Part shown: in pieces, positions 1 through 64,000 of the stretch
How the letters are laid out: the number at the start of each line of letters is the position of its first letter
How positions within the stretch are numbered: the first letter of the stretch is position 1
Source: Candidatus Harrisonbacteria bacterium
Lineage (GTDB): Bacteria; Patescibacteriota; Minisyncoccia; UBA6257; 02-FULL-45-10c
Length of the DNA: 64,000 nt
Assembly (NCBI GenBank): GCA_016192685.1
Contig: JACPTS010000001.1
Location: 311,647-375,646, forward strand
Direction: 5' to 3'
Program-made: the position numbers and the translations under genes
Notes under the pieces: generated by a model
Seen by the model: only the letters and a program-made list of their open reading frames with translations
Told to the model about the DNA's origin: nothing
Databases searched by the model: none

Positions 1-253
1 ATCAATGGCGTTTTTGTGCCAGGAATTGAGAAAGAATTCGGTAAGCATTTCTTTTATTTGTCCATAGGTTGCTGGGAGCGGTTGGCGGTTTTCTCTTGAT
101 CGTTGTATAAATCTTCCTATTGCATGCCCCCCGATAACTACTTTTGATTTGTCAATGTCTGCCTCGCTGGCTATGACTCTGTTGTCAATTATCACAGCGC
201 ACGCCTCCTTTTATTCAGAATTAACTGCTATTATAAATGATAGCACTAAACTA

Positions 254-2380
254 TTATTTTGTCAATTGCTTGATGGAAAGCCCGATTTTTCCGTTTTCCA
301 TTTTAACGATTTTTGCCCGGACAAAATCTCCCAATCTTAAGACATCTTCCACTTTTTTGACGTAACCTTCTTTTAATTCGGAAACGTGAATCATCCCGTC
401 TTTGCCGCCGCCGAATTCCACGATGGCGCCGAATTCCAGAATTTTCACCACGGTCCCCTCCACAATATCGCCGATTTTATATTCTTTGGTAATCGCCATT
501 ACCTCGGCAAGCGCCTTCTGTCCGGTTTCCTGATTAGCGGCAGTAATGAATACCCGGCCGTCGTCTTCTATATCTATAGTAGTGACGCCGGTTTTTTCAA
601 TAATGCCGTTAATTACTTTGCCGCCCGGACCGATTAACCCCCCGATTAATTCCGGATTAATTTGAAGCGAAATAATGCTTGGCGCGAACGGCGAAAGCTG
701 CGGCCGCGGCGCGGATAGAGCTTGATTCATGGTTTTTAAGATTTCCAGCCGGGCTTCTTTTGCCTGCGCTAAAGTTTTTTCCAGCATTTCCGGGGTAATG
801 CCCTGGATTTTGACATCCATCTGGATGGCAGTGACGCCGGAATCCGTGCCGGCGGCTTTAAAATCCATATCGCCATGATGGTCTTCCGGGCCCTGGATAT
901 CAGTCAAAACCTTATAGGACTTATTGGACTTATTAGTTTTATCGGACTGATCAATCATAAGCCCCATCGCAATTCCGGCAGCCGGCTTTCTAATTGGCAC
1001 TCCGGCATCCATCAGTGATAAACTGCCGGCGCAAACCGTGGCCATGGAAGAAGAGCCGTTGGAAGAAAGAATTTCGGAAACCAAACGGATAGTATAAGGA
1101 AATTGTTCCTGTGCTGGAATTAAATTCCGGAGCGCTTTGTGGGCGAGATTGCCGTGGCCGATATCTCTTCGGCCCGGGCCGCGGAATGGGCCGATTTCCC
1201 CGACCGAATACGGCGGGAAATTGTAATGAAGCAAAAATCGGCGCTTGCCGGAAAATTCAACGGTTTCCACCAGTTGCTGGTCTCCCGGAGCGCCGAGAGT
1301 GGTGACCCCCAGAGCTTGGGTATTGCCGCGAATAAATAAAGCCGAGCCGTGGACGCGCGGCAAAAGCGCCACTTCGGAATGAAGCTCCCGAAGCTCGTTT
1401 AATTTCCGGCCGTCCGGCCGTTTTTCTTCCTTAAGAATTTTTTCGTGGACTAAGTCGTTGATTTCTTCTTCAAAAAGATTATTGGCCGCGATTAGCTCCT
1501 TTTCGGAATATTCCTTTTTTTCCAAATGTTCTTTCAGGGAATTTTTTAAGCCGCCCAAATTTTCATACATTTCCTGTTTATTGGGATTATAAACCGCTTT
1601 TTCCAGTTTGTTTTTGAGGAAACTCTTAATTTCTTTTTTTAATTTTTCATCCGGTTCAGCGAGGCCGACTTTTGCTTTCGGCTTGCCGATTTCTTTAATA
1701 ATAGTTTCTTGCCAATGGATAAGTTTTTGAATTTCTTTGTGTCCCTCGGAAAAGGCCCGCACTACTTCTGATTCTTGCGCTTCATTGCCTTCCAGCTCAA
1801 TCATATTTATCCGTTCTTTGGTTCCGGAGAGAAAAGCGTCCATTTCCATTTGGGCATTGGCAGTTTCGCTTAAATTGGGATTAAATTTTACTTCGGAAGC
1901 GCCTTTGGTTTTAAATATTTTTACTCCGGCCACCGGACCGTCCCAGGGAATCGGAGATATGGCAAGCGCCGCGGAAGCGGCCAGCAAGCCGATAAAATCC
2001 GGGTCATTTTCTCCGTCATAAGTTAAGACCGTTACTACCAGCTGGATTTCCCGCCGCATTTTTTGGTCAAAAAGCGGGCGGATGGTCCGGTCAATCAGCC
2101 GTCCGGTAAGAATTGCTTCGTCTGAAGACCGCCCCTCGCGCCGGACAAAGCGGCTGCCAAGAATTTTCCCGGCGGCATAAAATTTTTCTTCGTAATTTAC
2201 CATCAGCGGGAAATAATCTTTATCAATGTCTTTTTTACTCATGACTACCGTTGCCAAAACAGTGGTGTCGCCATAGCGCCCAAGTACCGAAGCATCGGCT
2301 TGATCCGCCAAGCGGGAAACTTCCAGCGTCAGCGGCTTTCCGGCGAAATCCATTTTAAATTGTTTCCGTCCTAAATTCAT
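254..2380 (-). CDS. pnp: polynucleotide phosphorylase (PNPase)
   Basis: 708 aa; two RNase PH-like cores, KH and C-terminal S1 domain (GDIVEGTVVKILEFGAIVEF...); lies downstream of rpsO as in the classical rpsO-pnp locus. Confidence 0.9.
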   Translation of the reverse strand: MNLGRKQFKMDFAGKPLTLEVSRLADQADASVLGRYGDTTVLATVVMSKKDIDKDYFPLMVNYEEKFYAAGKILGSRFVRREGRSSDEAILTGRLIDRTIRPLFDQKMRREIQLVVTVLTYDGENDPDFIGLLAASAALAISPIPWDGPVAGVKIFKTKGASEVKFNPNLSETANAQMEMDAFLSGTKERINMIELEGNEAQESEVVRAFSEGHKEIQKLIHWQETIIKEIGKPKAKVGLAEPDEKLKKEIKSFLKNKLEKAVYNPNKQEMYENLGGLKNSLKEHLEKKEYSEKELIAANNLFEEEINDLVHEKILKEEKRPDGRKLNELRELHSEVALLPRVHGSALFIRGNTQALGVTTLGAPGDQQLVETVEFSGKRRFLLHYNFPPYSVGEIGPFRGPGRRDIGHGNLAHKALRNLIPAQEQFPYTIRLVSEILSSNGSSSMATVCAGSLSLMDAGVPIRKPAAGIAMGLMIDQSDKTNKSNKSYKVLTDIQGPEDHHGDMDFKAAGTDSGVTAIQMDVKIQGITPEMLEKTLAQAKEARLEILKTMNQALSAPRPQLSPFAPSIISLQINPELIGGLIGPGGKVINGIIEKTGVTTIDIEDDGRVFITAANQETGQKALAEVMAITKEYKIGDIVEGTVVKILEFGAIVEFGGGKDGMIHVSELKEGYVKKVEDVLRLGDFVRAKIVKMENGKIGLSIKQLTK

Positions 2381-2383
2381 AGT

Positions 2384-2902
2384 TTATTTTTTAAGCAGCA
2401 TTTTTGGCATTTCACCCAAATCAATAAATTCATCGGCTACCTCTTTTATTTTTCCGGAAGCGCTGCGGCCAAAAGCCGCCACTTCTACCGTCAGCCCTTT
2501 GCCCCATTTTAAATATTCCACCAGCGGGATAAAATCTCCGTCGCCGGTAACTAAAATTACCACGTCTAAAAGTTCGGACATTCGGATGGCGTCTACCGCC
2601 ATGCCCACGTCCCAATCCGCTTTTTTCATTCCGCCGGCGTAAATCTGCAAATCTTTGCTCCGAAGTTCCAAACCAGCCTTCACCAAAGCGTCAAAAAATT
2701 CCGCTTCGCCTTTGGCGGTTTCGCTTTTTACCACGTATGCCATGGCGCTGATAAGTTTTCGCCCGGCCACCAGCTCTTTCATCAATTCTTTATAATTGAC
2801 CCGAGCGTGATATAAGTTTTTAGAAGAGTGGTAGAGATTTTGGATGTCAATAAAAATTCCTACTCTCTGATCTTTTCGCTTCATTTGCTTTATGTAACGC
2901 AA
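2384..2902 (-). CDS. NYN/LabA-like (PIN-like) domain protein, predicted RNase
   Basis: 172 aa; GIFIDIQNLYH...VILVTGDGDF motif typical of NYN/LabA (DUF88); stop lies 3 bp from the pnp start (translational coupling). Confidence 0.65.
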   Translation of the reverse strand: MRYIKQMKRKDQRVGIFIDIQNLYHSSKNLYHARVNYKELMKELVAGRKLISAMAYVVKSETAKGEAEFFDALVKAGLELRSKDLQIYAGGMKKADWDVGMAVDAIRMSELLDVVILVTGDGDFIPLVEYLKWGKGLTVEVAAFGRSASGKIKEVADEFIDLGEMPKMLLKK

Positions 2903-2970
2903 ACGATGCGAACATATACGGATACTGCCAACAAATTATTTTGTTCGCGGCATTCGCATACATTCGCCCG

Positions 2971-3005
2971 TCCTCCGCAGTAGCTGTCGCTACAGCTACG
3001 GAGGA
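2971..3005 (-). promoter_or_regulatory. GC-rich stem-loop in the rpsO 3'UTR / leader of NYN-pnp
   Basis: imperfect inverted repeat tcctccg-cagtagctg...cagctac-cggagga, preceded by another inverted repeat gcgaaca...tgttcgc; no U-run follows on the minus strand, so more a processing/regulatory hairpin than an intrinsic terminator. Confidence 0.45.
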
Positions 3006-3027
3006 TGGATAGGTTTGCATTGTGTAT

Positions 3028-3294
3028 TTATTTTTTTAATCCTAATTTTTTAATTAAAGTAGTATAAGTTTTTGAATTTCTCTTGGAGAGATAATCCAAT
3101 AACCTTTTTCTTTTGCCGACCATTTTTAATAGCCCTCTTCGGGAGAGGTTGTCTTTCCGGTGCTTTTTAAGGTGTCCGGTTAATTCTTCAATGTTTTTGG
3201 TTAAAAGCGCCACCTGTACCTGGGGTGAACCAGTGTCGGTCTCGTGCTCGCCGTGTTCTTTTAAAATATTCAATTTTTGCCTGGTAGTTAACAT
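3028..3294 (-). CDS. rpsO: 30S ribosomal protein S15
   Basis: 88 aa, typical S15 sequence ([39 protein letters not shown]). Confidence 0.9.
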
Positions 3295-3374
3295 TGTTAT
3301 TTATTATATTATATTTCTTTAAAAAAATCAAGCCCTTTATCTGTCGCAAAACGTTTTCCTGATATAATGAAAAT

Positions 3375-4286
3375 ATGGCATCAATCGAAAAATCTTTAAA
3401 AGACTACCTGGATTATCTGGAAATTGAGAAAAATCGTTCGCCGAAAACGCGGGAGAATTACGAACGATATTTAAAAGCATTTATAAATTTTTCTAAAATT
3501 AAAAAGCCGGAAAAAATTACGGCGGAAAATATAAAAAACTTCCGGGCGCATTTGGCAAGAAAAGAAAATCTTAAGAAGCTGACACAAACTTATTACGCCA
3601 TTGCCATAAGGAACTTTTTAAAATATCTGATTAAAAACGATTACGAAGTTTTATCGCCGGACAAAATTGAATTGCCCAAAATCGCCCGACGGCAGATTGA
3701 TATTATTGAATACGCGGATTTGGAAAGGTTTTTAGCGGCGCCGGCGCAAAACACTTTGCGCGGCCTGCGGGACCGGGCGATTTTGGAAATGCTTTTTTCC
3801 ACCGGCCTCCGTATTTCCGAACTTTGTAATTTAGACCGCTATCTTAATTTAAATCGCGGAGAAATCACGGTTCGCGGTAAGGGTGAAAAATTAAGAGTGG
3901 TATTTTTGTCTGACCGCGCCAAAGCCGCGATAAAAAATTGGCTGGACAAACGCACCGATACTTTGGAACATTTGTTTATCAGCTTTTCTAAACAGACTTC
4001 GCCGCTTGCCCAGCCGAAAGTAATCGGAAAAATCACGCCGCGGGCAGTCCAGCGCTTGGTGGAATTTTATCGCCGCAAAGCCGGCATCGCCAAAAATATT
4101 ACTCCCCACCAACTTCGCCACCAATTTGCCACTGATTTATTGGTGAACGGCGCGGATTTGCGTTCGGTGCAGGAACTGCTTGGCCACAGCAATATCTCTA
4201 CTACCCAAATTTATACTCATCTTACCAATAAAGAATTGCGGGAAGTCCATAAATCTTTTCATGCCGCCCGCCGGAAGCGATATTGA
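3375..4286 (+). CDS. tyrosine site-specific recombinase, XerC/XerD family
   Basis: 303 aa; N-terminal SAM-like core-binding domain; catalytic R...K...HxLRH...Y (HQLRHQFATDL, GHSNISTTQIYTHL). Confidence 0.85.
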   Translation: MASIEKSLKDYLDYLEIEKNRSPKTRENYERYLKAFINFSKIKKPEKITAENIKNFRAHLARKENLKKLTQTYYAIAIRNFLKYLIKNDYEVLSPDKIELPKIARRQIDIIEYADLERFLAAPAQNTLRGLRDRAILEMLFSTGLRISELCNLDRYLNLNRGEITVRGKGEKLRVVFLSDRAKAAIKNWLDKRTDTLEHLFISFSKQTSPLAQPKVIGKITPRAVQRLVEFYRRKAGIAKNITPHQLRHQFATDLLVNGADLRSVQELLGHSNISTTQIYTHLTNKELREVHKSFHAARRKRY

Positions 4287-4353
4287 CTTTCGTTTATAAT
4301 TATGTTATAAATTTATAAGCTGTTCGTTAATTCTTACATAAAGGGGAGGGATA

Positions 4354-4557
4354 ATGACGATAAATCCGGGCTTCAGGGACAGAAGTCTTACGGCGGTGGA
4401 AAGGAGAGCCGCAGAGCTGATTCCGGCAGAGGAAAAGTTGGACAAGGTTCTGCCTATTCTTCAGCAGGCGAATAACCTGCGAGTGTGTGACCGGTGCGGC
4501 ATGTTCCGGAAAGTCTGCCGAAGTTCCTGCCGGAAACACCCCGTCTTACGTCCCTAA
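4354..4557 (+). CDS. small Cys-rich hypothetical protein (GC-rich, likely acquired)
   Basis: 67 aa; strong SD aaaggggaggg 7 nt upstream of ATG; CDRCGMFRKVCRSSC cysteine cluster; GC content clearly above neighbours; followed by a strong intrinsic terminator. Confidence 0.45.
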   Translation: MTINPGFRDRSLTAVERRAAELIPAEEKLDKVLPILQQANNLRVCDRCGMFRKVCRSSCRKHPVLRP

Positions 4558-4566
4558 GCTGATTCA

Positions 4567-4600
4567 AAAAAGCCCATTCTCAATTGAGAATGGGCTTTTA
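4567..4600. terminator. bidirectional intrinsic terminator
   Basis: aaaagcccattctc-aatt-gagaatgggctttt hairpin between convergent genes. Confidence 0.7.
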
Positions 4601-5272
4601 GCTTAAAAATATCCTCCAGACAGCATCAGTCGCGCCGTGAACAAGGATGGGTACTATTATATTTTCCGATTCCAGATAGGCAAGGCCGTAAATAAGGCCA
4701 GCCAGAAATGCCAGGCCAACATATTTCCAATTGGGGAAAATTCCGCCGCCGGAAAGATGGCTGTAAATGCAGGCAAAAATTGCCGTAGTAATTAAAAGCG
4801 CCAGCCAATCATTCACCCATTTTCTTAATAAGTTAAGAATCAGGCCGCGGAAAATTAATTCTTCGCTTGGCGCCACAAACAGGAAATAGCCGGCAAACGT
4901 TTCCAGGATTAATTTTGGATTTTCAATCGGATGGAATTTTAAAAATCCGATGGCAAAACCGATTGGCAGAATCAGCACTGCCAGCATAGCAAGATAATCC
5001 CTTATCAGCAGAAGTTCATATTTAGAAAAGCTAAAATTTAATTTAATGCCACGGTTTTTTAAGTAGAAAAGCGCCAGCAGAATTAAAATAGTCGCGGAGA
5101 TTTCATAAGCATAGCCAAGGCCCAAATCAATAAGATAATTTTGCCAAATCTTTAAATTAAAAATCTGCCACGAACTTAAAAAGAATAAAATATCCCAGCG
5201 ATTTAAAGAATTCGTATTTTTAGTTTTCAAAATACAGCAAAGAGATAAGGCAATGCTTAACCAAAAAAGCAT
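4598..5272 (-). CDS. CPBP-family intramembrane metalloprotease (CAAX protease-like)
   Basis: 224 aa polytopic; EELIFRG, FxxxH and HGxxD motifs of the CPBP/Abi family. Confidence 0.75.
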   Translation of the reverse strand: MLFWLSIALSLCCILKTKNTNSLNRWDILFFLSSWQIFNLKIWQNYLIDLGLGYAYEISATILILLALFYLKNRGIKLNFSFSKYELLLIRDYLAMLAVLILPIGFAIGFLKFHPIENPKLILETFAGYFLFVAPSEELIFRGLILNLLRKWVNDWLALLITTAIFACIYSHLSGGGIFPNWKYVGLAFLAGLIYGLAYLESENIIVPILVHGATDAVWRIFLS

Positions 5273-5336
5273 TTATCCTCCATTTACTTTCTTAAAAGAG
5301 ATTATCAGAAAAAATTTACTTTTTCAATTTCCGAAC

Positions 5337-5421
5337 TGGTGCTCGGGGTGGGACTCGAACCCACATGCCTTGCGGCGCATCCTCTTAAGGGATGTGCGTA
5401 TGCCATTTCGCCACCCGAGCA
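5337..5421 (-). tRNA. tRNA-Leu(TAA)
   Basis: cloverleaf with long variable arm, anticodon loop cuUAAga, CCA encoded. Confidence 0.85.
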
Positions 5422-5464
5422 TTTTTAGAATTTTAAATTGTTTAATTATAAAATTCAAATTTTG

Positions 5465-5536
5465 AGGCCACGGCCGGAATCGAACCGGCGAATAACTCTT
5501 TTGCAGAGAGTTGCCTTACCACTTGGCTACGTGGCC
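5465..5536 (-). tRNA. tRNA-Cys(GCA)
   Basis: cloverleaf, anticodon loop cuGCAaa, TTCGATT T-loop. Confidence 0.8.
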
Positions 5537-5551
5537 AACAAAATCATTTTA

Positions 5552-5896
5552 TTAGTTTTTTTGCTCTTTTTCAATCTTTATAAAAGTTTTTTCAATTTCC
5601 GCCGCTTTTTCTAATCCCAAATCTAACTTAAATCTAATTTCCGGCATCGGCTTGATATTTATTTTTTTCAAAAGCAAATGCCGCAAATTTTTCTGATTTT
5701 GAATTAAAATTTTCAATACTTCTTCGCCTTTTTCAGCCGGAATTACGGAAACCTTAACTGCCGCGTAATCCAAATCCTTTTGCGCCTCTACTCCAACCAC
5801 CGTCATCAAAGCCCCGGGAAATTCCAGTTCTTTTAAAATAAGCTTGTCTAACTCTTCTCTTATTAAACTTTCCACCCTTTGATGCCGTTGGTACAT
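5552..5896 (-). CDS. rbfA: ribosome-binding factor A
   Basis: 114 aa, RbfA KH-like fold sequence; immediately downstream of infB (conserved infB-rbfA order). Confidence 0.85.
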   Translation of the reverse strand: MYQRHQRVESLIREELDKLILKELEFPGALMTVVGVEAQKDLDYAAVKVSVIPAEKGEEVLKILIQNQKNLRHLLLKKINIKPMPEIRFKLDLGLEKAAEIEKTFIKIEKEQKN

Positions 5897-7380
5897 TACT
5901 TAGATAGAAGTTTATCTCCAACCTGGATTTTAATATCGGATTCAAAAATCAGCCCGCACTCATTGCCCTCATTCACGGCATTAACATCTTTTTTCCCTTG
6001 CTGAAGATTTAAAACTTTTCCCTTGCCGATAATTTCTTCGCCCCTTTGTATTTCCAGCCAGGATTTTATCCTAATCTGCCCGCGATTAACCCGGCCGCCG
6101 ATAGTTTGTTTGCCGCCCTTCGCGCCGAAAACGGCCAGGATTTCCAGCTCGCCGCTGTATTTGCTTTTGCCCATTTCCAAAAAGGTTTTCTCAATTCCTT
6201 CCACTAATTTATAAATAATTTCATCTGTTACTATAGTAATTTCCTGCGCCCGCGCTAAATTTTCCGCGGCTTTATTCGGTTTAGTCCGGAACCCTAAAAT
6301 CATCGCTTTGGTGGCGACGGCGTCTTTGATATCGCCATCGGTAATTTCCCCGACCGATTGGCCGATAACATCCAAAGTCTGATTTTCTTTAATTGGAATT
6401 TTTCGCAAAAGATCATGCAGGGCTTCCAATGAGCCGGCGACATCGGCTTTTAAAATTACTTTGATAGTCTGGGATTCTTTATTGCTGGTGTCTGAAGCCC
6501 CCAATTTTTTGGATGCCGTTTTAGTAACTTTTTTCAAGTCTTCTTCAGAAAGCTGGCCAGAAATAAATTCTTCGCCGATCTCCGGCAAACTTTCAAATCC
6601 TAAAATTACCGCCGGACTGGACGGCTGAAGTTCGGTTACCGGTTTTCCCAAAAAATTTTCTAAAATTTTTACCTTGCCTTTGGCGGTGGCAGTCGCAATA
6701 AGGTCTCCTTTTTTTAGTCCTCCGTCTTTTAAAATAACCGTGACTGTATTTCCTCGCTTATTGTCTAATTTTGCTTCTAAAATTACTCCGGCAGCCCGGT
6801 GTTCTGGATTATAATGAAGTTCTTCTAAGTCGGCAGTAAGCAAAATTAAATCTAGAAGCTCATTGATACCCTCGCCGGTTTTGGAAGAAACGCCTTGATG
6901 ACTGATATTGCCGCCATAACCTTCCAATAATACGCCGTTGGCGGTTAAATCATTTTTTACCCTTTCTAAATCCGCGTTTGGCTTGTCGGTTTTTGTCATT
7001 GCCACCACAAAAGGCGTTTCCGAATCTTGCAGGGCTTTCAAGGCTTCTTTGGTTTGCGGTTTTACCCCTTCGTCAGCGGCAACCACTAAAATTCCGACAT
7101 CTGCCACATGCGCGCCCCGAACCCGCATCTTGGAAAACGCCTCGTGTCCGGGAGTATCAATAAAAGTGATTTTTCGGCCGCCATGCTCAATTTCATAAGC
7201 GCCAACCGATTGAGTTATACCCCCGGCCTCTTTTAAGGCAACGTTAGTTTTTCGGACATAATCAAGCAAACTGGTTTTGCCGTGGTCAACATGCCCAACC
7301 ACTACTACCACCGGCGGGCGCTTTTCAGCCATAGGCTGATCCGCCTTCGGCGGAAAATTTTTCACATTTTCTTCATTCAT
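5896..7380 (-). CDS. infB: translation initiation factor IF-2 (short form lacking N-terminal domains)
   Basis: 494 aa; G-domain VVVVVGHVDHGKTSLLD, DTPGHEAF, NKxD; C-terminal beta-barrel domains. Confidence 0.9.
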   Translation of the reverse strand: MNEENVKNFPPKADQPMAEKRPPVVVVVGHVDHGKTSLLDYVRKTNVALKEAGGITQSVGAYEIEHGGRKITFIDTPGHEAFSKMRVRGAHVADVGILVVAADEGVKPQTKEALKALQDSETPFVVAMTKTDKPNADLERVKNDLTANGVLLEGYGGNISHQGVSSKTGEGINELLDLILLTADLEELHYNPEHRAAGVILEAKLDNKRGNTVTVILKDGGLKKGDLIATATAKGKVKILENFLGKPVTELQPSSPAVILGFESLPEIGEEFISGQLSEEDLKKVTKTASKKLGASDTSNKESQTIKVILKADVAGSLEALHDLLRKIPIKENQTLDVIGQSVGEITDGDIKDAVATKAMILGFRTKPNKAAENLARAQEITIVTDEIIYKLVEGIEKTFLEMGKSKYSGELEILAVFGAKGGKQTIGGRVNRGQIRIKSWLEIQRGEEIIGKGKVLNLQQGKKDVNAVNEGNECGLIFESDIKIQVGDKLLSK

Positions 7381-7453
7381 AAGGATTTACTTAAAATAAC
7401 AGAAAATTTAATAATTTACAAATATTAAAATTTAAATTAAACTCAATTGATAC

Positions 7454-7540
7454 GGAGGTGTGGCCGAGTGGCTTAAGGCAGCATCCTGCTAAGATGTTAA
7501 CCGGGAAACCGGTTCGAAGGTTCGAATCCTTCCACCTCCG
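7454..7540 (+). tRNA. tRNA-Ser(GCT)
   Basis: class II tRNA with long variable arm, anticodon loop cuGCUaa. Confidence 0.8.
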
Positions 7541-7556
7541 CAAAAATTAAAAATTT

Positions 7557-7994
7557 ATGAATTTTGAAAAAATGCCAAAAGAAAAAACAAAATTTTTAAT
7601 ATCGGAATCGGAACTGGAATTTGAAACCAGCCGGAGCGGCGGCAAAGGCGGCCAGAATGTTAATAAGGTGGAAACGAAAGTCGCAGTTCGCTGGGATTTC
7701 AGGAATTCGCCGGCCCTAACCGAAGAACAAAAATATTTGATTGCCGAAAATCCGATTCTTAAAAATAGAATCAATGAGGCGGGGGAAATACTTATCTATT
7801 CCCAAGCCGAACGTTCCCAGGCGCAAAATCGGGAAAAAGCGATTGTAATTTTAAATGATTTAGTGAATCAGGCGCTGGCAGTTCCGGAAGAGCGGAAAGA
7901 AACTAAAGTGCCAAGGCGGGAAAAAGAAAAACGGCTGGAAGAAAAAAGTAAAAAATCAGAAAAGAAAGCATTGAGAAAAAAAGAAAATTATTAA
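7557..7994 (+). CDS. arfB: alternative ribosome-rescue factor ArfB / peptidyl-tRNA hydrolase (GGQ domain)
   Basis: 145 aa; GGQ motif (SGGKGGQNVNKVETKV) plus basic C-terminal tail. Confidence 0.8.
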   Translation: MNFEKMPKEKTKFLISESELEFETSRSGGKGGQNVNKVETKVAVRWDFRNSPALTEEQKYLIAENPILKNRINEAGEILIYSQAERSQAQNREKAIVILNDLVNQALAVPEERKETKVPRREKEKRLEEKSKKSEKKALRKKENY

Positions 7995-8035
7995 ACGCCC
8001 CCGCTTTGCGGAGGCGTTTTTGTTAAAATTAAAAT

Positions 8036-8998
8036 ATGAAGATTAGAGTCGCGGTTTTAATGGGCGGGCCTTCGTCAGAACACGAGGTTTCTTTGAAAAC
8101 CGGGGAAATGATTTTAAAAAATTTGAATCCGGAAAAATTCGCGGCCTTTCCGGTAAAAATAGAGAAAAACGGCTCTTGGCCGATAACTTTAAAAGAATTA
8201 AAAGAGAAATGTGATATCGCTTTTATTGCCATGCACGGTGAATACGGCGAAGACGGCCAACTGCAAAGCATTTTGGAAGTTTTTAAAATTCCTTATACCG
8301 GTTCTGGGCCGATTGTGAGTGCTTTGGCGATAGACAAGCAAAAAACCGCTCAATTGCTTTCCCAAAACGGCTTGCTTGCCCCGGAGGCAATTTTGGTAAA
8401 AAGGAACGACTCCTATGCTGAATGGGCGATTCAGAAAAGCTTTTCTACCCCGTTAGTAATTAAGCCGGCTGACCGGGGATCAAGCGTTGGCGTAAGTTTA
8501 GTTTCCGTCCGGAATAAATTAAAAGAAGCCATTGCCCGGGCTGGTAATTATTCCGAATCCGTGATGGCCCAGCGTTATATTCAGGGGCGGGAAGTTACCT
8601 GCGGAGTTTTGGAAATCAACGGCACTGCTATCCCGCTGGTTCCCACCGAAATTATCCCGAAACAAGGAATAATTTTTGATTACCGTGCCAAATACGCGAT
8701 CGGCGGCTCTGACGAAATTACTCCGCCAAACCTTCCGAGAAAAACCGTTAAAAATATCCAGATGATTGCTTTGAAAGCGCATAAATTATTGGGATGTTCC
8801 GGAATGTCCAGAACTGATATGATATTAACTGACGCAGGAAATTTATATATTTTGGAATTAAACACTATTCCCGGAATGACGGAAACCAGCCTTTTGCCTC
8901 AGCAAGCGGCGGCGATGGGCATAAATTTTCCTCAGCTTTTAGAAATAATTATTCGTAGCAGCCTGCAAAAACACGAAAAGTATGGAAAAGGAAATTAA
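8036..8998 (+). CDS. ddl: D-alanine--D-alanine ligase
   Basis: 320 aa; ATP-grasp; N-terminal RVAVLMGGPSSEHEVSL typical of Ddl. Confidence 0.85.
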   Translation: MKIRVAVLMGGPSSEHEVSLKTGEMILKNLNPEKFAAFPVKIEKNGSWPITLKELKEKCDIAFIAMHGEYGEDGQLQSILEVFKIPYTGSGPIVSALAIDKQKTAQLLSQNGLLAPEAILVKRNDSYAEWAIQKSFSTPLVIKPADRGSSVGVSLVSVRNKLKEAIARAGNYSESVMAQRYIQGREVTCGVLEINGTAIPLVPTEIIPKQGIIFDYRAKYAIGGSDEITPPNLPRKTVKNIQMIALKAHKLLGCSGMSRTDMILTDAGNLYILELNTIPGMTETSLLPQQAAAMGINFPQLLEIIIRSSLQKHEKYGKGN

Positions 8999-9455
8999 AG
9001 AAATAATCTGGCAAGCGTCAGAATTTAAGTACCAGTATAAAGATGTTTCCTGGTACTGGCTGACGATTATCGCCGCCGGCATTTTATTTTTGGTTTCCCT
9101 CTGGCAGGGGAATTTTCTTTTCGCTTTATTTATCGTGATTGCCGAAGCCACTCTGCTTTTTTGGGCTAAGGAACTGCCGAAAGTTATTCATTTTAAACTG
9201 GACAAAAAAGGCATTCAACTGGGGAAAATAAAATCTTATCAATACGAAGATTTAAAAGGATTTCATATCCGGGAAAGGGAGGAGGGGGCTTCGGAATTAA
9301 TTTTAAAAACCAGGAATAAGCTGCATCCTTATCTTAAAATTTTAATCGTTAATAAAGATATTCCGGAAATTAAAGAATTTTTAAAAAAGCATTTGGAGGA
9401 AATAGAATACGAGGAATCTTTATCCGAAAGCTTAGCCGAAAAGATTGGATTTTAA
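8982..9455 (+). CDS. hypothetical membrane protein
   Basis: 157 aa, two predicted TM helices, no recognisable domain. Confidence 0.5.
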   Translation: MEKEIKEIIWQASEFKYQYKDVSWYWLTIIAAGILFLVSLWQGNFLFALFIVIAEATLLFWAKELPKVIHFKLDKKGIQLGKIKSYQYEDLKGFHIREREEGASELILKTRNKLHPYLKILIVNKDIPEIKEFLKKHLEEIEYEESLSESLAEKIGF

Positions 9456-9487
9456 ATAAGATTTTTTGTCTTGGTATTGAAAAATAA

Positions 9488-9518
9488 TCCTAAAAGGATT
9501 ATTTTTTAATTAGATTCA
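9488..9518 (+). terminator. intrinsic terminator
   Basis: aaaaataatcc-taaaa-ggattatttttt. Confidence 0.6.
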
Positions 9519-9538
9519 AGATTGAAAACTGAAGACAG

Positions 9539-10318
9539 GTGGCCAATCGAGTCTGGGTGTTTGATTTAGACGGCACATTAATGAACACTTTAGATTTGTA
9601 CGAAAAACCAAGAGAAAAAGCTTATGCCCTCATTACTGAAATTTTAGGAGACAAATCCCCCGCCTTAAATGAAATTAAAGAAAGACACAGTAAATTAGAT
9701 AAAGAACTGATTCCTGCCATTGATCCCTCAACCGGCAAACCTTATCTTTATACCAAACGGCGCTTCCCGACTTCTTTCGTGGAAATTTTTAAAATTTTAT
9801 GCAAAGAATCCGGGTTAGAATTAAGCGCTTCCGACGAAAGAAGGTATTATAATCAGCTTTATAAGATTGGCCTGGAAGCATTTAAGAAAGAAAGGTATAA
9901 AAGGAAAATTAAGCCGCAGGCTTTTACCGTTGTCCGGTTTTTGCGCAGACAAGAAGATATTTTGGTTATTTTGACCAAGGGTGATAAAGGCGTTCAAAAC
10001 GATAAAAAAGGCGCATTAAAGGAAGCTGGCCTGTTAAAGTTTTTTAAGGAATTTATTACCGTGCCCGACAATAAAGAGAAAGCTTTTAGAGATATTATGA
10101 AGCGATATCCAGCAGAGAGCTATTATAGCATCGGCGATACTTATGGCTGGGACATTCTTCCGGCAATAAAATCCGGATATTTCGGGATATACATCCCCTC
10201 TGCGGCAAATTGGATGGAAATAGGCAAGCTGAAAAAAATAGAGCGGCAAAGGAGTAAAATCAGGTCTAACCGATATGAAAGTTTAATTGAAATAAAGGAA
10301 AAATATGACTATTTGTGA
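9539..10318 (+). CDS. HAD-superfamily hydrolase
   Basis: 259 aa; motif I VFDLDGTL; GTG start. Confidence 0.7.
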   Translation: MANRVWVFDLDGTLMNTLDLYEKPREKAYALITEILGDKSPALNEIKERHSKLDKELIPAIDPSTGKPYLYTKRRFPTSFVEIFKILCKESGLELSASDERRYYNQLYKIGLEAFKKERYKRKIKPQAFTVVRFLRRQEDILVILTKGDKGVQNDKKGALKEAGLLKFFKEFITVPDNKEKAFRDIMKRYPAESYYSIGDTYGWDILPAIKSGYFGIYIPSAANWMEIGKLKKIERQRSKIRSNRYESLIEIKEKYDYL

Positions 10319-10319
10319 A

Positions 10320-10343
10320 ACACCCTATTAAAGGGTGTTTTTT
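10320..10343 (+). terminator. intrinsic terminator
   Basis: acaccct-attaa-agggtgt followed by ttttt. Confidence 0.7.
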
Positions 10344-10349
10344 AATGGT

Positions 10350-10525
10350 GTGAAACATTTTGTGAAACATTGGTGTAAACTTTGTGCTTAAACAGCCCAG
10401 CACCCAGTTACATGAAACAATTTTATAGAGGGTAATATAAATTAAGCAAAGTGTTTCACGCTTATTTTGTGAAACATCCGGCATTTTTTAAGCTCAAAGT
10501 AGTTAGGGTACCGTTACGTGAAACA
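10350..10525. repeat. cluster of 7 GTGAAACA octamers (both orientations), iteron-like
   Basis: copies at 10350, 10362, 10373 (GTGTAAAC), 10412 (ATGAAACA), 10453 (rc), 10469, 10518; lies between HAD terminator and the 3' end of the LAGLIDADG gene. Confidence 0.6.
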
Positions 10526-10972
10526 CCTTTGTTGAAATTTTTTGGCTTTTTCTTCAAAATAGCCCCTTTTATATAAACCAAACAGAACTTTATAGTCAGG
10601 ATGAACATTTGGATCATTGCCGATTTTTTCTAACCAGGCAATAAATTGTTTTCCTTTAAACCCGATTAATTTTTTATTAAAAAATGGTATTATTATATCT
10701 CGTAATTCGCCAAAATCTCTCACCATTATTCTTACTGTTTTTCCTCTTTTAAAACCATCTAAAAGATATGGCTTGAAAGTATAAACTTTATTTTTAACGC
10801 CTAAATATTCCCTAACTTTCTCAACTAGTTCTCTGTCGCGTTCATGCATACCAAGAATAAATGCGGGTATTTTTATTTTATTGCCATATCTATTTCTTTG
10901 AGGTATATTACAAAAAGAAAAACAACCTTCGCCATCTATTAATCCTCTAATATAGTCGGCAGTTATATCCAT
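10514..10972 (-). CDS. LAGLIDADG homing endonuclease (single-motif, freestanding)
   Basis: 152 aa; IRGLIDGEGCF motif near N-terminus; not embedded in an rRNA/tRNA gene in this window. Confidence 0.7.
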   Translation of the reverse strand: MDITADYIRGLIDGEGCFSFCNIPQRNRYGNKIKIPAFILGMHERDRELVEKVREYLGVKNKVYTFKPYLLDGFKRGKTVRIMVRDFGELRDIIIPFFNKKLIGFKGKQFIAWLEKIGNDPNVHPDYKVLFGLYKRGYFEEKAKKFQQRCFT

Positions 10973-11043
10973 ATAGTTTCACAACAAACTTTCTTAATTT
11001 GTTATCGCGATAACAATTATATCATGTAATTCATAAAACATCT

Positions 11044-11424
11044 ATGACCAAAAAATCCGAAATAGGCAAATTAGGCGAAGATATTGCTTGCGAATATTTG
11101 TTAAACAAAAGTTTCACGATTATTGAACGTAATTTTAGGCAGCCGTGGGGAGAAATTGATATTATTACTAAAAATCCGGGCGGCGCCTTAGTTTTTGTAG
11201 AAGTAAAGACTATGCAGCAATACGGCAATAATGCGGCAATTGCCGCATTATTGCCGGAAGATAATTTAACCAAATCAAAATTAAAAAAACTGCAGAGAAT
11301 TTCCTATTTATACGCTAATCATAATTCTGAATTATTAGATGATAGGCAAGGATGGCAAATTGATTTAATAACTATCGTCCTTAATGAAGCCGGAACTGAT
11401 ATAAAACATTTTGAAAATATTTAA
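11044..11424 (+). CDS. YraN-family (UPF0102) endonuclease
   Basis: 126 aa; GKLGEDIACEYL...GEIDII...VFVEVKT restriction-endonuclease-like fold; contains a short insertion (QQYGNNAAIAALLPEDN). Confidence 0.7.
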   Translation: MTKKSEIGKLGEDIACEYLLNKSFTIIERNFRQPWGEIDIITKNPGGALVFVEVKTMQQYGNNAAIAALLPEDNLTKSKLKKLQRISYLYANHNSELLDDRQGWQIDLITIVLNEAGTDIKHFENI

Positions 11425-11452
11425 AAACCGCCCATAAGGCGGTTTTTTAGTC

Positions 11453-12820
11453 TCAAAAACTAAATACCCAAGAAAAAGCTGGCTGATAAATACTAGACTG
11501 CGTTGAACCAAATACCGGAGGAACTTTTATTTTCCAATAAGAATACTCCGCCTTCATTATAAAGTTATCGGCAATCTGCCAATTTAATCCGGCGGTATAT
11601 TTATTCATAAAAGTTTTCAGGTCTTGAGGCGAAGAAGCAAAGGCAGTTATTGGCAATTGATCGGCGGGATTTTTATTTTTGGAAAATACCAATTCCGGCC
11701 CAATCCGCTCCAATTTATTAAAAGCTAAAATTCCCAACACCTTTTTCCCGACTGGGGGATTTTTCCAAATTGGAAATGCCGCCTGAAGATAATAACCTTT
11801 ATTGATTTCGGTCTTGCTTGGCAAATAATCCGTCCGTTGAGCAAAATCCACTATTTTAATAGAATCCGCCTGGGCTTTTCTGAAATCATTTTTGCTATAA
11901 ACATATTCAACGGAAAAGCTGTAGTTTTTATATTGAAAAATCAAGTCAGTTCCGAAAATTTGATAATCTTGGCCGGCAATCGCTTCCTCAAGGTCATAAC
12001 GCCCATGCATTCCCGAAAGACCAAGGCGAATCCCGTTTAATTCAATTTTCTTTTCCTCAAAAATGGTCGGGATTTTCAAATCTCCTAAAGCAAAAACGAT
12101 TCTTCCCCCCGGCGCTTTATTATTGTTATTGTCGGCAAGATTATTATTCAGATGGCCAAAATCAATATCAGTTCCGCCAATGGCAACGCCCGGAACTAAA
12201 AGATTATTGCTATTTTGGAAAATTCTTATCCGATTCGGAGTTTCTCCCAAGCCATTTACTAAATAAGCAATAATTTCGGTCGGAATCCAAAAATGCCCGC
12301 TTTGTGGATAATAGCCGACTTTTAACCCGATGTCTGAATAGCCGGCGCTCATCGGCGGATGCGGAGAATTTAAGCGGGAAACAATATCCAAGCTGTCCGG
12401 TGAAGCATACAAAAGCGGGCGAGTAACGGTTAAAAACTGGTCCGGCCGGTAAAGCTCGTTGTAATGTCCGAAAGGAATCAAGAATTTTCCCAGTTCCAAT
12501 TTATATTTTTCCTCATATAAAAGCTCGGTGGAAAAACGATATAAATTTATTCGGCCCTGGGAAGCGGTAGGAATCTGAAATTCCAGCAAAAACGGAAATT
12601 TTCCGCTTATTTTCCCGTCAAAGCCGAAATACATATCCGCAAGATAAATTTCGTGCTGAACCGTATTTTCAAAGCCCTGCTTTTCCGGACCGATCATTCG
12701 CCAATTAAGCGACATCACGCCATTCACGTTCAAATCCCTTACCAATCCTTTAGCCCAAACAGCTGAAATCTTGAAAATCAAAACAGCGGTTAAAACCAAA
12801 ACTCCAATTATTTTTTTCAC
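11453..12820 (-). CDS. secreted beta-barrel (porin-like) outer-membrane protein
   Basis: 455 aa; N-terminal signal peptide MKKIIGVLVLTAVLIFKISAVWA; alternating amphipathic strands; C-terminal ...FSWVFSF (terminal aromatic). Confidence 0.5.
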   Translation of the reverse strand: MKKIIGVLVLTAVLIFKISAVWAKGLVRDLNVNGVMSLNWRMIGPEKQGFENTVQHEIYLADMYFGFDGKISGKFPFLLEFQIPTASQGRINLYRFSTELLYEEKYKLELGKFLIPFGHYNELYRPDQFLTVTRPLLYASPDSLDIVSRLNSPHPPMSAGYSDIGLKVGYYPQSGHFWIPTEIIAYLVNGLGETPNRIRIFQNSNNLLVPGVAIGGTDIDFGHLNNNLADNNNNKAPGGRIVFALGDLKIPTIFEEKKIELNGIRLGLSGMHGRYDLEEAIAGQDYQIFGTDLIFQYKNYSFSVEYVYSKNDFRKAQADSIKIVDFAQRTDYLPSKTEINKGYYLQAAFPIWKNPPVGKKVLGILAFNKLERIGPELVFSKNKNPADQLPITAFASSPQDLKTFMNKYTAGLNWQIADNFIMKAEYSYWKIKVPPVFGSTQSSIYQPAFSWVFSF

Positions 12821-12943
12821 TTACTGCCTCTTTTAAGATATGAATTTGCTGAATGTATATTACAAAAAATTTTATCTTCAGTCAACCCCAGTTATAGCCG
12901 ATTATCCTTTGGCGTGAAAATAAATTTCGTTTATAATAAAAGT

Positions 12944-15064
12944 ATGAAATTTCGCTACCATCTATTTTTATTTTTTAGCGCAATTTTTTTATTTTCAGCA
13001 TTTAACTTAGCAGCTGCCGCGGACCCGAATTTGCAAATTGAACCGGCGGCAACGCCGCCGCCGCTTTGCCGATGGGGGGTGTACACAAATCCTCGCTATA
13101 ACGATTCACAAAGTTTTTGCTACAGCCGGGCGGGAAAGCCGATTGAATATATTGATTCTTATCTCGTAGACCGTTACGGCGGAGTTCCGGCTACCGGCCG
13201 TAAACCTGAATATTGCTACTTAGAACAGGTTTCTTTAATGCCGGTAAATCTCGGCAGCCGGGGCGAAACTTTTTGCCCGCCACTGGAAGCAATGGTTAAA
13301 TTCTCGGTTTCGGCAAATAAAATTATTGATAAAGGTAAATTCACTATTCAGTGGCAAGCGCCATCGGCCCAATCTTGCGTTTTGTCCGGCAAAGCGCCGG
13401 AAGTCGGAAATTTTAGCCAAGATTTTGACGGGACGGAAAGTTATATCAAAGGCGGCAAAACTTATGATTTTGTAAAAAGAGGAATTTATAGTTTCCAATT
13501 TAACTGTAAGGGTTACTCGGATAATTCCAAATCAACTGCTCAAAGAACTATTACCAGAACCGCGACGGTTTTTGTCGGCGATATTCCGCCGGCGCCGACA
13601 GTGGAGCTAAAAATTGAACCGGCCGTGATTAAAAAAGGCGAAAGCGCCACTTTAAGCTGGAACAGCGAAAACGCGCTTTCTTTGTCTATTAATCAGGGTA
13701 TCGGCGTGGCAACAAAGCAAGGGTCTATCAAAATTTCACCCAAATTAACCACCCGCTATACGATTACCGGTTCCGGGGAGTTTGCTGAACTGGGCCTCGC
13801 CAGAAAATCAGTGACTCTAAGAGTAATTACTCCGGAAATCCAGCCGGAAGCGCCGCCGATAGAAGTGCCGCCGGACGTTGCGCCGCCTCCGCTAAAAGAG
13901 CCGGAAAAACCGCAAATTGACTTAAAAGTTAACGGCCAAGACGGCCCGGTTACCATGGCGCCCGGCTCTTTTACTTTATCCTGGAATTCAGATAAATATT
14001 GTTTGGCTTACGGCTCTTGGATTGGCGTTAAAACAAAAGCCGGCGATGAAAAACGCACCGAAACAAAACCCGGAACTTATACTTATAAATTATATTGCCC
14101 GACAATCGGTTCTGATGAAGTAGTTGTAAAAGTAACCGGCGTTGGCGGCGCCAGTATTCCTTTGCCGGTTGCGGAAGCCAGCGCCAGCTTGGACGGCAAA
14201 AATTTTTCTAAAAGCATCCGGGTGACCCGCGGAGAAAAAGTTAACCTTTGGCTTGGGGCGGCTTACGATATTGACGGCGACAAAAAAGTTTCCCGGGATG
14301 AAACCGGCCGCTGGACCGGATTAATTTCTGAAGGCGGCCAATGCCTTTGGAATACGGATTTAAATCAAGGCGACCCGACTTTTGACGGCGCGGTGGCTAA
14401 TCCGGAAAATCCGAAAAGCTGCACCATTGTGCTTCGGGACCTGGTTTTTTACGACCAGCCGGGAGTTTATCGCTACGGAGCGCTTCGTTTAATGCAAAAT
14501 AACGAAAAATTATCCACTATCGCGTATATTAATGTAGCCGTGCAGGAGCCGCCGCCGCCAGACGGGCCGCCGGTAATTGATTTACGGATTAATAATTTAG
14601 ATGGGCCAAATGTAATTTTGGGAGCGCCGGTGGAATACTTGCTTTCTTGGAATACTCGCAATGCTGACAGCTGTACTGCTTCCGGCGCCTGGAGCGGAGA
14701 TAAATTTTTATCCGGCTCCCAAAAATTTGTTTCTTCGGAAAAGAAAGAATTTACTTATACTTTAAACTGCGCCGGAAAATTGGGGACCGGCAGAAAAAGC
14801 TTAAATTTGAAAGTTACCGAACTGCCGGTTTGCGATTTTTCCGCTTTGCCGCTGACATTAAGCCAATCGGTTTTTGACCGCCAGTCGGTTTTAAGCTGGA
14901 AATGCCAGTTTGCCAATACTTGTGAAATTTCGCCGGCGGTTGGAAAAGTCAGCACTTTTGGATCTGCTCGCGTTTCGCCAAAAACAACTACGACTTATAC
15001 TTTATCCTGCCAAAATCTGGAAGGCAGCAGCAGTTTTGACCAGGCAGTGGAAGTGGCTCGGTGA
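12944..15064 (+). CDS. secreted Cys-containing repeat protein (4 Ig-like repeats with LSWNS/LSWK motif, Pro-rich linkers)
   Basis: signal peptide MKFRYHLFLFFSAIFLFSAFNLAAAA (ORF track starts at GTG 12914); repeats around ATLSWNSENALS / FTLSWNSDKYC / YLLSWNTRNADSC / SVLSWKCQFANTC. Confidence 0.55.
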   Translation: MKFRYHLFLFFSAIFLFSAFNLAAAADPNLQIEPAATPPPLCRWGVYTNPRYNDSQSFCYSRAGKPIEYIDSYLVDRYGGVPATGRKPEYCYLEQVSLMPVNLGSRGETFCPPLEAMVKFSVSANKIIDKGKFTIQWQAPSAQSCVLSGKAPEVGNFSQDFDGTESYIKGGKTYDFVKRGIYSFQFNCKGYSDNSKSTAQRTITRTATVFVGDIPPAPTVELKIEPAVIKKGESATLSWNSENALSLSINQGIGVATKQGSIKISPKLTTRYTITGSGEFAELGLARKSVTLRVITPEIQPEAPPIEVPPDVAPPPLKEPEKPQIDLKVNGQDGPVTMAPGSFTLSWNSDKYCLAYGSWIGVKTKAGDEKRTETKPGTYTYKLYCPTIGSDEVVVKVTGVGGASIPLPVAEASASLDGKNFSKSIRVTRGEKVNLWLGAAYDIDGDKKVSRDETGRWTGLISEGGQCLWNTDLNQGDPTFDGAVANPENPKSCTIVLRDLVFYDQPGVYRYGALRLMQNNEKLSTIAYINVAVQEPPPPDGPPVIDLRINNLDGPNVILGAPVEYLLSWNTRNADSCTASGAWSGDKFLSGSQKFVSSEKKEFTYTLNCAGKLGTGRKSLNLKVTELPVCDFSALPLTLSQSVFDRQSVLSWKCQFANTCEISPAVGKVSTFGSARVSPKTTTTYTLSCQNLEGSSSFDQAVEVAR

Positions 15065-15110
15065 TTTTAGCAAAATAAGCCAATATATTTCTTATTAGAC
15101 CTATTTATCC

Positions 15111-15262
15111 GATTCTCTACCTATATTTCTATCGGCACCGGCGTCGCTCCGCTCCAGCGGCGGAGCGCGCCTACGCCTCGCCGCGATTTTTGTTTCGCTT
15201 TGCGAAACAAACCAAGCAAATCGCGGCTCCGTAGTTGCCGTACGAAACATAGGCAGAGAATC
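15111..15262 (+). repeat. structured repeat element, copy A
   Basis: flanking inverted repeat gattctctacctat / ataggcagagaatc; core boxes TATCGGCACCGGCGTC - hairpin - GCGCCTACGCCTCGC - hairpin - GCTCCGTAGTTGCCGTACGA. Confidence 0.85.
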
Positions 15263-15332
15263 TATAATCAAGAAATATATCTGCTTATTTTGAAAAATCT
15301 AACCTCGCTTAGTTGGGATTTTTTAAATGGAC

Positions 15333-15361
15333 TTGACAATCGAAATTTTGTTATATATAAT
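15333..15361 (+). promoter_or_regulatory. sigma70-type promoter of nusA
   Basis: TTGACA - 17 nt - TATAAT; followed by a leader hairpin tccgc-ctgcaa-gcgga + U-run at 15379-15401. Confidence 0.6.
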
Positions 15362-15437
15362 GTAAATAATGATTGATGTCCGCCTGCAAGCGGATATTTT
15401 ATTAAGACAACAGACGACTAACGACAGATAACAACAT

Positions 15438-16802
15438 ATGTTTAATTTAAAAGAACTAAAAAAAGCCGTAGAACAAATTGCCCAGGAAAAAGGCGTAGAG
15501 GCGAAAAAAGTTTTTGAGGCGCTGGAAGCGTCTTTGGCGGCTGCTTATAAAAAAGAATATTGCCAGAGGGGGGAAGTGGTTAAAGCGAAATTTGACCAAA
15601 AAACCGGCGGGCTTAAATTTTGGAAAATAAAAACTGTGGTTGATGACACTACGGTGAGAATTGTTGAAGAGGAGCCGGTTCCGGAAGGCGGAGCGCCGGA
15701 AAACGAATCTCGGCGCGCGCGAGAAGAATTTATGCCGGAAGGAGAGGATGTTTTACCTCGTTACAATCCCGATCGGCATATTTTTCTGGAAGAAGCTAAA
15801 AAGGAAAAACCGGACGTAATTTTAGGGGAAGAATTAATTTATCCCTTAGAAACTCACGATGATTTCGGCCGGATTGCCGCCCAAACCGCCAAACAGGTGA
15901 TTCTCCAGAAATTGCGGGAAGCAGAGCGAAATTCAATTTTAGAAGAATTTCACAATAAAGAAGGCGAGATTATCAGCGGCGTAATCCAGCGATATGACCG
16001 CGGCAATGTTTATGTGGATTTAGGCCGGGCAACCGGAATTATGTTTTATAACGAATCTATTCCGGGAGAACATTATACGGTCAGCGATCGGATGCGTTTT
16101 TATATTTTAGCGGTTCAGGAAGAATCAAGAATTCCCGGAATTATTTTATCCCGATCTCATCCGAAATTTGTCAGCCGACTTTTTGAGCTGGAAGTCCCGG
16201 AAATTGCCGACGGCGTAGTAGAAATTAAAGCGATCGCGCGGGAACCGGGCAGCCGCAGTAAAATCGCGGTAGTTTCCAAAACTGAAGGCATTGATCCGGT
16301 TGGTTCCTGCGTCGGCCAGCGCGGCACTAGAGTAATGGCGGTTTCTAATGAGTTGGGACAGGAAAAAATTGATATTATTGAATGGTCGGAAGATCCGGCT
16401 AAATTTATTACCAATGCTTTATCTCCGGCCAAGGTGACTGGCGTTGAAATTTTACCGCGCCGGGAAGCTAAAACTTTTGTTCCAGACGACCAATTAAGCT
16501 TGGCCATCGGCAAAGGAGGGCAAAATGTGCGTCTGGCGGCCAAACTGACCAGCTGGAAAATTGATGTTCGCTCCCAGTCAAAACCGGATGAAGTTTTAGA
16601 GGGCGGCGTGGCAGCGGCAATTCCGACTGAAGAAGTAAAAAAGGGGCTGGAAGAAAATAAAGAAGAGAAATCAGCAGAAGAAAAAAGCCCCGAAGCGGTT
16701 GCTTCGGAAATAGAATCTCAAGAAGCTAAACCCCCCGCCTCCGCCGAGGCTTCGGCGGGCAAGAAAAAACGAGGCCGAAAAAAGAAAGCTGAAACTCAAT
16801 AA
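15438..16802 (+). CDS. nusA: transcription termination/antitermination factor NusA with Lys/Glu-rich C-terminal extension
   Basis: 454 aa; N-terminal domain, S1 and two KH domains; acidic/basic tail ending [13 protein letters not shown]. Confidence 0.85.
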
Positions 16803-16812
16803 TAGAGACTTT

Positions 16813-18786
16813 ATGTATCTACTAGTTTTTCTCCCAATTATTTTAGCCGTCGCTTACAGCGCTTATATAATGTATTGGCTTTCCTGCCAGCCGAAAGGAA
16901 ACGCCAAAATGCTGGAAATTTCTCAGGCAATCCAGGAAGGCTCGGCGGCTTTTTTAAATCGCCAGTATAAAAGTGTCGCTGTGGTCGCCGCGATTTTATT
17001 GCTTATTATTTATTACCTGCTGGGCAGTATGTCCGCCCTTGGATTTTTAGTTGGCGCCTCGGCATCGGCGTTGGCTGGCTATATCGGAATGAATGTGGCG
17101 GTCCGTTCCAATTCCCGGACTGCCGAAGCCGCCAATCAAGGTTTAAATTCCGCGCTGACTCTTGCCTTTAAAGCCGGCTCGGTAACCGGATTTTTAGTGG
17201 TAGCCTTGGGACTGCTGGCGATTGCCGGATTTTATTTTTTAACCAATGACCCCAAAGCTTTAATTAGTCTCGGTTTTGGCGCCAGTTTAATTTCTGTTTT
17301 TGCCCGCCTGGGCGGAGGAATTTTTACCAAAGCCGCGGATGTCGGCACGGATTTAGTCGGTAAAGTGGAAGCCGGCATTCCCGAAGACGACGTCCGGAAT
17401 CCGGGCGTGGTAGCGGATAATGTCGGAGATAATGTCGGCGATTGCGCCGGCATGGCGGCCGACCTTTTTGAAACTTACGCGGTAACTTTGATTGCCGCGA
17501 TGCTTCTTGGCTCGCTGATTGATAAAAGCGCTGCCGGTCCTTTAGTAATTTTCCCGCTGGTGCTCGGCGGCCTGGCGATTTTAGCATCGCTGGTTGGATC
17601 GGCTCTGGTAAAAACCGGCTCAAGCAATTCCATTATGGGAGCGCTTTATAAAGGATTAATCGGGGCTTTGGCTGCTTCGGCGATTTTATTTTATCCGGCT
17701 GCCAGATTTTATCTTGGCGAAGGTTATTGGAATTTTTATCTGACTACCCTGATAGGCCTCGCGGTAACCGCGCTAATGGTGGTGGTAACTGATTATTACA
17801 CGGCAAAAAATTACCGGCCAGTCCAATCCATTGCCGAAGCGTCCAACTCCGGTCATGGCACTAATATTATTTTGGGACTCTCTGTTGGCATGGAAGCCAC
17901 TTTTGTTCCGGTTTTAATTATTGTTTCAGCGATTCTTTTAAGTTTTTCTTTGGCTGGGATTTATGGCGTGGCGCTCGCGGCGGTTTCTATGCTTTCGGTA
18001 GCCGGAATTGTAGTGGCAATTGATTCTTTTGGCCCGGTGACTGACAATGCCGGCGGCATTGCCGAGATGAGCGGAGCTCCCCAGAACGTACGGCAAATCA
18101 CTGACGCGCTGGATGCGGTTGGCAATACCACCAAAGCGGTTACTAAGGGCTACGCCATTGCTTCAGCCGGGCTGGCGGCATTAGTTTTGTTTGCCGGATA
18201 TGTTGAAGAGTTTGCCGCGCAGGCAAAAAATTTAGTTTTTGAATTAGAAAATCCTTATGTAGTAGCGGGATTAATTTTAGGCGCGGCAGTTCCCTACCTT
18301 TTTGCTTCTATTGCGATGAAATCCGTAGGCCGTGCCGCTGGCGCAGTGGTAGAAGAAATCCGCCGGCAGTTCCGGGAAATTCCCGGAATTATGGAATACA
18401 AAGCTAAGCCGGATTATGGCCGGGCTGTAGATATTGTGACTAAAGCCGCGCTCAAAGAAATGGTAGTGCCGGCAGTACTTCCGATTTTGTCAGTGGTTTT
18501 AGTCGGATATTTTTTGGGAGCGCAAGCTTTAGGCGGATTTTTAATGGGCACGATTGTCGCCGGACTTTTTTTGGGAATTTCCATGACTACCGGCGGCGCG
18601 GCGTGGGATAACGCCAAAAAATATATTGAATCCGGCAACTTCGGCGGCAAGGGCTCGGAAGCCCATAAAGCCGCGGTTACCGGCGACACAGTCGGCGACC
18701 CCTACAAAGACACGGCCGGCCCGGCAATCAATCCGCTGATTAAAGTTATAAATATAGTAGCTTTATTATTAGTGCCATTTTTATAA
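16813..18786 (+). CDS. hppA: membrane-bound H+/Na+-translocating pyrophosphatase
   Basis: 657 aa polytopic; [19 protein letters not shown] and [21 protein letters not shown] signature motifs. Confidence 0.9.
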
Positions 18787-18790
18787 TTTA

Positions 18791-18934
18791 AAGCTCTATA
18801 TATCTTCCTACCGGCACCGGAGTCCGCTTGCTCCAGCGGCAAGCGGCTCCTACGCCTCGCTCCGAAATTTTTGCTTCGCGAAAACCAAGCATTTCGGAGC
18901 TCCGTAGTTGCCGTACGAAAGATATATAGAGCTT
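18791..18934 (+). repeat. structured repeat element, copy B
   Basis: perfect 16-bp flanking inverted repeat aagctctatatatctt / aagatatatagagctt; same three core boxes as copy A; nearly identical to copy G. Confidence 0.9.
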
Positions 18935-18945
18935 TTGAAAAATTT

Positions 18946-19158
18946 ATGTCAGTTAAACTTGGAATTTATGAGCATTATAAAGGAAAAAAATATGAGGTAA
19001 TCGGAATAGCAAAGCATAGCGAAACTTTGGAGGAATTAGTAGTTTATCGGGCGCTTTATGGCGAAAATCAGTTATGGGTTAGGCCTATAAAAATGTTTAT
19101 AGAGGAAGTGGAAGTTGCCGGCAAGAAAATTCTGCGATTTAAATATATTGGGAAATAA
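18946..19158 (+). CDS. DUF1653-like small protein
   Basis: LGIYEHYKGKKYEVIGIAKHSETLEELVVYRALYG; ORF-track start 18871 lies inside repeat B, so the ATG at 18946 is preferred. Confidence 0.55.
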   Translation: MSVKLGIYEHYKGKKYEVIGIAKHSETLEELVVYRALYGENQLWVRPIKMFIEEVEVAGKKILRFKYIGK

Positions 19159-20412
19159 ATGAAATACACATCTAAAAAATTACCAGACTCAATCATTGAG
19201 GCAGAGGTGGTTTTGGAGCATAAAGAATTTTTGGAATATTATCAGCCGATTTATGATCAGGCGCTGGCTTCGGTTAATCTTAAAGGTTTTCGGCCCGGAG
19301 CGGCGCCGAAAGATTTAGCGGAAAAAGCCGTGGACAAAGAAGCGGTTTTTAATGAAGCAGTGAATAAAGCTGTACGCGACTCCTTGCAAGAAATTACCGA
19401 AGAAAATAACTGGCAATTGATTGACCAGCCGAAGGTGGAAATCGTTGAAACCAATCCGCAAGAAAATGTCGGTCTTAAATTTAAAGCCACCATTACAATT
19501 TTTCCGGAAGTAAAATTGGGGAATTATCAAAAAATCGCTAAAAAGATTTTGGGAAGCGCTAAAAAAGATTTTTCCGCAAGCGAAGAAGAAATAAACCAAT
19601 CTCTTCAATGGATTTTAAATTCCAGGGCAAAAGTTACCCGGGTAGCGCGTGAGGCAAAAATGGGAGACGTGGTAGATTTGGATTTTTCCGGATTTGTTGA
19701 CGGGAAACCGCTTGATGGCGCAAGCGGCAAGGCGGATAATTTTGTTTTGGGCGAAGGGAAATTTATTAAAGGATTTGAAGAAAATTTGATTGGACATAAA
19801 GAGGGTGAACATTTGGAATTTTCAGTGAATTTTCCGGCGGATTATTGGAAAAAAGAACTCCAAAATCAAAAGGTGGATTTTCAAGCTGATTTAAAAGGCG
19901 TTTTTGAACGGGAACTGCCGGAATTAACCGATGATTTCGTAAAAAGTCTCGGCAAATTTGAAAATGCCGCCACGCTTAAAACTAGTATCCGAGAAGGAAT
20001 TGCCAAGGAAAAAGAAATGAAAGAAAATGAACGCCTGCGCCTGAAAATTTTTGAGGAAATCATTAAAAATTCTGAAATTGCGCCGCCGCGAATTATGGTG
20101 GAGCGCACTCTGGATAATTTAATCGCGGAATACAAGAATTTAGTAAAAAATCCCGATGAAAAAATCGCTGTTAGAAAAAATTTAGAGGAGAAAGCCAAAA
20201 ACAGCGTGGCTACCAATTTAATCTTGTATCAAATTGCCAAAGAGCAAAAAATTGAGCCGTCTCAAGAAGAGATAGAATCAGAGGCCAATAAAGCCCTTTC
20301 CCATTCTGAATTCAGGAAAAATCCGAAAATTGACGTCCAGCGGCTTTACGATTATATTTATGGTGAGCTTCGAAATAAGAAAATTTTTGAATATTTGGAA
20401 TCATTAAAATAA
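19159..20412 (+). CDS. tig: trigger factor
   Basis: 417 aa; N-terminal ribosome-binding domain, FKBP-type PPIase core (GFRPG..), C-terminal arm. Confidence 0.85.
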
Positions 20413-20413
20413 T

Positions 20414-21016
20414 ATGGAACACAGCGATTATTTAATTCCAACGGTCATAGAAAAAACCCAAGCTGGCGAGCGGGCTTATGACATTTATTCCCGGCTTTTA
20501 AAAGAGCGGATAATTTTTTTGGGCGGACCGATCAATGATGGAGTGGCCAATACCGTGATCGCGCAAATGCTTTTTTTGGAGCATGAAGACCCCAAAAAAG
20601 ACATTAAGCTTTATATAAATTCTCCGGGCGGTTCAGTGACTGCCGGTTTAGCAATTTACGATACGATGCAATATATCAAGCCGGATGTTTCCACGATTTG
20701 CGTTGGCATTGCCGCTTCTATGGGCGCTGTTCTTCTGGCAGCCGGGAAAAAAGGCAAAAGAATTGCTCTGCCAAATTCCGAAGTGCTTTTGCACCAAGTG
20801 ATGGGCGGCGCGGAAGGGCAAGCGGTGGAAATTGAAATTACAGCGAAACACATTGTCCGGATGAAAGAGCAGTTAAGTCAAATTCTTGCCAAACATACCG
20901 GACAGACGCTTTCAAAAATTGAAAAAGATACTGATAGAGATTTTTGGCTGACGGCGGCTGAAGCAAAAGAATACGGGGCGGTAGATGAAGTTTTGAAAGG
21001 AAGGAATGCAAAATAA
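20414..21016 (+). CDS. clpP: ATP-dependent Clp protease proteolytic subunit
   Basis: 200 aa; catalytic GIAASMGA (Ser), His and Asp context; tig-clpP synteny. Confidence 0.9.
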
Positions 21017-21088
21017 CGCAAGCCCGCAAGGCTTGCGATTTTTTTATTTTCGGGTTATTTTCTAATAAAAGGCTTTTGAGGAGAACGG

Positions 21089-21430
21089 ATGTCCATTGAT
21101 AAATTTTATGCCTGTTGGGAGGGGATGCATTTTTCCAATGCTGAATATGGAATTTGGGATTTGCCTTTTATCTATTTTTTGCATGACTGTTTGGGGGAAC
21201 GGCGGGGAGGAATTTTATTTTTAGCGGTTGACGGCGTAGAGCGGCGGCTTGGTGCTGATCGGGTAAAAATTCTAAAAAAGATATTCCAATCTCGGGATTT
21301 TGATAAAGTAATTTTACGTCCAGATGAAGATAATAACCTTTATTGCCTTGTTGCCGATACTGGCGATGATGAAGCGGATTGGATTTGGGTGGGAGAAATT
21401 ATTGACCCCACTGATCCGCGGCAGCGCTAG
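21089..21430 (+). CDS. hypothetical protein (occupies the usual clpX position)
   Basis: 113 aa, no recognisable domain; followed by intrinsic terminator atcctca-ttttatttt-gaggattttttg at about 21445-21475. Confidence 0.4.
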   Translation: MSIDKFYACWEGMHFSNAEYGIWDLPFIYFLHDCLGERRGGILFLAVDGVERRLGADRVKILKKIFQSRDFDKVILRPDEDNNLYCLVADTGDDEADWIWVGEIIDPTDPRQR

Positions 21431-21467
21431 AAACCTATGATAATCCTCATTTTATTTTGAGGATTTT

Positions 21468-22646
21468 TTGTTTTATAATATAAAAATGGCAAATAATGAT
21501 TTATTAACTCGGGGCGTTATAGAAATAATTGGAAAAGAGCATTTGGAAACCGCGCTTCATAGCGGCAGGAAATTACGGGTGAAATTCGGCATTGATCCGA
21601 CTTCGCCGGATTTGCATTTGGGGCACACGGTGCCGCTTCGGAAACTCCGCCAGTTTCAGGATGCCGGCCATACAGCGGTTTTGATTATCGGCGATTTTAC
21701 CGCTAAAATCGGCGATCCATCCGGCCGCGATAAAACCCGTCCCCAGCTTTCTGATAAAGAAATTAAAACCAACTTTAAAACTTATTTGAATCAAGCGAAG
21801 AAAGTTTTGGATATGAAAAAAACCGAGATTCATTATAATAGCGAATGGTTGAAAAAAGATAAGCTGATTTTAGAGTTGATGTCCCAGATGTCAATGGAGA
21901 GAGTGATGGAGCGGGAGGATTTCCAAAAAAGAATTAAAGCCGGACAAGAAGTAACTATGCTGGAGGCGCTTTACCCGATTTTACAAGGCTATGATTCAGT
22001 GGCAGTTCGCGCTGATGTAGAAATCGGCGGCAATGACCAAAAATTTAATCTTTTAATGGGCCGGCGGCTTCAAAGAAAATACGGCCAGAGCGAGCAGGAC
22101 GTGGTTATGCTTCCGCTTTTGGAAGGCACGGATGGCGTACAAAAAATGAGCAAAAGTTTGGGAAATTACATTGGGCTTGCGGAAAAGCCGGAAATTATGT
22201 TCGGGAAAATTATGTCGGTGCCGGATGAATTGATTTTAAAATACGCGGAACTTTTAACTGATTTGCCATTAGATAAGATATCGGCAAAAGCAAAATCCGA
22301 CCCTCGCGGCGCCAAAATGGACCTGGCCAAAACTTTGACAAAAATGTATCACGGAAAATCTGCCGGCGAAAAAGCGGAAAAAGAATTTGTGCGAATAGTA
22401 TCTAAAAAAGAAACACCAACAGAAGTTAAAAGTTTAAAGTTAAAAGTTATAAAGTTATCTTTGATTGATTTACTCGTTGAAACTAAATTAGCTTCCAGCA
22501 AAAGCGAAGCCAGGCGGCTTATTCAGCAGGGAGGAGTTAAAATCAACGGGGAAAAACAAGTTGACCCGGGCAAAACCGTTGATTTAAAGAAAGAAATTTT
22601 ATTGCAGGTTGGTAAAATGAAATACTTGAAAATTCGCAGAGGATAA
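21468..22646 (+). CDS. tyrS: tyrosine--tRNA ligase
   Basis: HIGH-like motif HLGH, KMSKS motif, C-terminal S4 domain; true start may be the ATG at 21486 (MANNDLL). Confidence 0.85.
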   Translation: MFYNIKMANNDLLTRGVIEIIGKEHLETALHSGRKLRVKFGIDPTSPDLHLGHTVPLRKLRQFQDAGHTAVLIIGDFTAKIGDPSGRDKTRPQLSDKEIKTNFKTYLNQAKKVLDMKKTEIHYNSEWLKKDKLILELMSQMSMERVMEREDFQKRIKAGQEVTMLEALYPILQGYDSVAVRADVEIGGNDQKFNLLMGRRLQRKYGQSEQDVVMLPLLEGTDGVQKMSKSLGNYIGLAEKPEIMFGKIMSVPDELILKYAELLTDLPLDKISAKAKSDPRGAKMDLAKTLTKMYHGKSAGEKAEKEFVRIVSKKETPTEVKSLKLKVIKLSLIDLLVETKLASSKSEARRLIQQGGVKINGEKQVDPGKTVDLKKEILLQVGKMKYLKIRRG

Positions 22647-22684
22647 TATAAAATTCTAATTAGTTTCTTTAAAAGGAGGGGGTA

Positions 22685-22957
22685 ATGAAACGCGGAAAAG
22701 GAGCAGTGAGACGCAGAAAAAAAGATACGGCTCAGAAAGTTCGGGAGTTAAGGCATCTTTTGGGCGGCCGGAGAGCAGTTGTCCGGACGATGGAAGCGGC
22801 GTCTTCTTCCAGTTTGAAGAGGTGGGAGCAAAAAGAATGTTCCCCATTGCGCGCCCATGTGAAATTGGTAGATGAAACTTACGGCCTCGCAAGAAGAATG
22901 GGGAAAGTAATGCTTAGAAGATTGAGGGATAAAAATGGACATCCCCGCCCGAGTTAA
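22685..22957 (+). CDS. small highly basic hypothetical protein (GC-rich)
   Basis: 90 aa, Arg/Lys-rich; strong SD aaaggaggggg; overlaps the next gene by 23 nt. Confidence 0.4.
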   Translation: MKRGKGAVRRRKKDTAQKVRELRHLLGGRRAVVRTMEAASSSSLKRWEQKECSPLRAHVKLVDETYGLARRMGKVMLRRLRDKNGHPRPS

Positions 22958-23273
22958 TAAACTGCTTGTTCATTTTGGTGTAAATCAGAAAAGGCTTGCT
23001 TTGATGCTTCGGGTTTCCGAATCAACCGTAAAACGCTGGCAGAAAGGGATTGGCGTAAGTAGAACGGATAGGTTGCCGGCATTTCGAAAATTGGAAGACT
23101 TAATGAAATTAACAGAAAAAACTTTAAGCAATGAAGGCATTCCCCGTTGGTATCATCGCCCCGCGGAACTTTTCGGCCGAGAAACGCCGATTGAATTTAT
23201 GATTAAAAATGACAGCGGCATAGAAAGAGTTACCAATCTTGTTGGACAGATACGCTGGGGAATTTTACCCTGA
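22935..23273 (+). CDS. Xre-type HTH + DUF2384-like (MbcA/ParS antitoxin-like) protein
   Basis: 112 aa; N-terminal HTH (QKRLALMLRVSESTVKRWQKG); C-terminal RWYHRPAELFGRETPIEFMIKNDSGIERVTNLVGQIRWG resembles the RES-toxin-binding antitoxin domain; no RES gene visible. Confidence 0.5.
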   Translation: MDIPARVNKLLVHFGVNQKRLALMLRVSESTVKRWQKGIGVSRTDRLPAFRKLEDLMKLTEKTLSNEGIPRWYHRPAELFGRETPIEFMIKNDSGIERVTNLVGQIRWGILP

Positions 23274-23285
23274 TAGTACGAAAGG

Positions 23286-23308
23286 CCGGTTTTATAACCG
23301 GTTTTTTA
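23286..23308 (+). terminator. intrinsic terminator
   Basis: ccggtt-ttat-aaccgg followed by tttttta. Confidence 0.6.
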
Positions 23309-23313
23309 TTTGA

Positions 23314-23382
23314 CCCCGCACATAACTAAGACAATTAAAAATTACGAAACCTTTGGTTTCGCAGTCTTAATTATGTGTGGGG
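23314..23382. repeat. long imperfect inverted repeat (19-bp arms) abutting the thr promoter -35
   Basis: ccccgcacataactaagac ... gtcttaattatgtgtgggg with inner hairpin cgaaacc-tttg-gtttcg; mismatches are G-U compatible. Confidence 0.6.
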
Positions 23383-23383
23383 T

Positions 23384-23411
23384 TTGACGCCATAAATTAG
23401 TTTGTTATAAT
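23384..23411 (+). promoter_or_regulatory. sigma70-type promoter of the thr operon leader
   Basis: TTGACG - 16 nt - TATAAT; predicted TSS at or immediately before the leader ATG (possibly leaderless). Confidence 0.6.
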
Positions 23412-23418
23412 AAAATTA

Positions 23419-23481
23419 ATGAAAATTATTGCCACTACAACCACTGCCGCCGTTTCTAGCATTTTTGCTGGGGTATTTTAG
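23419..23481 (+). CDS. thr operon leader peptide (MKIIATTTTAAVSSIFAGVF)
   Basis: 20 codons with 4 consecutive Thr codons plus 3 Ile codons, followed 25 nt later by the attenuator terminator. Confidence 0.65.
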   Translation: MKIIATTTTAAVSSIFAGVF

Positions 23482-23506
23482 TAGTTTTAATAAATTAAGT
23501 TACTAA

Positions 23507-23535
23507 ATCGCCCCGCAACGCGGGGCGATTGTTTT
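23507..23535 (+). terminator. thr attenuator (intrinsic terminator)
   Basis: atcgccccgc-aac-gcggggcgat + tgtttt, 10 nt upstream of the thrA ATG. Confidence 0.7.
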
Positions 23536-23544
23536 ATAAAACAT

Positions 23545-25965
23545 ATGGCGAAAATAACTAAAATTTTAAAATTCGGCGGTTCTTCGGTAGGAACGCCAAA
23601 AATGATTAAAAAGGTTGGTGAGATTGTTAAAATTGCTTCCAAAAAAGATAGGGTGGCAGTGGTAGTTTCGGCATTTCAGGGGGTGACTGATCAGCTTTTA
23701 AAGTGCGCCAAGCTTGCTGCCCAAAATAATTCTAAATTAGAAATAGAATTGAAAAATTTAAAAAATCGTCATTTTCAAGCCATTCAGTTATTAGTTGAAA
23801 ATAAAAAGTTAAAAGGAGGAAGTTTAAATTATGCGGAAAATTTATTTAAAGAACTGCAATTTATTTTAGAAAAGATTGCTAAGGAGAAAATAGCTTCGCC
23901 AAAAAATTTAGATTGGGTCGCTAGTTTTGGCGAGCGGCTTTCCGCTTATATCATCGCGGCTTCTATAAAAAATGCTTATTTTGTTGATGCGAGAGAATTA
24001 GTAAAAACTAATAATAATTTTACCAAGGCCGCTGTTGATTTTGGAAAAACCAATCGTCGAATCAAAAATTTCTTTAAAAATAAAAAGGGGATTCCTATTA
24101 TAACTGGGTTTCTTGGTTCTACCGCGAAAGGCGAAACTATTACTTTGGGGCGAGGCGGGTCTGATTATACCGCCTCAATTTTTGGCGCAGCATTAGAAGT
24201 AAAAGTTATAGAAATTTGGACAGATGTGGATGGCGTGATGAGCGCCGATCCACGATTAGTCCGAAGCGCTCAAGTTTTACCAAAAATCAGTTACGAAGAA
24301 GCTGTAGAAATGGCTTATTTTGGAGCTAAAGTGATTCATCCGGCCACCATGCTTCCGGCAATTAAAAATGGCATTCCGATTTTGATTAAAAATACTTTTA
24401 ATCCAAAAGCGCTCGGAACTTTGATTCAGAAAGAATTAATACCGGCGCCGACGATTAAAGGAATAACCGCGATGGATGATATTTCGTTAGTTACGATTAG
24501 GGGTGTCAGTTTGGCAGGAATTCCCGGTAGCGCCGCCAGAGTTTTTAGCGCCACCGCCAAAGCCAAGGCAAATGTTATTTTAATTTCACAAGCCTCTTCC
24601 GAACACACTATTTGCTTTGCCGTTAAAACTAATGAGCTTCGGGCCGCGCTGGGAGGGTTAAAAAAGGAATTTCAAAAAGAAATAAAATACAGGCAAGTCG
24701 GTATAAATACTATTTTAAATCAATCCATTCTTGCCATGGTTGGCGATGGGATGCGCGGCGTCCCCGGTATCGCGGGGCGGCTTTTTAGCATGCTTGGTGA
24801 TAATGGAGTTAATGTAACTGCCATTGCCCAAGGCGGCTCCGAACGGAATATTTCTTTTGTGGTTGACGCTAAAAATAAAGTGAAGGCTTTAAATGTTGTT
24901 CATGGGGAATTTTTTGAAGGCGGCGTGAAAAATATCTTTCTAGCCGGAACCGGCAATATCGGCAGCGCCCTACTTAATCAAATTTATTCAATATTAAGGA
25001 CATCGGGTGTCCAAAGATTGAAAATACGCGGCATAATTGACGCTTTTAATATGATAATAAATGAGCGCGGGGTTAATTTAAGAAACTGGAAAAATAAATT
25101 AAAAAAAGCAGAAAAACCAAACTTTAATAAATGGCTAGAACAAACAAAATCTTTGCCATTGGGAAATAAAATTTTTGTAGATTGCACTGCCAGCGAAGCG
25201 GTGGCTAAAAAATATATTGAAATTGCGGAAGCCGGATTCCATATCGTGACGCCGAATAAGAAATTTAATGTTTTGCCGATGAAAGAATATCGGAAATTGC
25301 GTGAGGTAATGGTGAAAAATAAAAAGCAGTTTTTATACGAAACCAATGTCGGCGCCGCTTTGCCGATTATATCCACTTTGCGGGATTTGCTGAAAACCGG
25401 CGATAAAATTACCAAAATTGAAGGTATTTTTTCCGGAACTCTTAGTTTTATCTTTAATTCTTACGACGGCAGTCGGTCATTCAGTGAAGTGGTAGCGGAA
25501 GCGAAAAAACTTGGATACACAGAGCCGGATCCGCGCGAAGATTTAAACGGCAATGATGTTGGCAGAAAGCTTTTAGTGCTTGCGCGGGAAACTGGATTAG
25601 AAATGGAAATGAAAGACATAAAAATTGAGAATTTAGTTCCGCGCACACTGCTATCTCGCGGGATAGCACCGGAAGATTTTTTAAAGAGACTGGAAAAATA
25701 TGATGACTATTTTAAAAAATTATTAGAAAAAGCAAAATCTAAAAATAAAGTTCTCCGATATGTCGCCAAATTAGAAAAAGGAAAGGTGGCCGCGGGATTA
25801 CAAGAAATTTCTTTAGATAACCCGCTTGCCAATACCAGAGATGCTGACAATATTTTTGCTTTTTACACCAAGCGATATAATAAAAGGCCTTTGGTCGTTC
25901 AGGGTCCGGGAGCTGGACGGGAAGTAACTGCGGCTGGGGTGCTGGCGGATATTTTAAGAATATGA
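23545..25965 (+). CDS. thrA: bifunctional aspartokinase / homoserine dehydrogenase
   Basis: 806 aa; N-terminal amino-acid kinase domain (KFGGSSVG), two ACT domains, C-terminal NAD-binding homoserine dehydrogenase domain. Confidence 0.85.
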   Translation: MAKITKILKFGGSSVGTPKMIKKVGEIVKIASKKDRVAVVVSAFQGVTDQLLKCAKLAAQNNSKLEIELKNLKNRHFQAIQLLVENKKLKGGSLNYAENLFKELQFILEKIAKEKIASPKNLDWVASFGERLSAYIIAASIKNAYFVDARELVKTNNNFTKAAVDFGKTNRRIKNFFKNKKGIPIITGFLGSTAKGETITLGRGGSDYTASIFGAALEVKVIEIWTDVDGVMSADPRLVRSAQVLPKISYEEAVEMAYFGAKVIHPATMLPAIKNGIPILIKNTFNPKALGTLIQKELIPAPTIKGITAMDDISLVTIRGVSLAGIPGSAARVFSATAKAKANVILISQASSEHTICFAVKTNELRAALGGLKKEFQKEIKYRQVGINTILNQSILAMVGDGMRGVPGIAGRLFSMLGDNGVNVTAIAQGGSERNISFVVDAKNKVKALNVVHGEFFEGGVKNIFLAGTGNIGSALLNQIYSILRTSGVQRLKIRGIIDAFNMIINERGVNLRNWKNKLKKAEKPNFNKWLEQTKSLPLGNKIFVDCTASEAVAKKYIEIAEAGFHIVTPNKKFNVLPMKEYRKLREVMVKNKKQFLYETNVGAALPIISTLRDLLKTGDKITKIEGIFSGTLSFIFNSYDGSRSFSEVVAEAKKLGYTEPDPREDLNGNDVGRKLLVLARETGLEMEMKDIKIENLVPRTLLSRGIAPEDFLKRLEKYDDYFKKLLEKAKSKNKVLRYVAKLEKGKVAAGLQEISLDNPLANTRDADNIFAFYTKRYNKRPLVVQGPGAGREVTAAGVLADILRI

Positions 25966-27041
25966 AGAAAAGAGAGTTAAAAGTTAATAGTAAAAGGTTA
26001 AATGTTGGCATCTTGGGTGCCACTGGGATGGTTGGGCAGAGATTTGTGACGCTTTTGGAAAATCATCCGTGGTTTGAGGTGGTGAGTTTAGCGGCTTCGC
26101 CGCAATCGGCCGGGAAAACTTATGAGGAGGCAGTGTCTGGCCGTTGGGTTATGAAAAATTCAGTTCCAGAAAAATTACGCGGTTTAAAAATAAAAGTGGT
26201 TGAAGAAGATTTTGATGAAATTGTAAAAGAGGTGGACTTAGTATTTTCCGCTATTGATGCTGATAAAGAAAAAATCAAAGAAATTGAATTGCGATATGCC
26301 ACGGCTGGCGTGGCAGTAGTTTCCAATAATTCCGCGCATCGCTGGACCCAAGATGTGCCGATGATAATTCCCGAAATAAACGCGCATCATTTATCTTTAA
26401 TTGATATCCAGAAGAAAAATCGGGGTTGGGAAAAGGGGTTGCTCGTAGTGAAGCCAAATTGTTCTTTGCAGTCATATCTTCCAGTAGTATACGCGCTTAA
26501 AAAATTCGGCCCTAAAGAAGTTTTAGTTACGACTTTGCAGGCAATTTCCGGCGCCGGAAAAACTTTTGAATCGTGGCCGGAAATGCTGGATAACTGCATT
26601 CCTTTTATAAAAGGCGAGGAAGAAAAAACTGAAAAAGAACCGACAAAAATCTGGGGCGCGGGCTGTCCGGCTATTTCCGCCACCTGCATCCGTGTTCCAA
26701 TCTCGGATGGCCATATGGCAAGCGTTTCGGTAAAATTTGAAAATAAACCCTCGTTACAACAAATAAGAGATGCGATTGATAGTTTTCCAAATCCTTTGGC
26801 TAGCTTAGACTTACCGTCAGCTCCAAAAAAATTTATCAAATATTTTCTAGAAGATGATCGGCCGCAGACTAAATTAGATCGGGATTATGAAGGCGGCTTG
26901 GGCATTACTTGCGGGAGATTTCGCGAAGATGGAAATAATAGCTGGAAATTTGTTTCTCTTTCCCATAACACAATCCGTGGCGCTGCCGGCGGAGCGATTT
27001 TAATCGCCGAACTTTTGTATAAGAAAGGATATTTAAAATGA
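25962..27041 (+). CDS. asd: aspartate-semialdehyde dehydrogenase
   Basis: 359 aa; VGILGATGMVGQRF Rossmann N-terminus; active-site Cys context; overlaps the thrA stop. Confidence 0.85.
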   Translation: MKKRELKVNSKRLNVGILGATGMVGQRFVTLLENHPWFEVVSLAASPQSAGKTYEEAVSGRWVMKNSVPEKLRGLKIKVVEEDFDEIVKEVDLVFSAIDADKEKIKEIELRYATAGVAVVSNNSAHRWTQDVPMIIPEINAHHLSLIDIQKKNRGWEKGLLVVKPNCSLQSYLPVVYALKKFGPKEVLVTTLQAISGAGKTFESWPEMLDNCIPFIKGEEEKTEKEPTKIWGAGCPAISATCIRVPISDGHMASVSVKFENKPSLQQIRDAIDSFPNPLASLDLPSAPKKFIKYFLEDDRPQTKLDRDYEGGLGITCGRFREDGNNSWKFVSLSHNTIRGAAGGAILIAELLYKKGYLK

Positions 27042-27532
27042 AAGGAATTACTTTAATCGGAATGCCGGGATCGGGGAAATCTACTATCGGTAAATTACTT
27101 GCCAAAAAATTGGGGTGTAAATTTGTTGACTTGGATATCTTGATTAAAGAAAAAGAAAACCGCGGACATGAGGAAATTTTAGAAAAAGACGGCGGGGCGG
27201 AACTTTTGCGGCTGGAAAATTTGTATACTCTTGATTTGGATTTAGAAAATACCGTCTTTTCCCCCGGCGGAAGCATTGTTTATTCTTTGCCGGCAATGAG
27301 AAAACTCCAAAAAGAAACTAATATTATTTATTTAAAATTACCGCTTTTGGAAATAGAAAATCGTTTAGGCGGCAAAATTGATAGCCGGGGAATTGTTGGT
27401 TTTAAAGAAAAAGGGATTAAAAAGCTTTTTCGAGAACGGGATATTTTATATAAAAATTTTTCCCATAAAATCATTTCCTGTTTGGGATTAGATAAAGAAC
27501 AGCTTATTTATGAAATTTTACAGCACCAATAA
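27038..27532 (+). CDS. shikimate-kinase-family P-loop kinase embedded in the thr operon (candidate non-orthologous homoserine kinase)
   Basis: 164 aa; Walker A GMPGSGKST, FVDLD, SPGGSIV (SK-type GGG motif); overlaps asd stop and thrC start. Confidence 0.6.
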   Translation: MKGITLIGMPGSGKSTIGKLLAKKLGCKFVDLDILIKEKENRGHEEILEKDGGAELLRLENLYTLDLDLENTVFSPGGSIVYSLPAMRKLQKETNIIYLKLPLLEIENRLGGKIDSRGIVGFKEKGIKKLFRERDILYKNFSHKIISCLGLDKEQLIYEILQHQ

Positions 27533-28868
27533 CCCTCCTTCGCATAAAGCTACGGAAGGCAAGAAAATCCATTTCGTTGATTTTAGAACGGCACTGCTAC
27601 AAGGATTGGCTTTAGATGGCGGACTTTTTATGCCGGAAAGATTTCCAAAATTGAATAAGAAATTCTTAAAAGATATTTCTAAAAAGGAATTTTGGAAAAT
27701 CGCTCTGGAAATCAGCAAAGGTTTTATTAAAGATATTCCGGAAAGAGAATTAAAGAAGATGCTAAAAGACGCTTTTAATTTTGAAGTGCCGCTGAAAAAA
27801 ATAAACGAAAATTTATATATTTTAGAGCTTTGGCATGGGCCAACTTTGGCTTTCAAGGATTTTGGCGCGCGGTTTATGGCCCGGCTCATGAATTATTACC
27901 TGCGCCGCGAAAAGGAAAAATTAAACATTATTGTCGCTACTTCTGGGGACACCGGGAGTGCGGTGGCGCAAGGATTTTATGGATTATCTAACATAAAAGT
28001 TTTTGTTTTATATCCGAGTAAACGCATAACTGCGCTTCAAGAAAAACAAATGGCAACGCTCGGTAAAAACATTGTGTCATTGGAAGTAAAAGGAAATTTT
28101 GATGATTGCCAAAAACTTGCCAAACAAATATTGGCAGATAAAGATTTAAAAGAAAAAATAAATTTATCTTCAGCCAATTCTATAAATTTTGGAAGATTAC
28201 TTCCGCAATCCTTTTATTATTTTTACGGTTATGCCCAATTACTAAATAAGTTAAAAGTTAAAAGTGAAAAATTAAAAGTTATTTATTGTGTTCCCAGCGG
28301 GAATTTCGGCAATTTAACCGCCGGATTAATGGCGAAACAAATGGGTTTGCCCGTGAAACAATTTATCGCGGCGACGAATGCGAATGATATTGTTCCGCAA
28401 TATCTCAGAACCGGAAAATTTGTTTCACGCGTTTCGTGTAAAACAATTTCTAACGCCATGGATGTCGGCAATCCGAGCAATTTTGCGAGGATGCTGGAAA
28501 TGTTTCACGGCGATGTAAAACAAATGCGCCGCGAAATTATTGGTTTCGGTGTAAGTGACAAACAAACGCGTGAAACAATTAAAAATGTTTATCGTAAAAC
28601 CGGCTATATTTTAGATCCGCATACTGCGGTTGGAATTGCCGCGGCGCGCAAAAGCAATATTTTGCAACCGATTATCGTATTAAGCACCGCGCATCCTGCT
28701 AAATTCAGAGAAGCGGTGGAGCCGGTTATAAGCAAAAAGATTTCCTTGCCGCCGCAGCTCAAAAAAATTATTAATAAAGCCAAAAAGGCGACTTTGGTGG
28801 AAAATAATGTTGAGACGGTTAAGCGGATTATTTTAGAAAAATATGGACATATCAAAAAAACCGCCTGA
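27510..28868 (+). CDS. thrC: threonine synthase
   Basis: 452 aa; PLP-fold; FKDFGARFMA, ATSGDTGSA motifs. Confidence 0.85.
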   Translation: MKFYSTNNPPSHKATEGKKIHFVDFRTALLQGLALDGGLFMPERFPKLNKKFLKDISKKEFWKIALEISKGFIKDIPERELKKMLKDAFNFEVPLKKINENLYILELWHGPTLAFKDFGARFMARLMNYYLRREKEKLNIIVATSGDTGSAVAQGFYGLSNIKVFVLYPSKRITALQEKQMATLGKNIVSLEVKGNFDDCQKLAKQILADKDLKEKINLSSANSINFGRLLPQSFYYFYGYAQLLNKLKVKSEKLKVIYCVPSGNFGNLTAGLMAKQMGLPVKQFIAATNANDIVPQYLRTGKFVSRVSCKTISNAMDVGNPSNFARMLEMFHGDVKQMRREIIGFGVSDKQTRETIKNVYRKTGYILDPHTAVGIAAARKSNILQPIIVLSTAHPAKFREAVEPVISKKISLPPQLKKIINKAKKATLVENNVETVKRIILEKYGHIKKTA

Positions 28869-28885
28869 AAGCGGTTTAAAAATTT

Positions 28886-29197
28886 TTACTTAGAGCTCTT
28901 ACATAATGACATAATTCCTTCCTCCATCATTTTTTTGAGTTCGTCGGCATGCCACCGATTATCAGTAGTTGCCCATCCGTCAATCATTCGCGCCAGTATT
29001 GGCTCTTTTACATTTTTAATTTCGTAAGCCAATGCCTCCTTAATTTGTTTGGCAAGGTATTCCTTATTGCTCAAAATACAATTATATTGCCAAAACATTT
29101 CAACGCCAGCAGCGAATAATACTGATTTTTCTGTTTCCAGATACACATGCTTAACATAACCGCGCCAACCTTTAAAAGTAAGCCTATGCACTTTCAT
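28886..29197 (-). CDS. hypothetical protein
   Basis: 103 aa; shares a bidirectional terminator (accgc-ctgaaa-gcggt) with thrC at about 28858-28885. Confidence 0.4.
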   Translation of the reverse strand: MKVHRLTFKGWRGYVKHVYLETEKSVLFAAGVEMFWQYNCILSNKEYLAKQIKEALAYEIKNVKEPILARMIDGWATTDNRWHADELKKMMEEGIMSLCKSSK

Positions 29198-29329
29198 TGG
29201 CTGCTCTTTTATTTTTTAGAAATAACTATTAAGTAGATTAATAAGAAATTATTCCTAAGTCAAGTTCTGGAGTGGGTAACTAGAGTCGAACATTTATGAT
29301 ATACTAATATAGTATAATATAAGGTTTAT

Positions 29330-29992
29330 ATGCTGACAATAAGAAAAGAAAAATATCTTGCTATTAAATTACGCAAGCAAAATAAAAGCTATGATGAAAT
29401 TAATAAAATTCTTGGAATATCTAAGAGTACTTTAGCTGGGTGGCTTAAAAATGACCCCAGTTCTAAAAAAGCAAAATTATTTCTTAATAGCAAATCTAAC
29501 AAAAAGGTAGCTGAAAGAATTCAAAAATTTGTTGAAGAAAATAGAAAACGTCACGAGAATCGAAGAAAAGATATTCGAAATGAAGCAATAAAACAATTTG
29601 AGATCTTACAAAAAGATCATTTATTTATTGCTGGAACAATGCTCTATTGGGCAGAGGGCGATAATAAGCTAGGAAATCCATTTAGATTGACAAACACAGA
29701 TCCAAGAATGATATCTCTGTATATAAAATATTTGATAAAAATCCTTAATATTTCTGAAAAAGAAATACGACCAGCCATTATTCTTTACCCGGATTTATTA
29801 GAAAGGGAATGTATAAAATTTTGGTCAAAAATTACTGGAGTAAATTCTAGTCAATTTTACAAAACTCAATTCATCAAAGGGAAACATCCTACAAAAAGAT
29901 TATCTCACGGTATTTGCATGATAAATTGCAATAATAGACCTACAAAACAAAAAATATTGGCATGGATTGATTTATTGAGTAAAACCTTATAA
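29330..29992 (+). CDS. HTH-domain protein, possibly a degenerate LAGLIDADG-like fold
   Basis: 220 aa; N-terminal HTH (YDEINKILGISKSTLAGWLK); central FIAGTMLYWAEGDN weakly resembles a LAGLIDADG helix; next to tRNA-Gly. Confidence 0.35.
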   Translation: MLTIRKEKYLAIKLRKQNKSYDEINKILGISKSTLAGWLKNDPSSKKAKLFLNSKSNKKVAERIQKFVEENRKRHENRRKDIRNEAIKQFEILQKDHLFIAGTMLYWAEGDNKLGNPFRLTNTDPRMISLYIKYLIKILNISEKEIRPAIILYPDLLERECIKFWSKITGVNSSQFYKTQFIKGKHPTKRLSHGICMINCNNRPTKQKILAWIDLLSKTL

Positions 29993-30005
29993 AATAATTT
30001 ATATT

Positions 30006-30076
30006 GCGGGTATCGTATAGTGGTAATACGTCACCTTGCCAAGGTGAGGTCGCGGGTCCGATTCCCGCTACCCGCT
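30006..30076 (+). tRNA. tRNA-Gly(GCC)
   Basis: cloverleaf, anticodon loop uuGCCaa. Confidence 0.8.
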
Positions 30077-30084
30077 CAGTAAAA

Positions 30085-30118
30085 ATAAAAAACCGCACGT
30101 AAAGTGCGGTATTTATTT
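30085..30118. terminator. bidirectional intrinsic terminator
   Basis: accgcac-gtaaa-gtgcggt with A/T runs on both sides. Confidence 0.65.
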
Positions 30119-33100
30119 TACCAGTTGTAGCCGAGCCAGAAATTCCAGTCTTGCTTTCCGTATAATCCTTTACTGAATCTTGCATTCAGTCCGAGCGCAG
30201 TCGGGATATTTATGAAATATCCGGCGCTTTGCTCTAACTTCAATCCGCGATGCCCTTCAATAAACGGGGATGTTTTATCAAACCACATATCGCCAATATC
30301 ATGATATAACCCGCCGCGAATATCCAGATAAACGGTAAGCGGAGCAAACGCTTCACCAATTGGTCCGCTTATCACCGCGCCAGCCGCATTGAGAATCGGA
30401 AAACGCAATTCCGTGCTTTGCATGAGATAGCTGTTGCCCGCCTGACTGAATAACGGAATGCCTCGGAAAGTTTGATTGCCGCCCCAGATGAAAATAGTGG
30501 AATTGGGGCCGAAACTTCGGCCGCCAACCGCGCGCAATGCCAAACCGGCTCGCTCAGCGAGCGGCAAATGATATCGGGCATCCGCGTTTATTTCAATAGT
30601 TTGGAATCCTTTCTTGTGGTCAAAACCAATTTCGGTTCCGGTAAAAACCGCGGCTCCGGAATGCGGGCCGTGGCAATACCATTGATTGGCTTGGCAGTCC
30701 CAGATAGTGGTGTCTAAACTCAAGCTGGTGCCGAGCTTGGAACGCCACCATTGTACCGTGCCGGAATCCCGTTCATTTCTCACCGTTTGTTCTTTGAGGG
30801 TAACATCCCAATTGAGGAATTCATGCAGGAAGATATTTTGCGAAACGCCGACATCCATTTTATGGCGCCGGCCGTCAAAATTCCAATAGTCAAGCAGATA
30901 AGATCTGCCGGTATGCAAATTGTAATACTGGATATCCGCAAACCCCTGATTGCTGTTTTGGAGGTAAACATTGGCTGCCAATAATCGGTCATTAATTTCA
31001 TCAAGGGCCATTCCTTGCAGAGCCAGATAGCTGTTGATGCCGCCGCCGCCGAAAATAACGCCGCCAACGCCTTGAGCCTGCATTATTCTGGGCAACTTCA
31101 ATAAATTTCGGTATCGCTTTGGAATGCCGGATTTGGTATTCCATTGCCTAGCGGGAACCGCTGTTTGTTTTGAATTAACGCCGTAAGAAGAATAAACAAT
31201 CAAGTACGGAGAATTTTCGTCATTAGTTTCCATCAGGCCGCTTCCGTATACCCTTATGTTTCTATCCAGACCATAGGCATTGCCGACGGTTAAAAAGAGA
31301 GTATCATTTTTTAATTCAGCTTTTTTGACTAGCGGGATTCCGGAAGCAACCGGTGTCAGGCTGCTGGAAGCGGTGTCAAACAGAAAAATATCCAAACCAG
31401 TTTCTTTCTGCGGAACAATAAGGAATATTTTCGCTCCGTTCAGAAGCGGGTACCAGGCGATTTGTTTTTCCACCTTGACGTTCTCGGGAAAAATTTTATC
31501 CCAAGTTTTATCGGTTTCGGTGGTTACATCAAGTTCGCTGATGCTGGCATTCCATTTTTTATCCAATACCAGAATTTTGGTTTCCGATACAAAAGCCGCG
31601 TCTTGTATTTCATAGAATTCTTTACGGAATTTCTTTTTTTCTTTGCCTATTGCGTCGTAAAGAATAATTTTTGTGCGGCTCTTATCAGCCCAAATGAAAT
31701 AACGCTGGTCCGGAGACAACTTGGACAGGAAACGATTGCTTCCGGAAGATTCAGACGTGATTTCCGTATCTAGGTCATGGATTTTACCCTCCAGCCAATC
31801 GTAGATATAAGATTCTTTGTATATCACTTCTTCTTCCGGGTTTTGGGCATCGGTAATTTCGCTGTTTTTTTCAATGCTTATCATCCGCCTTTGCAATAAG
31901 GCGTTGGTTCCCGCAAGTAAAGAAATGCCGCCGTAATGTTTCATCTTTTTGAATTCATCAAGAGTGAATTGGATTGCCGTTCCAGTGGAAGAATCTGTGA
32001 GCCAGAAGCGCATTTCCGTATCGCCGCTCTTGAGAACTTCCATTGATAATTTTCTGTTTTCAACAAATAGCGCCCTGGTTTTATCTGAAGACAATGCTAC
32101 GTCAAAAATCGTCTTAGATTCCGCATCGGGAATTTTTTCACGCAGGCGCCGCACTTCAGGCCTATCCCATATTGAATCAGTGGAATGGCTGGAAGTGTTC
32201 GCAGTTACGGATGTTGAAATTGAGATTGTTTGGGGAAAAGGAGCGGTTTTTACCGACATTTCTCCTCGGGAAATAAAATTGAACGCCAATCCGCCATCGC
32301 CAAACCATTGGGGCCTAAAGATGCCGATTTTCGCGTCAGTCAATACTTCGTCAACGCGCGTGAAAAGATTGTAGCGGTGAATATTATGCGCCAATCCTTT
32401 ATCGCTGATATACAGCAAGTGGGCGCCATCAGAGGAACAAGCCGCGTAAAATTCGCTTTCCGGCGTTTGGGTTAAAAATGTAAATGTTCCGGCCGCAAGA
32501 TCGTAGAGCGCCAAGTCGTAAGAATTATTAACTTCGTTTTCAACGGAGGTAATAAGCGCGTTGCGCATTTTTGAGTAAGCCAGGCCGCGATAAGTTCGTT
32601 GGGTTGAAGTCAATTGTTTTACGGTTCCGGAACTAATATCGGCCAAAAAAAGTTCGGCGAATACGCCGTCGGCTCTGCCGACAAACGCCGCTTCTCGGTC
32701 ATTCAATATAATAGGATGCCGCATTTCGCGTATGCCATTGAATTGATGCTTAGATTTTTTGCCAAGATGAAATTTCTTTTTGTCTTTATCAAATGAAAAC
32801 TGCTGGATGACAAGCGCGTCTTGGCCGCCGACATCTATGGCGTAAGCCAGCGTTGCGCTGGAAGCAAATGACGCGCCGTGTTCCTGAAAGCCGAATTCCG
32901 GAGAAAGCTCCACTTCAAATCCTCTGACATCAACGCTTTTTAATCGGCCGCCTTCAACTAATTTTTTGGATTTTACAGCTGTGCCGTCAGTCCAGTTGAG
33001 AAACAGCGTTTCCCGGCCGTAAACTTCTTTTTTGGTGATGAAGAATTGATCGCGAGCGGCCAGAAGTGTTCCGTCGCCAATTGATATTGCTTCATCGGCA

Positions 33101-34017
33101 ATATCGGTTTTTATCCGAAGAGGCGAGTAGCGCTGTTCAATGTGCCGCCAGAGTTTTTTATCAAATTCTTCCAGGGTGTCACCGGTTGCCTTTTTAAAAG
33201 CTTTGGCGAATTTCATTTCTGCGCTGGCTTTAAGAATGGCGCTGATAACATCGCCTTTTTCTTTATAATGAGCGGCCATAAAGTGGAGAATGAATTCTCC
33301 TTCTTTATAGACCAAGCTGGTGTACCAGGGGCTCCATTTACTGATTCTCGCGAGATAGCCGTTAAGATAAGCGTCTCGCATAACCAGCTCTCCGCGCGGA
33401 TCCCATTCGTGGGCCATATGTTCAGCTGACCCCTCTATGAACCAGAGAGGCAAATCGCGGAACATAAAGTTCATCAGCGTAAGCCGAAGAAATTCGCCTT
33501 GATATCTGTGAGTCAATTCATGTCTTAATAGCCTTTGGAATCCTCGCGGTGAATCGCGGAAGGCGATAACTACGCGTTTCCATTTAATCATCTCGGTTTC
33601 GCCGCCCAATCCCTTGGGCACCAATCCCCAGATAATATTTGCCTCTTCGAAATCGCGGGAAGAATTGAAAATCACGATGCGGATTTTCTCCGCAAAATGA
33701 TTCATGTTCATTTTCTCGCTGAATTCCTTATAGGTTGCTTCGGCGTTTTCAAGATAGAGAGCCGCCAGTTGTTCGCTGTTGCCGTAAGTGTAAATTTGAA
33801 AGTGCGGAGATTCCAGCACTTTCCAATCGTATTTGCCGTAACGCGGTTTATTTTTGTGGAGATGGCCGTTGGGCAAAAAATCCACGTATTTGAAGTCAAT
33901 TTCCGGAAAAATATATCTCTCTAATGTTTCCAGTGTGTCAGCATAGCTTTGAGTTTTGAAACTAAGCGAAGCAATAAGAATTGCAGACAAAAACAGCAAT
34001 TTCTGTTTTAGCTTCAT
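30118..34017 (-). CDS. giant outer-membrane protein: signal peptide + zincin-like HExxH domain + TolB-like beta-propeller + C-terminal Omp85/BamA-like barrel
   Basis: about 1300 aa from ATG 34017 (MKLKQKLLFLSAILIASLSF); HELTHR...E motif; PD40-like repeats; C-terminus GGNQTFRGIP...ELRFPIL...GHRGLKLEQSAGYFINIP...NFWLGYNW resembles the Omp85 barrel. ORF-track start 34080 lies inside the promoter. Confidence 0.55.
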   Translation of the reverse strand: MKLKQKLLFLSAILIASLSFKTQSYADTLETLERYIFPEIDFKYVDFLPNGHLHKNKPRYGKYDWKVLESPHFQIYTYGNSEQLAALYLENAEATYKEFSEKMNMNHFAEKIRIVIFNSSRDFEEANIIWGLVPKGLGGETEMIKWKRVVIAFRDSPRGFQRLLRHELTHRYQGEFLRLTLMNFMFRDLPLWFIEGSAEHMAHEWDPRGELVMRDAYLNGYLARISKWSPWYTSLVYKEGEFILHFMAAHYKEKGDVISAILKASAEMKFAKAFKKATGDTLEEFDKKLWRHIEQRYSPLRIKTDIADEAISIGDGTLLAARDQFFITKKEVYGRETLFLNWTDGTAVKSKKLVEGGRLKSVDVRGFEVELSPEFGFQEHGASFASSATLAYAIDVGGQDALVIQQFSFDKDKKKFHLGKKSKHQFNGIREMRHPIILNDREAAFVGRADGVFAELFLADISSGTVKQLTSTQRTYRGLAYSKMRNALITSVENEVNNSYDLALYDLAAGTFTFLTQTPESEFYAACSSDGAHLLYISDKGLAHNIHRYNLFTRVDEVLTDAKIGIFRPQWFGDGGLAFNFISRGEMSVKTAPFPQTISISTSVTANTSSHSTDSIWDRPEVRRLREKIPDAESKTIFDVALSSDKTRALFVENRKLSMEVLKSGDTEMRFWLTDSSTGTAIQFTLDEFKKMKHYGGISLLAGTNALLQRRMISIEKNSEITDAQNPEEEVIYKESYIYDWLEGKIHDLDTEITSESSGSNRFLSKLSPDQRYFIWADKSRTKIILYDAIGKEKKKFRKEFYEIQDAAFVSETKILVLDKKWNASISELDVTTETDKTWDKIFPENVKVEKQIAWYPLLNGAKIFLIVPQKETGLDIFLFDTASSSLTPVASGIPLVKKAELKNDTLFLTVGNAYGLDRNIRVYGSGLMETNDENSPYLIVYSSYGVNSKQTAVPARQWNTKSGIPKRYRNLLKLPRIMQAQGVGGVIFGGGGINSYLALQGMALDEINDRLLAANVYLQNSNQGFADIQYYNLHTGRSYLLDYWNFDGRRHKMDVGVSQNIFLHEFLNWDVTLKEQTVRNERDSGTVQWWRSKLGTSLSLDTTIWDCQANQWYCHGPHSGAAVFTGTEIGFDHKKGFQTIEINADARYHLPLAERAGLALRAVGGRSFGPNSTIFIWGGNQTFRGIPLFSQAGNSYLMQSTELRFPILNAAGAVISGPIGEAFAPLTVYLDIRGGLYHDIGDMWFDKTSPFIEGHRGLKLEQSAGYFINIPTALGLNARFSKGLYGKQDWNFWLGYNW

Positions 34018-34056
34018 GATTATTTTCTTTATTTGGATATCAATGAATCTGAATAG

Positions 34057-34085
34057 ATTGTACGGAAAAATAGCGGACAAGTCAA
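34057..34085 (-). promoter_or_regulatory. sigma70-type promoter of the giant OMP gene
   Basis: minus strand TTGACT - 17 nt - TACAAT. Confidence 0.5.
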
Positions 34086-34159
34086 AGCGCTGTTTTCCTT
34101 GCTCTTTTTTGGGGTTGCGCTTACTATTTTAATAGATTGCCTTTGAAAATTAATTAGAG

Positions 34160-34699
34160 ATGAACATACATGATTTTTTTGCGTCCCTGAAAGGTAATGG
34201 CCAGGAATTGTTAAACGGGTTAGATGAGCTTAGGAAGCGCCTGGGATTGGAAAGGCTTTATTTAATTTATGCCAATGAGCAAGAAATAGTGTGGGGAACT
34301 CGCGGCACAGAGGTTGATTATGAAAATGTCGCTCGAGAACTTTTGAAATTTGTTCAGGAACATACCGGCCTGAATTATGATACGGAAATGACTAGACTGG
34401 TGGTCTTTGGAAATGAGATGGCAGAAGTGGATTATGTGCTAAATAAGGAATTGATACCTTATATTGAGAGCCATGAAGGCCGCTTGGAAATAGTGTCTAT
34501 CAGTGAAAATACCGGAGAAATTGTTGTTTCTTTGCGCGGAGCTTGCGGCACTTGTCCAAGCGCGATTTTTACCATGAAAGCTGGAATTGAACGAACTTTA
34601 AAAAGCCTCTTGCCTTGGGTGAAGACGGTAAAATCATTTGATAAGCCGGAAGAGCCGGATGAAAAAAATGACTTTCGGGATTACGGGGGCGAAGGATGA
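34160..34699 (+). CDS. NifU/Nfu-like Fe-S cluster scaffold domain protein
   Basis: 179 aa; C-terminal GACGTCPSA CxxC motif of the Nfu/NifU C-terminal domain. Confidence 0.6.
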   Translation: MNIHDFFASLKGNGQELLNGLDELRKRLGLERLYLIYANEQEIVWGTRGTEVDYENVARELLKFVQEHTGLNYDTEMTRLVVFGNEMAEVDYVLNKELIPYIESHEGRLEIVSISENTGEIVVSLRGACGTCPSAIFTMKAGIERTLKSLLPWVKTVKSFDKPEEPDEKNDFRDYGGEG

Positions 34700-34778
34700 C
34701 GCCCCATTTTTTTACTTGACTAAATAATTAAAATCGCCTACGCTTATAAAAGTTTCTTGAATTATCAAATCAAGCAGA

Positions 34779-35459
34779 ATGGCCTCCAAGAGACAGCTGA
34801 TTCTTCTAACTTATGCCCTGATATTCAATTTTGCTTTTCCCAACCGGGTTTCGGGACAAAATACCAAACTTTCCGTAGAAACGGCTTTTGGCAACTACCA
34901 ATTTCCAGGAGCATTTCTCAGAGTAGACAAGTCATTGGTTACGACACCGGATAATTTTGAGGGAAGCATCCGGGAAGTCCGAATCGCTTATGCTTTATTT
35001 GAATCTTGGTCAATTGGACTGCAATTATTCAAGGTGGAAGCTGACGGCTATGGCCAATGGGCCAGATCTGACACTTCGGAAATTCTTGCCGCCAATAATG
35101 TCGCTGGGACAATCAGCGGCCGGACTGATTGGGATATGAAAGGAGCCGCGGTTGATTTTGAATTCCAGCCTAAGAAATTTTGGAAAAATAAAGTTATTCC
35201 TTATCTTCGGTCCGGAGTGGGTGTCGCGGAACTGGCCGTAACTTTCAATGGCCAATTTGATGGTCATGAAACTTTCAGCGGCTTCAATTTTCCCGTAAAT
35301 GAGCCGGCGGTAGATAGGGTAATCACTCAGATACCGATTGTAACTTCGGAACTCGGTTGCCACTTCCGCCTGACAAATAAGCTTTTGGTTTCCGGTTCTT
35401 ACTATTGGAATATGGGCGGCCATGGCCCGAAAGGAGCTTTAATTTTGGAATTATTTTAA
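34779..35459 (+). CDS. small outer-membrane beta-barrel protein (OmpW/OmpA-like)
   Basis: 226 aa; signal peptide; alternating beta-strand pattern; C-terminal ...LILELF. Confidence 0.5.
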   Translation: MASKRQLILLTYALIFNFAFPNRVSGQNTKLSVETAFGNYQFPGAFLRVDKSLVTTPDNFEGSIREVRIAYALFESWSIGLQLFKVEADGYGQWARSDTSEILAANNVAGTISGRTDWDMKGAAVDFEFQPKKFWKNKVIPYLRSGVGVAELAVTFNGQFDGHETFSGFNFPVNEPAVDRVITQIPIVTSELGCHFRLTNKLLVSGSYYWNMGGHGPKGALILELF

Positions 35460-35460
35460 A

Positions 35461-35487
35461 AGAGGCAAATGCCTCTTTTGTTTTTTG
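35461..35487 (+). terminator. intrinsic terminator
   Basis: agaggca-aat-gcctct + tttgttttttgtttttt. Confidence 0.7.
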
Positions 35488-35517
35488 TTTTTTCAAATTA
35501 TATTTAACTTATTGATC

Positions 35518-35589
35518 GCCCTCGTCGTTCAACGGATAGGACGCAAGATTGCGGATCTTGTAATAGAGGTTCAACTCCTCTCGAGGGCA
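35518..35589 (+). tRNA. tRNA-Arg(GCG), unusual anticodon
   Basis: perfect acceptor/T/anticodon stems; loop uuGCGga; A20 present; the ORF-track ORF 35485..35760 is spurious. Confidence 0.7.
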
Positions 35590-35606
35590 CTAAAGTTTGA
35601 CAAGGC

Positions 35607-35629
35607 GGTGCGCGCTGAGGGGATAGAAC
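35607..35629. repeat. duplicated 3' end of tRNA-Val (pseudo-tRNA fragment)
   Basis: gtgcgcgctgaggggatagaacc vs tRNA-Val 3' end (minus strand) tgcgcgctgagggaattgaaccc at 35771-35795. Confidence 0.6.
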
Positions 35630-35732
35630 CGCTCGGAAACCCTCGGTTTTCCGACGGTCGCCTACGGCGACCTGCCTTCCGATACGGGAAACTCCCGTTT
35701 CCCGACCCCTTCCCGTTCAATTCCCTCAAGCT

Positions 35733-35770
35733 AAAAATAAAAATTACCGATGAACGGTAATTTTTATTTT
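35733..35770. terminator. AT-rich 16-bp hairpin downstream of tRNA-Val
   Basis: aaaataaaaattaccg-atgaa-cggtaatttttatttt. Confidence 0.5.
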
Positions 35771-35771
35771 G

Positions 35772-35843
35772 TGCGCGCTGAGGGAATTGAACCCCCGACC
35801 TTTGCTGTGTAAAAGCACTGCTCTGCCGCTGAGCTAAGCGCGC
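35772..35843 (-). tRNA. tRNA-Val(TAC)
   Basis: cloverleaf; anticodon loop uuUACac. Confidence 0.75.
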
Positions 35844-35887
35844 AATTATTATGAATATAAAATAAAAGAACCTTTTTGGGAAGGTTC

Positions 35888-36325
35888 TTAATCAGGAGAC
35901 ACATCTCGATTGGAATAAATTAGTTTGACTATTGCTTTTGATTCTCCTTCTTCATTGGCAATCCTTGCTTCCACAAATACTAATTTTTTGGTTAATCGCT
36001 TCAATTCTGCCCAGGCCAGAATTTTTTTATCTTTTCCAAAAATGGTTTTCCGATAGCATCGGAGCTGGGAAATTATCAGAGGGGGAAAACGCTCGCATTG
36101 CATTTTAGCAACTTGGACTCCGGCAAAATTGGCAAGAGCGCCCAATTCGCCGCCATTAACAATATAAGTGCCTTCTTCTTTTACGCATAAAGCCAAAGTA
36201 ACCGGAGTTGAGACAATTGCCGTTCGTTCAGTCAGGCCATCTAATTGGAATTTGTGCTTTTCTTTAATGCAGGGATGATTATTAAAATCCTTTTTAATCT
36301 TCTCAATCTTTTCTTTTTCTTCCAT
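35888..36325 (-). CDS. hotdog-fold thioesterase (PaaI/YbgC-like)
   Basis: 145 aa; YIVNGGELGALANFAGVQVA resembles the PaaI active-site region. Confidence 0.5.
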   Translation of the reverse strand: MEEKEKIEKIKKDFNNHPCIKEKHKFQLDGLTERTAIVSTPVTLALCVKEEGTYIVNGGELGALANFAGVQVAKMQCERFPPLIISQLRCYRKTIFGKDKKILAWAELKRLTKKLVFVEARIANEEGESKAIVKLIYSNRDVSPD

Positions 36326-36417
36326 TCCTATATTTAATTTTTTTTGTTCTATAAGAACTTTAAATCAAATGGCTATTTTTTGTCAATCAATTCTTTGATT
36401 TTTTTGATATAAAGCTG

Positions 36418-36490
36418 TGGGTCAGGATGGAATCGGACCATCGATCCCCAAGGTATAAGCTTGGTGCTTTAACCGCTAAGCTACTGACCC
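36418..36490 (-). tRNA. tRNA-Ile(TAT), unusual anticodon
   Basis: anticodon loop cuUAUac with perfect stems; T-loop UCCGAUU (C55) is atypical. Confidence 0.65.
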
Positions 36491-36530
36491 ATTTATAAAA
36501 TTATATATAAACTAACATTTTTTGAAACTA

Positions 36531-36558
36531 TTGACAAATTATTATAGTATGGTATAAT
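36531..36558 (+). promoter_or_regulatory. consensus sigma70 promoter
   Basis: TTGACA - 16 nt - TATAAT, then SD aaggagg before ATG 36607. Confidence 0.55.
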
Positions 36559-36606
36559 TATTTTAGTACATTGAGTTCTGAAAATTCTTAAAAACAAGGA
36601 GGTAGT

Positions 36607-37008
36607 ATGGAGTGGGGGCAATTGGTGCTTGTAACTATTCGGGTGCTTTCGGGAATATCCTTAGTCTCTTTTTCTTTATTTATGATTTACGAAATGCTTC
36701 CAGATTGGGAACGTTGTCGCAATCTTTTGCCAGAAAAACCAGAATATTCAAAAGATATAAATTATATACGCCGTCTAAATGCAGAATTACTTTGGAAAAA
36801 TGAATGTTTGTCATCTTTGGGAAACTACTTATTTATATCATTACCTCTAACTTGTTTCGGACTAACATTAATAACTGAAAAAGATTTTTTATCAATAATT
36901 GGAGTTTTCTCTTTCCTTTTATTTTTGTCTTATCTTGCCATAAGCACAGTAATTTCTTGGATTCAGAAAACAATCAAAAAAGGAGGAGTGAAATGTACAT
37001 CTCAATAG
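36607..37008 (+). CDS. hypothetical polytopic membrane protein
   Basis: 133 aa, 3-4 TM helices, strong SD. Confidence 0.45.
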   Translation: MEWGQLVLVTIRVLSGISLVSFSLFMIYEMLPDWERCRNLLPEKPEYSKDINYIRRLNAELLWKNECLSSLGNYLFISLPLTCFGLTLITEKDFLSIIGVFSFLLFLSYLAISTVISWIQKTIKKGGVKCTSQ

Positions 37009-37202
37009 AGATGCTTGTGACGATGTGGTGCGGCCTTGGATTGATCGGCTTCATCAATGCGCTCCAGAAGCTTTACGGCGGAATCGCCGCAGGAATCTTG
37101 GCTATAAGATGGGAACTTGGCTATGATCTTAGCGTTTCGCTCATGGGAGGACCTTTCTCGCTTCTTTTTTCAATCAACCCTTGGCTTCCACTATCAAAGT
37201 AA
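36993..37202 (+). CDS. small hypothetical membrane protein (GC-rich)
   Basis: 69 aa from ATG 36993 preceded by SD aaaggaggagtg; two TM helices; followed by terminator agccccgc-gcttacatag-gcggggct + tttgtttttt at 37204-37245. Confidence 0.45.
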   Translation: MYISIEMLVTMWCGLGLIGFINALQKLYGGIAAGILAIRWELGYDLSVSLMGGPFSLLFSINPWLPLSK

Positions 37203-37263
37203 CCAACAGCCCCGCGCTTACATAGGCGGGGCTTTTGTTTTTTAAAAACCTCGCGTCAAACTG

Positions 37264-37295
37264 GTTAACAATATTACGATCGTAACATTGTTAAC
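37264..37295. repeat. 32-bp near-perfect palindrome GTTAACAATATTACGATCGTAACATTGTTAAC
   Basis: centre CGATCG, ends GTTAAC; second copy at 37915-37946. Confidence 0.8.
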
Positions 37296-37316
37296 TAAAA
37301 TAATTTATTCTTTTAT

Positions 37317-37889
37317 CTAATTTAATGACCCCTTTTTAATTACCCTAAAAATATGTATATAAGAAGTTAATTCGAGTTTTTCTATATCAAATAAAAAATC
37401 TTCTGGAATTTTATATTCTCCCGCCCACACACTTTTTTGCAGCATTTCAAATGCTAATAATTTTAATTGTTTTCTTAACCATATTCTTTTATATTTTAAT
37501 CTTTCCGGTATGTCAAAAATTATAAGATTTAAAGCACTATCTTTATGGGGTGCGTATAATCTTTTCGGAAAATAAGCAGTTTTGAATATTTTAATTTTTT
37601 CTAATTTTTGTATACCGTTTTTAGTAATTTGCCAATGCGATAACCCTTTTATTTTTTGTTTTTTTATAAAACCCTGTTTTTTAAGACGAGAAAGTAGGGC
37701 GAAAAAGCTTTTTTCTTGTAATCTTTCAATCTGTTTTTTATTTAGTTTTTCAGGATAAGTATAACCGTGCATTACTCGGCGCATTGCCTTGTAAGTTTTT
37801 TGATATCCAGGAATAATGTCGTCTATAAGTTCGGCGGTAACTAAAACTTTATGGCGCAATTTTTTTAATATAATTTCTGTTTGGGTCAT
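37317..37889 (-). CDS. hypothetical protein bracketed by two 32-bp palindromes
   Basis: 190 aa, Lys-rich, possible N-terminal winged-helix; no identifiable catalytic motif. Confidence 0.45.
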   Translation of the reverse strand: MTQTEIILKKLRHKVLVTAELIDDIIPGYQKTYKAMRRVMHGYTYPEKLNKKQIERLQEKSFFALLSRLKKQGFIKKQKIKGLSHWQITKNGIQKLEKIKIFKTAYFPKRLYAPHKDSALNLIIFDIPERLKYKRIWLRKQLKLLAFEMLQKSVWAGEYKIPEDFLFDIEKLELTSYIHIFRVIKKGSLN

Positions 37890-37914
37890 ACTTATATTTT
37901 ATTCATTAACGCTA

Positions 37915-37946
37915 GTTAACAACATTACGATCGTAATATTGTTAAC
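37915..37946. repeat. 32-bp palindrome copy 2 (GTTAACAACATTACGATCGTAATATTGTTAAC)
   Basis: located 26-57 nt upstream of the start of gene 37317..37889 (operator-like position). Confidence 0.8.
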
Positions 37947-37983
37947 TAATTAAAAATTAACGGAAAAACTAATTTCTTGATTT

Positions 37984-39861
37984 TTAAATACCTAGCGGTT
38001 TCAATTTAAATCCGCCAACAATTTTATTAAAGTCTTCCTGCTCCAAGGTCTCTTTTTCCATCAAAGCCGAGGCAATGGCTTTCAATACCTGCCTTCGGGA
38101 ACTGATGATTTTTTTGGTTAAATCATAGGCATGGTCAATAAAAACTTTTACCTCCTCGTCAATTTTCGCCGCCACGCTTTCCGAATAATTCCGTTCGTGA
38201 GAAATTTCTTTTCCTAAAAATACCAATTCCTGGGTTTCACCGAAAGTCTGCGGCCCAAGTTTTTCGCTCATCCCAAATTGGGTGACTAAAGCCCTTGCCA
38301 CCCGGGAAGCTTCTTTTAAATCGCTTGAAGCGCCGGTGCTCATATCGCCAAAAACCATTTTTTCCGCCACATAGCCGCCAAGCGCCACCGCAATATCCGT
38401 TAAAAATTGGGTGCGGCTCCGCAAGTGCAATTCCTCCGTGGGCAATTTCAAAGTATATCCGCCAGCCCGGCCGCGGCTGACAATAGAAACTTTATGCACC
38501 GGGTCCGCGTCTTTTAAACTCGCGGCCACCAGCGCGTGCCCGGCTTCATGGTAAGCGGTAATTTCTTTTTCTTTCTGGGTAATCACCCGGCCTTTCCGCT
38601 CCGGACCAAGCAATACTTTTTCCACTGAAGAATAAAGGTCGTCTTGGGAAACTAATTTTCGGTTGTGCCTTGCGGCCAAAATCGCCGATTCATTCATCAA
38701 ATTTGCCAAATCCGCGCCGGAAAATCCGGGAGTACGGACAGCCACTTTTCTCAAATCCACGTCTTTTCCAAGCGGTTTTTCTTTGGAATGGATTTTCAAG
38801 ATTTCTTCCCGGTCTTTAATATCCGGCAAGTCCAAAATTACCCGGCGGTCAAAACGGCCCGGACGAAGTAAAGCCCGGTCTAAAATATCCGGCCGGTTAG
38901 TTGCGGCAAGCACAATTACATTAGTATCCCGCTCAAAACCGTCCATTTCCACCAAAATTTGGTTTAAAGTTTGCTCCCGTTCATCGTGGCCGCCGCCTAG
39001 CCCGGCGCCCCGCTCCCGGCCAACCGCGTCAATTTCATCAACAAATAATATGGAAGGCGCGGCTTTTCTGGCAGTCTGGAAAGCATCGCGGGTTCGGGCC
39101 GCGCCGACTCCGACGAACATTTCCACGAATTCAGACGCGGAAATATGGAAAAAGGGGACATTGGCTTCGCCAGCCACTGCCCGCGCGAGCAGGGTTTTGC
39201 CGGTTCCCGGCGGGCCCATTAAAAGCACGCCGCGCGGAATCCGGGCGCCCATTTCCAGAAATTTTTTCGGATTTTTCAAAAAATCCACCACTTCTTCCAA
39301 TTCTTGTTTAGCTTCTTTTAGCCCGGCTACGTCTTTAAAAGTGAGCCGGTCTTTAAAAGCGCCGAACATTTTTAAATTGGATTTTCCGAAACTGAAAGCT
39401 TGGCCAGCGCCGGCTTTGGCTTGGCTGAAAATAAACCAAAACATGGCGCCGATAATAATCAGCGGCAAAAGCGTCGGAATTAAAATTTCCGCCCAAAAAC
39501 GCCAGCCGCCCGGCTCTTTAACTTCTAAATTAACCGATTGCAGAGCCGCGGAATTAACGCCGTAATTATTTAAAGTTTCCGTCAGGCCGGCTTCGGATTC
39601 TTTTTTAGCCACTGCCCTCTCTTCATTTTTTAAATCAATAAAAAGGTCATTGCCGCGAATGGTAATTTTTTCCGCTTCTCCCTTATTGATTCTGGTCACT
39701 AAATCGCTGATGGATAATTCCAGCGGCGCCTTGCCGGTCTGGAATAAAAGCGAAAAGGCAAGCGAGATCGCCAATAAAGTAATGGTGGCCCAGAACAGGT
39801 TTTTAGAAAAATTAATTTCTTTCTTAATTCTCATAGCTTTAAGTATATAAAAAAATAACAA
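37984..39861 (-). CDS. ftsH: ATP-dependent zinc metalloprotease FtsH
   Basis: 625 aa; AAA Walker [12 protein letters not shown], zinc site HEAGHA. Confidence 0.9.
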
Positions 39862-39890
39862 AAAGAAAAAGCCCCGTCAACTGGCCGCTT

Positions 39891-40037
39891 CGCTATACCT
39901 ATTTACCTACCGGCACCGGCGTCGGTCGCCTCCTGCGGGCGACCGCGCCTACGCCTCGCCGCCAAAAGTCCCGCATAGCGGGACACCAAGCTTTCGGCGG
40001 CTCCGTAGTTGCCGTACGATAAATAGGTATAGCTCGC
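39891..40037 (+). repeat. structured repeat element, copy C
   Basis: flanks cgctatacctatttac / gtaaataggtatagc; boxes TACCGGCACCGGCGTC, GCGCCTACGCCTCGCC, GCTCCGTAGTTGCCGTACGA; hairpin 2 = aaagtcccgcatagcgggacaccaag (shared with copy D). Confidence 0.9.
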
Positions 40038-40044
40038 TTACTGT

Positions 40045-40090
40045 TAATTTTAAAAATAAAAAAGCCTCGTCAATGCTGCTGACGAGGCTT
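40045..40090 (-). terminator. intrinsic terminator of the 523-aa gene
   Basis: minus strand aagcctcgtca-gcagcat-tgacgaggctt + tttttatttttaaaa. Confidence 0.75.
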
Positions 40091-40103
40091 GTCATAAATC
40101 TAA

Positions 40104-41675
40104 TTAACGCTTGGATTTTAAAAATTCTTCCATCTCATCAATTAGGGGAATATCGTATTTTTGGAAAAGCGCAATCAATGCCATCAGATGCCAGTAGTAC
40201 GGCGGGCCAAGATAAGCCGGATCGCCGCCCTTAAGCCACATCCGAAAAAGTTCGCCCACGGTCGGATAAACCGTCCGGACAATTTCGTGAGATTCTTTTA
40301 CCGGAAGATTTTTCTCTTTATGGGCAATTTTAGTCCAAAAGTGATCAACGTGATTTTCTCCTTTTTGTTTCCGGAAGGGCCGTTCAAATATTTTTAAAAC
40401 CTCGTGGCCAGACTCATTTTGATATTCCCGGATTGAGTGGCCGATGATTTTATACAAAAATCCATCTTCTAAGGTTTGTTTAGCCAGTTCTGGCGGAAGA
40501 ATTCTCTTAATGTCTTGGTCAAGAACCTGGCCATATTTGTCTGATTCAGTGGCGCCGCCCGGCCAGCCAAGGCCAGCTGGTTTGCCGCCTTTTTTTGCGG
40601 CGTGGCCGAAGTAATCCCGTTCGCCGTCATCGCCGCGATTTTCCACCATAATAACTTGTAATGCCGCTAATTCTTCTTTGGATTTGCTTTTTAGAATTTT
40701 CACCAATTCCTCAACAGATTTGGCGAAAATCCCCAGAAAAGCCATGCCAAAAGAAGTATTTTCTATGTCTCTTATTTTCTTCTCGCGCTCCAGGTCAATG
40801 ATTTCCGGATGCTCATCCGCGTATTTATAACGAACCCTTTCTGCTTCTTGCTCAGCCAGCCAATTTTTTAAGCCTCGCATCCGCTCTTTGGCATCTTCAT
40901 AAGTTTGCGCGTATAAAAGGTCCAGTTTAATGATTTTCCAATCTTTTTTGTAGCGATGCGGCACGGTTTTGGTCAATAATCTGATATTCTGCAATTCTTC
41001 AATATGCGCCTCGCAAGCAATCAACGGTTCATCTAAATCTTTCAGGCCAAGCGCAAAAGGAAGCTTAAAAAAATTCATTTCCTCGCTCAGAGTCACTGTC
41101 ACAAAAGAACCATTCCTCACCTTTTTGCCTTTCCATTCGGCGATTTCTCCGTAATGAATATCACCTTTTCTGGTATTAATCCGGAAACGGAACTTGGGAA
41201 TAAATTTTAGCTCGGCAGTGTCGCCGGCAAGAATTTTATCCCGAATTGAAAGAAGAATTTTTTGTGTTTCCAGCATTTCTTTTTGCCTGGCTTCGTATTG
41301 CTGAAACTCTTTGCGGAGCTGGGCAATTTTTGCCCGGGCGTCCAGAAAATCCTGATAACTCGGATGATTGTTTGGCGCGCCTCTCAATAGCTGATTGCAA
41401 ACCAAGTTTATTTCTTCATATTTGTTAAATAGCTCTTTTAAAAGTGCGCTGTCGGGCTCTAACGCCATTGTTTGTTCTAAGATTTCATTGGCAAGATGCA
41501 CTGCGCAGATTGTTTTATCGCCGTCTGGAGCTAAAGAATCAACTCGCGGCTTTTGAGGATCGTCAGGTTCAAGCACCGCTGTCGGCTCAGCTGATTTTTG
41601 TTTCTCGTCCGGAAGTACGTGAGCCAGGAATTCAGCTTCGGTAACTTTGCAGATTTTTTCTTCCATTTTTTCCAC
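40104..41675 (-). CDS. hypothetical protein of unknown function (cargo between repeat copies C and D)
   Basis: 523 aa; predicted coiled-coil near the N-terminus; Gly-rich GHAAKKGGKPAGLGWPGG segment; no recognisable domain; own promoter, RBS and terminator. Confidence 0.5.
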   Translation of the reverse strand: MEKMEEKICKVTEAEFLAHVLPDEKQKSAEPTAVLEPDDPQKPRVDSLAPDGDKTICAVHLANEILEQTMALEPDSALLKELFNKYEEINLVCNQLLRGAPNNHPSYQDFLDARAKIAQLRKEFQQYEARQKEMLETQKILLSIRDKILAGDTAELKFIPKFRFRINTRKGDIHYGEIAEWKGKKVRNGSFVTVTLSEEMNFFKLPFALGLKDLDEPLIACEAHIEELQNIRLLTKTVPHRYKKDWKIIKLDLLYAQTYEDAKERMRGLKNWLAEQEAERVRYKYADEHPEIIDLEREKKIRDIENTSFGMAFLGIFAKSVEELVKILKSKSKEELAALQVIMVENRGDDGERDYFGHAAKKGGKPAGLGWPGGATESDKYGQVLDQDIKRILPPELAKQTLEDGFLYKIIGHSIREYQNESGHEVLKIFERPFRKQKGENHVDHFWTKIAHKEKNLPVKESHEIVRTVYPTVGELFRMWLKGGDPAYLGPPYYWHLMALIALFQKYDIPLIDEMEEFLKSKR

Positions 41676-41724
41676 CTCTCCTCATATACTGTTGTCAATT
41701 TTTGATATTCCAGTTTCTAGCTAT

Positions 41725-41753
41725 ATATTACTATAAAATTTTTATTAAGTCAA
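41725..41753 (-). promoter_or_regulatory. sigma70-type promoter of the 523-aa gene
   Basis: minus strand TTGACT - 17 nt - TAATAT; SD gaggagagg before ATG. Confidence 0.5.
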
Positions 41754-41759
41754 ATTTCC

Positions 41760-41950
41760 GCTCGCTTCTTATTCTCGCCAACGGCGCTCTCGCTTGAACA
41801 AATAATATTCGCTCATGACGGAAATTTATCACCCTGGTCGACTCCTCGCTCCGCTCGGCTCTCCTGGGTATCCCGATAAATTTCCTACTCGCTCATTTAT
41901 TTGTAATCAAGCTTCGCTAATGTTGGCTTGAATTAAGAAACTCGCTTAGA
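41760..41950. repeat. upstream region with 8 dispersed (C)TCGCT motifs
   Basis: gctcgcttc, ctctcgcttg, attcgctcatg, cctcgctccgctcgg, actcgctcatt, gcttcgctaat, actcgcttaga. Confidence 0.4.
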
Positions 41951-41957
41951 GCTGGAT

Positions 41958-41996
41958 TTTAAAAAAGAAAAACCGCCTCAGCTTTCGCTTTGGCGG
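41958..41996 (-). terminator. intrinsic terminator of the 96-aa gene
   Basis: minus strand ccgcc-aaagcgaaagctga-ggcgg + tttttcttttttaaaa. Confidence 0.7.
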
Positions 41997-42020
41997 AAAT
42001 TTATAACAATAACAACTAGT

Positions 42021-42311
42021 TTATTGCTTATTTATAAACCGAATTTCAGCGATAGTATTCCAGGATATCTCTTTATTTTTTGTTGCCCATGGCATTTTTT
42101 CGCGCCATTGATTACTACGACAAGAAAGATATTCTTCGGCACCTGGCGCAAAAAAGTTAACCGGACCTATACCGCCCGAACACATTACTCTTTCTCCTGT
42201 CACGAGTCGTATCTCTGCTGGTCGCGGTGTACCACCAACCTCTACACTGAATAAACAAACTATGAAAAAAAGTAAGACAGCCCCTCCCATAAGATAAAGC
42301 AGTACCCGCAT
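42021..42311 (-). CDS. small secreted/membrane-anchored hypothetical protein
   Basis: 96 aa; N-terminal hydrophobic segment MRVLLYLMGGAVLLFFIVCLFS; 3 Cys. Confidence 0.45.
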   Translation of the reverse strand: MRVLLYLMGGAVLLFFIVCLFSVEVGGTPRPAEIRLVTGERVMCSGGIGPVNFFAPGAEEYLSCRSNQWREKMPWATKNKEISWNTIAEIRFINKQ

Positions 42312-42520
42312 ATTTCCCTCCTTTTTTGATCGGAATGTTCTGTTTTATATATTATTTCAATATCAAAAATAAATCAAGTTTTTGCTTTGTAAATTTTTTT
42401 AAATTATAGAAGGCCGCGTTAGCGACCTACATTATTATCTACAACTATCCCTCAAAGAAGTTGAAAATATATTTGATTTGGCTATGTGCCGTGCGGCAAC
42501 TATTTTAATTTGAATTTCTA

Positions 42521-42708
42521 GCCGCTCTGCCGAGTTGTCGTAGAGAAACTACGGAGCCCCAAAAAGATTGGTGTCCCGCCATGCGGGACTTTTTGGGGCG
42601 AGGCGTAGCGGGCTCGCGCCGCTGGAGCGCGAGAACCGCGGTTCTCATAGACAATTCGGCGGAGCGGCCGTCAAAAAATGCCGGTGCTGATAGACAAATA
42701 GACAGAGC
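42521..42708 (-). repeat. structured repeat element, copy D (inverted relative to C, with internal insertion)
   Basis: reverse complement contains TATCAGCACCGGC, CCGCTACGCCTCGCC, hairpin ccaaaaagtcccgcatggcgggacacc, GGCTCCGTAGTTTCTCTACGA, plus an extra segment ccgccgaattgtctatgag shared with copy E. Confidence 0.85.
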
Positions 42709-42716
42709 TTAATAAA

Positions 42717-43808
42717 TTATTTTTTCAGCTTCAAAACAATCCTCTTTTCTTGCGGCTTTACCGAATCAATATGGAAAGTATAAGTCTCGCCCTCGCGGAT
42801 TTTCGCTTTCATTTCTTCTATGCCGCCGAATTCGGAAACGTGAATCAAGCCCTGGATTTCCGGATCCAGCGACACAAAAGCGCCAAAAGGATTAAACCGC
42901 AAAACTTTGCCCTGGATATCGGCGCCGGCTTTATAGCGTTCTTCAACTTTCTGCCACGGGTCTTCCTTAAGCGCCTTCAAAGACAAAGTCACCCGGCCGT
43001 CTTTAATTTCCAAAATTTTTGCTTTTACTTGGTCATTGACTTTAATAATGTCCTTCGGATTTTCAATTAATTTATGGTCTAATTCGGAAATATGAATCAA
43101 ACCTTCAATTTCCGGGTCGTCGGCAAATTTCAAGAAAGCGCCGAAATCCGCCACTCCCGAAATAATGCCGTCCACTATCTGTTCCGGCGCGTATTTCGCC
43201 AATTTTTCTTTAACATTGGCGCTGGTAATTTCTTTTTCGGAAAGAATCAGCTTGTCGTTCCGCAAATTAAAATCCAGAATTTTCACCGTTAATTCCTGGC
43301 CGATAAATTTTTTCAGTTCTTCCAGAATTTTATTTTTATCGCCGTCATCAACGCGGGGATAATGTTCATTGGAAAGCTGGGAAACCGGCATAAAGGCCCG
43401 CAGGTTTTCTATTTCCGCCATTAATCCGCCGGCATTGGCGCCGATAATTTTAACCTTTAACTCCTCGCCTTTTTCGTAAAGTTCTTTCACCGCTTGCCAG
43501 GATTTTTGTTTTCCGGCTTCGGCCAAAGAAAGTTCCACATAGCCATTTTCATTTTCCGCTTCCACCACTTTTGCCGTAATCGGGTCGCCTTCTTTCAGAT
43601 TTTTTAATGCTTCTCTGGCATTCACTAATTCCGTTCCATAAACTACGCCGGTGCCGAATTTCCCCAAATCAAAATAAACCGCCCGCGGGGTCCGGCGTAG
43701 CAAAGTTCCGGTAACCAAGTCTCCTTCTTTGGCCATTGTTCCCAAATCCGGCAAGGACCTTAAAAGCTGGGCAACGGCCGAATCGGTTTTTTTAAGACTA
43801 TTAAGCAT
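42717..43808 (-). CDS. rpsA: 30S ribosomal protein S1 (4 S1 domains)
   Basis: 363 aa; repeated S1 domains (GxV.G.V..I..FGAFV). Confidence 0.8.
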   Translation of the reverse strand: MLNSLKKTDSAVAQLLRSLPDLGTMAKEGDLVTGTLLRRTPRAVYFDLGKFGTGVVYGTELVNAREALKNLKEGDPITAKVVEAENENGYVELSLAEAGKQKSWQAVKELYEKGEELKVKIIGANAGGLMAEIENLRAFMPVSQLSNEHYPRVDDGDKNKILEELKKFIGQELTVKILDFNLRNDKLILSEKEITSANVKEKLAKYAPEQIVDGIISGVADFGAFLKFADDPEIEGLIHISELDHKLIENPKDIIKVNDQVKAKILEIKDGRVTLSLKALKEDPWQKVEERYKAGADIQGKVLRFNPFGAFVSLDPEIQGLIHVSEFGGIEEMKAKIREGETYTFHIDSVKPQEKRIVLKLKK

Positions 43809-43891
43809 TTGTTCAATATATTGTAGTTTAAAAAAATTTGCAACTTTTTCTTATTGCAAATTATATCTGAAAATCTTATAATATATTAGGT

Positions 43892-44509
43892 ATGATAATC
43901 AACTGGTACGGTGAAGGCTGCTTTAAGGCGCAAACAGGCGGTCTTACTTTATTAACTGACCCTTTTGAGTCTTCTATCGGCCTTACTCCGCCGCGCGGGA
44001 AAAGCGAGGTAATTTTAAAAACTTTAACCAGCTGGCCAATTAAAGAAGAAGAAACCAGTGGCCAATTAATCCAAGGCGCCGGAGAATACGAAGTCCGGGG
44101 AATAGAAATCCGCGGCTTCGCGCTTCTTCAGGAATCTTCGGAAAAATTCTTTAAAACCGCTTATAAAGTCATTGCCGAAGAAATGACACTCGGTTTTCTC
44201 GGCCACCTAAGCGAGGAGTTATCTCCGGAAGCAAATCAAAATTTAAAAGATGCTGATTTGCTTTTTTTGCCGGCCGGCGGCAAGCCGTTTATTGACCAGG
44301 AAAAAGCGGCAAAATTAATAAAACAGCTAAGCCCCAAAATTGTCGTGGCTTCTTTTTTTAAAACCCCGGGCCTCAAACGAACCAGCTCTGACTGGAAGGG
44401 ATTAGCTGAAGAAATGGACCAAAAACCAGAAGTAACAGACCATTTAACTGTTAAAAGGAAGGAGTTAAAAGAACAAAAAGGAATCAAATTAGTCGTGTTA
44501 AAAATATGA
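43892..44509 (+). CDS. MBL-fold metal-dependent hydrolase (UPF0173-like)
   Basis: 205 aa; beta-lactamase-fold pattern. Confidence 0.5.
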   Translation: MIINWYGEGCFKAQTGGLTLLTDPFESSIGLTPPRGKSEVILKTLTSWPIKEEETSGQLIQGAGEYEVRGIEIRGFALLQESSEKFFKTAYKVIAEEMTLGFLGHLSEELSPEANQNLKDADLLFLPAGGKPFIDQEKAAKLIKQLSPKIVVASFFKTPGLKRTSSDWKGLAEEMDQKPEVTDHLTVKRKELKEQKGIKLVVLKI

Positions 44510-44868
44510 CTGGAAAAATTCAAAACTTTTTCTTAAAACTCCAGCAAGAAGATGAAGCCACCCGAAAGCGCTGGCTGATAATTTTAACTTCCGGAACCAT
44601 GGCCGTAGTGGTCAGCCTTTGGCTGGTTTACCTTAATTTTACGATTAAAGCGCTGGCTCCGGAACCGCCAAAAGAAGAAGCGGGATTTTTTAAAACTTCC
44701 GCCAACGGCCTTCAAATCATCTCGCAAGAAACCGCCTTAAAAATCAGCCAATTAAGCGCCTATCTAAAATCGCTGGCCAATCAAACTAATTCCATTACTA
44801 TTCAGCCGGCAAATATTAATTTAATCCTGGAAGATTTAGAAACGGTCAAACCAAAAAAATTGCCTTAA
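44506..44868 (+). CDS. hypothetical membrane-anchored protein
   Basis: 120 aa, single TM. Confidence 0.4.
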
Positions 44869-44884
44869 CTTTACGGAAAACTCA

Positions 44885-47353
44885 ATGACTGAAAAAGATA
44901 AAAAACTTAATACCGGAGTAGAAAAACGGGAAATTACCGAGGAGCTTCAGGAGTCTTATTTGGATTACGCCATGTCGGTAATTGTCGCCCGCGCCCTGCC
45001 GGATGTCCGGGACGGACTAAAACCGGTCCAGCGCCGGATTCTTTGGGCCATGTGGGACAGCGGCCTGACGCATTCGGCTAAATTTAAAAAATCCGCCAAT
45101 ATCGTCGGTGAAGTGCTTGGCAAATACCATCCGCACGGCGATTCTTCAGTATATGAAGCCATGGTCCGCATGGCGCAGGAATTTTCTCTCCGATATCCGC
45201 TGGTGGAAGGCCAGGGCAATTTCGGCAGTATTGACGGGGATTCGGCCGCCGCCTACCGCTACACCGAAGCCCGGCTTTCTAAATTAGCGGAAGAAATGCT
45301 GTTGGATATTGAAAAAGAAACCGTGGACTGGCTGCCGAATTATGACGCCAGCCGCCAAGAGCCGAAAGTCCTGCCGTCCAAAGTTCCGAATCTTTTATTA
45401 AACGGCACCGTGGGCATTGCCGTTGGCATGGCCACCAATATCCCGCCGCATAATTTAGGAGAAATCGTTGATGCCGCGCATCATCTGATTGATAATCCCA
45501 AAGCCACCATCAGCGATCTTATGAAATTCGTCCAGGGGCCGGATTTCCCGACTGGCGGAATTATTTATGATAAAAAGGCGATTGATGAAGCTTATGCTTC
45601 CGGCCATGGCGCGGTTACGGTCCGGGCGGTTGCCGAAGTAAAAGAAGAAAAAAAGGGGAAAAATGAAATTGAAATTACGGAAATTCCATATCAAGTGAAT
45701 AAAGCGGAGCTGATTATAAAAATCGCGGAACTGGTAACCGATAAAAAAATCCAGGGCATTCGGGACGTCCGGGATGAATCGGATAAAGACGGCCTGCGGA
45801 TTATAATTGAATTAAAAAATGACGCGGCGCCGCAAAAAATCCTGAATCAGCTTTATAATTACACCGATCTTCAGAAAAATTTCAATCTCAATATGATTGC
45901 CCTTGCTAAAAACGGGCTCCAGCCGGAGGTAATGTCCATTAAAGACATTTTAGCCGCTTATTTGGAACATCGGAAAGAAATTGTCCGGCGCCGGGCCGAG
46001 TTTGATTTGAAAAAAGCCGAGGAACGCGCCCATATTTTAATGGGGCTGCATAAAGCGCTGGGCGATATTGACCGGGTAATTTCTACAATTAAAAAATCAA
46101 AAGACAAAGAAGACGCCCATAAAAATTTAGTTGCGAAATTTAAATTCAGCGATTTACAGGCAACTGCCATTTTAGAAATGCGGCTTCAGACGCTGGCGGC
46201 CTTGGAACGGGAAAAAATTGAAGAAGAACTGAAAGAAAAGAAAAAATTGATTGAGGAATTACAGGCGCTTCTTAAAAGTCCGGCAAAAATTCTGAAAGTC
46301 ATAAAAGACGAGCTGAAAGAAATGAAAGAAAAATACGGCGATCAGCGCAAAACCAGGCTGGTTTCCGGCGGACTTAAAGATTTTAAAGAGGAAGATTTAG
46401 TGCCAAAAGAAGAAACGATTATCACTATGTCTCAAGGAGGTTATATTAAGCGCGTTCAGCCGTCATCTTTCAAATCCCAAAAACGCGGCGGCAAAGGCCT
46501 GATCGGTTCGGAGGTGGCGGAAGAAGATTTTTTGAGCCATTTTATGACCGCCAATACCCACGACAACCTTTTATTCTTTACCGAGCGCGGCCGGGTGTTC
46601 CAGACTAAAGTTTATGAAATTCCGGAGGCCAGCCGGATTGCCAAAGGAAAAGCCATCCATAATTTCCTGGAAATTCCTTTGGAAGAAAAATTAAGCGCGG
46701 TTATTGCTTATGCCGGCGAACATAAAACCAAAGAAGAGAAAAAATCCGCTCAAGGATATCTGGTGATGGTAACTAAAAACGGGCTGATTAAAAAAACCGC
46801 TTTAGCGGATTTTGCCAATGTCCGTCGCAATGGAATTATTGCGATTAAACTTAAAAAAGGTGACTTGCTCCAGTGGGTGCGGCTTTCTTCGGGGAACGAC
46901 CAAGTTACGCTCGCGACTGCCCAAGGCCAGGCGATTCGTTTTAAAGAATCCCAGCTCCGGCCAATGGGCCGGACTGCTTCCGGCGTCCGGGGAATCCGGA
47001 TTAGAAAAGGCGATTCCGTAGTGGCGCTTAATATCGTTACCAAAGAAAATGAAAAAGGCCAATTGCTTACCGTAATGGCCAATGGTTTTGGAAAACGGAC
47101 CCCGCTTTCCGAATACAAAGTGCAGGGCCGCGGCGGTTCAGGAATAAAAACTTCTAAAGTGACTTCTAAAACCGGTTTGGTAGTGGCTTCACCTCTTATC
47201 AACGTGGAAAAAGAAATCTTGGCGCTTTCCGCTAAAGGCCAGATTATCCGCACTCCGATTGAAAGCATCCGATTAAGCGGCCGCGCCACCCAAGGCGTCC
47301 GGATTATGAATGTCAAAGATAAGGACAAGGTGGTTGGTGTCATTTGTCTTTAA
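44885..47353 (+). CDS. gyrA: DNA gyrase subunit A
   Basis: 822 aa; [25 protein letters not shown]; active-site Tyr context; C-terminal beta-pinwheel repeats. Confidence 0.9.
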
Positions 47354-47395
47354 ATTTATTTCCTTGCCAGCATCAGCATTATTTTGAAATGCTGT

Positions 47396-47576
47396 TCCGC
47401 CGAATTGTCTACGAATTTTACTCGCCCTGCCTGTATTTCTGACGGCACAGCCCCGCTTTGCGGGGCTACGCCTCAACGCCAAAAATTTAGGCTACCATTA
47501 TGCGATCGCATAATGGTAGCCTAAATGCCGAGCTTTTGGCGTTTCCGTAGTTGCCGCACAAAACACAGGCAGAGCT
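47396..47576 (+). repeat. structured repeat element, copy E (variant)
   Basis: flanks ctgcctgt / acaggcag; box1 variant GACGGCACAG; GCTACGCCTCA; 66-nt perfect palindromic hairpin centred on gcgatcgc; box3 variant TTCCGTAGTTGCCGCACA; upstream segment ttccgccgaattgtctacgaa shared with D. Confidence 0.85.
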
Positions 47577-47651
47577 CGTTAAATTATTTATGGAATTTCT
47601 CCACGATAGCTTAACAAATCGGCAATAAATAAAAAAACGAAATAGAACTTC

Positions 47652-47678
47652 TTAGTTGCCGCACGACAGATAGGTAGC
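47652..47678 (+). repeat. truncated remnant of repeat-element 3' end
   Basis: cttagttgccgcacgacagataggtagc matches box 3 plus a flank-like tail. Confidence 0.5.
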
Positions 47679-47710
47679 TTACTTTAATGTCTATATTTTA
47701 GCGCGCGCTT

Positions 47711-47739
47711 GACAGAGCATTGGAAATATGATATACTAT
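47711..47739 (+). promoter_or_regulatory. consensus sigma70 promoter of the GC-rich cassette
   Basis: TTGACA - 17 nt - TATACT; SD aaaggaggt 8 nt before ATG 47781. Confidence 0.65.
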
Positions 47740-47780
47740 TTTTAAGCTGAAAAGTTGCACATTCATAAAGGAGGTATAAC

Positions 47781-48260
47781 ATGGGCATTTTGGTTCAAGG
47801 AATTCTCTGTTATGGATTCCGCATCAAGGACGAAGATGGTAACGAGGAAAACGTAACCATCAACTGGCTCCCCAAAGATCCAGACGGTGCTGAGGGGGAC
47901 TTCGAGGACTTTCTCGCTAAGCTGTTCGGCCTTAAAGAACCTGACAGTCAATACGACGAAAAGAGGTATGCCACAGACCCAGAGTATAAGAGGATGTGGA
48001 GCAGTTACTGGGAAAAGAAAAACAAGCTCGAAGAAGAGATTGGGGTAACCCTTGTTCATCACTGCTCTGGCGAACAGCGAATGTGTATCTTGGCTGTCAC
48101 GGAATCAGTGCGGGAAGCGAACTGGGGTGAGCCTGTCAATCTTGGTCAATCCATCACCGACAAGCAGACGGAGTGGCGAGAGAAACTTCGTGCCTTCTGC
48201 GAACGAGTGAATATCCAATTTGAAGAGCCTCAGCTTATCCTTTGCAGCTACTACGGATGA
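47781..48260 (+). CDS. hypothetical protein, compositionally foreign (GC-rich) cargo between repeat copies E and F
   Basis: 159 aa; codon usage (ctc, gac, aag, ggc) contrasts with the AT-rich host; no recognisable domain. Confidence 0.6.
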   Translation: MGILVQGILCYGFRIKDEDGNEENVTINWLPKDPDGAEGDFEDFLAKLFGLKEPDSQYDEKRYATDPEYKRMWSSYWEKKNKLEEEIGVTLVHHCSGEQRMCILAVTESVREANWGEPVNLGQSITDKQTEWREKLRAFCERVNIQFEEPQLILCSYYG

Positions 48261-48288
48261 GACTTTGGCAGTCGAATTGGAATCTCCA

Positions 48289-48336
48289 GGAGGCCAACCA
48301 GCGATAACATCAAGGTTGGCCTCTTTCTTTTTTAAA
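48289..48336 (+). terminator. intrinsic terminator of the GC-rich cassette
   Basis: ggaggccaacc-agcgataacatcaa-ggttggcctc + tttcttttttaaaattt. Confidence 0.8.
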
Positions 48337-48410
48337 ATTTCCCGCCAAAGCGAAAGCCAAGTCTGACTTGGCGAAAGCTGAGGCGGTTTTTATATTGAAT
48401 TAGATTAAGA

Positions 48411-48580
48411 GCTCCGCCTCTCTGTTGTGCGGCAACTACGGAGCCGCTAAAAGCTTGGCCTTCTACCTAACTATCTGACGATCGTCAGATAGTTAGGTAG
48501 AAGTTTTGGCAGCGAGGCGTAGGCGGCGCCGACCACAGGAGTCGGCGAACGCCGGTGCCGGTAAACAGAGAGGCGGAGCG
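48411..48580 (-). repeat. structured repeat element, copy F (inverted relative to E)
   Basis: perfect 16-bp flanks gctccgcctctctgtt / aacagagaggcggagc; reverse complement has TACCGGCACCGGCG, GCCTACGCCTCGC, 70-nt palindromic hairpin centred on gacgatcgtc, GCTCCGTAGTTGCCGCAC. Confidence 0.9.
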
Positions 48581-48600
48581 ATTTGTTGTATAATTAAAAT

Positions 48601-49911
48601 ATGAACTTTTCTCGTTCCCAGCTTGTTATTCTTGGTTCAGTGCTTTTTATTGTTCTTCTTTTGGTTGGCATTTTTACCGGAGTTTTGCCGGGTACCCGCC
48701 AACTCCGGGAAAAACCGCCGGAATTGACTCTGGCTGTCTGGGGAATTGATGAACAAGAATTATTTTTGGAAAATATCAATGCTTACGAAACTCTTCGGCC
48801 GAATGTCCGGGTGGATTACGAAGAATTGGACCCGGCCACTTATGAAGAGAGGATTATTAACGCGCTGGCTGCTGGCGCCGGGCCGGATATTATAATGTTC
48901 CATAATTCCTGGCTGCCGAAACACTATAATAAAATCGTGCCGGTTGGCGACACCCAGCTTAACCTTAAAACCCTGAAAGAAATCTTTCCGGCTGTTGTGG
49001 AACAAGATTTCGCGCCAGACGGGAAAATCCGGGCGCTTCCATTATATATAGATACCCTGGCGTTGTTTTATAATCAGGATACTTTTGATAAAAACGGCAT
49101 TGCTGTTCCGCCAAAAGACTGGCTGGATTTTCAGAATCTTTTGCCGAAATTGCGCGAACGCGACGGTTCCGGCCGAATCACTAAAGCCGGAGCGGCCATC
49201 GGCGGCTCCGAAAAAACCATTGCCAAGTCCGCGGATTTGCTGATGCTTCTGATGCTTCAAGCCGGCGCCAAAATGACCGATGATGGATTTAGCCAAGCTA
49301 CTTTTGCCAGCAATGTCGGCGGCCAACTGCCCGGCATTGACGCTTTAAATTTTTACGCCAAATTCAGCGATCCCCGGGATAATTATTACACCTGGAATGA
49401 TGGCTTGGAATATTCCCTGGACAGTTTTTCGCGCGGCAACGCGACAATGATTTTCCATTACGCGAGAGAACGGAAAAATATTAAAAGTAAAAATCCTTTC
49501 CTCAATTTTAAAACCGCGGAAATGCCTCAGCCGACCGGCGCGGAAAAAGCCGTTAATTACCCGGATTACTGGGGATTGGCGGTTACCAATAACAGCAAAA
49601 ATCCGGACTGGGCCTGGGATTTGATTCTTTATTTGACCGCCAATGATGCCGCCGCGGAAACTTATTTAAAAACTGCTGACCGGCCGCCGGCGCTCCGTTC
49701 TTTAATCCAAAAATACGCTAACCATCCGGAACTCGGCGCTTTTACCAAGCAAGCGCTTTCCGCCCGTTCCTGGCCGCAAATTGATAAAGATGCCATCCGG
49801 CTGATTTTTTCCGATATGATTCAGGCGGTAATCAGCGGCCAGTTGGATTCCCAGGCCGCCGCGGCGCAGGCAGAACGGCAAGTAACCGAATTAATGAAAT
49901 CTCGCCGGTAA
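48601..49911 (+). CDS. ABC-transporter extracellular solute-binding protein (family 1, sugar-type)
   Basis: 436 aa; N-terminal TM anchor; SBP_bac_1-like sequence. Confidence 0.6.
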   Translation: MNFSRSQLVILGSVLFIVLLLVGIFTGVLPGTRQLREKPPELTLAVWGIDEQELFLENINAYETLRPNVRVDYEELDPATYEERIINALAAGAGPDIIMFHNSWLPKHYNKIVPVGDTQLNLKTLKEIFPAVVEQDFAPDGKIRALPLYIDTLALFYNQDTFDKNGIAVPPKDWLDFQNLLPKLRERDGSGRITKAGAAIGGSEKTIAKSADLLMLLMLQAGAKMTDDGFSQATFASNVGGQLPGIDALNFYAKFSDPRDNYYTWNDGLEYSLDSFSRGNATMIFHYARERKNIKSKNPFLNFKTAEMPQPTGAEKAVNYPDYWGLAVTNNSKNPDWAWDLILYLTANDAAAETYLKTADRPPALRSLIQKYANHPELGAFTKQALSARSWPQIDKDAIRLIFSDMIQAVISGQLDSQAAAAQAERQVTELMKSRR

Positions 49912-49925
49912 TTCGCGTTTCTTTC

Positions 49926-50065
49926 GCTTTGCTTATTTGCCTACCGGCACCGGCGTCGTTCCGCTCCTGCGGCGGAACGCGCCTACGCCTCGCTCCGAAA
50001 TTTTCGCTTCGCGAAAGCCAAGCATTTCGGAGCTCCGTAGTTGCCGTACGACAAACAAGCAAAGC
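49926..50065 (+). repeat. structured repeat element, copy G
   Basis: flanks gctttgcttatttg / caaacaagcaaagc; core nearly identical to copy B. Confidence 0.9.
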
Positions 50066-50091
50066 TTAATAATTTCATATATAATTAAATT

Positions 50092-50481
50092 ATGAAAAAA
50101 ATAAAGAAAAAATATTATTTTCTACTTTCTACTTTCTACTTTCTAACTACCCAAATGGCGCTCGCCCAAGGTTTAGTGCCTTGTTCCGGCCTCGATTGCA
50201 CGCTCTGCGATTTTTTGGTTCTCGCAAAAAATTTAATTGATTTAATGCTTAAATGGGGGGTGGCTTTGGCGGCGCTATTTTTTGCCTGGGGCGCTTTTGT
50301 TATAATGACAGCAGGCGGATCAGAGGAAAAAGTAACCGAAGGAAGAAAAATTATGACTACGGTTGCGGTCGGAGTTTTAATCGCTTTTACCGCCTGGCTC
50401 ATTATCGGCACCTTAATGCAAGTTTTAACTAATTCGCCGTCAAAATTACCGTGGAATCAAATTCAATGCACGCTCAAATAA
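50092..50481 (+). CDS. TrbC/VirB2-like pilin paralog 1
   Basis: 129 aa; long signal/leader, two hydrophobic helices separated by the conserved loop TAGGSEEKVTEGRK. Confidence 0.45.
   Translation: MKKIKKKYYFLLSTFYFLTTQMALAQGLVPCSGLDCTLCDFLVLAKNLIDLMLKWGVALAALFFAWGAFVIMTAGGSEEKVTEGRKIMTTVAVGVLIAFTAWLIIGTLMQVLTNSPSKLPWNQIQCTLK
50120..50147 (+). repeat. 7-nt tandem repeat (TTCTACT)x3 + TTCTAAC inside the signal-peptide coding region of pilin paralog 1
   Basis: direct reading; unit length is not a multiple of 3. Confidence 0.8.
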
Positions 50482-50915
50482 AAAAAAATAATTACCAAAT
50501 TATTTTGCTATTATTCTTTTTGGTATTTTTATTATTTTTACCAATTTTTACTAATGCCCAACAAGCTGGTCCTTCGCTAGATGGCAGCGGCGGAACCAGA
50601 ATTGAAGGTCCGGGAGGAACTGCCAAAAGCGGCGGCAGCGGCATTCAGCCGATTCGCCTTCCCAATCCGCTTCAGGCAAATACTTTTCAGGAATTGATTG
50701 GGCGAGTAGTTAATTTCCTTTTGGCAATCGGCGCGCCAATCCTTGTTTTGATGATTATTATCGGCGCCTTTCAGATAATGACCGGTGCCGGCAATCCGGA
50801 AAACATCACCAAGGGAAGGCAAACTATTACTTACGCGATAATCGGCTACGCGCTTTTACTGCTGTCTAAGGGCATTACTCTTATTATTGAGCAATTGCTT
50901 GGTGTGAATAAATAA
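50451..50915 (+). CDS. TrbC/VirB2-like pilin paralog 2 (Gly-rich N-terminal extension)
   Basis: 154 aa; GAFQIMTGAGNPENITKGRQ loop between two hydrophobic helices; true start may be ATG 50466. Confidence 0.45.
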   Translation: MESNSMHAQIKKNNYQIILLLFFLVFLLFLPIFTNAQQAGPSLDGSGGTRIEGPGGTAKSGGSGIQPIRLPNPLQANTFQELIGRVVNFLLAIGAPILVLMIIIGAFQIMTGAGNPENITKGRQTITYAIIGYALLLLSKGITLIIEQLLGVNK

Positions 50916-50984
50916 TTGTGTTATAATATTCAATGAAAGGTCGATTTGTGTTTTATACACGATATAATACGAATCTACGAAATT

Positions 50985-51329
50985 ATGAAAAATTTAACTA
51001 AAAAAATCGCAATTTTAACTTCTATCGCCTTGCCGGTTTTAGTTTTAGCTCAAGGAATTATTCCTTCGCCTAATGTCCCGGTTACCGGCGTTCGCTCTCT
51101 TGATGATTTAAGCAGAATTTTTGTCACTTTAGTAAATTGGGTTACCGGATTATTTTTTGTAACCGCCATTCTTTTCCTTTTCTATGCCGCTTATCTTTAT
51201 CTTGGCGCGGCAGGAGACCCGGAAAAACTTACTCAAGCCAAAAATCAGCTGATTTATTCAGTAATTGCCATCACGGTGGCATTACTTGCGGGTAGCGTAA
51301 GATTCATTGTAGAAAATATTTTAAGATAG
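50985..51329 (+). CDS. TrbC/VirB2-like pilin paralog 3
   Basis: MKNLTKKIAILTSIALPVLVLAQG signal; LGAAGDPEKLTQAKNQ loop; ORF-track start 50946 is probably too early. Confidence 0.45.
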   Translation: MKNLTKKIAILTSIALPVLVLAQGIIPSPNVPVTGVRSLDDLSRIFVTLVNWVTGLFFVTAILFLFYAAYLYLGAAGDPEKLTQAKNQLIYSVIAITVALLAGSVRFIVENILR

Positions 51330-51379
51330 AAAAAACCCGTCAAGTCAGACTTGACGGGTTTTTGATTTTTTAATTTACT

Positions 51380-51859
51380 TTATTTCACAAGTTTAAATCT
51401 TGCCTCACCGGGGTCGCCACGCAAGCGCATCCGGGTCGGAAAAACAATTGGCCGTCCCGCATCTTTGGCTGTAACTTCTTTAACCAAAAAGCAATCCTGA
51501 TTGTTTTCCCTTTTGCATTCGTAAATTTCTGTAGTGCCCGGAAAAGAATATCGCAAGCTTCCCATTGCTAAATCCGAAGGCAGAACCATAAGTTCCGATA
51601 AACAATTCCAATTTTGTAATTGCCTTACAGAATTATCTTTTCTAGAAAGTCTTGCGTTTTTTGTTCCTTCGCAAATCGGCAATCGTGACGATTTAATAGA
51701 TGGCAAAGAGTCGCCGGAAGGACGAGGTGGAGAATTAAATTTTCTTACAAAATAGTGAATACTTTCAGAAAGTCCCCCGATAATCATTAAGGCAATAGCG
51801 ATGGCAATACCGATTTTGAAAACCCGATTGCTGATTACTCCCCGCTCTTCTTTTTGCAT
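51380..51859 (-). CDS. hypothetical membrane-anchored protein
   Basis: 159 aa; N-terminal TM; overlaps the SPFH gene start/stop. Confidence 0.4.
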   Translation of the reverse strand: MQKEERGVISNRVFKIGIAIAIALMIIGGLSESIHYFVRKFNSPPRPSGDSLPSIKSSRLPICEGTKNARLSRKDNSVRQLQNWNCLSELMVLPSDLAMGSLRYSFPGTTEIYECKRENNQDCFLVKEVTAKDAGRPIVFPTRMRLRGDPGEARFKLVK

Positions 51860-52731
51860 TATTTGCCTCCGCCGATGTTGACATTCAAGCCTTTGAGGCC
51901 CTCGACGCTGATAACTTTTTTTTCTGCCCTTTTCAAAGAAACCTGGGAAGCATTAACTGCTTCTTGCCCGCTTAACCCCTCAAGCTCTTGAAAGGATTTC
52001 GCGAGAAGAATTTCTTCTTGCGCCGCTTTCCGTAAAAATTCCGCATTTTTTTTAGCTTCCATGGCTTTTTTCGTTTCTTCGGTATATTCAACGCTCGCGA
52101 GATTATATAATTTTGCGTCCAATCCATACGCCTCTTCTATGTGGGAGCGGCGCGGGTCGAATATTTCTCTCCTAAGACTTTTTTGAATTTCTTTTAAATA
52201 TTTTTTATAAAAGCCGATTCTTTTTTCCGGGGGAATAGAGCCGCCAGCCGTTTTTACTTCCGGATACTTATTTTGCCGATGGGGCATAATTGCCAGCCGC
52301 AACCGGCAATTAATAATCGTTCTTAACACTTCTCTTTCAGAAATAAAAGCTTCTCCTTCTTTAAGGCCGGCTAAAACGCCGATTTCGTCTTTAATTGAAT
52401 CTTCCAAGGCCTTTTTCTGCTGAATCTTAGTCAGGTCATACTGAAACAAAAGGTCAAAATCAGGGACTGATTCCAGGGAGCCGGTAACTTTTATTCCTAG
52501 CATATCTTTACTGGTTACAATTACGATTATTTCCAACCTATCAAGTTCGGCGCTGTATAACTGCGTTTTTTCCACAAAAGGAAACATAAAGGCCAGACCC
52601 TCCTTTTCTTTGCGCCATCTCCATCCGAAAAGATTAAAGACGGCATAATATTTAGCCGGAACTTCATAAAGCGCATAGCGTACAGTCAATAATGATAAAA
52701 ATAAAACGGCTCCGATAGTAATCAAGATCAT
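51859..52731 (-). CDS. SPFH/band-7 domain protein
   Basis: 290 aa; N-terminal TM followed by SPFH-like core and coiled-coil tail. Confidence 0.55.
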   Translation of the reverse strand: MILITIGAVLFLSLLTVRYALYEVPAKYYAVFNLFGWRWRKEKEGLAFMFPFVEKTQLYSAELDRLEIIVIVTSKDMLGIKVTGSLESVPDFDLLFQYDLTKIQQKKALEDSIKDEIGVLAGLKEGEAFISEREVLRTIINCRLRLAIMPHRQNKYPEVKTAGGSIPPEKRIGFYKKYLKEIQKSLRREIFDPRRSHIEEAYGLDAKLYNLASVEYTEETKKAMEAKKNAEFLRKAAQEEILLAKSFQELEGLSGQEAVNASQVSLKRAEKKVISVEGLKGLNVNIGGGK

Positions 52732-52852
52732 TTTTCTCCTCCTTTGATTTTCAATTCGCCCTGTAAATCAGGACTTTCTACTACTCATAAAATAGCATAA
52801 AAGAAATCGTTTGTCAAAATGGGAAAAATATCCTAGGATATATTTATAAAAT

Positions 52853-52935
52853 GCTCTCGTGGCGGAAATGGAATACGCGCAGCGCTTAGGACGCTGTCCC
52901 GCAAGGGTTAGAGGTTCGAATCCTCTCGAGAGCAC
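52853..52935 (+). tRNA. tRNA-Leu(TAG)
   Basis: class II tRNA, anticodon loop cuUAGga, long variable arm; the overlapping ORF 52886..53335 is spurious. Confidence 0.75.
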
Positions 52936-53018
52936 CGCTTGCGCTTGACGCTCTTTTTTTAATTGCTATAATACTTTCAGACTTATTTTGATAGAGAAAA
53001 AAGGAAAGGAGGAAAAAG

Positions 53019-54053
53019 ATGAAAGTAATCCAGGCAGAATATATTTGGCTGGACGGGCAGAAGCCGACAGCGAAACTTCGCTCAAAAACGAAGATTATTG
53101 AAGAACCCGGAAGGAAATTGGAAGCGATTCCCGAATGGGGATTTGACGGTTCAAGCACCGAGCAGGCGACAGGCAGTTTCAGCGACTGCGCTCTTTTTCC
53201 AGTGGCTTTTTTTAAAGACCCGATCCGTGGCGGAGCGAATATTCTTGTAATGTGCGAGGTGATGAATCCGGACGGAACGCCCCATTCATCCAATACTCGG
53301 GCAAGGTTGACTAAAGCGGCAGAAAAATATCGCAATCACGACCCACTCTTCGGAATTGAACAGGAATACACGCTTTATGATAAAGATGGCGTTCGTCCGC
53401 TTCGTTGGCCGGAGGGTTCGGGATTTCCCGCGCCCCAAGGCCGTTATTATTGCGGCGTTGGCTCTGATGAGGTTTACGGGCGTGAATTAATTGAAGCGCA
53501 CACTAAAGCCTGCCTTGAAGCTGGTATTTTAATTTGCGGCACAAATGCCGAAGTAATGCCTGCCCAATGGGAATTTCAAGTTGGGCCGCTCGGCCCGCTT
53601 GAAGCCGGAGACCATTTGTGGGCGGCTCGCTGGCTTCTTTACCGGCTGGGTGAAAACTTGGGCATAAGCGCCAAACTTGACCCAAAACCGATTGCCGGCG
53701 ACTGGAACGGCGCCGGCGCTCATACTAATTTCAGCACTAAAGCGATGCGCGAAAATGGCGGCCTGAAAGTTATTGAAGCCGCGTGCAAAAAACTGGGGCA
53801 GTTCCATAAAGAACATATTGCTGTTTATGGCGCCGATAACGACAGGCGTCTCACCGGCAAACACGAAACCTGCGGCATTAATGAATTCCGTTACGGCGTT
53901 AGCGACCGCGGCGCTTCTATCCGAATTCCGATGGCAACCGCCAATGCCGGATGCGGATATCTGGAAGACCGGCGGCCGGCAGCCAATATGGACCCCTATC
54001 TGGTACTGACTGCTCTTTTGGAAACTGTTTGCGGAGAAGGATTTGAAGGATGA
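53019..54053 (+). CDS. glutamine synthetase, type II-like
   Basis: 344 aa; YIWLDGQ and FDGSSTEQA N-terminal motifs typical of GSII; catalytic domain. Confidence 0.65.
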   Translation: MKVIQAEYIWLDGQKPTAKLRSKTKIIEEPGRKLEAIPEWGFDGSSTEQATGSFSDCALFPVAFFKDPIRGGANILVMCEVMNPDGTPHSSNTRARLTKAAEKYRNHDPLFGIEQEYTLYDKDGVRPLRWPEGSGFPAPQGRYYCGVGSDEVYGRELIEAHTKACLEAGILICGTNAEVMPAQWEFQVGPLGPLEAGDHLWAARWLLYRLGENLGISAKLDPKPIAGDWNGAGAHTNFSTKAMRENGGLKVIEAACKKLGQFHKEHIAVYGADNDRRLTGKHETCGINEFRYGVSDRGASIRIPMATANAGCGYLEDRRPAANMDPYLVLTALLETVCGEGFEG

Positions 54054-54063
54054 TTTTAAAGTA

Positions 54064-54090
54064 AAAACCCCATAGCGGGGTTTTTTTTAT
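54064..54090. terminator. bidirectional intrinsic terminator
   Basis: aaaccccatagcggggtttttttt. Confidence 0.6.
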
Positions 54091-55088
54091 AATTCTTTTT
54101 CCAGTCGCTCTTTGGCAAATCTCTCTACTTCTGTTTCGCGCCTTTCCATTGCTGTTTTAATATCTCCTAAATTAAATTCAGCGGTATCAAGAGTAGCTAC
54201 GGGATTAAATGGAGTGAAGACTATAGTTTTTCTTTTTATTATCATTCTCTCCGTTATTGATTCCGGATTCAGGGGATTGATGGCGTCAATGGCATCGCCT
54301 AAAACGTTTTTTATAACACTTTTCTTATTGACCTCCATATCTTCAAAGTGGCGGCTGGGATTTTCTTCTATTAATTGATATCCGCTATTGATGGCATGTT
54401 TGATGTCTTTAACGATTGATTGCCGGACCGACCTTCTCATAGTGGCAATTTGTTTTTTTTGCCAAAACTTTTTTCTTAATAGAAGATCAGAGCCGTCCAG
54501 ACGATGATTGATTAAAAGAAAAATATTATCCATTTTATTTTCTATAGAATTGGCTATGCTGCAAGTGAGGCCATCGCTATAAAATTCTCCGTCTATTTCA
54601 ACTTCCGGAAGCAGCATTCCCAGACTGGCGGAAGCTAAAATACCTAAATTCAGCCGTTCGGGAGTCATCCCTTCATCTTTATTGGAAAATGGCACGTTAA
54701 TTCCCAGACTTTCATTATGGGTTACGGCAATATATTTGCCTTTCCAGTCAATTATTTTTTTAGCGTTGACATAGCGGCTAATCAATTCTTTTATTCCTTC
54801 ATTATCATATAAATTGGGACCGGTATAATGCGGCACATTTTTCCAATTACTACTTCGGAAAATGCTTTGCGGCCCCATTTTTTCAATTTCCAAGCCGACG
54901 TTAATTAATTTGTCAATATCAAAATCATGGCTTATGTCGATGGCTAAAAGGAGCGCGCCAGCTGAGACTCCTTCCATTACCTCTATATTGGAACATTTTT
55001 TGTGAAGGTATTTTAACGGCCCGACGCTATGGAATACTGAAAATCCGCCGCCGTAAGCGTGAACGGAAGTTCGGCCCTCAAAGCGCAT
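54087..55088 (-). CDS. patatin-like phospholipase
   Basis: 333 aa; GGGxxxxG oxyanion motif and GVSAG (GxSxG) nucleophile elbow. Confidence 0.65.
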   Translation of the reverse strand: MRFEGRTSVHAYGGGFSVFHSVGPLKYLHKKCSNIEVMEGVSAGALLLAIDISHDFDIDKLINVGLEIEKMGPQSIFRSSNWKNVPHYTGPNLYDNEGIKELISRYVNAKKIIDWKGKYIAVTHNESLGINVPFSNKDEGMTPERLNLGILASASLGMLLPEVEIDGEFYSDGLTCSIANSIENKMDNIFLLINHRLDGSDLLLRKKFWQKKQIATMRRSVRQSIVKDIKHAINSGYQLIEENPSRHFEDMEVNKKSVIKNVLGDAIDAINPLNPESITERMIIKRKTIVFTPFNPVATLDTAEFNLGDIKTAMERRETEVERFAKERLEKEL

Positions 55089-55162
55089 TTTTTATTTTCA
55101 AGGGGCAAATTTATTAATCTTAAAATAATCTAAAATCGGAAAAAAGACAATATCAAATTAAA

Positions 55163-55188
55163 ACTCCCCCGCTTTGCGGGGGAGTTCT
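55163..55188 (-). terminator. intrinsic terminator of the sHSP gene
   Basis: aactcccccgc-tttgc-gggggagtt. Confidence 0.6.
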
Positions 55189-55688
55189 TAATGCAAGTTT
55201 ACTTTCAGTTTTTTAGATTTCTGGCGGTTGATTTTGGGCATTCGGATAGTGAGAACGCCGTTTTTAAGCGCCGCCGTAGATTCATCCGGGTCTACTTCTT
55301 GGGGGAGAATAACAGAACGGGAAAATTTTCCCCAATAACATTCCTGGTAAAAATAGTCTTCATCGGAAATTTTCTTTTCCCGCTCTCTTTTCCCGCGGAT
55401 AGTTACCGATTCCGACGAAATATCAATGTCTAAATTGTCCGGATCCACTCCGGCAATGGTTGATTCTACCACGATTTCTTCCGGAGTCTGATAAACATCA
55501 ATGGTTAGCTGGCCCTCGCCCTCTTCCATTAATTCCGCCAGACCCTCCCGCGATTTTTTAGAAACTTTTTTTTCCGGTTCCACTGACAGGTGGGTGGTTT
55601 TGGCGAGCTCCACGTGCGGCTCTAATTGCACTTCTTCTTCGGCGGAGTGCGATAATTCTTCAAAAAATTTTTTGGAATCATTATCCAT
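55188..55688 (-). CDS. small heat-shock protein (Hsp20/alpha-crystallin)
   Basis: 166 aa; alpha-crystallin domain (GVLTIRMPK). Confidence 0.8.
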   Translation of the reverse strand: MDNDSKKFFEELSHSAEEEVQLEPHVELAKTTHLSVEPEKKVSKKSREGLAELMEEGEGQLTIDVYQTPEEIVVESTIAGVDPDNLDIDISSESVTIRGKREREKKISDEDYFYQECYWGKFSRSVILPQEVDPDESTAALKNGVLTIRMPKINRQKSKKLKVNLH

Positions 55689-56341
55689 TATTTTATATGC
55701 TTTAACTTCTCAAAATCGTATAAAATGAATAAGGCGGCGACAATCAGAAAGGTGGTTGGAATTACCACCGGTTCAAACCTTATTATAAGGTAGTTAAAGA
55801 TAGTATGCAATAAGGTAGCGAGTGCAAAACCTGTGAATAACAGCGACTGCCGATTTTCTAATATGGAACGGGCCCAGTAATATCCCAATAGGCCGGACCC
55901 TAAAGTATGCAGCAGGGTGGCGCCGATGAATCTTAGAGTAGCGGTTTCAAAAAAAATTTCTTGGGCTTTGAAGGCGGCCGCCACATTTTCTACTGCCGCA
56001 AAACCAAGGGCGGCAACAATAATATAAATCATCGCGTCCACCGGTTCGTCAAAATCGCCGAGATGCTGGCTGATTACCGCCCGGGCGGATAAAAATTTAA
56101 ATAATTCTTCAATGGCGGCCAGGCCAAAGAAAGAAAGGAGGCTGTATTGGGCGATTCCGTATGGCTGAACCAAGCCATTAAAAAAATATTGAGCTCCAAG
56201 GACGATAAGGGTAATGCCGGCTCCGGCAAGGAAGGTCTCAAAAATAAGCGGTTTTGGTTCCGGGTGCGGATCTTCCTCCAAATAAAAAACCAGCCACGCG
56301 AAAGAAGGAAGAAGACCGAGAATTAGAGGCAGGTAAGGCAT
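55688..56341 (-). CDS. PrsW-family intramembrane protease-like protein
   Basis: 217 aa polytopic; EELFKF and two His-containing helices. Confidence 0.45.
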   Translation of the reverse strand: MPYLPLILGLLPSFAWLVFYLEEDPHPEPKPLIFETFLAGAGITLIVLGAQYFFNGLVQPYGIAQYSLLSFFGLAAIEELFKFLSARAVISQHLGDFDEPVDAMIYIIVAALGFAAVENVAAAFKAQEIFFETATLRFIGATLLHTLGSGLLGYYWARSILENRQSLLFTGFALATLLHTIFNYLIIRFEPVVIPTTFLIVAALFILYDFEKLKHIK

Positions 56342-56351
56342 TTAATTAGTT

Positions 56352-58421
56352 TTAGAATTTTTCTATCATCAACATTTCTTTTTCTTTATTTGGTAAATTT
56401 TGATATATTTCTTCAGTGAGGTGCGGCATGAACGGATGGAGCATTTTTAAAATTTCCAGCAAAGCGGCAGATAAAGTTTCTTTAGTCTCATTGTCTGTCT
56501 GTTTTTTTGCCAGTTCAATGTATTTATCCGCAAATTCGTGCCAAACAAAATCGTAAAGCGTATGCAGCGCTGGCCCGAATTCATAAGCATCAATTTGTTC
56601 CGAAACTGACTTTTTAGTTGTTTTGAGTTTTTCTAAAAATTTTTTATTCTCGGGCATTTTTACATTAATGTTATCCGCCTTCGCCAAGGCTTCGGCGGAT
56701 GGCCCGATTCGCCCTAAGACGAATCGGGCCATATTCCAAACCTTATTCGCGAATTTTTTTCCGGCTATTACGGCATTTTCATCCCAGTGGATATCCTGGC
56801 CGCCCATTGCCTGCCAGATTAATCCGAATCTGGTTGCGTCCGCCCCGTATTTTTCTATAAGAATCATCGGATCAATGCCGGTTCCTAGGGATTTTGACAT
56901 TCTTTTTCCGTCTTTAGTTAAAATCGTTCCGTGAATAATCACATCGGAAAATGGAATTTTTTTTGTAAATTCCAGTCCGGAAAAAACCATTCTTGCTACC
57001 CATAAATTGATAATATCCCGTGCCGTAGAAAGCACTTGGGTAGGATAAAATTTTGCCAAGTCGCCATTCTTCGCTGAAGCTTCGGATGGCCATCCGAGAG
57101 TGGCAAAGGGCCAGAGCGCGGAAGAAAACCAGGTGTCCAAAACATCGGTTTCTCCTTCCAGCGGAATTTTGTGGCCCCACCAGATTTGGCGGGAAACATT
57201 CCAATCGCGGATATTTTCCAGCCAATCAAAATAAATTTTTTCCCAGTTTTTTGGATGAAATTTTACTTTGCCGCCTTTCACCGCTTTGATTGCCGATTTG
57301 GCCAGTTCTTCCATTTTTAAAAACCATTGCAAGCTAGGCAAGGGTTCAATCACGGTTCCGCAGCGGTAACAAACTGCCACGTTGTGGGTATAATTCTCTT
57401 CTTTTTCAATCAAGTTTTGCCTTTTTAGTTCTTCAATAACTTTTTCCCGGCAATCATTGATTTTTAAGCCGGCGCAAAGCTGGCCGGCGGCTTCGGTCAT
57501 TTTGCCAAGCGGCCCGACAACTTTATATATAGGAAGCTTATGCGTTTCTCCGATTCGCGCGTCCAGTAAATCGTGAGCTGGCGTTACTTTTACCGCGCCG
57601 GTTCCGAATTCCATATCAATTTCTTTGTCGGCGATAATCGGAATTTCCCGATTTTGGATTGGCAGTAAAACTTTTTGGCCAACGAGATTTTTATAACGCT
57701 TATCTTTTGGATTCACTGCCACGGCCGCATCGCCGAGCATGGTTTCCGGCCGGGTCGTCGCTACTATAATGTAGTCTTTTGTTTTTTGTTTATCGTCTTT
57801 TGTCAGTGGGTATCGCAGATACCACAATTTACCTCTTCCCTCTTTATATTCCAATTCCAAATCCGACAAACTAGTCTGGCATCTTACGCACCAATTGATT
57901 ACCCGTTCGGCTTTATAAAGCCAGCCTTTTTTGTGGTAATGGAGAAAAGCCTCATTAACCGCTTTTTGATAGTTTTCGTCCATGGTAAAACGGGTGTGGG
58001 ACCAATCCATGGAACAGCCGAGTTTTTTAAACTGGTTTAAAATTATATTTCCGTATTTTTCTTTCCACTCCCAGACTTTTTCCAGAAATTTTTCCCGGCC
58101 TAGGTCGTGGCGATTCAAACCTTGTTTTTTCAATTCTTTTTCCACTACATTCTGGGTGGCAATGCCGGCATGGTCAGTGCCCGGAAGCCAAAGGGTTTTA
58201 TATCCCTCCATTCTTTTTTTGCGGATTAAAATATCCTGAATGGCGGCATTGAGGGCGTGGCCCATATGGAGTGAGCCGGTGACATTCGGCGGCGGAACCA
58301 CTATGGTGTAACTTTTCCCTGTCGGCAGGTTGTCCGGATTAAAATATCCGGACTTTTCCCAAAGCTCGTAAATTTTATCCTCAACTTTTTTCGGGTCGTA
58401 AGCGGAGGGCAGTTCTTTCAT
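56352..58421 (-). CDS. valS: valine--tRNA ligase (short form lacking C-terminal coiled coil)
   Basis: 689 aa; PPPNVTGSLHMGHALN (HIGH), RMSKSLGT (KMSKS). Confidence 0.8.
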   Translation of the reverse strand: MKELPSAYDPKKVEDKIYELWEKSGYFNPDNLPTGKSYTIVVPPPNVTGSLHMGHALNAAIQDILIRKKRMEGYKTLWLPGTDHAGIATQNVVEKELKKQGLNRHDLGREKFLEKVWEWKEKYGNIILNQFKKLGCSMDWSHTRFTMDENYQKAVNEAFLHYHKKGWLYKAERVINWCVRCQTSLSDLELEYKEGRGKLWYLRYPLTKDDKQKTKDYIIVATTRPETMLGDAAVAVNPKDKRYKNLVGQKVLLPIQNREIPIIADKEIDMEFGTGAVKVTPAHDLLDARIGETHKLPIYKVVGPLGKMTEAAGQLCAGLKINDCREKVIEELKRQNLIEKEENYTHNVAVCYRCGTVIEPLPSLQWFLKMEELAKSAIKAVKGGKVKFHPKNWEKIYFDWLENIRDWNVSRQIWWGHKIPLEGETDVLDTWFSSALWPFATLGWPSEASAKNGDLAKFYPTQVLSTARDIINLWVARMVFSGLEFTKKIPFSDVIIHGTILTKDGKRMSKSLGTGIDPMILIEKYGADATRFGLIWQAMGGQDIHWDENAVIAGKKFANKVWNMARFVLGRIGPSAEALAKADNINVKMPENKKFLEKLKTTKKSVSEQIDAYEFGPALHTLYDFVWHEFADKYIELAKKQTDNETKETLSAALLEILKMLHPFMPHLTEEIYQNLPNKEKEMLMIEKF

Positions 58422-58480
58422 ATATTGAAAAGTATAATTTAATTTTTCGCATTTAAAAAGCGGCTCTATTGAGCCGCTTT

Positions 58481-59593
58481 TTAAATAGTCAGATTTCCTT
58501 GCGCTTCAATTTTAAGGCGTTTTTTGTTTTTTTGGAGAAGATTGATATACGCGGCGGCGGCGATCATGGCGGCATTGTCGGTGTTAAATTCAAAATCCGG
58601 CACAACAAAATTTAGTCGTAAGTCGTTAGTCATTTGTCGTAAGTTGTCGCGAAGCTGTTTGTTTGCCGATACTCCGCCGCAAAGAAGAACTGATTTGGCC
58701 CGGTACTCTTCCGTTGCCCGGATAGCTTTTTTTACTAAAACATCAATAACTGCTTGCTGGAAAGAGGCGGCCACATCAGCTTTTTTTACTTTTGGATTAT
58801 CGCGGAGGTAGTAAAGCACAGAAGTTTTCAATCCGGAAAAACTGAATTCATAGCCGGGTTTATTTAGCATCGGCCGGGGAAATTTTATTGCTTTAGGATC
58901 TCCCCTGGCAGCTAATTTTTGTATTTCCGGGCCGCCGGGATATGGCAAATTCAGCATTCTTGCCACTTTATCAAATGCCTCGCCGGCGGCGTCATCCAAT
59001 GTTTCGCCGAGTTTAGTCCATTTATTGATGGCAGTCATATGGAGTAAAATTGTATGCCCGCCGCTTACGATTAAAGCGATAGCGGGAAATTTGATTTTTG
59101 GAATTATGAATTTGGAATCAGGAATTATGGAATTTTTTTCTTTTCCCCTAATACCTAATACCTTATTCCTTATTCCTTCTATTCGAACTGGAAGCCAGTT
59201 CGAATAGAGGTGTCCCTTCATATGATTTACGCCGATTAGCGGCTTTTTTAATTTCTTTGCCAGTTCTTCGGCAAAATTGATTCCAGTCCAAAGCGCCGGC
59301 TCTAATCCGGGGCCAACGGTCACAGCAAGGTAGTCAATTGTTGTCTTTTGTTGTTTGTTGTTTGTTGTCTTAAGAATTTGCCGTAAAACTATAGGCAAAT
59401 TCTTAAGGTGTTCCCGTTTAGCTAAATTGGGGACTACGCCGCCAAATGGACGGTGAATCGGAATTTGGGAAGAAACGATATTTTTTAAAATTTTAAATCG
59501 CGGCGATTTCAGCGTGCCGTTGGCTTTTAATAAAGCCATAGAAGTTTCATCACAGCTGGTTTCGATGGATAAAAGGGTCTTTGCCTTAGACAT
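58481..59593 (-). CDS. tsaD: tRNA N6-adenosine threonylcarbamoyltransferase
   Basis: 370 aa; SIETSCDETS N-terminus, Kae1/TsaD fold; contains an in-frame repetitive insertion (59090-59215). Confidence 0.8.
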   Translation of the reverse strand: MSKAKTLLSIETSCDETSMALLKANGTLKSPRFKILKNIVSSQIPIHRPFGGVVPNLAKREHLKNLPIVLRQILKTTNNKQQKTTIDYLAVTVGPGLEPALWTGINFAEELAKKLKKPLIGVNHMKGHLYSNWLPVRIEGIRNKVLGIRGKEKNSIIPDSKFIIPKIKFPAIALIVSGGHTILLHMTAINKWTKLGETLDDAAGEAFDKVARMLNLPYPGGPEIQKLAARGDPKAIKFPRPMLNKPGYEFSFSGLKTSVLYYLRDNPKVKKADVAASFQQAVIDVLVKKAIRATEEYRAKSVLLCGGVSANKQLRDNLRQMTNDLRLNFVVPDFEFNTDNAAMIAAAAYINLLQKNKKRLKIEAQGNLTI

Positions 59594-59623
59594 GCCGTAA
59601 GAAAGTATTTTATCTTTTTATTT

Positions 59624-59700
59624 GGTAGTGCCATCGGGATTCGAACCCGAGTTTCCTCCGTGAAAGGGAGGCGTCCTAGGCCAGGCTAGACGATGGCACC
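59624..59700 (-). tRNA. tRNA-Glu(TTC)
   Basis: anticodon loop cuUUCac; CCA encoded. Confidence 0.75.
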
Positions 59701-59753
59701 ATTAACAATTGTAATATTATACACTATACTAAAAATATAAGGCAAATTAACCT

Positions 59754-60155
59754 ATGATTCCAGTATTATTAGTTTTCAGTAATCAGGCGCTTTTAGTTTT
59801 AAGGGTGGTAGTTGGTTTAATTTTTGTCGCGCACGGCTGGCCGAAGTTAAAAAATTTAAAAGGCACGCAGGCCTGGTTTGGCTCGGTTGGTTTTAAGCCA
59901 GGCTGGCTATGGGGAACTTTAGCGGCTTTGTTGGAAGGAGTTGGCGGACCGCTCATAATCGTCGGTTTTGGCACTCAACCGTTCAGTTTCCTGCTGGCGA
60001 TTCAAATGTTGGTGGCGGCGATTTGGCAAAAAAGACAGGGCAAGAATTTTTCCGGCGGTTATGAACTAGATTTGCTTTTAGTTGCGGCTTTATTAGTGCT
60101 TGCCGCTACTGGCGGCGGCACTATTTCTCTGGAAGGATATTTTAGATTAATCTAG
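59754..60155 (+). CDS. DoxX-family membrane protein
   Basis: 133 aa; LRVVVGLIFVAHGWPKL. Confidence 0.65.
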   Translation: MIPVLLVFSNQALLVLRVVVGLIFVAHGWPKLKNLKGTQAWFGSVGFKPGWLWGTLAALLEGVGGPLIIVGFGTQPFSFLLAIQMLVAAIWQKRQGKNFSGGYELDLLLVAALLVLAATGGGTISLEGYFRLI

Positions 60156-61625
60156 ATGATCCGCTTTTTTGATGTTTTACCCGGAGCGTTTTCCTGGGGA
60201 ACGCTTTTTTTAATAGTTTTTTTATCTTGGCAAAAACCGGTTTGGATTGCCATTTTTATTATTTTATTTGATATTTATTGGCTTTTAAAATCTCTTTATC
60301 TTTCTTTGCATTTGCGGGCCGCTTTTAAAAAAATGCGGCAGCATTTAAAAATTGCTTGGCGGGAACGGCTGGCGATTTTTGCCCACTGGAAAGAAATTCA
60401 TCATTTGGTAATTTTGCCGATGGCCGATGAGCCTTATGAGGTAATTAAGGATTCTTTTCAAAGTTTGCGGAAGTGCGATTATCCGAAAGAAAAATTGCTT
60501 TTGGTACTTGCCATTGAGGAGCGGGCCGGAGAGAAAGCGAAGAAAATTGCCGCTCAAATCCAGAAAGAATTTTCCGAATTTTTCCCCTGGCTGATTATTA
60601 CGGAGCATCCGGCCAATTTAGCTGGCGAGATTCCGGGCAAGGGCTCTAATGAAACTTGGGCCGCCAAAGAAGCAAAAAAATTATTGGTTGATAAATTAAA
60701 AATTCCTTATGAAAATGTTTTGGTTTCGGTTTTTGACGCGGACACCCAGGTTTATCCGGAATATTTCGGCTGTCTGGCTTATCATTTTCTGACCGCCGAA
60801 AAACCACAGCGCTCCAGTTATCAGCCGGTTCCTCTTTTTATAAATAACATTTATCAGGCGCCGGCACTGGCGCGGATTATTTCTTTTTCCGCGACTTTTT
60901 GGCAGATGATGCAGCAGTCCCGGCCGGAACGGCTGACCACCTTTTCTTCTCACGCCATGCCCTTTAAAGCATTGACAGAAATTGGTTACTGGCAAAAAGA
61001 TATTGTTTCGGAGGATTCCAGAATTTTTTGGCAATGTTATCTGCATTATAATGGTGATTGGCAAGCGGTGCCGCTTTTTTACCCGGTTTCCATGGACGCC
61101 AATTCGGCCCCGAGTTTTTGGCAAACGCTTTTGAATTTGTATAAGCAACAGCGGCGTTGGGCGTGGGGAGTAGAAAATATTCCTTATCTTTTGGACGGTT
61201 TTAGAAAAAATAAGTTAATTTTAATCCGTTCCAAAATTTATTGGACCTTTCAGATTATTGAGGGTTTTCATTCCTGGGCGACCAATTCACTGATTATTTT
61301 TTCTTTGGGCTGGCTGCCGATTTTAATTGGAACGGCCGATTTTAATCAGAGCGTCCTTTCTTATAATTTGCCGGCAATTACCAGAAATATTATGATGTTC
61401 GCGAGCATTGGCATTGCCAGTTCGGCGATTTTAAGCATTATGCTGCTTCCGCCGAAACCGGAAGGAATAAGGCGGCGCCATTATCTTTTTTATCTTATCC
61501 AATGGGCGCTTCTGCCCCTTACTTTGATATTATTCGGTTCTATTCCCGCTCTTGAAGCTCAGACTCGTTTAATGCTTGGCGGCAAATGGCGATTGGGTTT
61601 TTGGGTTACTCCCAAAAACCGTTAG
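60156..61625 (+). CDS. membrane glycosyltransferase family 2 (processive, cellulose-synthase-like)
   Basis: 489 aa; DAD..., QQRRW (QxxRW) motif, multiple TM helices. Confidence 0.65.
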   Translation: MIRFFDVLPGAFSWGTLFLIVFLSWQKPVWIAIFIILFDIYWLLKSLYLSLHLRAAFKKMRQHLKIAWRERLAIFAHWKEIHHLVILPMADEPYEVIKDSFQSLRKCDYPKEKLLLVLAIEERAGEKAKKIAAQIQKEFSEFFPWLIITEHPANLAGEIPGKGSNETWAAKEAKKLLVDKLKIPYENVLVSVFDADTQVYPEYFGCLAYHFLTAEKPQRSSYQPVPLFINNIYQAPALARIISFSATFWQMMQQSRPERLTTFSSHAMPFKALTEIGYWQKDIVSEDSRIFWQCYLHYNGDWQAVPLFYPVSMDANSAPSFWQTLLNLYKQQRRWAWGVENIPYLLDGFRKNKLILIRSKIYWTFQIIEGFHSWATNSLIIFSLGWLPILIGTADFNQSVLSYNLPAITRNIMMFASIGIASSAILSIMLLPPKPEGIRRRHYLFYLIQWALLPLTLILFGSIPALEAQTRLMLGGKWRLGFWVTPKNR

Positions 61626-61642
61626 TAAATTTTTTCAGTCGG

Positions 61643-63775
61643 CTATTCTAAATGAATTGCTTTTTGGAACTCTTCAAATTTTTTGGCGAGCAATGGATGA
61701 TTTTTAAATTCCGGATCGTTGGAAATAATTTCTTTGGCCGCGTCGCGGGCGGTTTTTACCAGTTGGATATCTTTTAGGGCGTCCATAGCCACATCCGGCA
61801 GACCGGCTTGGCTTTCGCCCAAAAATTGGCCCGGGCCGCGGATCTGTAAATCCATTTCGGCAAGTTCAAAACCATTTTTAGCGGTAATCAAATAATTTAA
61901 TCTTTTTCGGGTATTCCCCGAATCCGAATCAGTAAAAAGCAGGCAAAAAGATTGATGATTGCTTCGGCCAACCCGGCCGCGGAATTGATAAAGCTGGGCA
62001 AGACCAAATCGATCCGCCCCTTCAATTATCATAATGGCGGCATTAGGAACATCTACCCCGACTTCAATGACAGAGGTGGAAACCAAAAGGTCATATTTCC
62101 GTTCCTGAAAATTTTTCATAATCTGGTCTTTTTCCTTGCCCTTCATTTTGCCGTGCAGCATTATTACCCGCAGATCCGGAAAAACCTTTTTGGATAATTT
62201 TTCAAATTCTTCTTTAACTGATTTTAATTCCAGCGCTTTCTTTTTTGCCTCGCTTAGAATTTCCCCTTCTTTTATTGCCCCCGGTTCTATGCGGGGACAG
62301 ATAACAAAAGCCTGCCGGCCCTTTTTAATTTGTTCGCGGATAAAATCATAAGCCTTTTGCCGATTTTCCGGAGCAACGATTTTGGTGACGATTTCTTTTC
62401 TTCCGGCCGGCAATTCGGTGATAGTGGAAAGATCCAGGTCGCCGAAAACCGTTAAAGAAAGAGTGCGGGGTATGGGCGTGGCGGACATACTAAGAAAGTG
62501 GGGGATCGGCTGATTGGCCAGTTCATTATTTTCTTGGTCTTGAAGAGCGGCGCGCTGTTTAACGCCAAAACGATGCTGTTCGTCCACGATGGCTAAAGCC
62601 AAATTTTTAAATTTAACGCCTTTTTGAATAACGGCGTGAGTGCCGATAATAATTTTCACCTGGCCATCCGCAATGGCTTTCAGAAGCAGGGTTTTAGAAA
62701 TTTTAGCCGGGGTAAGTTCGGTTTTGCCGGCAGTAAGAAGCGCAATGCCATCGGAGAAATTGGGAAAAATTTTAGAAATGGTGCGATAATGCTGGCCAGC
62801 CAGCACTTCGGTTGGCGCCATAAAGGCGGTTTGTAAATTATTTTCCGCGGTAAAAATCGCGGCCAGAGCGGCAATAACCGTTTTGCCGGAGCCGACATCG
62901 CCCTGAAGCAAGCGGTTCATCGGCCGCGGCTTTTGAAGGTCGGCGAGAATTTCTTTTAAACTTTGTTTTTGGGAATCAGTCAGCTGGAACGGCAAACTGC
63001 CGGTTAGTTTCGCCAGTTTATCTTGATTGATGGCCAGCGGCAGAGCGTTTTTTCCCGCCAACCGCGTTTTAATTTTTAAGTTGTTTAATTGGAGTAAAAA
63101 TAAATCCTCAAAGGCGAATCTTTTTTTAGCCGATTCGGCATCGTTCGGCTGAAGCGGGAAATGAATCCGTTTCAGGGCAAGATTGAGAGCCGGCAATTTA
63201 TTTTCTTTTAAAATTTCTTCGGGCAGGAAATCTTCCAGCGGATCCAAGCTTTTTAAAATTGGTTTTATGAGATAGCGGAGGCCTTTGGAGGTAAGGCCGC
63301 GAGTTTCCGGATAAATAGGAATTAAACCCGCGGTGTGCTTAGTTTCCCCGCGGCCCATAGCGCCGATCTGCTCATAAGACGGGCTGGCCAGATAAATTTC
63401 TCTTTTGGAGCCGGTAATTTTTCCGGCAAAATTATAGCGCCCGCCTTCACGAAGGATATTATTTACGTACGGCTGATTAAACCAGACGGCTTTGATGCCG
63501 CCGGTTTCATCCACGATAATCGCCTCGGTGATTAAAAGATTTTTTTTCCAGGTGCGGCGGGTGGCAATTTGATTGATCGTGCCCTGGACAGTGGCTGACT
63601 GGTTAATTTGGAGTTCGCCGATCGGAGCTATTCTGGAGTAATCTTCATAGCGGAAAGGAAAATGCCAAAGCAGGTCTTTGACGGTTATAATGCCGAGTTT
63701 TTTTAACCGGGCGGTGAATTTCAGGCCAATGCCCGGTATGGCGCCAAGTTCAGTTGAAAGCAAAATGCCAGCCAT
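61643..63775 (-). CDS. recG: ATP-dependent DNA helicase RecG
   Basis: 710 aa; wedge domain; helicase motifs GDVGSGKT, DEQHRFG. Confidence 0.85.
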   Translation of the reverse strand: MAGILLSTELGAIPGIGLKFTARLKKLGIITVKDLLWHFPFRYEDYSRIAPIGELQINQSATVQGTINQIATRRTWKKNLLITEAIIVDETGGIKAVWFNQPYVNNILREGGRYNFAGKITGSKREIYLASPSYEQIGAMGRGETKHTAGLIPIYPETRGLTSKGLRYLIKPILKSLDPLEDFLPEEILKENKLPALNLALKRIHFPLQPNDAESAKKRFAFEDLFLLQLNNLKIKTRLAGKNALPLAINQDKLAKLTGSLPFQLTDSQKQSLKEILADLQKPRPMNRLLQGDVGSGKTVIAALAAIFTAENNLQTAFMAPTEVLAGQHYRTISKIFPNFSDGIALLTAGKTELTPAKISKTLLLKAIADGQVKIIIGTHAVIQKGVKFKNLALAIVDEQHRFGVKQRAALQDQENNELANQPIPHFLSMSATPIPRTLSLTVFGDLDLSTITELPAGRKEIVTKIVAPENRQKAYDFIREQIKKGRQAFVICPRIEPGAIKEGEILSEAKKKALELKSVKEEFEKLSKKVFPDLRVIMLHGKMKGKEKDQIMKNFQERKYDLLVSTSVIEVGVDVPNAAIMIIEGADRFGLAQLYQFRGRVGRSNHQSFCLLFTDSDSGNTRKRLNYLITAKNGFELAEMDLQIRGPGQFLGESQAGLPDVAMDALKDIQLVKTARDAAKEIISNDPEFKNHPLLAKKFEEFQKAIHLE

Positions 63776-63863
63776 ATTTAAGATGTGTATATTATATCAA
63801 GGATTTTACTAAAGCAATAGGTTGAAAAACTTAACCTTATTGTGATATTTTAAATACAAAAGA

Positions 63864-63936
63864 GCATCCCTAGCTCAATTGGCAGAGCAGATCCCTCTTA
63901 AGGATAAGGTTCTGGGTTCGAGACCCAGGGGATGCA
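63864..63936 (+). tRNA. tRNA-Lys(CTT)
   Basis: anticodon loop cuCUUaa; one mismatch at the top of the anticodon stem. Confidence 0.7.
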
Positions 63937-64000
63937 CAAAACTAAAGCTTCCCTTTTGATTTTTTGACAATTAGGTGTTCTAGGGCAAAGAAGATAATTA

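Follow-up and report, generated by a model that had tools for sequence, protein, structure and literature searches.

Which enzyme phosphorylates homoserine in a bacterial threonine operon in which no GHMP-type ThrB is encoded? The question is raised by a 64-kb window (the whole stretch of DNA that was analysed) from a Candidatus Harrisonbacteria contig, in which a small P-loop kinase gene stands between asd and thrC. CPR organisms have small genomes and are generally regarded as poor in amino-acid biosynthesis. We consider it highly probable that this kinase is the homoserine kinase of the operon, as part of a joint account that also covers a self-contained pathway, a rebuilt acceptor pocket, a distinct subfamily and attenuation of the operon.

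A threonine operon with a shikimate-kinase-fold enzyme

The earlier note had described four translationally coupled genes for ThrA, Asd, a shikimate kinase (SK)-like kinase and ThrC, and the open reading frames and their overlaps were found exactly as claimed, all on the plus strand. The first, thrA (23545–25965), encodes an 806-aa bifunctional aspartokinase/homoserine dehydrogenase (NF006959, 946 bits versus a cutoff of 726) with AA_kinase, two ACT, NAD_binding_3 and Homoserine_dh Pfam domains. Its start at 23545 is correct and the public gene call of 787 aa is too short, because the longer frame keeps the KFGGSS aspartokinase motif that the public call cuts off. It is followed by asd (25962–27041; 359 aa), an aspartate-semialdehyde dehydrogenase gene of the archaeal/EA type (TIGR00978, 346.9 bits versus 301.2; NF006416, 451 bits), by the gene for the 164-aa SK-fold P-loop kinase (27038–27532), and by thrC (27510–28868; 452 aa), encoding a threonine synthase (TIGR00260, 320.9 bits versus 167.1) with Thr_synth_N, PALP and THR4_C domains. 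Both the thrA/asd and the asd/kinase junctions are 4-nt ATGA overlaps, and the kinase and thrC overlap by 23 nt.

The family calls of ThrA, Asd and ThrC rest on scores above curated cutoffs, and homoserine kinase is the sole step from aspartate to threonine for which the operon holds no recognised enzyme; for this reason we predict that the kinase fills that role. GHMP kinase domains (PF00288/PF08544) were absent from the four operon proteins, which agrees with the earlier claim that the operon has no GHMP-type thrB, and also from the 44 other window ORFs of at least 150 aa; no second SKI protein was found in the 64-kb window. The kinase gene does occupy the usual place of thrB, between asd and thrC, and its three reported motifs are all present: GMPGSGKST (residues 8–16), FVDLD (29–33) and SPGGSIV (75–81). 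The operon would form a self-contained unit of leader, thrA, asd, kinase and thrC, in which the kinase would use ATP to convert L-homoserine to O-phospho-L-homoserine, the substrate for ThrC.

With GHMP ThrB (PF00288), the kinase would share the reaction, and its gene sits at the same point of the operon, after those for the enzymes that form homoserine and before thrC, but the folds are unrelated. ThrH is another proposed ThrB substitute, with a fold and chemistry unlike those of an SK-type kinase. The phosphoglycerate-mutase-like 'ThrB2' (TIGR02535; BT2402), often clustered with thr genes, was likewise proposed as a ThrB substitute, and BT2402 failed to complement E. coli thrB (GapMind paper, PMC7311316). 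It resembles the window kinase in being a proposed non-orthologous replacement for homoserine kinase, but differs from it in fold and chemistry, and an SK-type enzyme did complement. This enzyme, DvMF_0971 of Desulfovibrio vulgaris Miyazaki F, rescued an E. coli thrB- strain (Price et al. 2018, PMC5764234); D. vulgaris has a separate genuine shikimate kinase, DvMF_1410, alongside it. The recruitment of the SK fold for homoserine phosphorylation is not new, since it was published in that study and is encoded in an NCBIfam model (NF040667), and the surprise for a specialist is accordingly modest. The new part is a divergent, thr-operon-linked and mis-annotated subfamily in Patescibacteria and Elusimicrobia; a literature search returned no relevant later work on DvMF_0971 or on CPR threonine synthesis.

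Family and substrate site of the kinase

The AF2 model of the kinase (pLDDT 94) has the SK fold, with Foldseek TM scores of 0.8–0.89 to solved SK structures; the nearest solved structures were all shikimate kinases, and identity to AroK/AroL shikimate kinases is 24–30%. Walker A, DxD and the R136 equivalent agree with the SK/NMP-kinase fold, as features at superfamily level only. The Pfam SKI model (PF01202) matched with 87.8 bits, while no NCBIfam SK equivalog cutoff was reached: the best SK model, AroL NF002988, gave 69.6 bits against a cutoff of 161, and the other SK models scored lower. The top NCBIfam match was NF040667 (hom_kin_desulfo), which models the SK-related homoserine kinase of Desulfovibrio, with 119.6 bits over nearly the full length (positions 2–161 of 163) and under the curated cutoff of 197. 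All 18 family members scanned stayed below that cutoff; the relatives P0060 and P0081, of the same CPR type as the window kinase, scored 135–137 bits and members of a wider clade 157–184 bits. The kinase is thus closer to the NF040667 family than to shikimate kinases. It is like DvMF_0971 in its fold, in the proposed reaction, in its best full-length HMM match and in being annotated as a shikimate kinase in public databases; its link to the Desulfovibrio enzyme runs through the NF040667 HMM.

The CPR-type subfamily, mainly from Patescibacteria/CPR and also from Elusimicrobia, has the signature GMPGxGKST ... F[SA]PGGSI[IV]Y ... RGI[VI]G ... ER, and its members are publicly named 'shikimate kinase' or 'AAA ATPase'. 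In sequence comparison its sister group is a wide 'TGGSxxY' clade of very large size, which, judged by HMM score, would include the experimentally validated Desulfovibrio homoserine kinase. In profile-profile comparison (hhalign) the CPR type scored 301 against the wide clade and 196 against canonical SKs, and a neighbour-joining tree split off the canonical SKs in 161 and the CPR type in 159 of 200 bootstrap replicates. When Desulfobacterota members were used to seed a profile search, the hits were confined to proteins of Desulfobulbus, Scalindua and Nitrospirota that carry the name 'shikimate kinase'.

The kinase keeps K14/S15 of Walker A, D31-x-D33, the LID Arg117, Arg109 and Arg134, with the equivalents of SK D34, R117 and R136 all conserved. 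The SK phosphotransfer machinery would be retained in it, including the presumed catalytic Asp of D31-x-D33. It thereby resembles AroK/AroL (PF01202; M. tuberculosis 1L4U/2IYQ, E. coli 1KAG) in its NMP-kinase-like fold, Walker A, DxD, LID Arg and R136 equivalent, but differs at the substrate site and in its context of threonine rather than aromatic synthesis. At the shikimate-binding positions it carries L57, P76-G77-G78-S79 and R117-G118-I119-V120, and does not match the full SK set of R58, G79-G80-G81 and R117-P118-L119-L120. In M. tuberculosis SK numbering, R58 is replaced by Leu, G81 by Ser, T84 by Tyr and P118-L119-L120 by Gly-Ile-Val; R58, G81 and P118 are invariantly R, G and P in the four solved SKs used.

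Most of these changes are common to the very large sister clade. Serine at G81 was found in all 120 CPR-type and all 198 wide-clade sequences, tyrosine at T84 in 120/120 and 190/198, and glycine at P118 in 118/120 and 198/198; the window kinase shares the GMPG/GGS/Tyr/RG[IV] signature with the wide clade. In contrast, R58, the Arg for the shikimate carboxylate, is kept by 140 of the 198 wide-clade members and by none of the 120 CPR-type sequences. Changes specific to the CPR type are T78 to Pro, R58 to Leu and L45 to His, and the window kinase differs from the DvMF_0971 type in its separate clade, in Pro for Thr before GGS, in having no Arg58 equivalent and in a score below 197. Relative to shikimate kinases, the acceptor pocket appears to have been rebuilt.

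Gene neighbourhoods, fusions and alternative readings

The co-occurrence of the SK-like gene (SKL) with thrC, which the earlier note had proposed as a check, was borne out: of the 20 related loci that are informative, 18 have thrC directly 3' of the kinase, in varied operon layouts. These include SKL-thrC alone in Elusimicrobia (L107), hom-AK-SKL-thrC in Uhrbacteria (L108) and thrA-asd-SKL-GT87-thrC (L110). The exceptions are L093, in which apt and an MTA-phosphorylase-like gene flank a kinase that has no RGI motif, and L004, which has no thrC downstream and adjoins an assembly gap. Wide-clade neighbourhoods differ from this thr-operon setting: none of 76 loci had thr or aro genes nearby, and clustering of the neighbours gave no conserved context, the sole recurrent partner being a MurA-like gene (10 loci). 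When contigs were scanned with the family alignment, the Walker-A pattern dominated the matching, and the hits were mostly wide-clade members with only one CPR locus.

A single 613-aa ORF, P0384, fuses ThrC (TIGR00260, 233.6 bits) to a kinase domain of the T-GGS type whose best match is NF040667 (150.9 bits). P0325, a ThrC C-terminus joined to a P-GGS kinase domain on a 1.1-kb contig, was rejected as solid evidence, as its gene call starts internally, and the fusion evidence counts P0384 only. Other family members are fused to D-2-hydroxyacid dehydrogenase, GrpB and ACT domains.

The kinase may be a homoserine kinase whose CPR-type activity was recruited independently from an SK ancestor, and not an ortholog of the Desulfovibrio enzyme. 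The separate, bootstrap-supported clade (159/200), the NF040667 score below cutoff and the three clade-specific substitutions would all fit such an origin. We nevertheless regard it as unlikely, since GMPG, GGS, Tyr84 and RG[IV] are derived characters common to the wide clade and not found in canonical SKs, the CPR-type profile resembles that of the wide clade more closely than that of SKs, and kinase domains of both the T-GGS (P0384) and P-GGS (P0325 fragment) types are joined to ThrC.

A different acceptor for a thr-associated kinase (L-threonine, L-serine or another hydroxy acid), or a bifunctional or regulatory role, with O-phosphohomoserine supplied by another enzyme, is less probable still. 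The loss of R58 in the CPR type makes its pocket unlike that of the validated enzyme's clade, the L093 variant adjoins purine and MTA salvage genes, and the further fusion partners suggest some functional diversity in the superfamily. However, ThrC needs O-phosphohomoserine and neither the operon nor the window holds another kinase candidate, the gene is translationally coupled between asd and thrC, and fusion to ThrC is to be expected of an enzyme at the neighbouring step. That a genuine shikimate kinase (AroK/AroL) lies in the thr operon by chance, with homoserine kinase encoded elsewhere, is very improbable. The Pfam SKI score, the nearest solved structures, the public names of many relatives and the conserved D34, R117 and R136 equivalents speak for it. 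Against it, the protein failed every NCBIfam SK equivalog cutoff (69.6 versus 161 at best), and Arg58, the GGG loop and the RPLL motif of the LID, invariant in the four solved SKs used, are all missing from it. The 64-kb window and four related 10-kb loci contain no aro gene, and neither the conserved adjacency in 18 of 20 loci nor a ThrC fusion can be put down to chance.

The assignment as a homoserine kinase is well supported, with the substrate predicted from sequence and context. The earlier proposal of a non-orthologous homoserine kinase derived from the SK fold gains support from the NF040667 match, the site residues, the synteny, the ThrC fusion and the Thr-codon leader described below. 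Such an assignment would correct an annotation error, as 'shikimate kinase' or 'AAA family ATPase' calls in CPR and Elusimicrobia predict a false threonine auxotrophy and a phantom shikimate step. It would also offer a practical rule for telling an SK-fold homoserine kinase from a true SK, by operon context, ThrC fusion and (T/P)GGSxxY with RG[IV] versus GGG with RPLL, which reaches well past the narrow Desulfovibrio-only NCBIfam model. More tentatively, the whole GMPGxGKST...(T/P)GGSxxY...RG[IV] clade might be made up of homoserine kinases that annotation has systematically mistaken for shikimate kinases, a generalization to which we give somewhat less than even credence. This whole clade counts over 8000 clusters (90% identity), with members in Patescibacteria, Elusimicrobia, Desulfobacterota, Clostridia, Marinobacter, Planctomycetota, Treponema, methanogens and Asgard archaea. 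If the generalization is true, a good share of the 'missing ThrB' gaps, found in about 20% of prototrophs (GapMind paper, PMC7311316), would be accounted for, and at least some CPR bacteria would be shown to synthesize threonine de novo, with attenuation by a leader peptide of the classical kind as the control.

Leader region and putative attenuator

The best promoter-like site in the region upstream of thrA is TTGACG-16 nt-(TG)TATAAT (23384–23411, plus strand), a candidate by consensus match only, with 11 of 12 positions and an extended −10 TG. With the end of the −10 element lying 7 nt upstream of the ATG of a leader ORF, the leader mRNA may be leaderless; this ORF has no obvious Shine-Dalgarno sequence. 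Read from the sequence, the ORF (23419–23481, plus strand) has 20 codons, MKIIATTTTAAVSSIFAGVF, with two Ile and four consecutive Thr codons. An intrinsic-terminator-like hairpin of 11 bp (8 G-C), followed by GUUUUAU (23506–23537, plus strand), ends just upstream of the thrA ATG at 23545; its U-tract is short. In a predicted antiterminator (23466–23517, plus strand), proposed from folding only, GCUGGGG... would pair with the terminator's 5' arm. Folding of the leader region gave z = −3.2 versus shuffles, and constrained folding with the ribosome masking up to 23458, as in a stall at the Thr codons, gave an antiterminator helix of −18.5 kcal/mol at a stage when the 3' arm of the terminator has yet to be transcribed.

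A Thr-rich short ORF followed by mutually exclusive predicted antiterminator and terminator upstream of thrA corresponds to the layout of a leader-peptide attenuator, and expression of the operon appears, we infer, to be under ribosome-mediated attenuation. A stall on the leader Thr codons would let the antiterminator form, and the terminator would be avoided. The arrangement is like enterobacterial thrL (RF00506) in its Thr/Ile-rich short leader ORF, alternative hairpins and terminator directly upstream of thrA, but the window leader is shorter, lies in Patescibacteria and has no significant sequence or structure match. Neither the window nor any of seven related loci gave an Rfam match to a riboswitch, T-box or Thr_leader at the gathering threshold; a sub-threshold RF00506 match (15.7 bits versus a gathering threshold of 55, E = 1.4) was not significant and is not counted as evidence.

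Thr-run leader ORFs also precede thrA in L109 (MKVMLKIISTIATTITTTTTTLSPSLRS) and L110 (MRFSLTTTTATTTTQSVVGEF), each with an equivalent hairpin and U-run before thrA, and are missing in 3 of the 6 related loci that have sequence upstream of thrA. A literature search returned no report of leader-peptide attenuators in Patescibacteria. A small-genome CPR organism would here keep a complete aspartate-to-threonine route, apparently under a thrL-like attenuator. At the other end of the operon, a hairpin (28858–28877) lies between the convergent thrC and ORF 28886–29197 and is terminator-like on both strands, by consensus match only a possible bidirectional terminator.

The thr operon and its shikimate-kinase-like protein

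Genes of the thr operon were taken from a six-frame ORF list, and their families were assigned by curated NCBIfam cutoffs and Pfam. As the earlier note had described, four genes lie on the + strand: thrA (23545-25965, 806 aa; bifunctional aspartokinase/homoserine dehydrogenase I, NF006959, 946 bits versus a cutoff of 726), asd (25962-27041, 359 aa; archaeal-type aspartate-semialdehyde dehydrogenase, TIGR00978, 346.9 versus 301.2), the gene of a shikimate kinase (SK)-like protein (27038-27532, 164 aa; Pfam SKI, PF01202, 87.8 bits) and thrC (27510-28868, 452 aa; threonine synthase, TIGR00260, 320.9 versus 167.1). ATGA stop/start overlaps join the first three genes and thrC overlaps the kinase gene by 23 nt, in line with the overlaps described in that note. 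The identities it gave for ThrA, Asd and ThrC were confirmed by scores above the curated NCBIfam cutoffs, and the fourth protein belongs to the SKI family and carries the motifs quoted there.

The operon has no GHMP-type thrB, as had been noticed, and Pfam scans of 44 other ORFs in the window detected neither a GHMP kinase nor another SKI protein, and no gene of the aro set. These ORFs are housekeeping genes only, including PNPase, IF-2, Ddl, NusA, H+-PPase, trigger factor, ClpP, TyrRS, FtsH, GyrA, LeuRS, TsaD and RecG.

The best NCBIfam match of the kinase was NF040667 ("hom_kin_desulfo, homoserine kinase"), with 119.6 bits over model positions 2-161 of 163, which under the cutoff of 197 bits places it outside the family by NCBI's conservative rule. 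The top SK model, AroL, gave 69.6 bits versus a cutoff of 161. A homoserine kinase of SK fold is already a known concept, demonstrated genetically in 2018 and represented by an NCBIfam model. DvMF_0971 of Desulfovibrio vulgaris Miyazaki F, annotated as a shikimate kinase, complements an E. coli thrB deletion and its mutants are rescued by threonine, while DvMF_1410, a true shikimate kinase encoded separately in the same organism, is essential (Price et al. 2018, PMC5764234). This finding appears to be what NF040667 captures. The GapMind authors still list ThrB as "missing" in about 20% of prototrophs (PMC7311316).

The earlier note proposed that the kinase, encoded in the thrB slot between asd and thrC, acts as a non-orthologous homoserine kinase recruited from the SK fold. 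This prediction from sequence is supported by the NF040667 match together with the residue pattern, synteny, gene fusion and predicted attenuator described below. What is new here is a divergent, operon-embedded subfamily in CPR bacteria and Elusimicrobia that is missed by current models and mislabelled in databases.

Relatives and residue signature of the kinase

The public record of the exact 164-aa protein, from "Candidatus Harrisonbacteria bacterium" (Patescibacteria/CPR), is labelled "AAA family ATPase". Its 120 best relatives (52-84% identity) come nearly all from Patescibacteria, with one Elusimicrobia MAG, and the named ones are labelled "shikimate kinase". Among 1.84 billion library representatives clustered at 50% identity, 14,846 matched at E ≤1e-3, 1,656 at ≤1e-10 and 21 at ≤1e-30.

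Scanning of GTDB species genomes recovered a very large sister clade, here called the wide clade, with the motif GMPGxGKST...TGGSxxY and hosts that include Desulfobacterota, Lachnospiraceae, Oscillospiraceae, Marinobacter, Herpetosiphon, Treponema, Planctomycetota, Methanoculleus and Promethearchaeota. On NF040667, ten representatives of it reached 124-184 bits, whereas none exceeded 110 on any SK model. The profile of this clade matched more than 8000 90%-identity clusters, the named ones all being "shikimate kinase", and none of the 76 loci examined for this clade has thr or aro neighbours. In some proteins its kinase domain is fused to a D-2-hydroxyacid dehydrogenase (NF006263, 440 bits), to a GrpB domain or to an ACT domain at the C-terminus (proteins P0356, 489 aa; P0282, 343 aa; L013/L022/P0161, about 265 aa). 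The ACT fusion fits a role in amino-acid metabolism, and the other two partners hint at functional diversity within the clade.

We aligned 120 proteins of the window kinase's own subfamily (CPR-type) with 198 wide-clade proteins, 19 metagenomic relatives and four solved SKs, using M. tuberculosis SK numbering. Residues K15, D32, D34, E61, R110, R117 and R136 are kept throughout. Gly81, present in all four solved SKs, is Ser in every CPR-type and wide-clade protein (120/120 and 198/198); Thr84 is replaced by Tyr (120/120 and 190/198), which none of the solved SKs has; Pro118, again invariant in the solved four, becomes Gly (118/120 and 198/198); and position 10, which is Pro, Phe or Leu in the solved enzymes, is Met (GMPG) in all members of both clades. 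L119 and L120 are replaced by Ile and by Val or Ala. Arg58, the ligand of the shikimate carboxylate in SK, is found in 140 of the 198 wide-clade proteins versus none of the 120 CPR-type ones, and the residue before GGS is Pro in the CPR-type clade instead of Thr. Judged by this pattern, the phosphotransfer core of the SK fold appears to be preserved and the acceptor pocket rebuilt, and a simple residue signature distinguishes the GGS-type enzymes from true shikimate kinases.

In profile-profile comparison the CPR-type profile lay closer to the wide clade (score 301, 38% identity) than to canonical SKs (196, 29%). In the neighbour-joining tree, canonical SKs split from the GGS-type proteins as a whole in 161 of 200 bootstraps, and the CPR-type clade formed a split in 159 of 200. 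The AlphaFold model of the kinase (pLDDT 94) had only shikimate kinases as its best PDB matches (TM 0.8-0.89, 22-29% identity), and the PDB contains no structure from the kinase's own subfamily.

Linkage and fusion to threonine synthase

Twenty related loci from metagenomes and assemblies had enough downstream sequence for the context to be judged, and in 18 of these the kinase gene is followed by thrC. The linkage persists while the rest of the operon is rearranged: thrA-asd-kinase-thrC (L089, L092, L109), thrA-kinase-thrC (L102), hom-AK-kinase-thrC, where the enzymes are monofunctional and ThrC is short (L108, Uhrbacteria), thrA-asd-kinase-GT87-thrC (L110) and kinase-thrC alone (L107, Elusimicrobia). 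One exception, L004 (3400-6004) from a Paceibacter MAG, lacks thrC downstream and has an N-run assembly gap where it would be expected; its asd and kinase genes are separated by two inserted ORFs, one for a reverse transcriptase (YADD motif) and the other for a small helical protein. In the other, L093 (5471-7332), the kinase gene lies away from thr genes, between an adenine phosphoribosyltransferase gene (apt) and an MTA/purine nucleoside phosphorylase-like gene. Its product, a CPR-type variant with 52% identity and RKEAVVG in place of the RGI motif, may have diverged in function.

Among the 150 best representatives was a single 613-aa ORF, P0384 (L111, 2717-4558), in which a threonine synthase (TIGR00260, 233.6 bits) makes up the N-terminal 410 residues and whose C-terminal domain (455-612; STGGSIIYS, ERGIV) has NF040667 as its best match (150.9 bits). 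Such a fusion is what one expects of consecutive enzymes. On the very AT-rich 14-kb contig carrying it, eRF1, a BCS1-like AAA protein and ankyrin repeats are encoded as well, so that its origin may be eukaryotic, archaeal or viral (a giant virus) and not bacterial. P0325, of the P-GGS type, looks like another ThrC-kinase fusion but was set aside as weak evidence, since its gene call starts internally on a contig of 1.1 kb.

Predicted attenuator and other features of the window

The best promoter-like site in the 270-nt region upstream of thrA (TTGACG-16-TG-TATAAT, 23384-23411) is followed by a 20-codon leader ORF (23419-23481) encoding MKIIATTTTAAVSSIFAGVF, with its Thr codons at 23434-23445, and then by an 11-bp G+C-rich hairpin and GUUUUAU (23506-23537) that stop just upstream of the thrA ATG. 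Constrained folding predicts an antiterminator at 23466-23517 (-18.5 kcal/mol), which would sequester the 5' terminator arm, when the ribosome is placed on the Thr codons as if stalled; when it is placed at the stop codon, the terminator alone is predicted. These are the two states expected of an attenuator.

The same layout was found upstream of thrA in L109 (1186-1335; MKVMLKIISTIATTITTTTTTLSPSLRS with a hairpin and U-run) and L110 (1366-1505; MRFSLTTTTATTTTQSVVGEF with a hairpin and U5), and was missing from three more distant related loci. The window leader resembles thrL in having a Thr-run ORF and then a terminator hairpin upstream of thrA, but its 15.7 bits on the enterobacterial Thr_leader model of Rfam fall below the gathering score of 55, making it a functional analogue outside that family. 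We found no literature on thrL-like leader-peptide attenuators in Patescibacteria. The predicted attenuator would independently mark the operon, kinase included, as threonine-regulated; with synteny and fusion it provides independent context evidence that strengthens the homoserine-kinase assignment of the SK-like GGS clade.

Just upstream of the leader, two small overlapping ORFs (22685-23273) may form a toxin-antitoxin-like pair, since the C-terminal domain of the second is Xre/MbcA/ParS-like, as in antitoxins. Downstream of the operon, a 1320-aa protein (30118-34080, -) with only a weak collagenase M9-like match is conserved at the corresponding place of the Paceibacter locus L004 (7546-11412, -). 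A free-standing LAGLIDADG homing-endonuclease ORF (10514-10972, -) sits where the GC content is low (0.34), and Rfam detected no rRNA gene in its vicinity. Elsewhere in the window are a type IV secretion pilin ORF (T4SS_pilin/TrbC; 50451-50915, +) and a short (344 aa) glutamine-synthetase-like protein (53019-54053, +), which adds another gene of amino-acid metabolism to this small genome. ARAGORN identified a tRNA-Ile with anticodon UAU (36417-36490), which is uncommon in bacteria and implies that AUA is read without the help of a CAU tRNA carrying lysidine.

Follow-up and report, generated by a model that had tools for sequence, protein, structure and literature searches.

The window analysed here, a stretch of 64,000 nucleotides (64 kb) from a 608-kb contig of a Candidatus Harrisonbacteria MAG, encodes a 1299-aa protein of ~145 kDa (30118..34017, minus strand, as are all features of this gene below; GenBank MBI3046260.1, annotated 'collagenase'), confirming the ORF of about 1300 aa given in the preliminary description. 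The uninterrupted ORF runs over 30118..34080 from a TTG start; the ATG at 34017, the start proposed earlier, is preferred because a classical signal peptide, MKLKQKLLFLSAILIASLSFKTQSYA|DT, results and because a sigma70-like site falls within the TTG-extended ORF. This candidate promoter, TTGACT-17-TACAAT (34057..34085), lies 5' of the ATG and is the top consensus match within 29900..34800 (10/12 positions), and a putative bidirectional terminator, a hairpin with a T-run (30092..30110), follows immediately past the stop codon; both are consensus matches alone. The Sec-type signal peptide read from the sequence (aa 1-26, MKLKQKLLFLSAILIASLSFKTQSYA, 33940..34017) has no lipobox cysteine, and an N-terminal hydrophobic signal is present in all homologues. 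The divergent neighbour encodes a NifU-domain protein (34160..34699, plus strand), an adjacency noted from context alone and kept in three related loci (L002, L004 and L019).

Domain architecture of the 1299-aa protein

The signal peptide is followed by a gluzincin peptidase domain of the MA clan (M9/Peptidase_MA_2-like; aa about 62-310, 33088..33834), recognised by Pfam, by profile comparison and in the AF2 model, where its pLDDT is 82.7. The Pfam Peptidase_M9 model (PF01752) scores 28.5 bits, marginally above its cutoff of 26, relatives bear PF13485, and the family profile A7 matches solved M9 collagenases (7wss at E 2e-6; also ColT, ColG and ColH). The HELTH zinc-binding/catalytic motif (aa 166-170, 33508..33522) is assigned from conservation and the collagenase alignment, and the probable third zinc ligand, E195 in 'LWFIEGSAEH' (33433..33435), from conservation; in the A7 alignment this region pairs with the collagenase HEYVH...WWSEGVAEY. 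H166, E167, H170 and E195 are invariant among 25 full-length homologues (31-65% identity) and stay so after the addition of distant relatives. The HExxH zincin-like domain proposed earlier is thus borne out by the above-cutoff M9 score, the collagenase profile match and the third ligand. While the HExxH...EGxAE(Y/H) gluzincin core aligns with the M9 collagenases (ColG, ColH, ColT and Vibrio; E 2e-6 to 3e-4), only about 120-190 residues match, all in the catalytic core, the activator, PKD and collagen-binding domains are absent, and collagen as a substrate is unsupported for a groundwater CPR bacterium, despite the NCBI name.

A TolB-like beta-propeller of six blades (aa about 311-593, 32239..33087) is predicted by the model to pack against the peptidase domain. 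The preliminary description had recognised this propeller, but the 'repeat regions' it listed conceal a distinct second one, also six-bladed, which it missed (aa about 637-933, 31219..32109). Propeller 2 appears in the AF2 model as 24 strands with pLDDT mostly 80-92 and, compared with the diderm relatives of roughly 1000 aa, is an insertion; BLASTP against the relative P0036 aligned aa 55-597 and aa 1082-1273, with no alignment between them. It is specific to the CPR clade. Unlike TolB itself, the protein lacks the TolB N-terminal domain, Tol-Pal genes are absent from its vicinity, and it differs from the propeller-gated peptidases Tricorn, DPP-IV and prolyl oligopeptidase in being of the metallo rather than the serine catalytic type.

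The C-terminal part (aa 977-1299, 30121..31089) is predicted to form an Omp85-type transmembrane beta-barrel of about 16 strands, without a preceding POTRA domain. Its WGGNQTFRGI segment (30457..30486; G1179, G1180, N1181, R1185 and G1186 invariant) is of the Omp85 loop-6 (L6) '(V/I)RG(F/Y)' type and aligns with 'GGvnSiRGY' of PF01103-bearing relatives, and YHDIGDMW (30283..30306; Y1238, D1240, G1242 and W1245 invariant) corresponds to the beta-13 '(F/G)xDxG' motif and aligns with their 'FaDlGaaW'. Both motifs are in register with those of E. coli BamA (b0177), 'GGSSTVRGF' and 'FWDMGTVW', in alignments that by themselves are not significant, and the C-terminal strand ...FWLGYNW, of the form ...G-x-x-W, resembles that of BamA. 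The motifs quoted in the preliminary description, HELTH, GGNQTFRGIP (aa 1179-1188), ELRFPIL (aa 1203-1209) and the terminal NFWLGYNW, were all found and are conserved; catalytic residues and barrel motifs alike are invariant across the 25 sequences.

The Omp85 assignment of this barrel is transitive. Pfam gives no direct PF01103 or POTRA match on the 1299-aa protein, a search of PDB sequences with the family profile gave none, and hhalign finds no significant similarity between the family and E. coli BamA taken singly. PF01103 is, however, matched directly by one of 20 family members (1.3e-6), BLASTP pairs aa 1082-1273 with the part of P0036 that carries PF01103 (E 3e-10), and hhalign of profile A4 against A5, the profile of the PF01103-bearing relatives, gives 99.4% probability (E 2e-21). 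Profile A5 in turn matches F. nucleatum BamA (2.9e-20) as well as E. coli BamA and TamA, and the C-terminal barrel itself matches TamA and BamA. Some stretches of the barrel model, L6 among them, have pLDDT below 50, and pTM is 0.49. The lack of a significant Omp85 HMM hit, which the preliminary description had named as counting against its reading, therefore holds literally for the 1299-aa sequence and is outweighed by the one PF01103-matching member, the profile chain and the fold, on which we take the barrel to be Omp85. The earlier domain reading, a signal peptide, HExxH domain, TolB-like propeller and POTRA-less Omp85-type barrel, is upheld by structure prediction, fold search and profile comparison.

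Host, conserved locus and companion barrels

The host is genuinely a member of the Patescibacteria (CPR), with the gene a native part of its genome. In the window, GyrA shares 68-90% identity with Harrisonbacteria/Parcubacteria proteins and, with the housekeeping genes, confirms the CPR-like character claimed earlier. CPR housekeeping genes flank the gene on both sides in the 608-kb contig, the same linkage is found in at least eight independent assemblies (NCBI, JGI, ENA and Logan), and GC content is uniform across the region. Such linkage and even composition, together with fold, motifs and profile chain that all indicate Omp85, largely refute the idea of an artefact, either diderm contamination brought into a CPR MAG by mis-assembly or mis-binning or a 'barrel' that is a soluble beta-rich domain; the MAG source of the record, the missing Pfam Omp85 match and the Elusimicrobia relatives of the porin described below would fit it, yet we consider it very improbable.

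The family, with 26 clusters and six GTDB species, is confined to a small CPR clade, monophyletic in a neighbour-joining tree. Synteny with housekeeping genes is kept at L001, L002, L004, L007, L008, L011 and L019, and L003 carries two tandem paralogues. In the closest non-CPR relatives (L015 and L016), the family gene, X, ends the order rpsB-tsf-pyrH-frr-fdx-uppS-cdsA-dxr-rseP-(small ORF)-X, compared with rpsB-tsf-pyrH-frr-dxr-ispU-cdsA-rseP-bamA in E. coli, and three CPR loci (L001, L007 and L008) have frr-X-rseP; within the window the gene adjoins neither frr nor rseP. Position is the sole basis for a BamA role of the 1299-aa protein and is suggestive only, because frr-rseP linkage occurs in monoderms as well, the order in B. 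subtilis being frr-uppS-cdsA-dxr-rasP.

A screen of the window for ORFs of at least 110 aa that encode a signal peptide and an aromatic C-terminus but lack a transmembrane helix returned exactly three, the 1299-aa protein and the two further OMP-style proteins of the preliminary description, both of which stand. One is a porin-like beta-barrel of 455 aa (HYY86_01705; 11453..12820, minus strand; terminus ...SWVFSF), which scores 19.6 bits against a Pfam Porin_O_P cutoff of 20.9; its homologues carry PF07396, its nearest named relatives are from Elusimicrobia (44-53% identity), and syntenic CPR contigs hold homologues of 55-69% identity. The other is a small outer-membrane-type barrel of the OMP_b-brl family (HYY86_01805, 226 aa; 34779..35459, plus strand); it begins with a signal peptide and ends in a Phe conserved in its family, of which 15 of 32 members match PF13505 (best 3.2e-6) and the named members are from Harrisonbacteria and Paceibacterota. 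The arrangement of family gene, NifU and small OMP recurs in L019. At L007 a further OMP-like ORF adjoins the family gene.

An Omp85-barrel protein and two other outer-membrane-type barrel genes are the reason to think that a second membrane may exist in this lineage, and a diderm-like envelope is plausible. Within the 64-kb window, no Lpt, Lol, Lpx, Skp, SurA, TolC or POTRA gene was found, and one solute-binding protein has a transmembrane helix as its tether, in the manner of monoderms. Should the cell be a monoderm, as CPR bacteria are considered to be, the three barrel proteins might have been acquired horizontally and be secreted to act where the cell attaches to a diderm host, perhaps an Elusimicrobia-like partner, in or on the outer membrane of that host rather than in a membrane of the CPR cell. 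The many Elusimicrobia proteins resembling the porin would fit transfer from a diderm, and the tethered binding protein and the restriction of the family to one small clade point the same way. This is nevertheless improbable in our judgement, as no mechanism is known by which Omp85 or porin barrels could be placed in a foreign outer membrane from outside. All three proteins have the usual Sec signals and C-terminal beta-signals of the classical kind, implying assembly by the cell's own machinery, and the genes are stably syntenic amid housekeeping genes with divergence to 31% identity inside the clade, which indicates a long-term native function.

Relation to known Omp85 systems and possible function

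Apart from its extra propeller, the protein has the architecture of 'WD40-Omp85', a subfamily within the Omp85/TpsB superfamily that was delimited by bioinformatics (Heinz & Lithgow 2014, PMC4104836); the 2014 account covers the WD40 part only and leaves the peptidase domain unmentioned. Roughly 1000-aa proteins of this kind, named in databases 'Tol biopolymer transport system component', 'tolB protein precursor' or 'PD40 domain-containing protein', occur in Bacteroidota, Gemmatimonadota and MAGs and show the same order of signal peptide, Peptidase_MA_2-type HExxH domain, TolB/PD40 propeller and POTRA-less Omp85 barrel; over the N-terminal 540 aa the alignment has 25% identity (E 2e-33), alongside the barrel matches (E 3e-10; hhalign 99.4%). 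The CPR proteins are ~280 aa longer, having a further six-bladed propeller that separates propeller 1 from the barrel, and lie beyond the Pfam Omp85 model in 19 of 20 members, unlike the PF01103-bearing relatives, from which they stand apart as a clade of their own in a phylum regarded as monoderm. In the literature searched, no experimental characterisation of any WD40-Omp85 member was found.

An N-terminal enzyme joined to a C-terminal Omp85-type barrel recalls the patatin-Omp85 protein PlpD (type Vd), although PlpD has a POTRA domain, a patatin passenger and demonstrated export. By analogy, the barrel could serve as pore and anchor for its own passenger, with the surface-exposed modules digesting environmental or host proteins and so feeding an amino-acid-dependent epibiont. 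Heinz & Lithgow raised this option for enzyme-Omp85 fusions (PMC4104836), collagenase-like peptidases are a family of secreted proteases, and CPR bacteria are described as nutrient-scavenging epibionts (PMC12102498). We regard such self-export as unlikely, if worth entertaining: the POTRA domain used by type Vd and TpsB systems is absent, a passenger of ~950 aa with two rigid propellers would be unusual cargo, the BamA and TamA barrels are closed toward the outside (PMC4104836), and the bamA-slot site beside frr and rseP points to envelope biogenesis rather than nutrition.

Relatives of the gene hold the slot after rseP that bamA occupies in E. coli, and the barrel shares the BamA motifs described above. 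Unlike BamA, the protein is without POTRA domains and gives no significant direct sequence match, and skp-lpxD-fabZ-lpxA-lpxB is missing downstream; TamA has three POTRA domains and a partner, TamB, neither of which is seen here. The protein may alternatively be a plain periplasmic or cell-wall peptidase anchored by a barrel that has no assembly role of its own, with insertion left to a canonical BamA encoded elsewhere in the genome. Non-BamA Omp85 subfamilies accompany BamA in the diderms surveyed by Heinz & Lithgow (PMC4104836), the missing POTRA domain speaks against substrate handling of the BamA kind, and the tandem paralogues at L003 are typical of accessory rather than essential genes. 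Against this, redundant Omp85 proteins are hardly to be expected in a 0.6-Mb genome, the bamA slot is occupied by a family gene in L015 and L016, and no POTRA gene turned up in roughly 200 kb examined from related CPR loci; we consider a mere anchor improbable.

The reading that we tentatively favour, at somewhat less than an even chance, is a secreted protein of the WD40-Omp85 branch acting in an outer-membrane-like layer as a self-contained analogue of BamA, BamB and BepA for barrel assembly and quality control. Heinz & Lithgow compared WD40-Omp85 to a BamA-BamB fusion (PMC4104836), and the zinc protease BepA docks on BAM in quality control (PMC13478230). The likeness, of an Omp85 barrel with a zinc HExxH protease and a beta-propeller acting on its periplasmic side, is one of functional analogy only (PMC4104836; PMC13478230): BepA, an M48 protease bearing TPR repeats, is not homologous to the M9-like domain, nor is BamB, an eight-bladed lipoprotein, to the six-bladed TolB-like propellers, and here all three elements are united in one chain. 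The barrel would sit in the second, outer-membrane-like lipid layer of the Harrisonbacteria-lineage cell with its N-terminal modules facing the inter-membrane space, as in other Omp85 proteins, where the propellers might catch unfolded or exported polypeptides for the peptidase to cut. Its substrates would be the few barrel proteins of the lineage, two of which, the porin-like barrel and the OmpA/OmpX-like small barrel, may be those encoded in the window, and the conserved site beside frr and rseP could mean that the gene descends from the one in the bamA slot or has taken its place.

Patescibacteria are considered monoderm (PMC12102498; Witwinowski et al., preprint). The occurrence of a conserved protease-propeller-Omp85 protein in CPR bacteria, with their tiny genomes and what is thought to be a single membrane, suggests that this lineage may have a second one.

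Domain architecture of a secreted peptidase–propeller–barrel protein

The gene of the 1299-amino acid protein considered here, denoted X, lies on the minus strand at 30118..34017, within an unbroken open reading frame that in its longest, TTG-started reading spans 30118..34080. The ATG at 34017, favoured in the preliminary description, gives 1299 aa and yields a textbook Sec signal peptide, MKLKQKLLFLSAILIASLSFKTQSYA with cleavage before DT, which lacks a lipobox. The best σ70-like site of the region (TTGACT-17-TACAAT, 34085..34057) falls within the longer TTG-started reading and the sequence immediately 3' of the stop codon (30110..30092) would form a hairpin and T-run, so that, from the positions of these two elements, X looks like a self-contained transcription unit from 34017. 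GenBank has an identical protein, MBI3046260.1, under the name ‘MAG: collagenase [Candidatus Harrisonbacteria bacterium]’; its contig is 608,392 bp long. X is secreted, retains an intact zinc-peptidase site and carries two propellers and an Omp85 barrel in one chain; the fusion of signal peptide, HExxH zincin, propeller and Omp85-type barrel noticed from the sequence alone was read correctly, well beyond chance.

The sole Pfam match in X is to Peptidase_M9 (PF01752; 28.5 bits, cutoff 26, aa 90–252), and the NCBIfam scan gave weak flagellinolysin-HExxH and TolB-propeller signals only. A profile of the N-terminal domain matches solved M9 collagenases (7wss, 2e-6; 7esi, 3e-5; ColT, 5e-5; ColG, ~2e-4), with HELTH aligned to collagenase HEYVH and WFIEGSAEH to WWSEGVAEY, the latter alignment marking E195 as the third zinc ligand. 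H166, E167, H170 and E195 are invariant in an alignment of 25 long homologues and remain so when distant relatives are added, for which reason the peptidase domain is probably active. Together with matches of relatives to PF13485 (Peptidase_MA_2), the HExxH motif, the downstream Glu and the M9 match place the proposed metalloprotease-like domain among the MA-clan gluzincins. The NCBI name ‘collagenase’ is misleading and not to be taken literally, since only the catalytic core is shared (profile positions 100–243) and nothing supports collagen as the substrate; M9 collagenases have an activator domain and peptidase ‘saddle’ and PKD or collagen-binding domains, none of which is found in X, whose remainder consists of propellers and barrel.

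X was modelled with AF2 as two overlapping pieces using family alignments. The model of aa 600–1299 (pLDDT 75, pTM 0.49) contains a second propeller of 24 strands in six blades at aa 637–933. The propeller is all that X shares with TolB, which has an N-terminal α/β domain followed by a six-bladed propeller and is encoded in the tol-pal operon, whereas in X the α/β domain is unmatched and the NCBIfam TolB model, whose cutoff is 343, reaches 16 bits. The window gene scan showed no tol or pal genes near X, and phmmer of whole X against the PDB returned nothing beyond weak TolB matches.

The barrel and the WD40-Omp85 subfamily

After a disordered linker of ~40 residues that joins the second propeller to the barrel, the model forms ~16 long antiparallel strands over aa 977–1299. 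Fold comparison of the C-terminal piece lists, below the top of the ranking, BamA of Neisseria (13.9), Deinococcus (13.8) and Fusobacterium (13.6), Pseudomonas TamA (13.4), CdiB (13.4) and FhaC (11.9). Foldseek, as an independent search, returned BamA and TamA barrels (E 5e-8 to 2e-6). PF01103 has no match on X at E ≤ 10, nor on 19 of 20 family members, the remaining member matching directly at 1.3e-6. The X-family C-terminal profile aligns by hhalign to that of PF01103-bearing relatives (99.4% probability, E 2e-21, 143 columns), and the relatives’ profile in turn matches solved BamA and TamA structures over a range of 3e-20 to 1e-5, including Fusobacterium nucleatum BamA (2.9e-20), TamA (1e-9) and Escherichia coli BamA (~1e-8). 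Run directly against PDB sequences, the X-family barrel profile gave one chance match and nothing else.

The profile alignment with the relatives identifies WGGNQTFRGIP as the counterpart of the loop-6 (V/I)RG(F/Y) motif and YHDIGDMW as that of the strand-13 (F/G)xDxG motif. The same motifs come into register in an hhalign alignment with the single E. coli BamA sequence, which is non-significant and only illustrative. Residues G1179, G1180, N1181, R1185, G1186, R1205, P1207, D1240, G1242, W1245 and W1294 are invariant in the 25 long homologues, and the residue following RG is I, V, M or T in the X family as against F or Y in the Omp85 motif. As in BamA, a long modelled loop past strand 11 carries the RG motif and strand 13 the DxG motif. 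X terminates in ...FWLGYNW, a G-x-x-aromatic pattern shared with F. nucleatum BamA (...FNMGQSF) and with the consensus of the relatives. The Omp85-like barrel claimed at the outset is thus upheld by fold, motifs and the chain of profiles, and not by any direct PF01103 match on X itself. A canonical BamA carries one to five N-terminal POTRA domains; X has none, as first proposed, with no POTRA match from Pfam or NCBIfam and only the disordered linker before the modelled barrel. Sequence comparison and modelling together make X a true, if divergent, Omp85 superfamily member.

Heinz & Lithgow (2014) split the Omp85/TpsB superfamily into ten subfamilies, and the relevant passages of their paper (PMC4104836) describe a ‘WD40-Omp85’ subfamily, in which a TolB-like propeller replaces POTRA, and liken it to a BamA–BamB fusion; a peptidase domain does not figure in those passages. 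X fits this subfamily at the sequence level, with a propeller in the place of POTRA and full-length homology to PD40–Omp85 proteins. A homology search returned 25 more full-length relatives (~1290 aa, 30–64% identity) and many ~1000-aa proteins with precomputed Pfam Peptidase_MA_2, PD40/Tricorn-type propeller and Omp85 domains. On re-scanning, P0036, one of the diderm-type relatives, has Peptidase_MA_2 at residues 85–273, four PD40 repeats and Omp85 at 854–1019 (E 5e-14), and BLASTP aligns it with X over aa 55–597 (E 2e-33) and, at the Pfam-called Omp85 segment, over aa 1082–1273 (E 3e-10). Compared with the ~1000-aa diderm members, the proteins from the candidate phyla radiation (CPR) add an inserted second propeller and a strongly diverged barrel. 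What is new in X is the extra propeller, the highly diverged barrel and the CPR host, the WD40-Omp85 kind itself being known but uncharacterised.

Neighbour-joining on the N-terminal 620 residues groups the 26 CPR-type sequences as a single clade, whose sister is P0027, a 1520-aa protein from a non-CPR-looking context that offers no functional clue. Two tandem paralogues, each ~39–40% identical to X, occur at 129–3992 and 4127–8032 of one locus (L003, ‘bacterium isolate C24_metabat.bin.189’). The ‘Metallo-Omp85’ subfamily as outlined in PMC4104836 was rejected for X, as it carries PF00149 and not a HExxH peptidase.

Host lineage, gene order and neighbouring genes

The housekeeping content of the window comprises PNPase, a short IF-2, Ddl, NusA, H+-PPase, trigger factor, ClpP, TyrRS, GyrA, LeuRS, RecG and FtsH, alongside a T4SS pilin (PF18895), PrsW and a LAGLIDADG ORF. 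The best 120 matches of GyrA are 68–90% identical, and those among them that are named all belong to Harrisonbacteria, Parcubacteria, Pacebacteria, Wolfebacteria, Paceibacterota, Minisyncoccota, ‘Patescibacteria group’ or ‘[bacterium]’. The X family occurs in six MAGs in a scan of GTDB species representatives, four labelled as Patescibacteria lineages (Harrisonbacteria, Paceibacter, ‘Saccharibacteria’ and ‘Patescibacteria group’) and two as ‘bacterium’ only. Among the loci compared (L001–L019), L004 has NifU, Ddl, the threonine operon and TyrRS in common with the window, and L011 and L019 have TyrRS, ClpP, trigger factor, H+-PPase and NusA, while in L001, L007 and L008 X comes after an S13–S11–S4–RpoA–L17–L13–S9 block, MurA, MreB, HolB and RRF. 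GC content is uniform across the X region. Mis-assembly or mis-binning would make the finding an artefact, which is scarcely credible given the CPR gene content, the GyrA matches, the linkage in independent assemblies and the uniform GC. L007 and L008 come from one assembly, GCA_040961635.1 (JBFOMZ010000044 and JBFOMZ010000080; 283 kb and 206 kb), and show the same order around two X homologues, P0014 and P0017; this ‘genome’ probably combines two strains, or two species, that are related.

The position of X relatives elsewhere recalls that of bamA. In the closest non-CPR relatives examined (L015, 8001–11060; L016, 8001–11216; ≤33% identity to named relatives by BLAST), the ~1000-aa Peptidase_MA_2–PD40–Omp85 gene stands in the order rpsB-tsf-pyrH-frr-fdx-uppS-cdsA-dxr-rseP-(small ORF)-X-pcrA-gatCAB. 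As this parallels the E. coli K-12 order rpsB-tsf-pyrH-frr-dxr-ispU-cdsA-rseP-bamA-skp-lpxD..., the relative occupies the bamA slot. Three CPR loci (L001, L007 and L008) have the order frr-X-rseP; the window copy adjoins nifU, not frr or rseP. Together, the two arrangements suggest that X descends from, or replaced, a bamA-slot gene, an argument that falls short of proof: frr–rseP linkage occurs in monoderms too, the window copy has shifted to a place beside nifU, and no skp or lpx genes lie alongside X at any of the loci. X could instead be an accessory anchored protease working next to a canonical BamA, a reading to be set against the bamA-slot position of its relatives and one that we consider rather improbable.

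Two further proteins had been singled out for their OMP-type C-termini, and both bear this out. The porin-like protein (11453..12820, minus strand; 455 aa, ...SWVFSF) falls just under the Porin_O_P cutoff. Its closest homologues are 55–88% identical, two of them lying in window-syntenic contigs beside the same 716-aa secreted protein, NusA, H+-PPase, trigger factor, ClpP and TyrRS. Among named proteins, the nearest are dozens from Elusimicrobia (44–53% identity), which hints at an old porin gene transfer between the CPR clade and Elusimicrobia and perhaps at an ecological association between them. The porin-like gene forms a divergently oriented pair with the gene of the 716-aa protein (12914–15064, plus strand), which is repeat-rich and has no Pfam match; the pair is kept in L013 and L014 (62% identity), and the 716-aa protein may belong to a surface layer or act together with the porin.

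The small barrel (34779..35459, plus strand; 226 aa, ...LILELF) belongs to a family with 39 representatives among 1.84 billion, which keeps the signal peptide and terminal Phe and in which 15 of 32 members match Pfam OMP_b-brl (best 3.2e-6). Named members are from Paceibacterota and Harrisonbacteria (UniRef ‘Outer membrane protein beta-barrel domain-containing protein’). Against the PDB the family profile found no match other than a designed barrel (E 0.3). The arrangement in which X is oriented divergently from NifU and the small barrel recurs in L019. A crude screen of the window’s ORFs for a signal peptide, no TM helix and an aromatic C-terminus picked exactly three: X, the porin-like protein and the small barrel. 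The X gene is conserved under purifying selection in one CPR clade, where other barrel genes accompany it.

In L007 a different OMP-like ORF (202 aa) comes after X, with no detectable similarity to the 226-aa barrel, and the 221-aa and 441-aa ORFs of L011 were discarded as OMPs as they look cytoplasmic. A 157-aa ORF without Pfam match (8982–9455, plus strand), 21 kb from X in the window, is the immediate upstream neighbour of X in L006 and L011 and also precedes NifU–X in L002 and L004; its two transmembrane helices rule it out as a Skp-like companion.

Several other features of the window deserve mention. The threonine-biosynthesis operon (23545–28868, plus strand), unusual in a reduced CPR genome, encodes an aspartokinase–homoserine dehydrogenase fusion, aspartate-semialdehyde dehydrogenase, a kinase-like ORF and then threonine synthase. 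The kinase-like ORF (164 aa, 27038–27532) is of the shikimate-kinase family, occupies the place expected of thrB (homoserine kinase) and has a counterpart at the same place in L004 (53% identity); judged by family and position, it may be a non-orthologous homoserine kinase. In most bacteria AUA is read by a lysidine-modified CAU tRNA, and the tRNA-Ile with anticodon TAT (UAU) at 36417–36490 (minus strand) thus suggests TilS-independent AUA decoding in this genome. The LAGLIDADG endonuclease ORF (10514–10972, minus strand) is free-standing in a low-GC patch (0.34), and a second such patch (0.335, 28000–30000) has an HTH_23 protein (29330–29992) beside tRNA-Gly; both may be mobile-element remnants, and no rRNA lies near either. 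A 190-aa protein (37317–37889, minus strand) combines a PadR-like winged helix with the PaaX central ‘Cas2-like’ domain; neither cas genes nor a CRISPR array came to notice elsewhere in the window.

Envelope type and possible function

Patescibacteria are described as having no outer membrane and a T4SS of monoderm type (PMC12102498), and CPR/Patescibacteria are grouped with Chloroflexota and Dormibacterota in a monoderm clade whose outer membrane was lost (PMC12102498; Witwinowski et al., preprint). In the literature on CPR, Patescibacteria, Parcubacteria and Harrisonbacteria we found no report of Omp85, BamA, β-barrel or outer-membrane proteins. Genes for LPS, Lpt, Lol, Skp, SurA and TolC are absent from the 64-kb window. 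The window also encodes an SBP_bac_1 solute-binding protein (48601–49911, plus strand) with an uncleaved-looking N-terminal TM helix and no lipobox, a monoderm- or archaeal-style tether that sits oddly with the barrels in the same window.

By analogy with known assembly factors, the barrel of X would be embedded in a second, outer-membrane-like layer with its N-terminal modules facing inward, like POTRA domains; the propellers would bind extended polypeptides that the peptidase would cleave, and X would help to assemble the lineage’s barrel proteins or to control their quality, doing in one chain what BamA, BamB and BepA do, the last being a zinc protease docked on BAM (PMC13478230). We favour this reading tentatively, at slightly under an even chance. 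The same order of signal peptide, peptidase and C-terminal barrel might instead describe a type-V-like surface protease that exports itself; against the propeller in POTRA’s place and the bamA-slot relatives, we regard this as unlikely. The monoderm literature and the tethered solute-binding protein could be accommodated if a monoderm cell deployed transferred barrel proteins, among them the Elusimicrobia-like porin, against a diderm host; with the barrels stably inherited in the lineage, we consider this rather improbable.

The assembly counterpart reading has a broader form, in which a small Parcubacteria subclade (Harrisonbacteria/Paceibacter) would be truly diderm, with a porin and OmpA/OmpX-like barrels and with X as its sole Omp85, a one-chain BAM uniting insertase, BamB-like scaffold and BepA-like quality-control protease, and positional descendant of the bamA-slot gene of the frr–rseP cluster. 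This, too, seems an unlikely state of affairs, but if true the outer-membrane loss of CPR, Chloroflexota and Dormibacterota would have been incomplete at the base, or the toolkit would be re-acquirable by transfer.

For the family, these proteins provide the uncharacterised WD40-Omp85 subfamily with a conserved and, from its residues, apparently active zinc peptidase domain, and the bamA-slot position in some bacteria gives it a functional hypothesis, that of BAM-like assembly or quality control. For the lineage, the conflict is that a bona fide Parcubacteria genome has three outer-membrane-type barrel classes (Omp85-type, porin-like and OMP_b-brl), stably inherited. If a second membrane of the cell houses these proteins, the monoderm rule has an exception in this lineage, outer-membrane loss in this region of the tree is dated or complicated, and a minimal system of ~0.6 Mb becomes available for studying how small an outer-membrane assembly machinery can be; if it does not, a monoderm epibiont with Omp85 and porin barrels would represent a new kind of host-interaction device. 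The surprise is the presence of X, a porin-like and an OmpA/OmpX-like barrel in a presumed monoderm lineage, which turns its envelope type into a concrete, testable question.

Follow-up and report, generated by a model that had tools for sequence, protein, structure and literature searches.

In the RAYT-REP (REPIN) systems, a small gene is flanked by palindromic repeats, which its product, an HUH/Tyr (IS200-like) transposase, is thought to recognize. The invertible Hin/hix segment of Salmonella and the Xer-dependent pdif modules of Acinetobacter plasmids are bounded by palindromic recombination sites as well. Here, the sites are imperfect palindromes of 26–28 bp with a short conserved center, and the Hin gene has a length of ~190 aa. 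Furthermore, the Lrp/AsnC (feast/famine) regulators autoregulate through several sites. PaaX is the repressor of the phenylacetate catabolon in E. coli and Pseudomonas. For PaaX of E. coli, repression of its own promoter has been reported, the operator TGATTC-N27-GAATCA spans ~39 bp, and the Cas2-like domain of the protein serves as dimerization module (PMC9493321).

In the literature searched, no paper was found that joins PaaX with Cas2 or PaaX with CPR taxa, and the architecture of a gene cassette between two palindromes was not described. Here, such a cassette from Candidatus Harrisonbacteria bacterium and its homologous loci are presented and compared with the systems above.

The palindrome pair downstream of ftsH

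In the window, that is the whole 64-kb stretch of DNA that was analyzed, the gene 37317..37889 is encoded on the minus strand, with ftsH, small unannotated ORFs and tRNA-Ile as its neighbors. As the initial annotation had pointed out, it is flanked by two near-identical 32-bp palindromes. Copy 1 (37264-37295, GTTAACAATATTACGATCGTAACATTGTTAAC) is located downstream of the gene and copy 2 (37915-37946, GTTAACAACATTACGATCGTAATATTGTTAAC) on its promoter side. These had been called perfect, which is slightly wrong: neither copy is perfect, because each carries one mismatch (A10/C23 in copy 1 and C9/A24 in copy 2, both C.A on the plus strand) which leaves 15 of 16 pairs intact. Between the copies, 2 of 32 positions differ, and perfect symmetry is seen in their consensus only. 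Both belong to a direct repeat of 38 nt (37261-37298 and 37912-37949) with 92% identity. As dyad sites, the downstream one (37262..37297) reads TGGTTAAC-AATATT-ACGATCGT-AACATT-GTTAACTA and the upstream one (37913..37948) TAGTTAAC-AACATT-ACGATCGT-AATATT-GTTAACTA, the latter being a palindrome of 36 bp (TAGTTAAC...GTTAACTA). The gaps to the gene had been given as 22 bp on the stop side and 26 bp on the start side. Measured, the downstream palindrome lies 21 nt past the stop codon, with a convergent next gene, and the upstream palindrome 25 nt before the ATG and 35 nt past the stop codon of ftsH. Allowing up to three mismatches, exactly these two matches and no others are present in the window, and 100 dinucleotide-preserving shuffles of the window yielded no match.

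The hexamer CGATCG occurs at nine sites in the window, and four of the nine are centers of long palindromes. Perfect CGATCG-centered palindromes of 42 and 44 bp are found at 47485-47526 and 48460-48503, where they form the apical hairpins of repeat copies E and F, in agreement with the recurrence of this core that had been noticed before. Rfam contains no family matching the palindromes or the GC-rich repeats. Among the observations that count against the explanation favored below, these palindromes of copies E and F lie outside the cassette, and the downstream site persists beside a convergent next gene.

A truncated PaaX-like protein

Between the upstream stop and the ATG at 37889 there is no earlier start codon, and the 190-aa ORF aligns end-to-end with at least 90 homologues; on these sequence grounds, the ORF is a real gene. 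Its product matches Pfam PF20803 (PaaX_M) with 44.4 bits at a cut-off of 24 (residues 121-183, 1.8e-11). The AlphaFold2 model, with a pLDDT of 80.6, displays a winged helix-turn-helix (wHTH, ~residues 1-105, nt 37575-37889), followed by a ferredoxin-like beta-alpha-beta-beta-alpha-beta domain, the Cas2-fold (PaaX_M) domain (~residues 115-185, nt 37335-37547). The winged helix that had been considered possible at the N-terminus of this Lys-rich product is therefore present in the model. In a Foldseek search, E. coli PaaX (8A39) was the best match, followed by many Cas2 structures.

On the level of sequence families, the picture is more diffuse for the remaining parts of the protein. The N-terminal domain gives PadR/MarR-type wHTH matches below the cut-offs and no match to the PaaX N-terminal Pfam model, and the PaaX equivalog TIGR02277 reaches 23 bits against a cut-off of 264.55 bits. 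The PadR and Cas2 matches in Pfam are sub-threshold as well; for Cas2, TIGR01573 scores 21.1 bits against 24.5 and PF09827 18.7 against 23.8. The protein ends ~7 residues past the last strand of the Cas2-like domain. Judged by the profile matches and the model, it is a truncated PaaX-like protein, composed of a PadR/MarR-type winged helix and a Cas2 fold, without the ligand-binding C-terminal domain. As in PaaX, the Cas2-like PaaX_M domain comes after a winged helix, which here is predicted by the model. Unlike PaaX, for which the chain in 8A39 comprises 305 residues, the 190-aa protein lacks the C-terminal phenylacetyl-CoA domain.

The likeness to Cas2 and VapD extends beyond the ferredoxin-like fold. 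The Asp of the FDIPE motif (FD(I/L)P in beta1) aligns with the Asp of the FD/YD motif in beta1 of Cas2, which we take to be the catalytic residue, and the QKSVW motif aligns with Cas2 too. Within the family, both the Asp and the Glu of FDIPE are invariant. In contrast to Cas2, the protein falls below the Cas2 family cut-offs and is fused to a winged helix. No CRISPR array is present in the window, and cas1 is absent from the precomputed called-gene annotations around the cassette in L001-L004 and at the syntenic site in L100-L105. A comparable domain order, an N-terminal wHTH and a C-terminal beta-alpha-beta-beta-alpha-beta oligomerization domain, is shared with the Lrp/AsnC regulators, which appear in Foldseek as weak matches at ranks 33-50; here, a match to the sequence family is missing and the type of site is different.

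Linkage of the gene with its sites

At 50% identity, the family comprises 885 clusters with E <= 1e-30 and 3,814 clusters with E <= 1e-10. To quantify the linkage, 64 non-redundant homologous loci from metagenomes were used. A CGATCG-centered dyad site was present upstream of the gene in 55 and downstream in 56 of these 64 loci, and on both sides in 50, compared with a single background site in 176 kb of flanking DNA at distances above 300 nt from the gene. By a strict definition, the family loci, 254 kb in total, contain 94 palindromes, 92 of which are no more than 200 nt away from the gene, and none of 78 control ORFs is bracketed by such palindromes. The orthologues L008 and L014 (58% identity, unrelated contexts) are also bracketed by a palindrome pair, the sequence of which has diverged. 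Furthermore, 185,579 genomes scanned blindly for the pattern yielded three loci, two of which adjoin PaaX-like ORFs. All homologues with a named source belong to the CPR/Patescibacteria; the related locus L006 comes from a bin labeled Gammaproteobacteria. By sequence comparison, a 0.7-kb cassette of a gene between palindromes, each with its own palindrome sequence, is recurrent across the ultra-small CPR/Patescibacteria.

The downstream site is kept beside co-directional and convergent next genes alike. That the downstream palindrome is no more than the operator of the next gene was rejected as a general explanation, since 12 of 19 loci with a convergent next gene retain it.

These numbers also bear on a generic REP-like dispersed palindrome that flanks the gene by accident. 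The two other CGATCG-centered palindromes in the window would fit such an element, for which many copies unrelated to the gene had been named as the expected sign. The window holds two copies, the background is sparse, nearly all palindromes of the family loci adjoin the family gene, and the arms are specific to each locus and passed on together with the gene. Within the window and the family loci, these findings contradict a dispersed repeat, which we consider almost certainly wrong. For the same reason the similarity to RAYT-REP, a small gene with palindromic repeats on both sides, is limited: in the family loci, 92 of 94 palindromes adjoin the gene instead of being dispersed. In addition, the protein has no match to a transposase family in Pfam or NCBIfam, and the scans of Pfam, NCBIfam, PHROGs and PADLOC together revealed no recognizable transposase family, the matches being PaaX_M, Cas2 and wHTH only.

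Architecture of the sites

Within one locus the two copies are 85% identical (median), between loci 45%. Of 92 sites, 61 have CGATCG as their central hexamer; almost all of the rest carry self-complementary variants, of which GATC, GGCC, AATT and TGATCA were seen. While the arms vary between loci, the center and the outer TTA(G/C)T half-site are conserved, and even sites with asymmetric spacers hold the arrangement TTA(G/C)T-N11-12-CGATCG-N11-12-A(G/C)TAA of 38-40 bp. The 38-bp palindromes are very probably the binding sites of the product of the enclosed gene. Against the explanation favored below, the putative recognition helix FYSLLSRLKKQGF of the protein is conserved, whereas most arm positions vary. 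The distances between the site centers show no helical phasing (Rayleigh p = 0.6 at 10.5 bp), which is uninformative for a loop of ~650 bp.

The arms display a further property. Among 106 differences between copies of the same locus, 45 are compensatory doubles, and such changes hint at a hairpin, a cruciform or a symmetrizing mutational process. The perfect symmetry of the unconserved spacers exceeds what a protein site needs, which also counts against that explanation.

A rival reading takes the palindromes as RNA or single-stranded DNA hairpins, for example terminators, mRNA-stabilizing stem-loops or cruciforms, instead of duplex sites for a protein. Besides the compensatory and symmetric change of the arms, this is in line with repeats E and F, in which a similar palindrome takes the place of the apical hairpin in a structured repeat, and with the mismatches on the sense strand, where G.T exceeds A.C (48 vs. 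28, p = 0.03). This weak bias could have arisen by mutation, so that an RNA hairpin was not accepted on its account. The self-complementarity of the center would be needless for a hairpin loop, many sites with asymmetric spacers keep the outer half-sites and the center, the putative -35 element within one arm places the upstream copy ahead of the transcription start, and no U-tract follows the palindromes, although the genome uses canonical terminators. Hairpins as the primary role of the palindromes are very improbable on this evidence.

A discrete accessory cassette

The initial annotation had proposed to look for the presence or absence of the interval in related genomes. Compared with L100, L101 and L102, the cassette appears as an indel (37249..37983): homology ends at the stop codon of ftsH (37984) and resumes at the terminator (37248). 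No cassette follows ftsH in any of the five closest relatives whose sequence extends far enough, and both the family gene and the sites are missing at this position in relatives with 81-93% FtsH identity. In the orthologous cassette of L008, DNA homology covers exactly 37264-37948. L021 and L022 share 83% nucleotide identity across exactly the 723 bp that run from one palindrome to the other, and their flanks are unrelated. More generally, the homology blocks between cassettes in unrelated contexts stop within ~4 nt of the outer palindrome edges. The cassette is a discrete unit, and its presence is polymorphic.

A discrete unit of ~0.7-1 kb between two palindromes, found in different contexts, is reminiscent of the Hin/hix and pdif systems. 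In contrast to these, the cassette has no gene for a recombinase of the serine or tyrosine type, neither inverted nor excised forms were observed, and the relative orientation of its asymmetric centers is inconsistent, being inverted in L008, L021 and L022 and direct in L014 and L087.

Nevertheless, an autonomous selfish mobile element has to be considered, in which the palindromes would be the ends, the wHTH-Cas2-fold protein a nuclease or recombinase that cuts or exchanges strands at the conserved CGATCG center, and autorepression a side function. The sharp ends of homology in several independent pairs and the absence from the syntenic site in the closest relatives would both fit this, the more so since the site is a hot spot, occupied in the relative L100 by a Phd/YefM-ParE pair. 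L032 is an apparent recombinant joined at the upstream palindrome, the conserved center with free arms resembles recombination sites, and the invariant Asp and Glu of FDIPE, with the Asp placed as in Cas2, could point to catalysis. The GC content of the gene is lower than that of the flanks in 45 of 50 loci, which is, however, explicable by its Lys-rich composition. Against such an element, there is never more than one copy per locus, and a single one in the window; each exact protein variant is found in one genomic context, and one clade keeps a stable synteny of trxB, cassette and a 205-aa gene. A target-site duplication was not detected, as the shared flanking k-mers equal the shuffled control, and no relatives were found among the 2.9 million viral contigs of IMG/VR. 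The protein lacks known transposase or recombinase motifs, and the Cas2-like domain of PaaX has been described as a dimerization module (PMC9493321). Weighing these points, we regard an autonomous element as unlikely, and its more specific form, an undescribed type in which the Cas2-fold protein would recognize both terminal palindromes and cut or join DNA at the CGATCG centers as a Cas2-related transposase or recombinase, as distinctly less probable still.

The toxin-antitoxin pair of L100 at the equivalent spot also raises the question of a single-gene addiction or toxin-like module. Here, a Cas2/VapD nuclease would be held very low by the fused autorepressor and two operators and would persist as a selfish accessory gene. 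The Cas2/VapD fold with its conserved Asp and the small, solitary and patchily distributed cassette would suit this. Still, there is neither an antitoxin partner nor room for one, given the single ORF and the spacers of 25 and 21 nt, the PADLOC matches are weak (Cas2 with E about 7e-5 and one CARF), and catalysis does not follow from the fold alone, so that a toxin-like module appears quite improbable.

Two further candidates were rejected. A phage origin found no support, since IMG/VR contained no relatives and PHROGs and PADLOC gave nothing specific. A replication terminus with a Tus/RTP-like protein beside Ter sites was considered because of a local maximum of the cumulative GC skew near 36 kb of the window. 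Here, the cumulative GC skew tracks the gene strand, and among 25 family loci no switch between left and right skew was present (12/25; both flanks positive in 18).

Putative promoter and proposed autorepression

A putative promoter on the minus strand (37896..37922) can be proposed from its sequence. The -10-like element TAAAAT (37896-37901) ends 7 nt before the ATG, so a leaderless mRNA would be expected. Two -35-like hexamers, TTGTTA (37917-37922) and TTAACT (37914-37919), are part of the upstream palindrome, within its arm next to the gene. An equal layout is found in L008 (TTGTTA-17-TATAAT) and in the trxB clade (TTGACT-17-TAAGAT). Since a strict sigma-70 scan of the window returned no promoter for 37317..37889 on that strand, the promoter remains putative. 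By sequence anatomy, the upstream palindrome overlaps its -35 region, and the operator position assigned to this copy by the initial annotation would agree with this.

A conserved partner gene was considered and rejected. trxB upstream and a 205-aa membrane protein downstream occur in 12 loci each, which represents synteny on the level of one clade instead of a universal neighbor, and no recurrent paa genes are present among the neighbors of 68 family loci. In this respect the cassette differs from PaaX. It is further distinguished by the conserved CGATCG center of its sites, the second site past the stop codon and its behavior as a portable cassette. On the other hand, the predicted site here shares with the PaaX operator the long dyad, the widely spaced outer half-sites and the overlap with the own promoter.

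The explanation we favor, with a probability of roughly 0.55, is a self-repressing PaaX-like protein encoded between two copies of its operator, the whole being an accessory cassette that is mobile on an evolutionary timescale. By analogy with PaaX and Cas2, the protein would dimerize through its Cas2-fold domain and, as a dimer, occupy a two-fold symmetric site of ~38 bp, with the TTA(G/C)T half-sites 16-17 bp on each side of ACGATCGT. Because one site overlaps the -35 region of the own promoter, autorepression would be expected, the dimer bound upstream shutting off the synthesis of the protein. Since the second site lies 21 bp past the stop codon, a bound dimer would sit on each side of the gene. 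Most probably, the paired sites would serve to hold the gene in a clamp or loop, or to keep transcription from running in from one side or the other. Expression would thereby be self-limited wherever the cassette lands. As accessory DNA, the cassette is gained, lost and relocated as one unit, with the outer palindrome edges as its ends.

The initial annotation had offered an autoregulated dimeric DNA-binding protein with a duplicated operator and a small mobile module with palindromic ends as alternatives. The former gains support from the fold, the linkage of gene and sites and the -35 overlap, the latter from the homology ending at the palindrome edges and the absence in relatives. The comparative evidence thus supports the two readings together.

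Implications for the CPR/Patescibacteria

The genomes of CPR/Patescibacteria are tiny and harbor few known regulators. Here, a large family of minimal PaaX/Cas2-like proteins is present, and nearly all members examined carry two locus-specific sites of 38-40 bp. The predicted pair of protein and DNA is directly testable in vitro, and cassettes with differing sites could supply repressor/operator pairs that do not cross-react.

If the cassette is purely regulatory, it would represent an unusual design, in which a portable gene is enclosed by both of its operators. If the palindromes serve as ends for recombination as well, the Cas2 fold would be the basis of a new minimal mobile element. Should the protein act in this way as a Cas2-related transposase or recombinase, palindromic repeats of 30–40 bp would bound DNA units that are linked to a free-living Cas2 relative, which would bear on the origin of the CRISPR adaptation module and of its repeats.

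Two palindromes linked to one gene family

The minus-strand gene for the 190-aa protein (37317–37889) is flanked by two palindromes, one past the stop codon (37264–37295, GTTAACAATATTACGATCGTAACATTGTTAAC) and one on the promoter side (37915–37946, GTTAACAACATTACGATCGTAATATTGTTAAC), at the positions given in the initial annotation. There, they were described as perfect and separated from the gene by 22 and 26 bp. Each copy contains one mismatch in 16 pairs, so that neither is perfect, the two differ at two positions, and the spacers measure 21 nt on the stop codon side and 25 nt on the ATG side. The repeated unit comprises 38 nt and the promoter-side copy forms a 36-bp palindrome. With up to three mismatches allowed, exactly two matches are present in the 64 kb in comparison to zero in 100 shuffles.

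Two orthologues (58% identity) in very different neighbourhoods, loci L008 and L014, are bracketed by two palindrome copies in the same way and at the same distances, with a diverged palindrome sequence (GTTAACACTACTACGACCGTAGTATTGTTAAC and GTTAACAACACTGCGGTCGTAGCATTGTTAAC in L008; GTGCAACAACTTGACGAACGTCAGATTGTTGCAC and a near copy in L014). When one genome per species was scanned blindly with the pattern TTAAC-N5-TACGATCGTA-N5-GTTAA, three loci were returned, two of which adjoin PaaX-like ORFs with three or four such palindromes. For the family, 80 metagenome loci were fetched, giving 68 non-redundant loci in total including the window, L008 and L014. When arms of 12 bp or more were required (strict definition), a long palindrome lies on both sides of the gene in 34 of 64 loci and on one side in 20, against 0/78 for control ORFs of the same loci. 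CGATCG-type palindromes number 94 in 254 kb, and 92 of them are located within 200 nt of a family gene. With the definition relaxed to a core hexamer and symmetry at 11 or more of the 16 flanking positions, the 64 loci carry a site upstream in 55, downstream in 56 and on both sides in 50 cases, the background being a single site in 176 kb of more distant flank and one in 40 kb of coding sequence. This distribution over the window and the family loci rules out a generic REP-like repeat, the alternative raised in the initial annotation. No description of this gene-between-two-palindromes architecture was found in the searchable literature.

A PaaX-like protein

Residues 121–183 match Pfam PaaX_M, which is the Cas2-like middle domain of PaaX (1.8e-11, 44.4 bits, cut-off 24), with PadR and Cas2 matches below threshold, and NCBIfam returns only weak PaaX and Cas2 matches far under the equivalog cut-offs. 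An AlphaFold2 model built with 31 homologues as input (pLDDT 80.6) displays helices with a beta-hairpin wing and, C-terminal to them, a beta-alpha-beta-beta-alpha-beta domain. Foldseek against the PDB places E. coli PaaX (8A39) first, followed by many Cas2 structures and VapD. In its N-terminal half the protein is similar to PadR/MarR/AspA winged helices, which together with the model is in line with the N-terminal winged helix suspected earlier. All of this identifies the protein as PaaX-like but, in contrast to PaaX, without the C-terminal effector domain. PaaX proper was rejected because of the missing effector domain, the lack of paa genes and the score far under the equivalog cut-off. Cas2 was likewise rejected, as scores stay under the cut-offs and the window contains no CRISPR array; none of the precomputed annotations for genes in the fetched loci, a set separate from the window ORFs, names a cas1.

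In the C-terminal domain profile, the invariant Asp of an FDIPE motif aligns with the catalytic residue of Cas2, the Asp in the FD/YD motif on beta1. A single-gene addiction-type nuclease was considered as well and is regarded as improbable.

All homologues with a named source belong to Patescibacteria, and the family comprises 6,046, 3,814 and 885 clusters at 50% identity (E <= 1e-3, 1e-10 and 1e-30, respectively). The gene has 28% GC compared to about 45–50% in its flanks, and family genes are AT-richer than their flanks in 45 of 50 loci, for which the Lys-rich composition may be responsible.

Anatomy of the site and promoter overlap

Of 92 sites, 61 have CGATCG as the central hexamer and nearly all others CGGCCG, TGATCA, CAATTG or single-transition variants, thus self-complementarity is kept even at the centre. 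High information content is confined to ACGATCGT and an outer A(G/C)TAAA block 15–20 nt from the centre. Sites failing the strict palindrome test still keep TTA(G/C)T-N11-12-CGATCG-N11-12-A(G/C)TAA with an asymmetric spacer and therefore conservation is limited to two outer half-sites plus the centre, spanning 38–40 bp. This layout is shared with the E. coli PaaX operator, TGATTC-N27-GAATCA; self-repression at its own promoter is likewise a property of PaaX (PMC9493321). By analogy, the 190-aa protein is predicted to act as a PaaX-type repressor with its operator.

Among the loci of one syntenic clade, the gene-proximal arm ends with GTTGACT and TAAGAT follows 17 nt further; L008 has TTGTTA-17-TATAAT. 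In the window, the palindrome arm contains TTGTTA and TTAACT as -35-like hexamers, and TAAAAT ends 7 nt ahead of the ATG, pointing to a leaderless mRNA. A strict consensus scan of the window called no promoter for the gene, so this assignment is drawn from sequence anatomy. The upstream site would accordingly cover the -35 region, in agreement with the operator position proposed initially, and lie ahead of the transcription start.

The spacers of the sites are hypervariable but mostly symmetric. Copies share a median identity of 85% within one locus and 45% across loci, and compensatory double changes account for 45 of 106 positions differing within loci. This symmetry is not demanded by an operator. 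It may arise from hairpin or cruciform formation, or from template-switch 'correction' of quasi-palindromes. A nucleic-acid hairpin function of the palindromes is considered very unlikely. The inferred placement of the upstream site, before the point where transcription starts, speaks against an RNA hairpin in the 5'-UTR.

The downstream site

The downstream copy is kept in 26 of 33 loci with a co-directional next gene and in 12 of 19 with a convergent one, as in the window. It is therefore not simply the operator of the neighbouring gene, and this was rejected as a general explanation. The distance between site centres is 626–809 bp, with no helical phasing found. We favour a model in which the protein would enclose the gene that encodes it, by forming a loop or two roadblocks. 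With such an enclosure, expression would stay self-limited whichever side transcription comes in from, as would befit a gene landing in arbitrary contexts.

The cassette as a discrete accessory unit

The window and L008 are homologous at the DNA level over exactly 37264–37948. Loci L021 and L022 share 83% nucleotide identity over exactly 723 bp, palindrome to palindrome, whereas tblastx, too, reveals no similarity in their flanks over several kb. In further locus pairs, homology breaks 0–4 nt from an outer palindrome edge, and locus L032 has the appearance of a recombinant whose junction falls at the upstream site. The cassette measures 682–847 bp (median 727).

The proposed synteny check revealed presence in the window and absence of family gene and site around ftsH in the closest relatives L100, L101, L104, L102 and L105 (FtsH identity 93, 83, 83, 82 and 81%). 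Homology to L100, L101 and L102 runs up to the ftsH stop codon; it is found again from the terminator (37248–37206) in L100 and L102 and at tRNA-Ile in all three.

This spot appears to collect accessory modules, since L100 carries there (8168–9360) a sub-threshold Phd/YefM-like antitoxin, a ParE-family toxin (26 bits, cut-off 23) and a 190-aa ORF with weak, below-cut-off matches to SprT-like and metallopeptidase-toxin families. In the window, two overlapping plus-strand ORFs of 133 and 81 aa (36607–37008, 36957–37202), convergent with the cassette and without Pfam match, end at a canonical terminator (37208–37240). A frameshift may have split a single gene here. Only the 133-aa product is listed in the Logan gene calls, and L102 has one 142-aa gene at this position.

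In L100, L101 and L102, the place of the cassette directly after the ftsH stop codon is taken by a GC-rich structured repeat of about 150–190 nt, present in seven copies in the window (15111–15269, 18790–18942, 39889–40043, 42524–42700, 47400–47590, 48398–48581, 49923–50075) and without Rfam match. The repeat is built of an outer stem and an internal hairpin whose loop, CTCC(A/T)GCGG, is conserved, as are the blocks TACGCCTCGC and CTCCGTAGTTGCCG; its apical hairpin varies, with compensatory changes. As noted initially, CGATCG also centres the long palindromes of copies E and F; these are perfect (42 bp, 47485–47526; 44 bp, 48460–48503), replace the apical hairpin and bracket a 159-aa ORF (47781–48260) without Pfam match. 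Their arms are unlike those of the cassette sites; F and the cassette sites have TAAC-N6-ACGATCGT-N6-GTTA in common. The E and F palindromes may be additional binding sites or relics. An E-type repeat with the CGATCG palindrome TCTACTAACAAACGATCGTTTCATAGTA is located in L103 (FtsH identity 87%; 3780–3823) about 130 nt past the ftsH stop codon, the contig ending inside the palindrome. Elsewhere in the window, a CAATTG-centred 38-bp palindrome (TACGGCAATAATGCGGCAATTGCCGCATTATTGCCGGA, 11221–11258; identical in L100 at 12173–12210) lies within the coding sequence of a 126-aa ORF (11044–11424), which looks like a UPF0102/YraN-type gene, its L100 and L105 counterparts carrying PF02021. A 152-aa ORF (10514–10972, minus strand) with a DGEGCF motif resembles, by eye, a LAGLIDADG homing endonuclease.

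The best-supported reading, with a probability of roughly 0.55, is that of a PaaX-like DNA-binding protein that is portable, represses its own synthesis and is bracketed by two copies of its long dyad operator. Its main rival, in which this protein would additionally cut or recombine at the CGATCG centres, is considered unlikely. The cassette has no target-site duplication, never exceeds one copy per locus (one in the window), each exact protein variant is confined to a single genomic context, no relatives occur in viral contigs and synteny is stable across one clade, which argues against active transposition. If the rival were true, the cassette would represent a new minimal mobile element.
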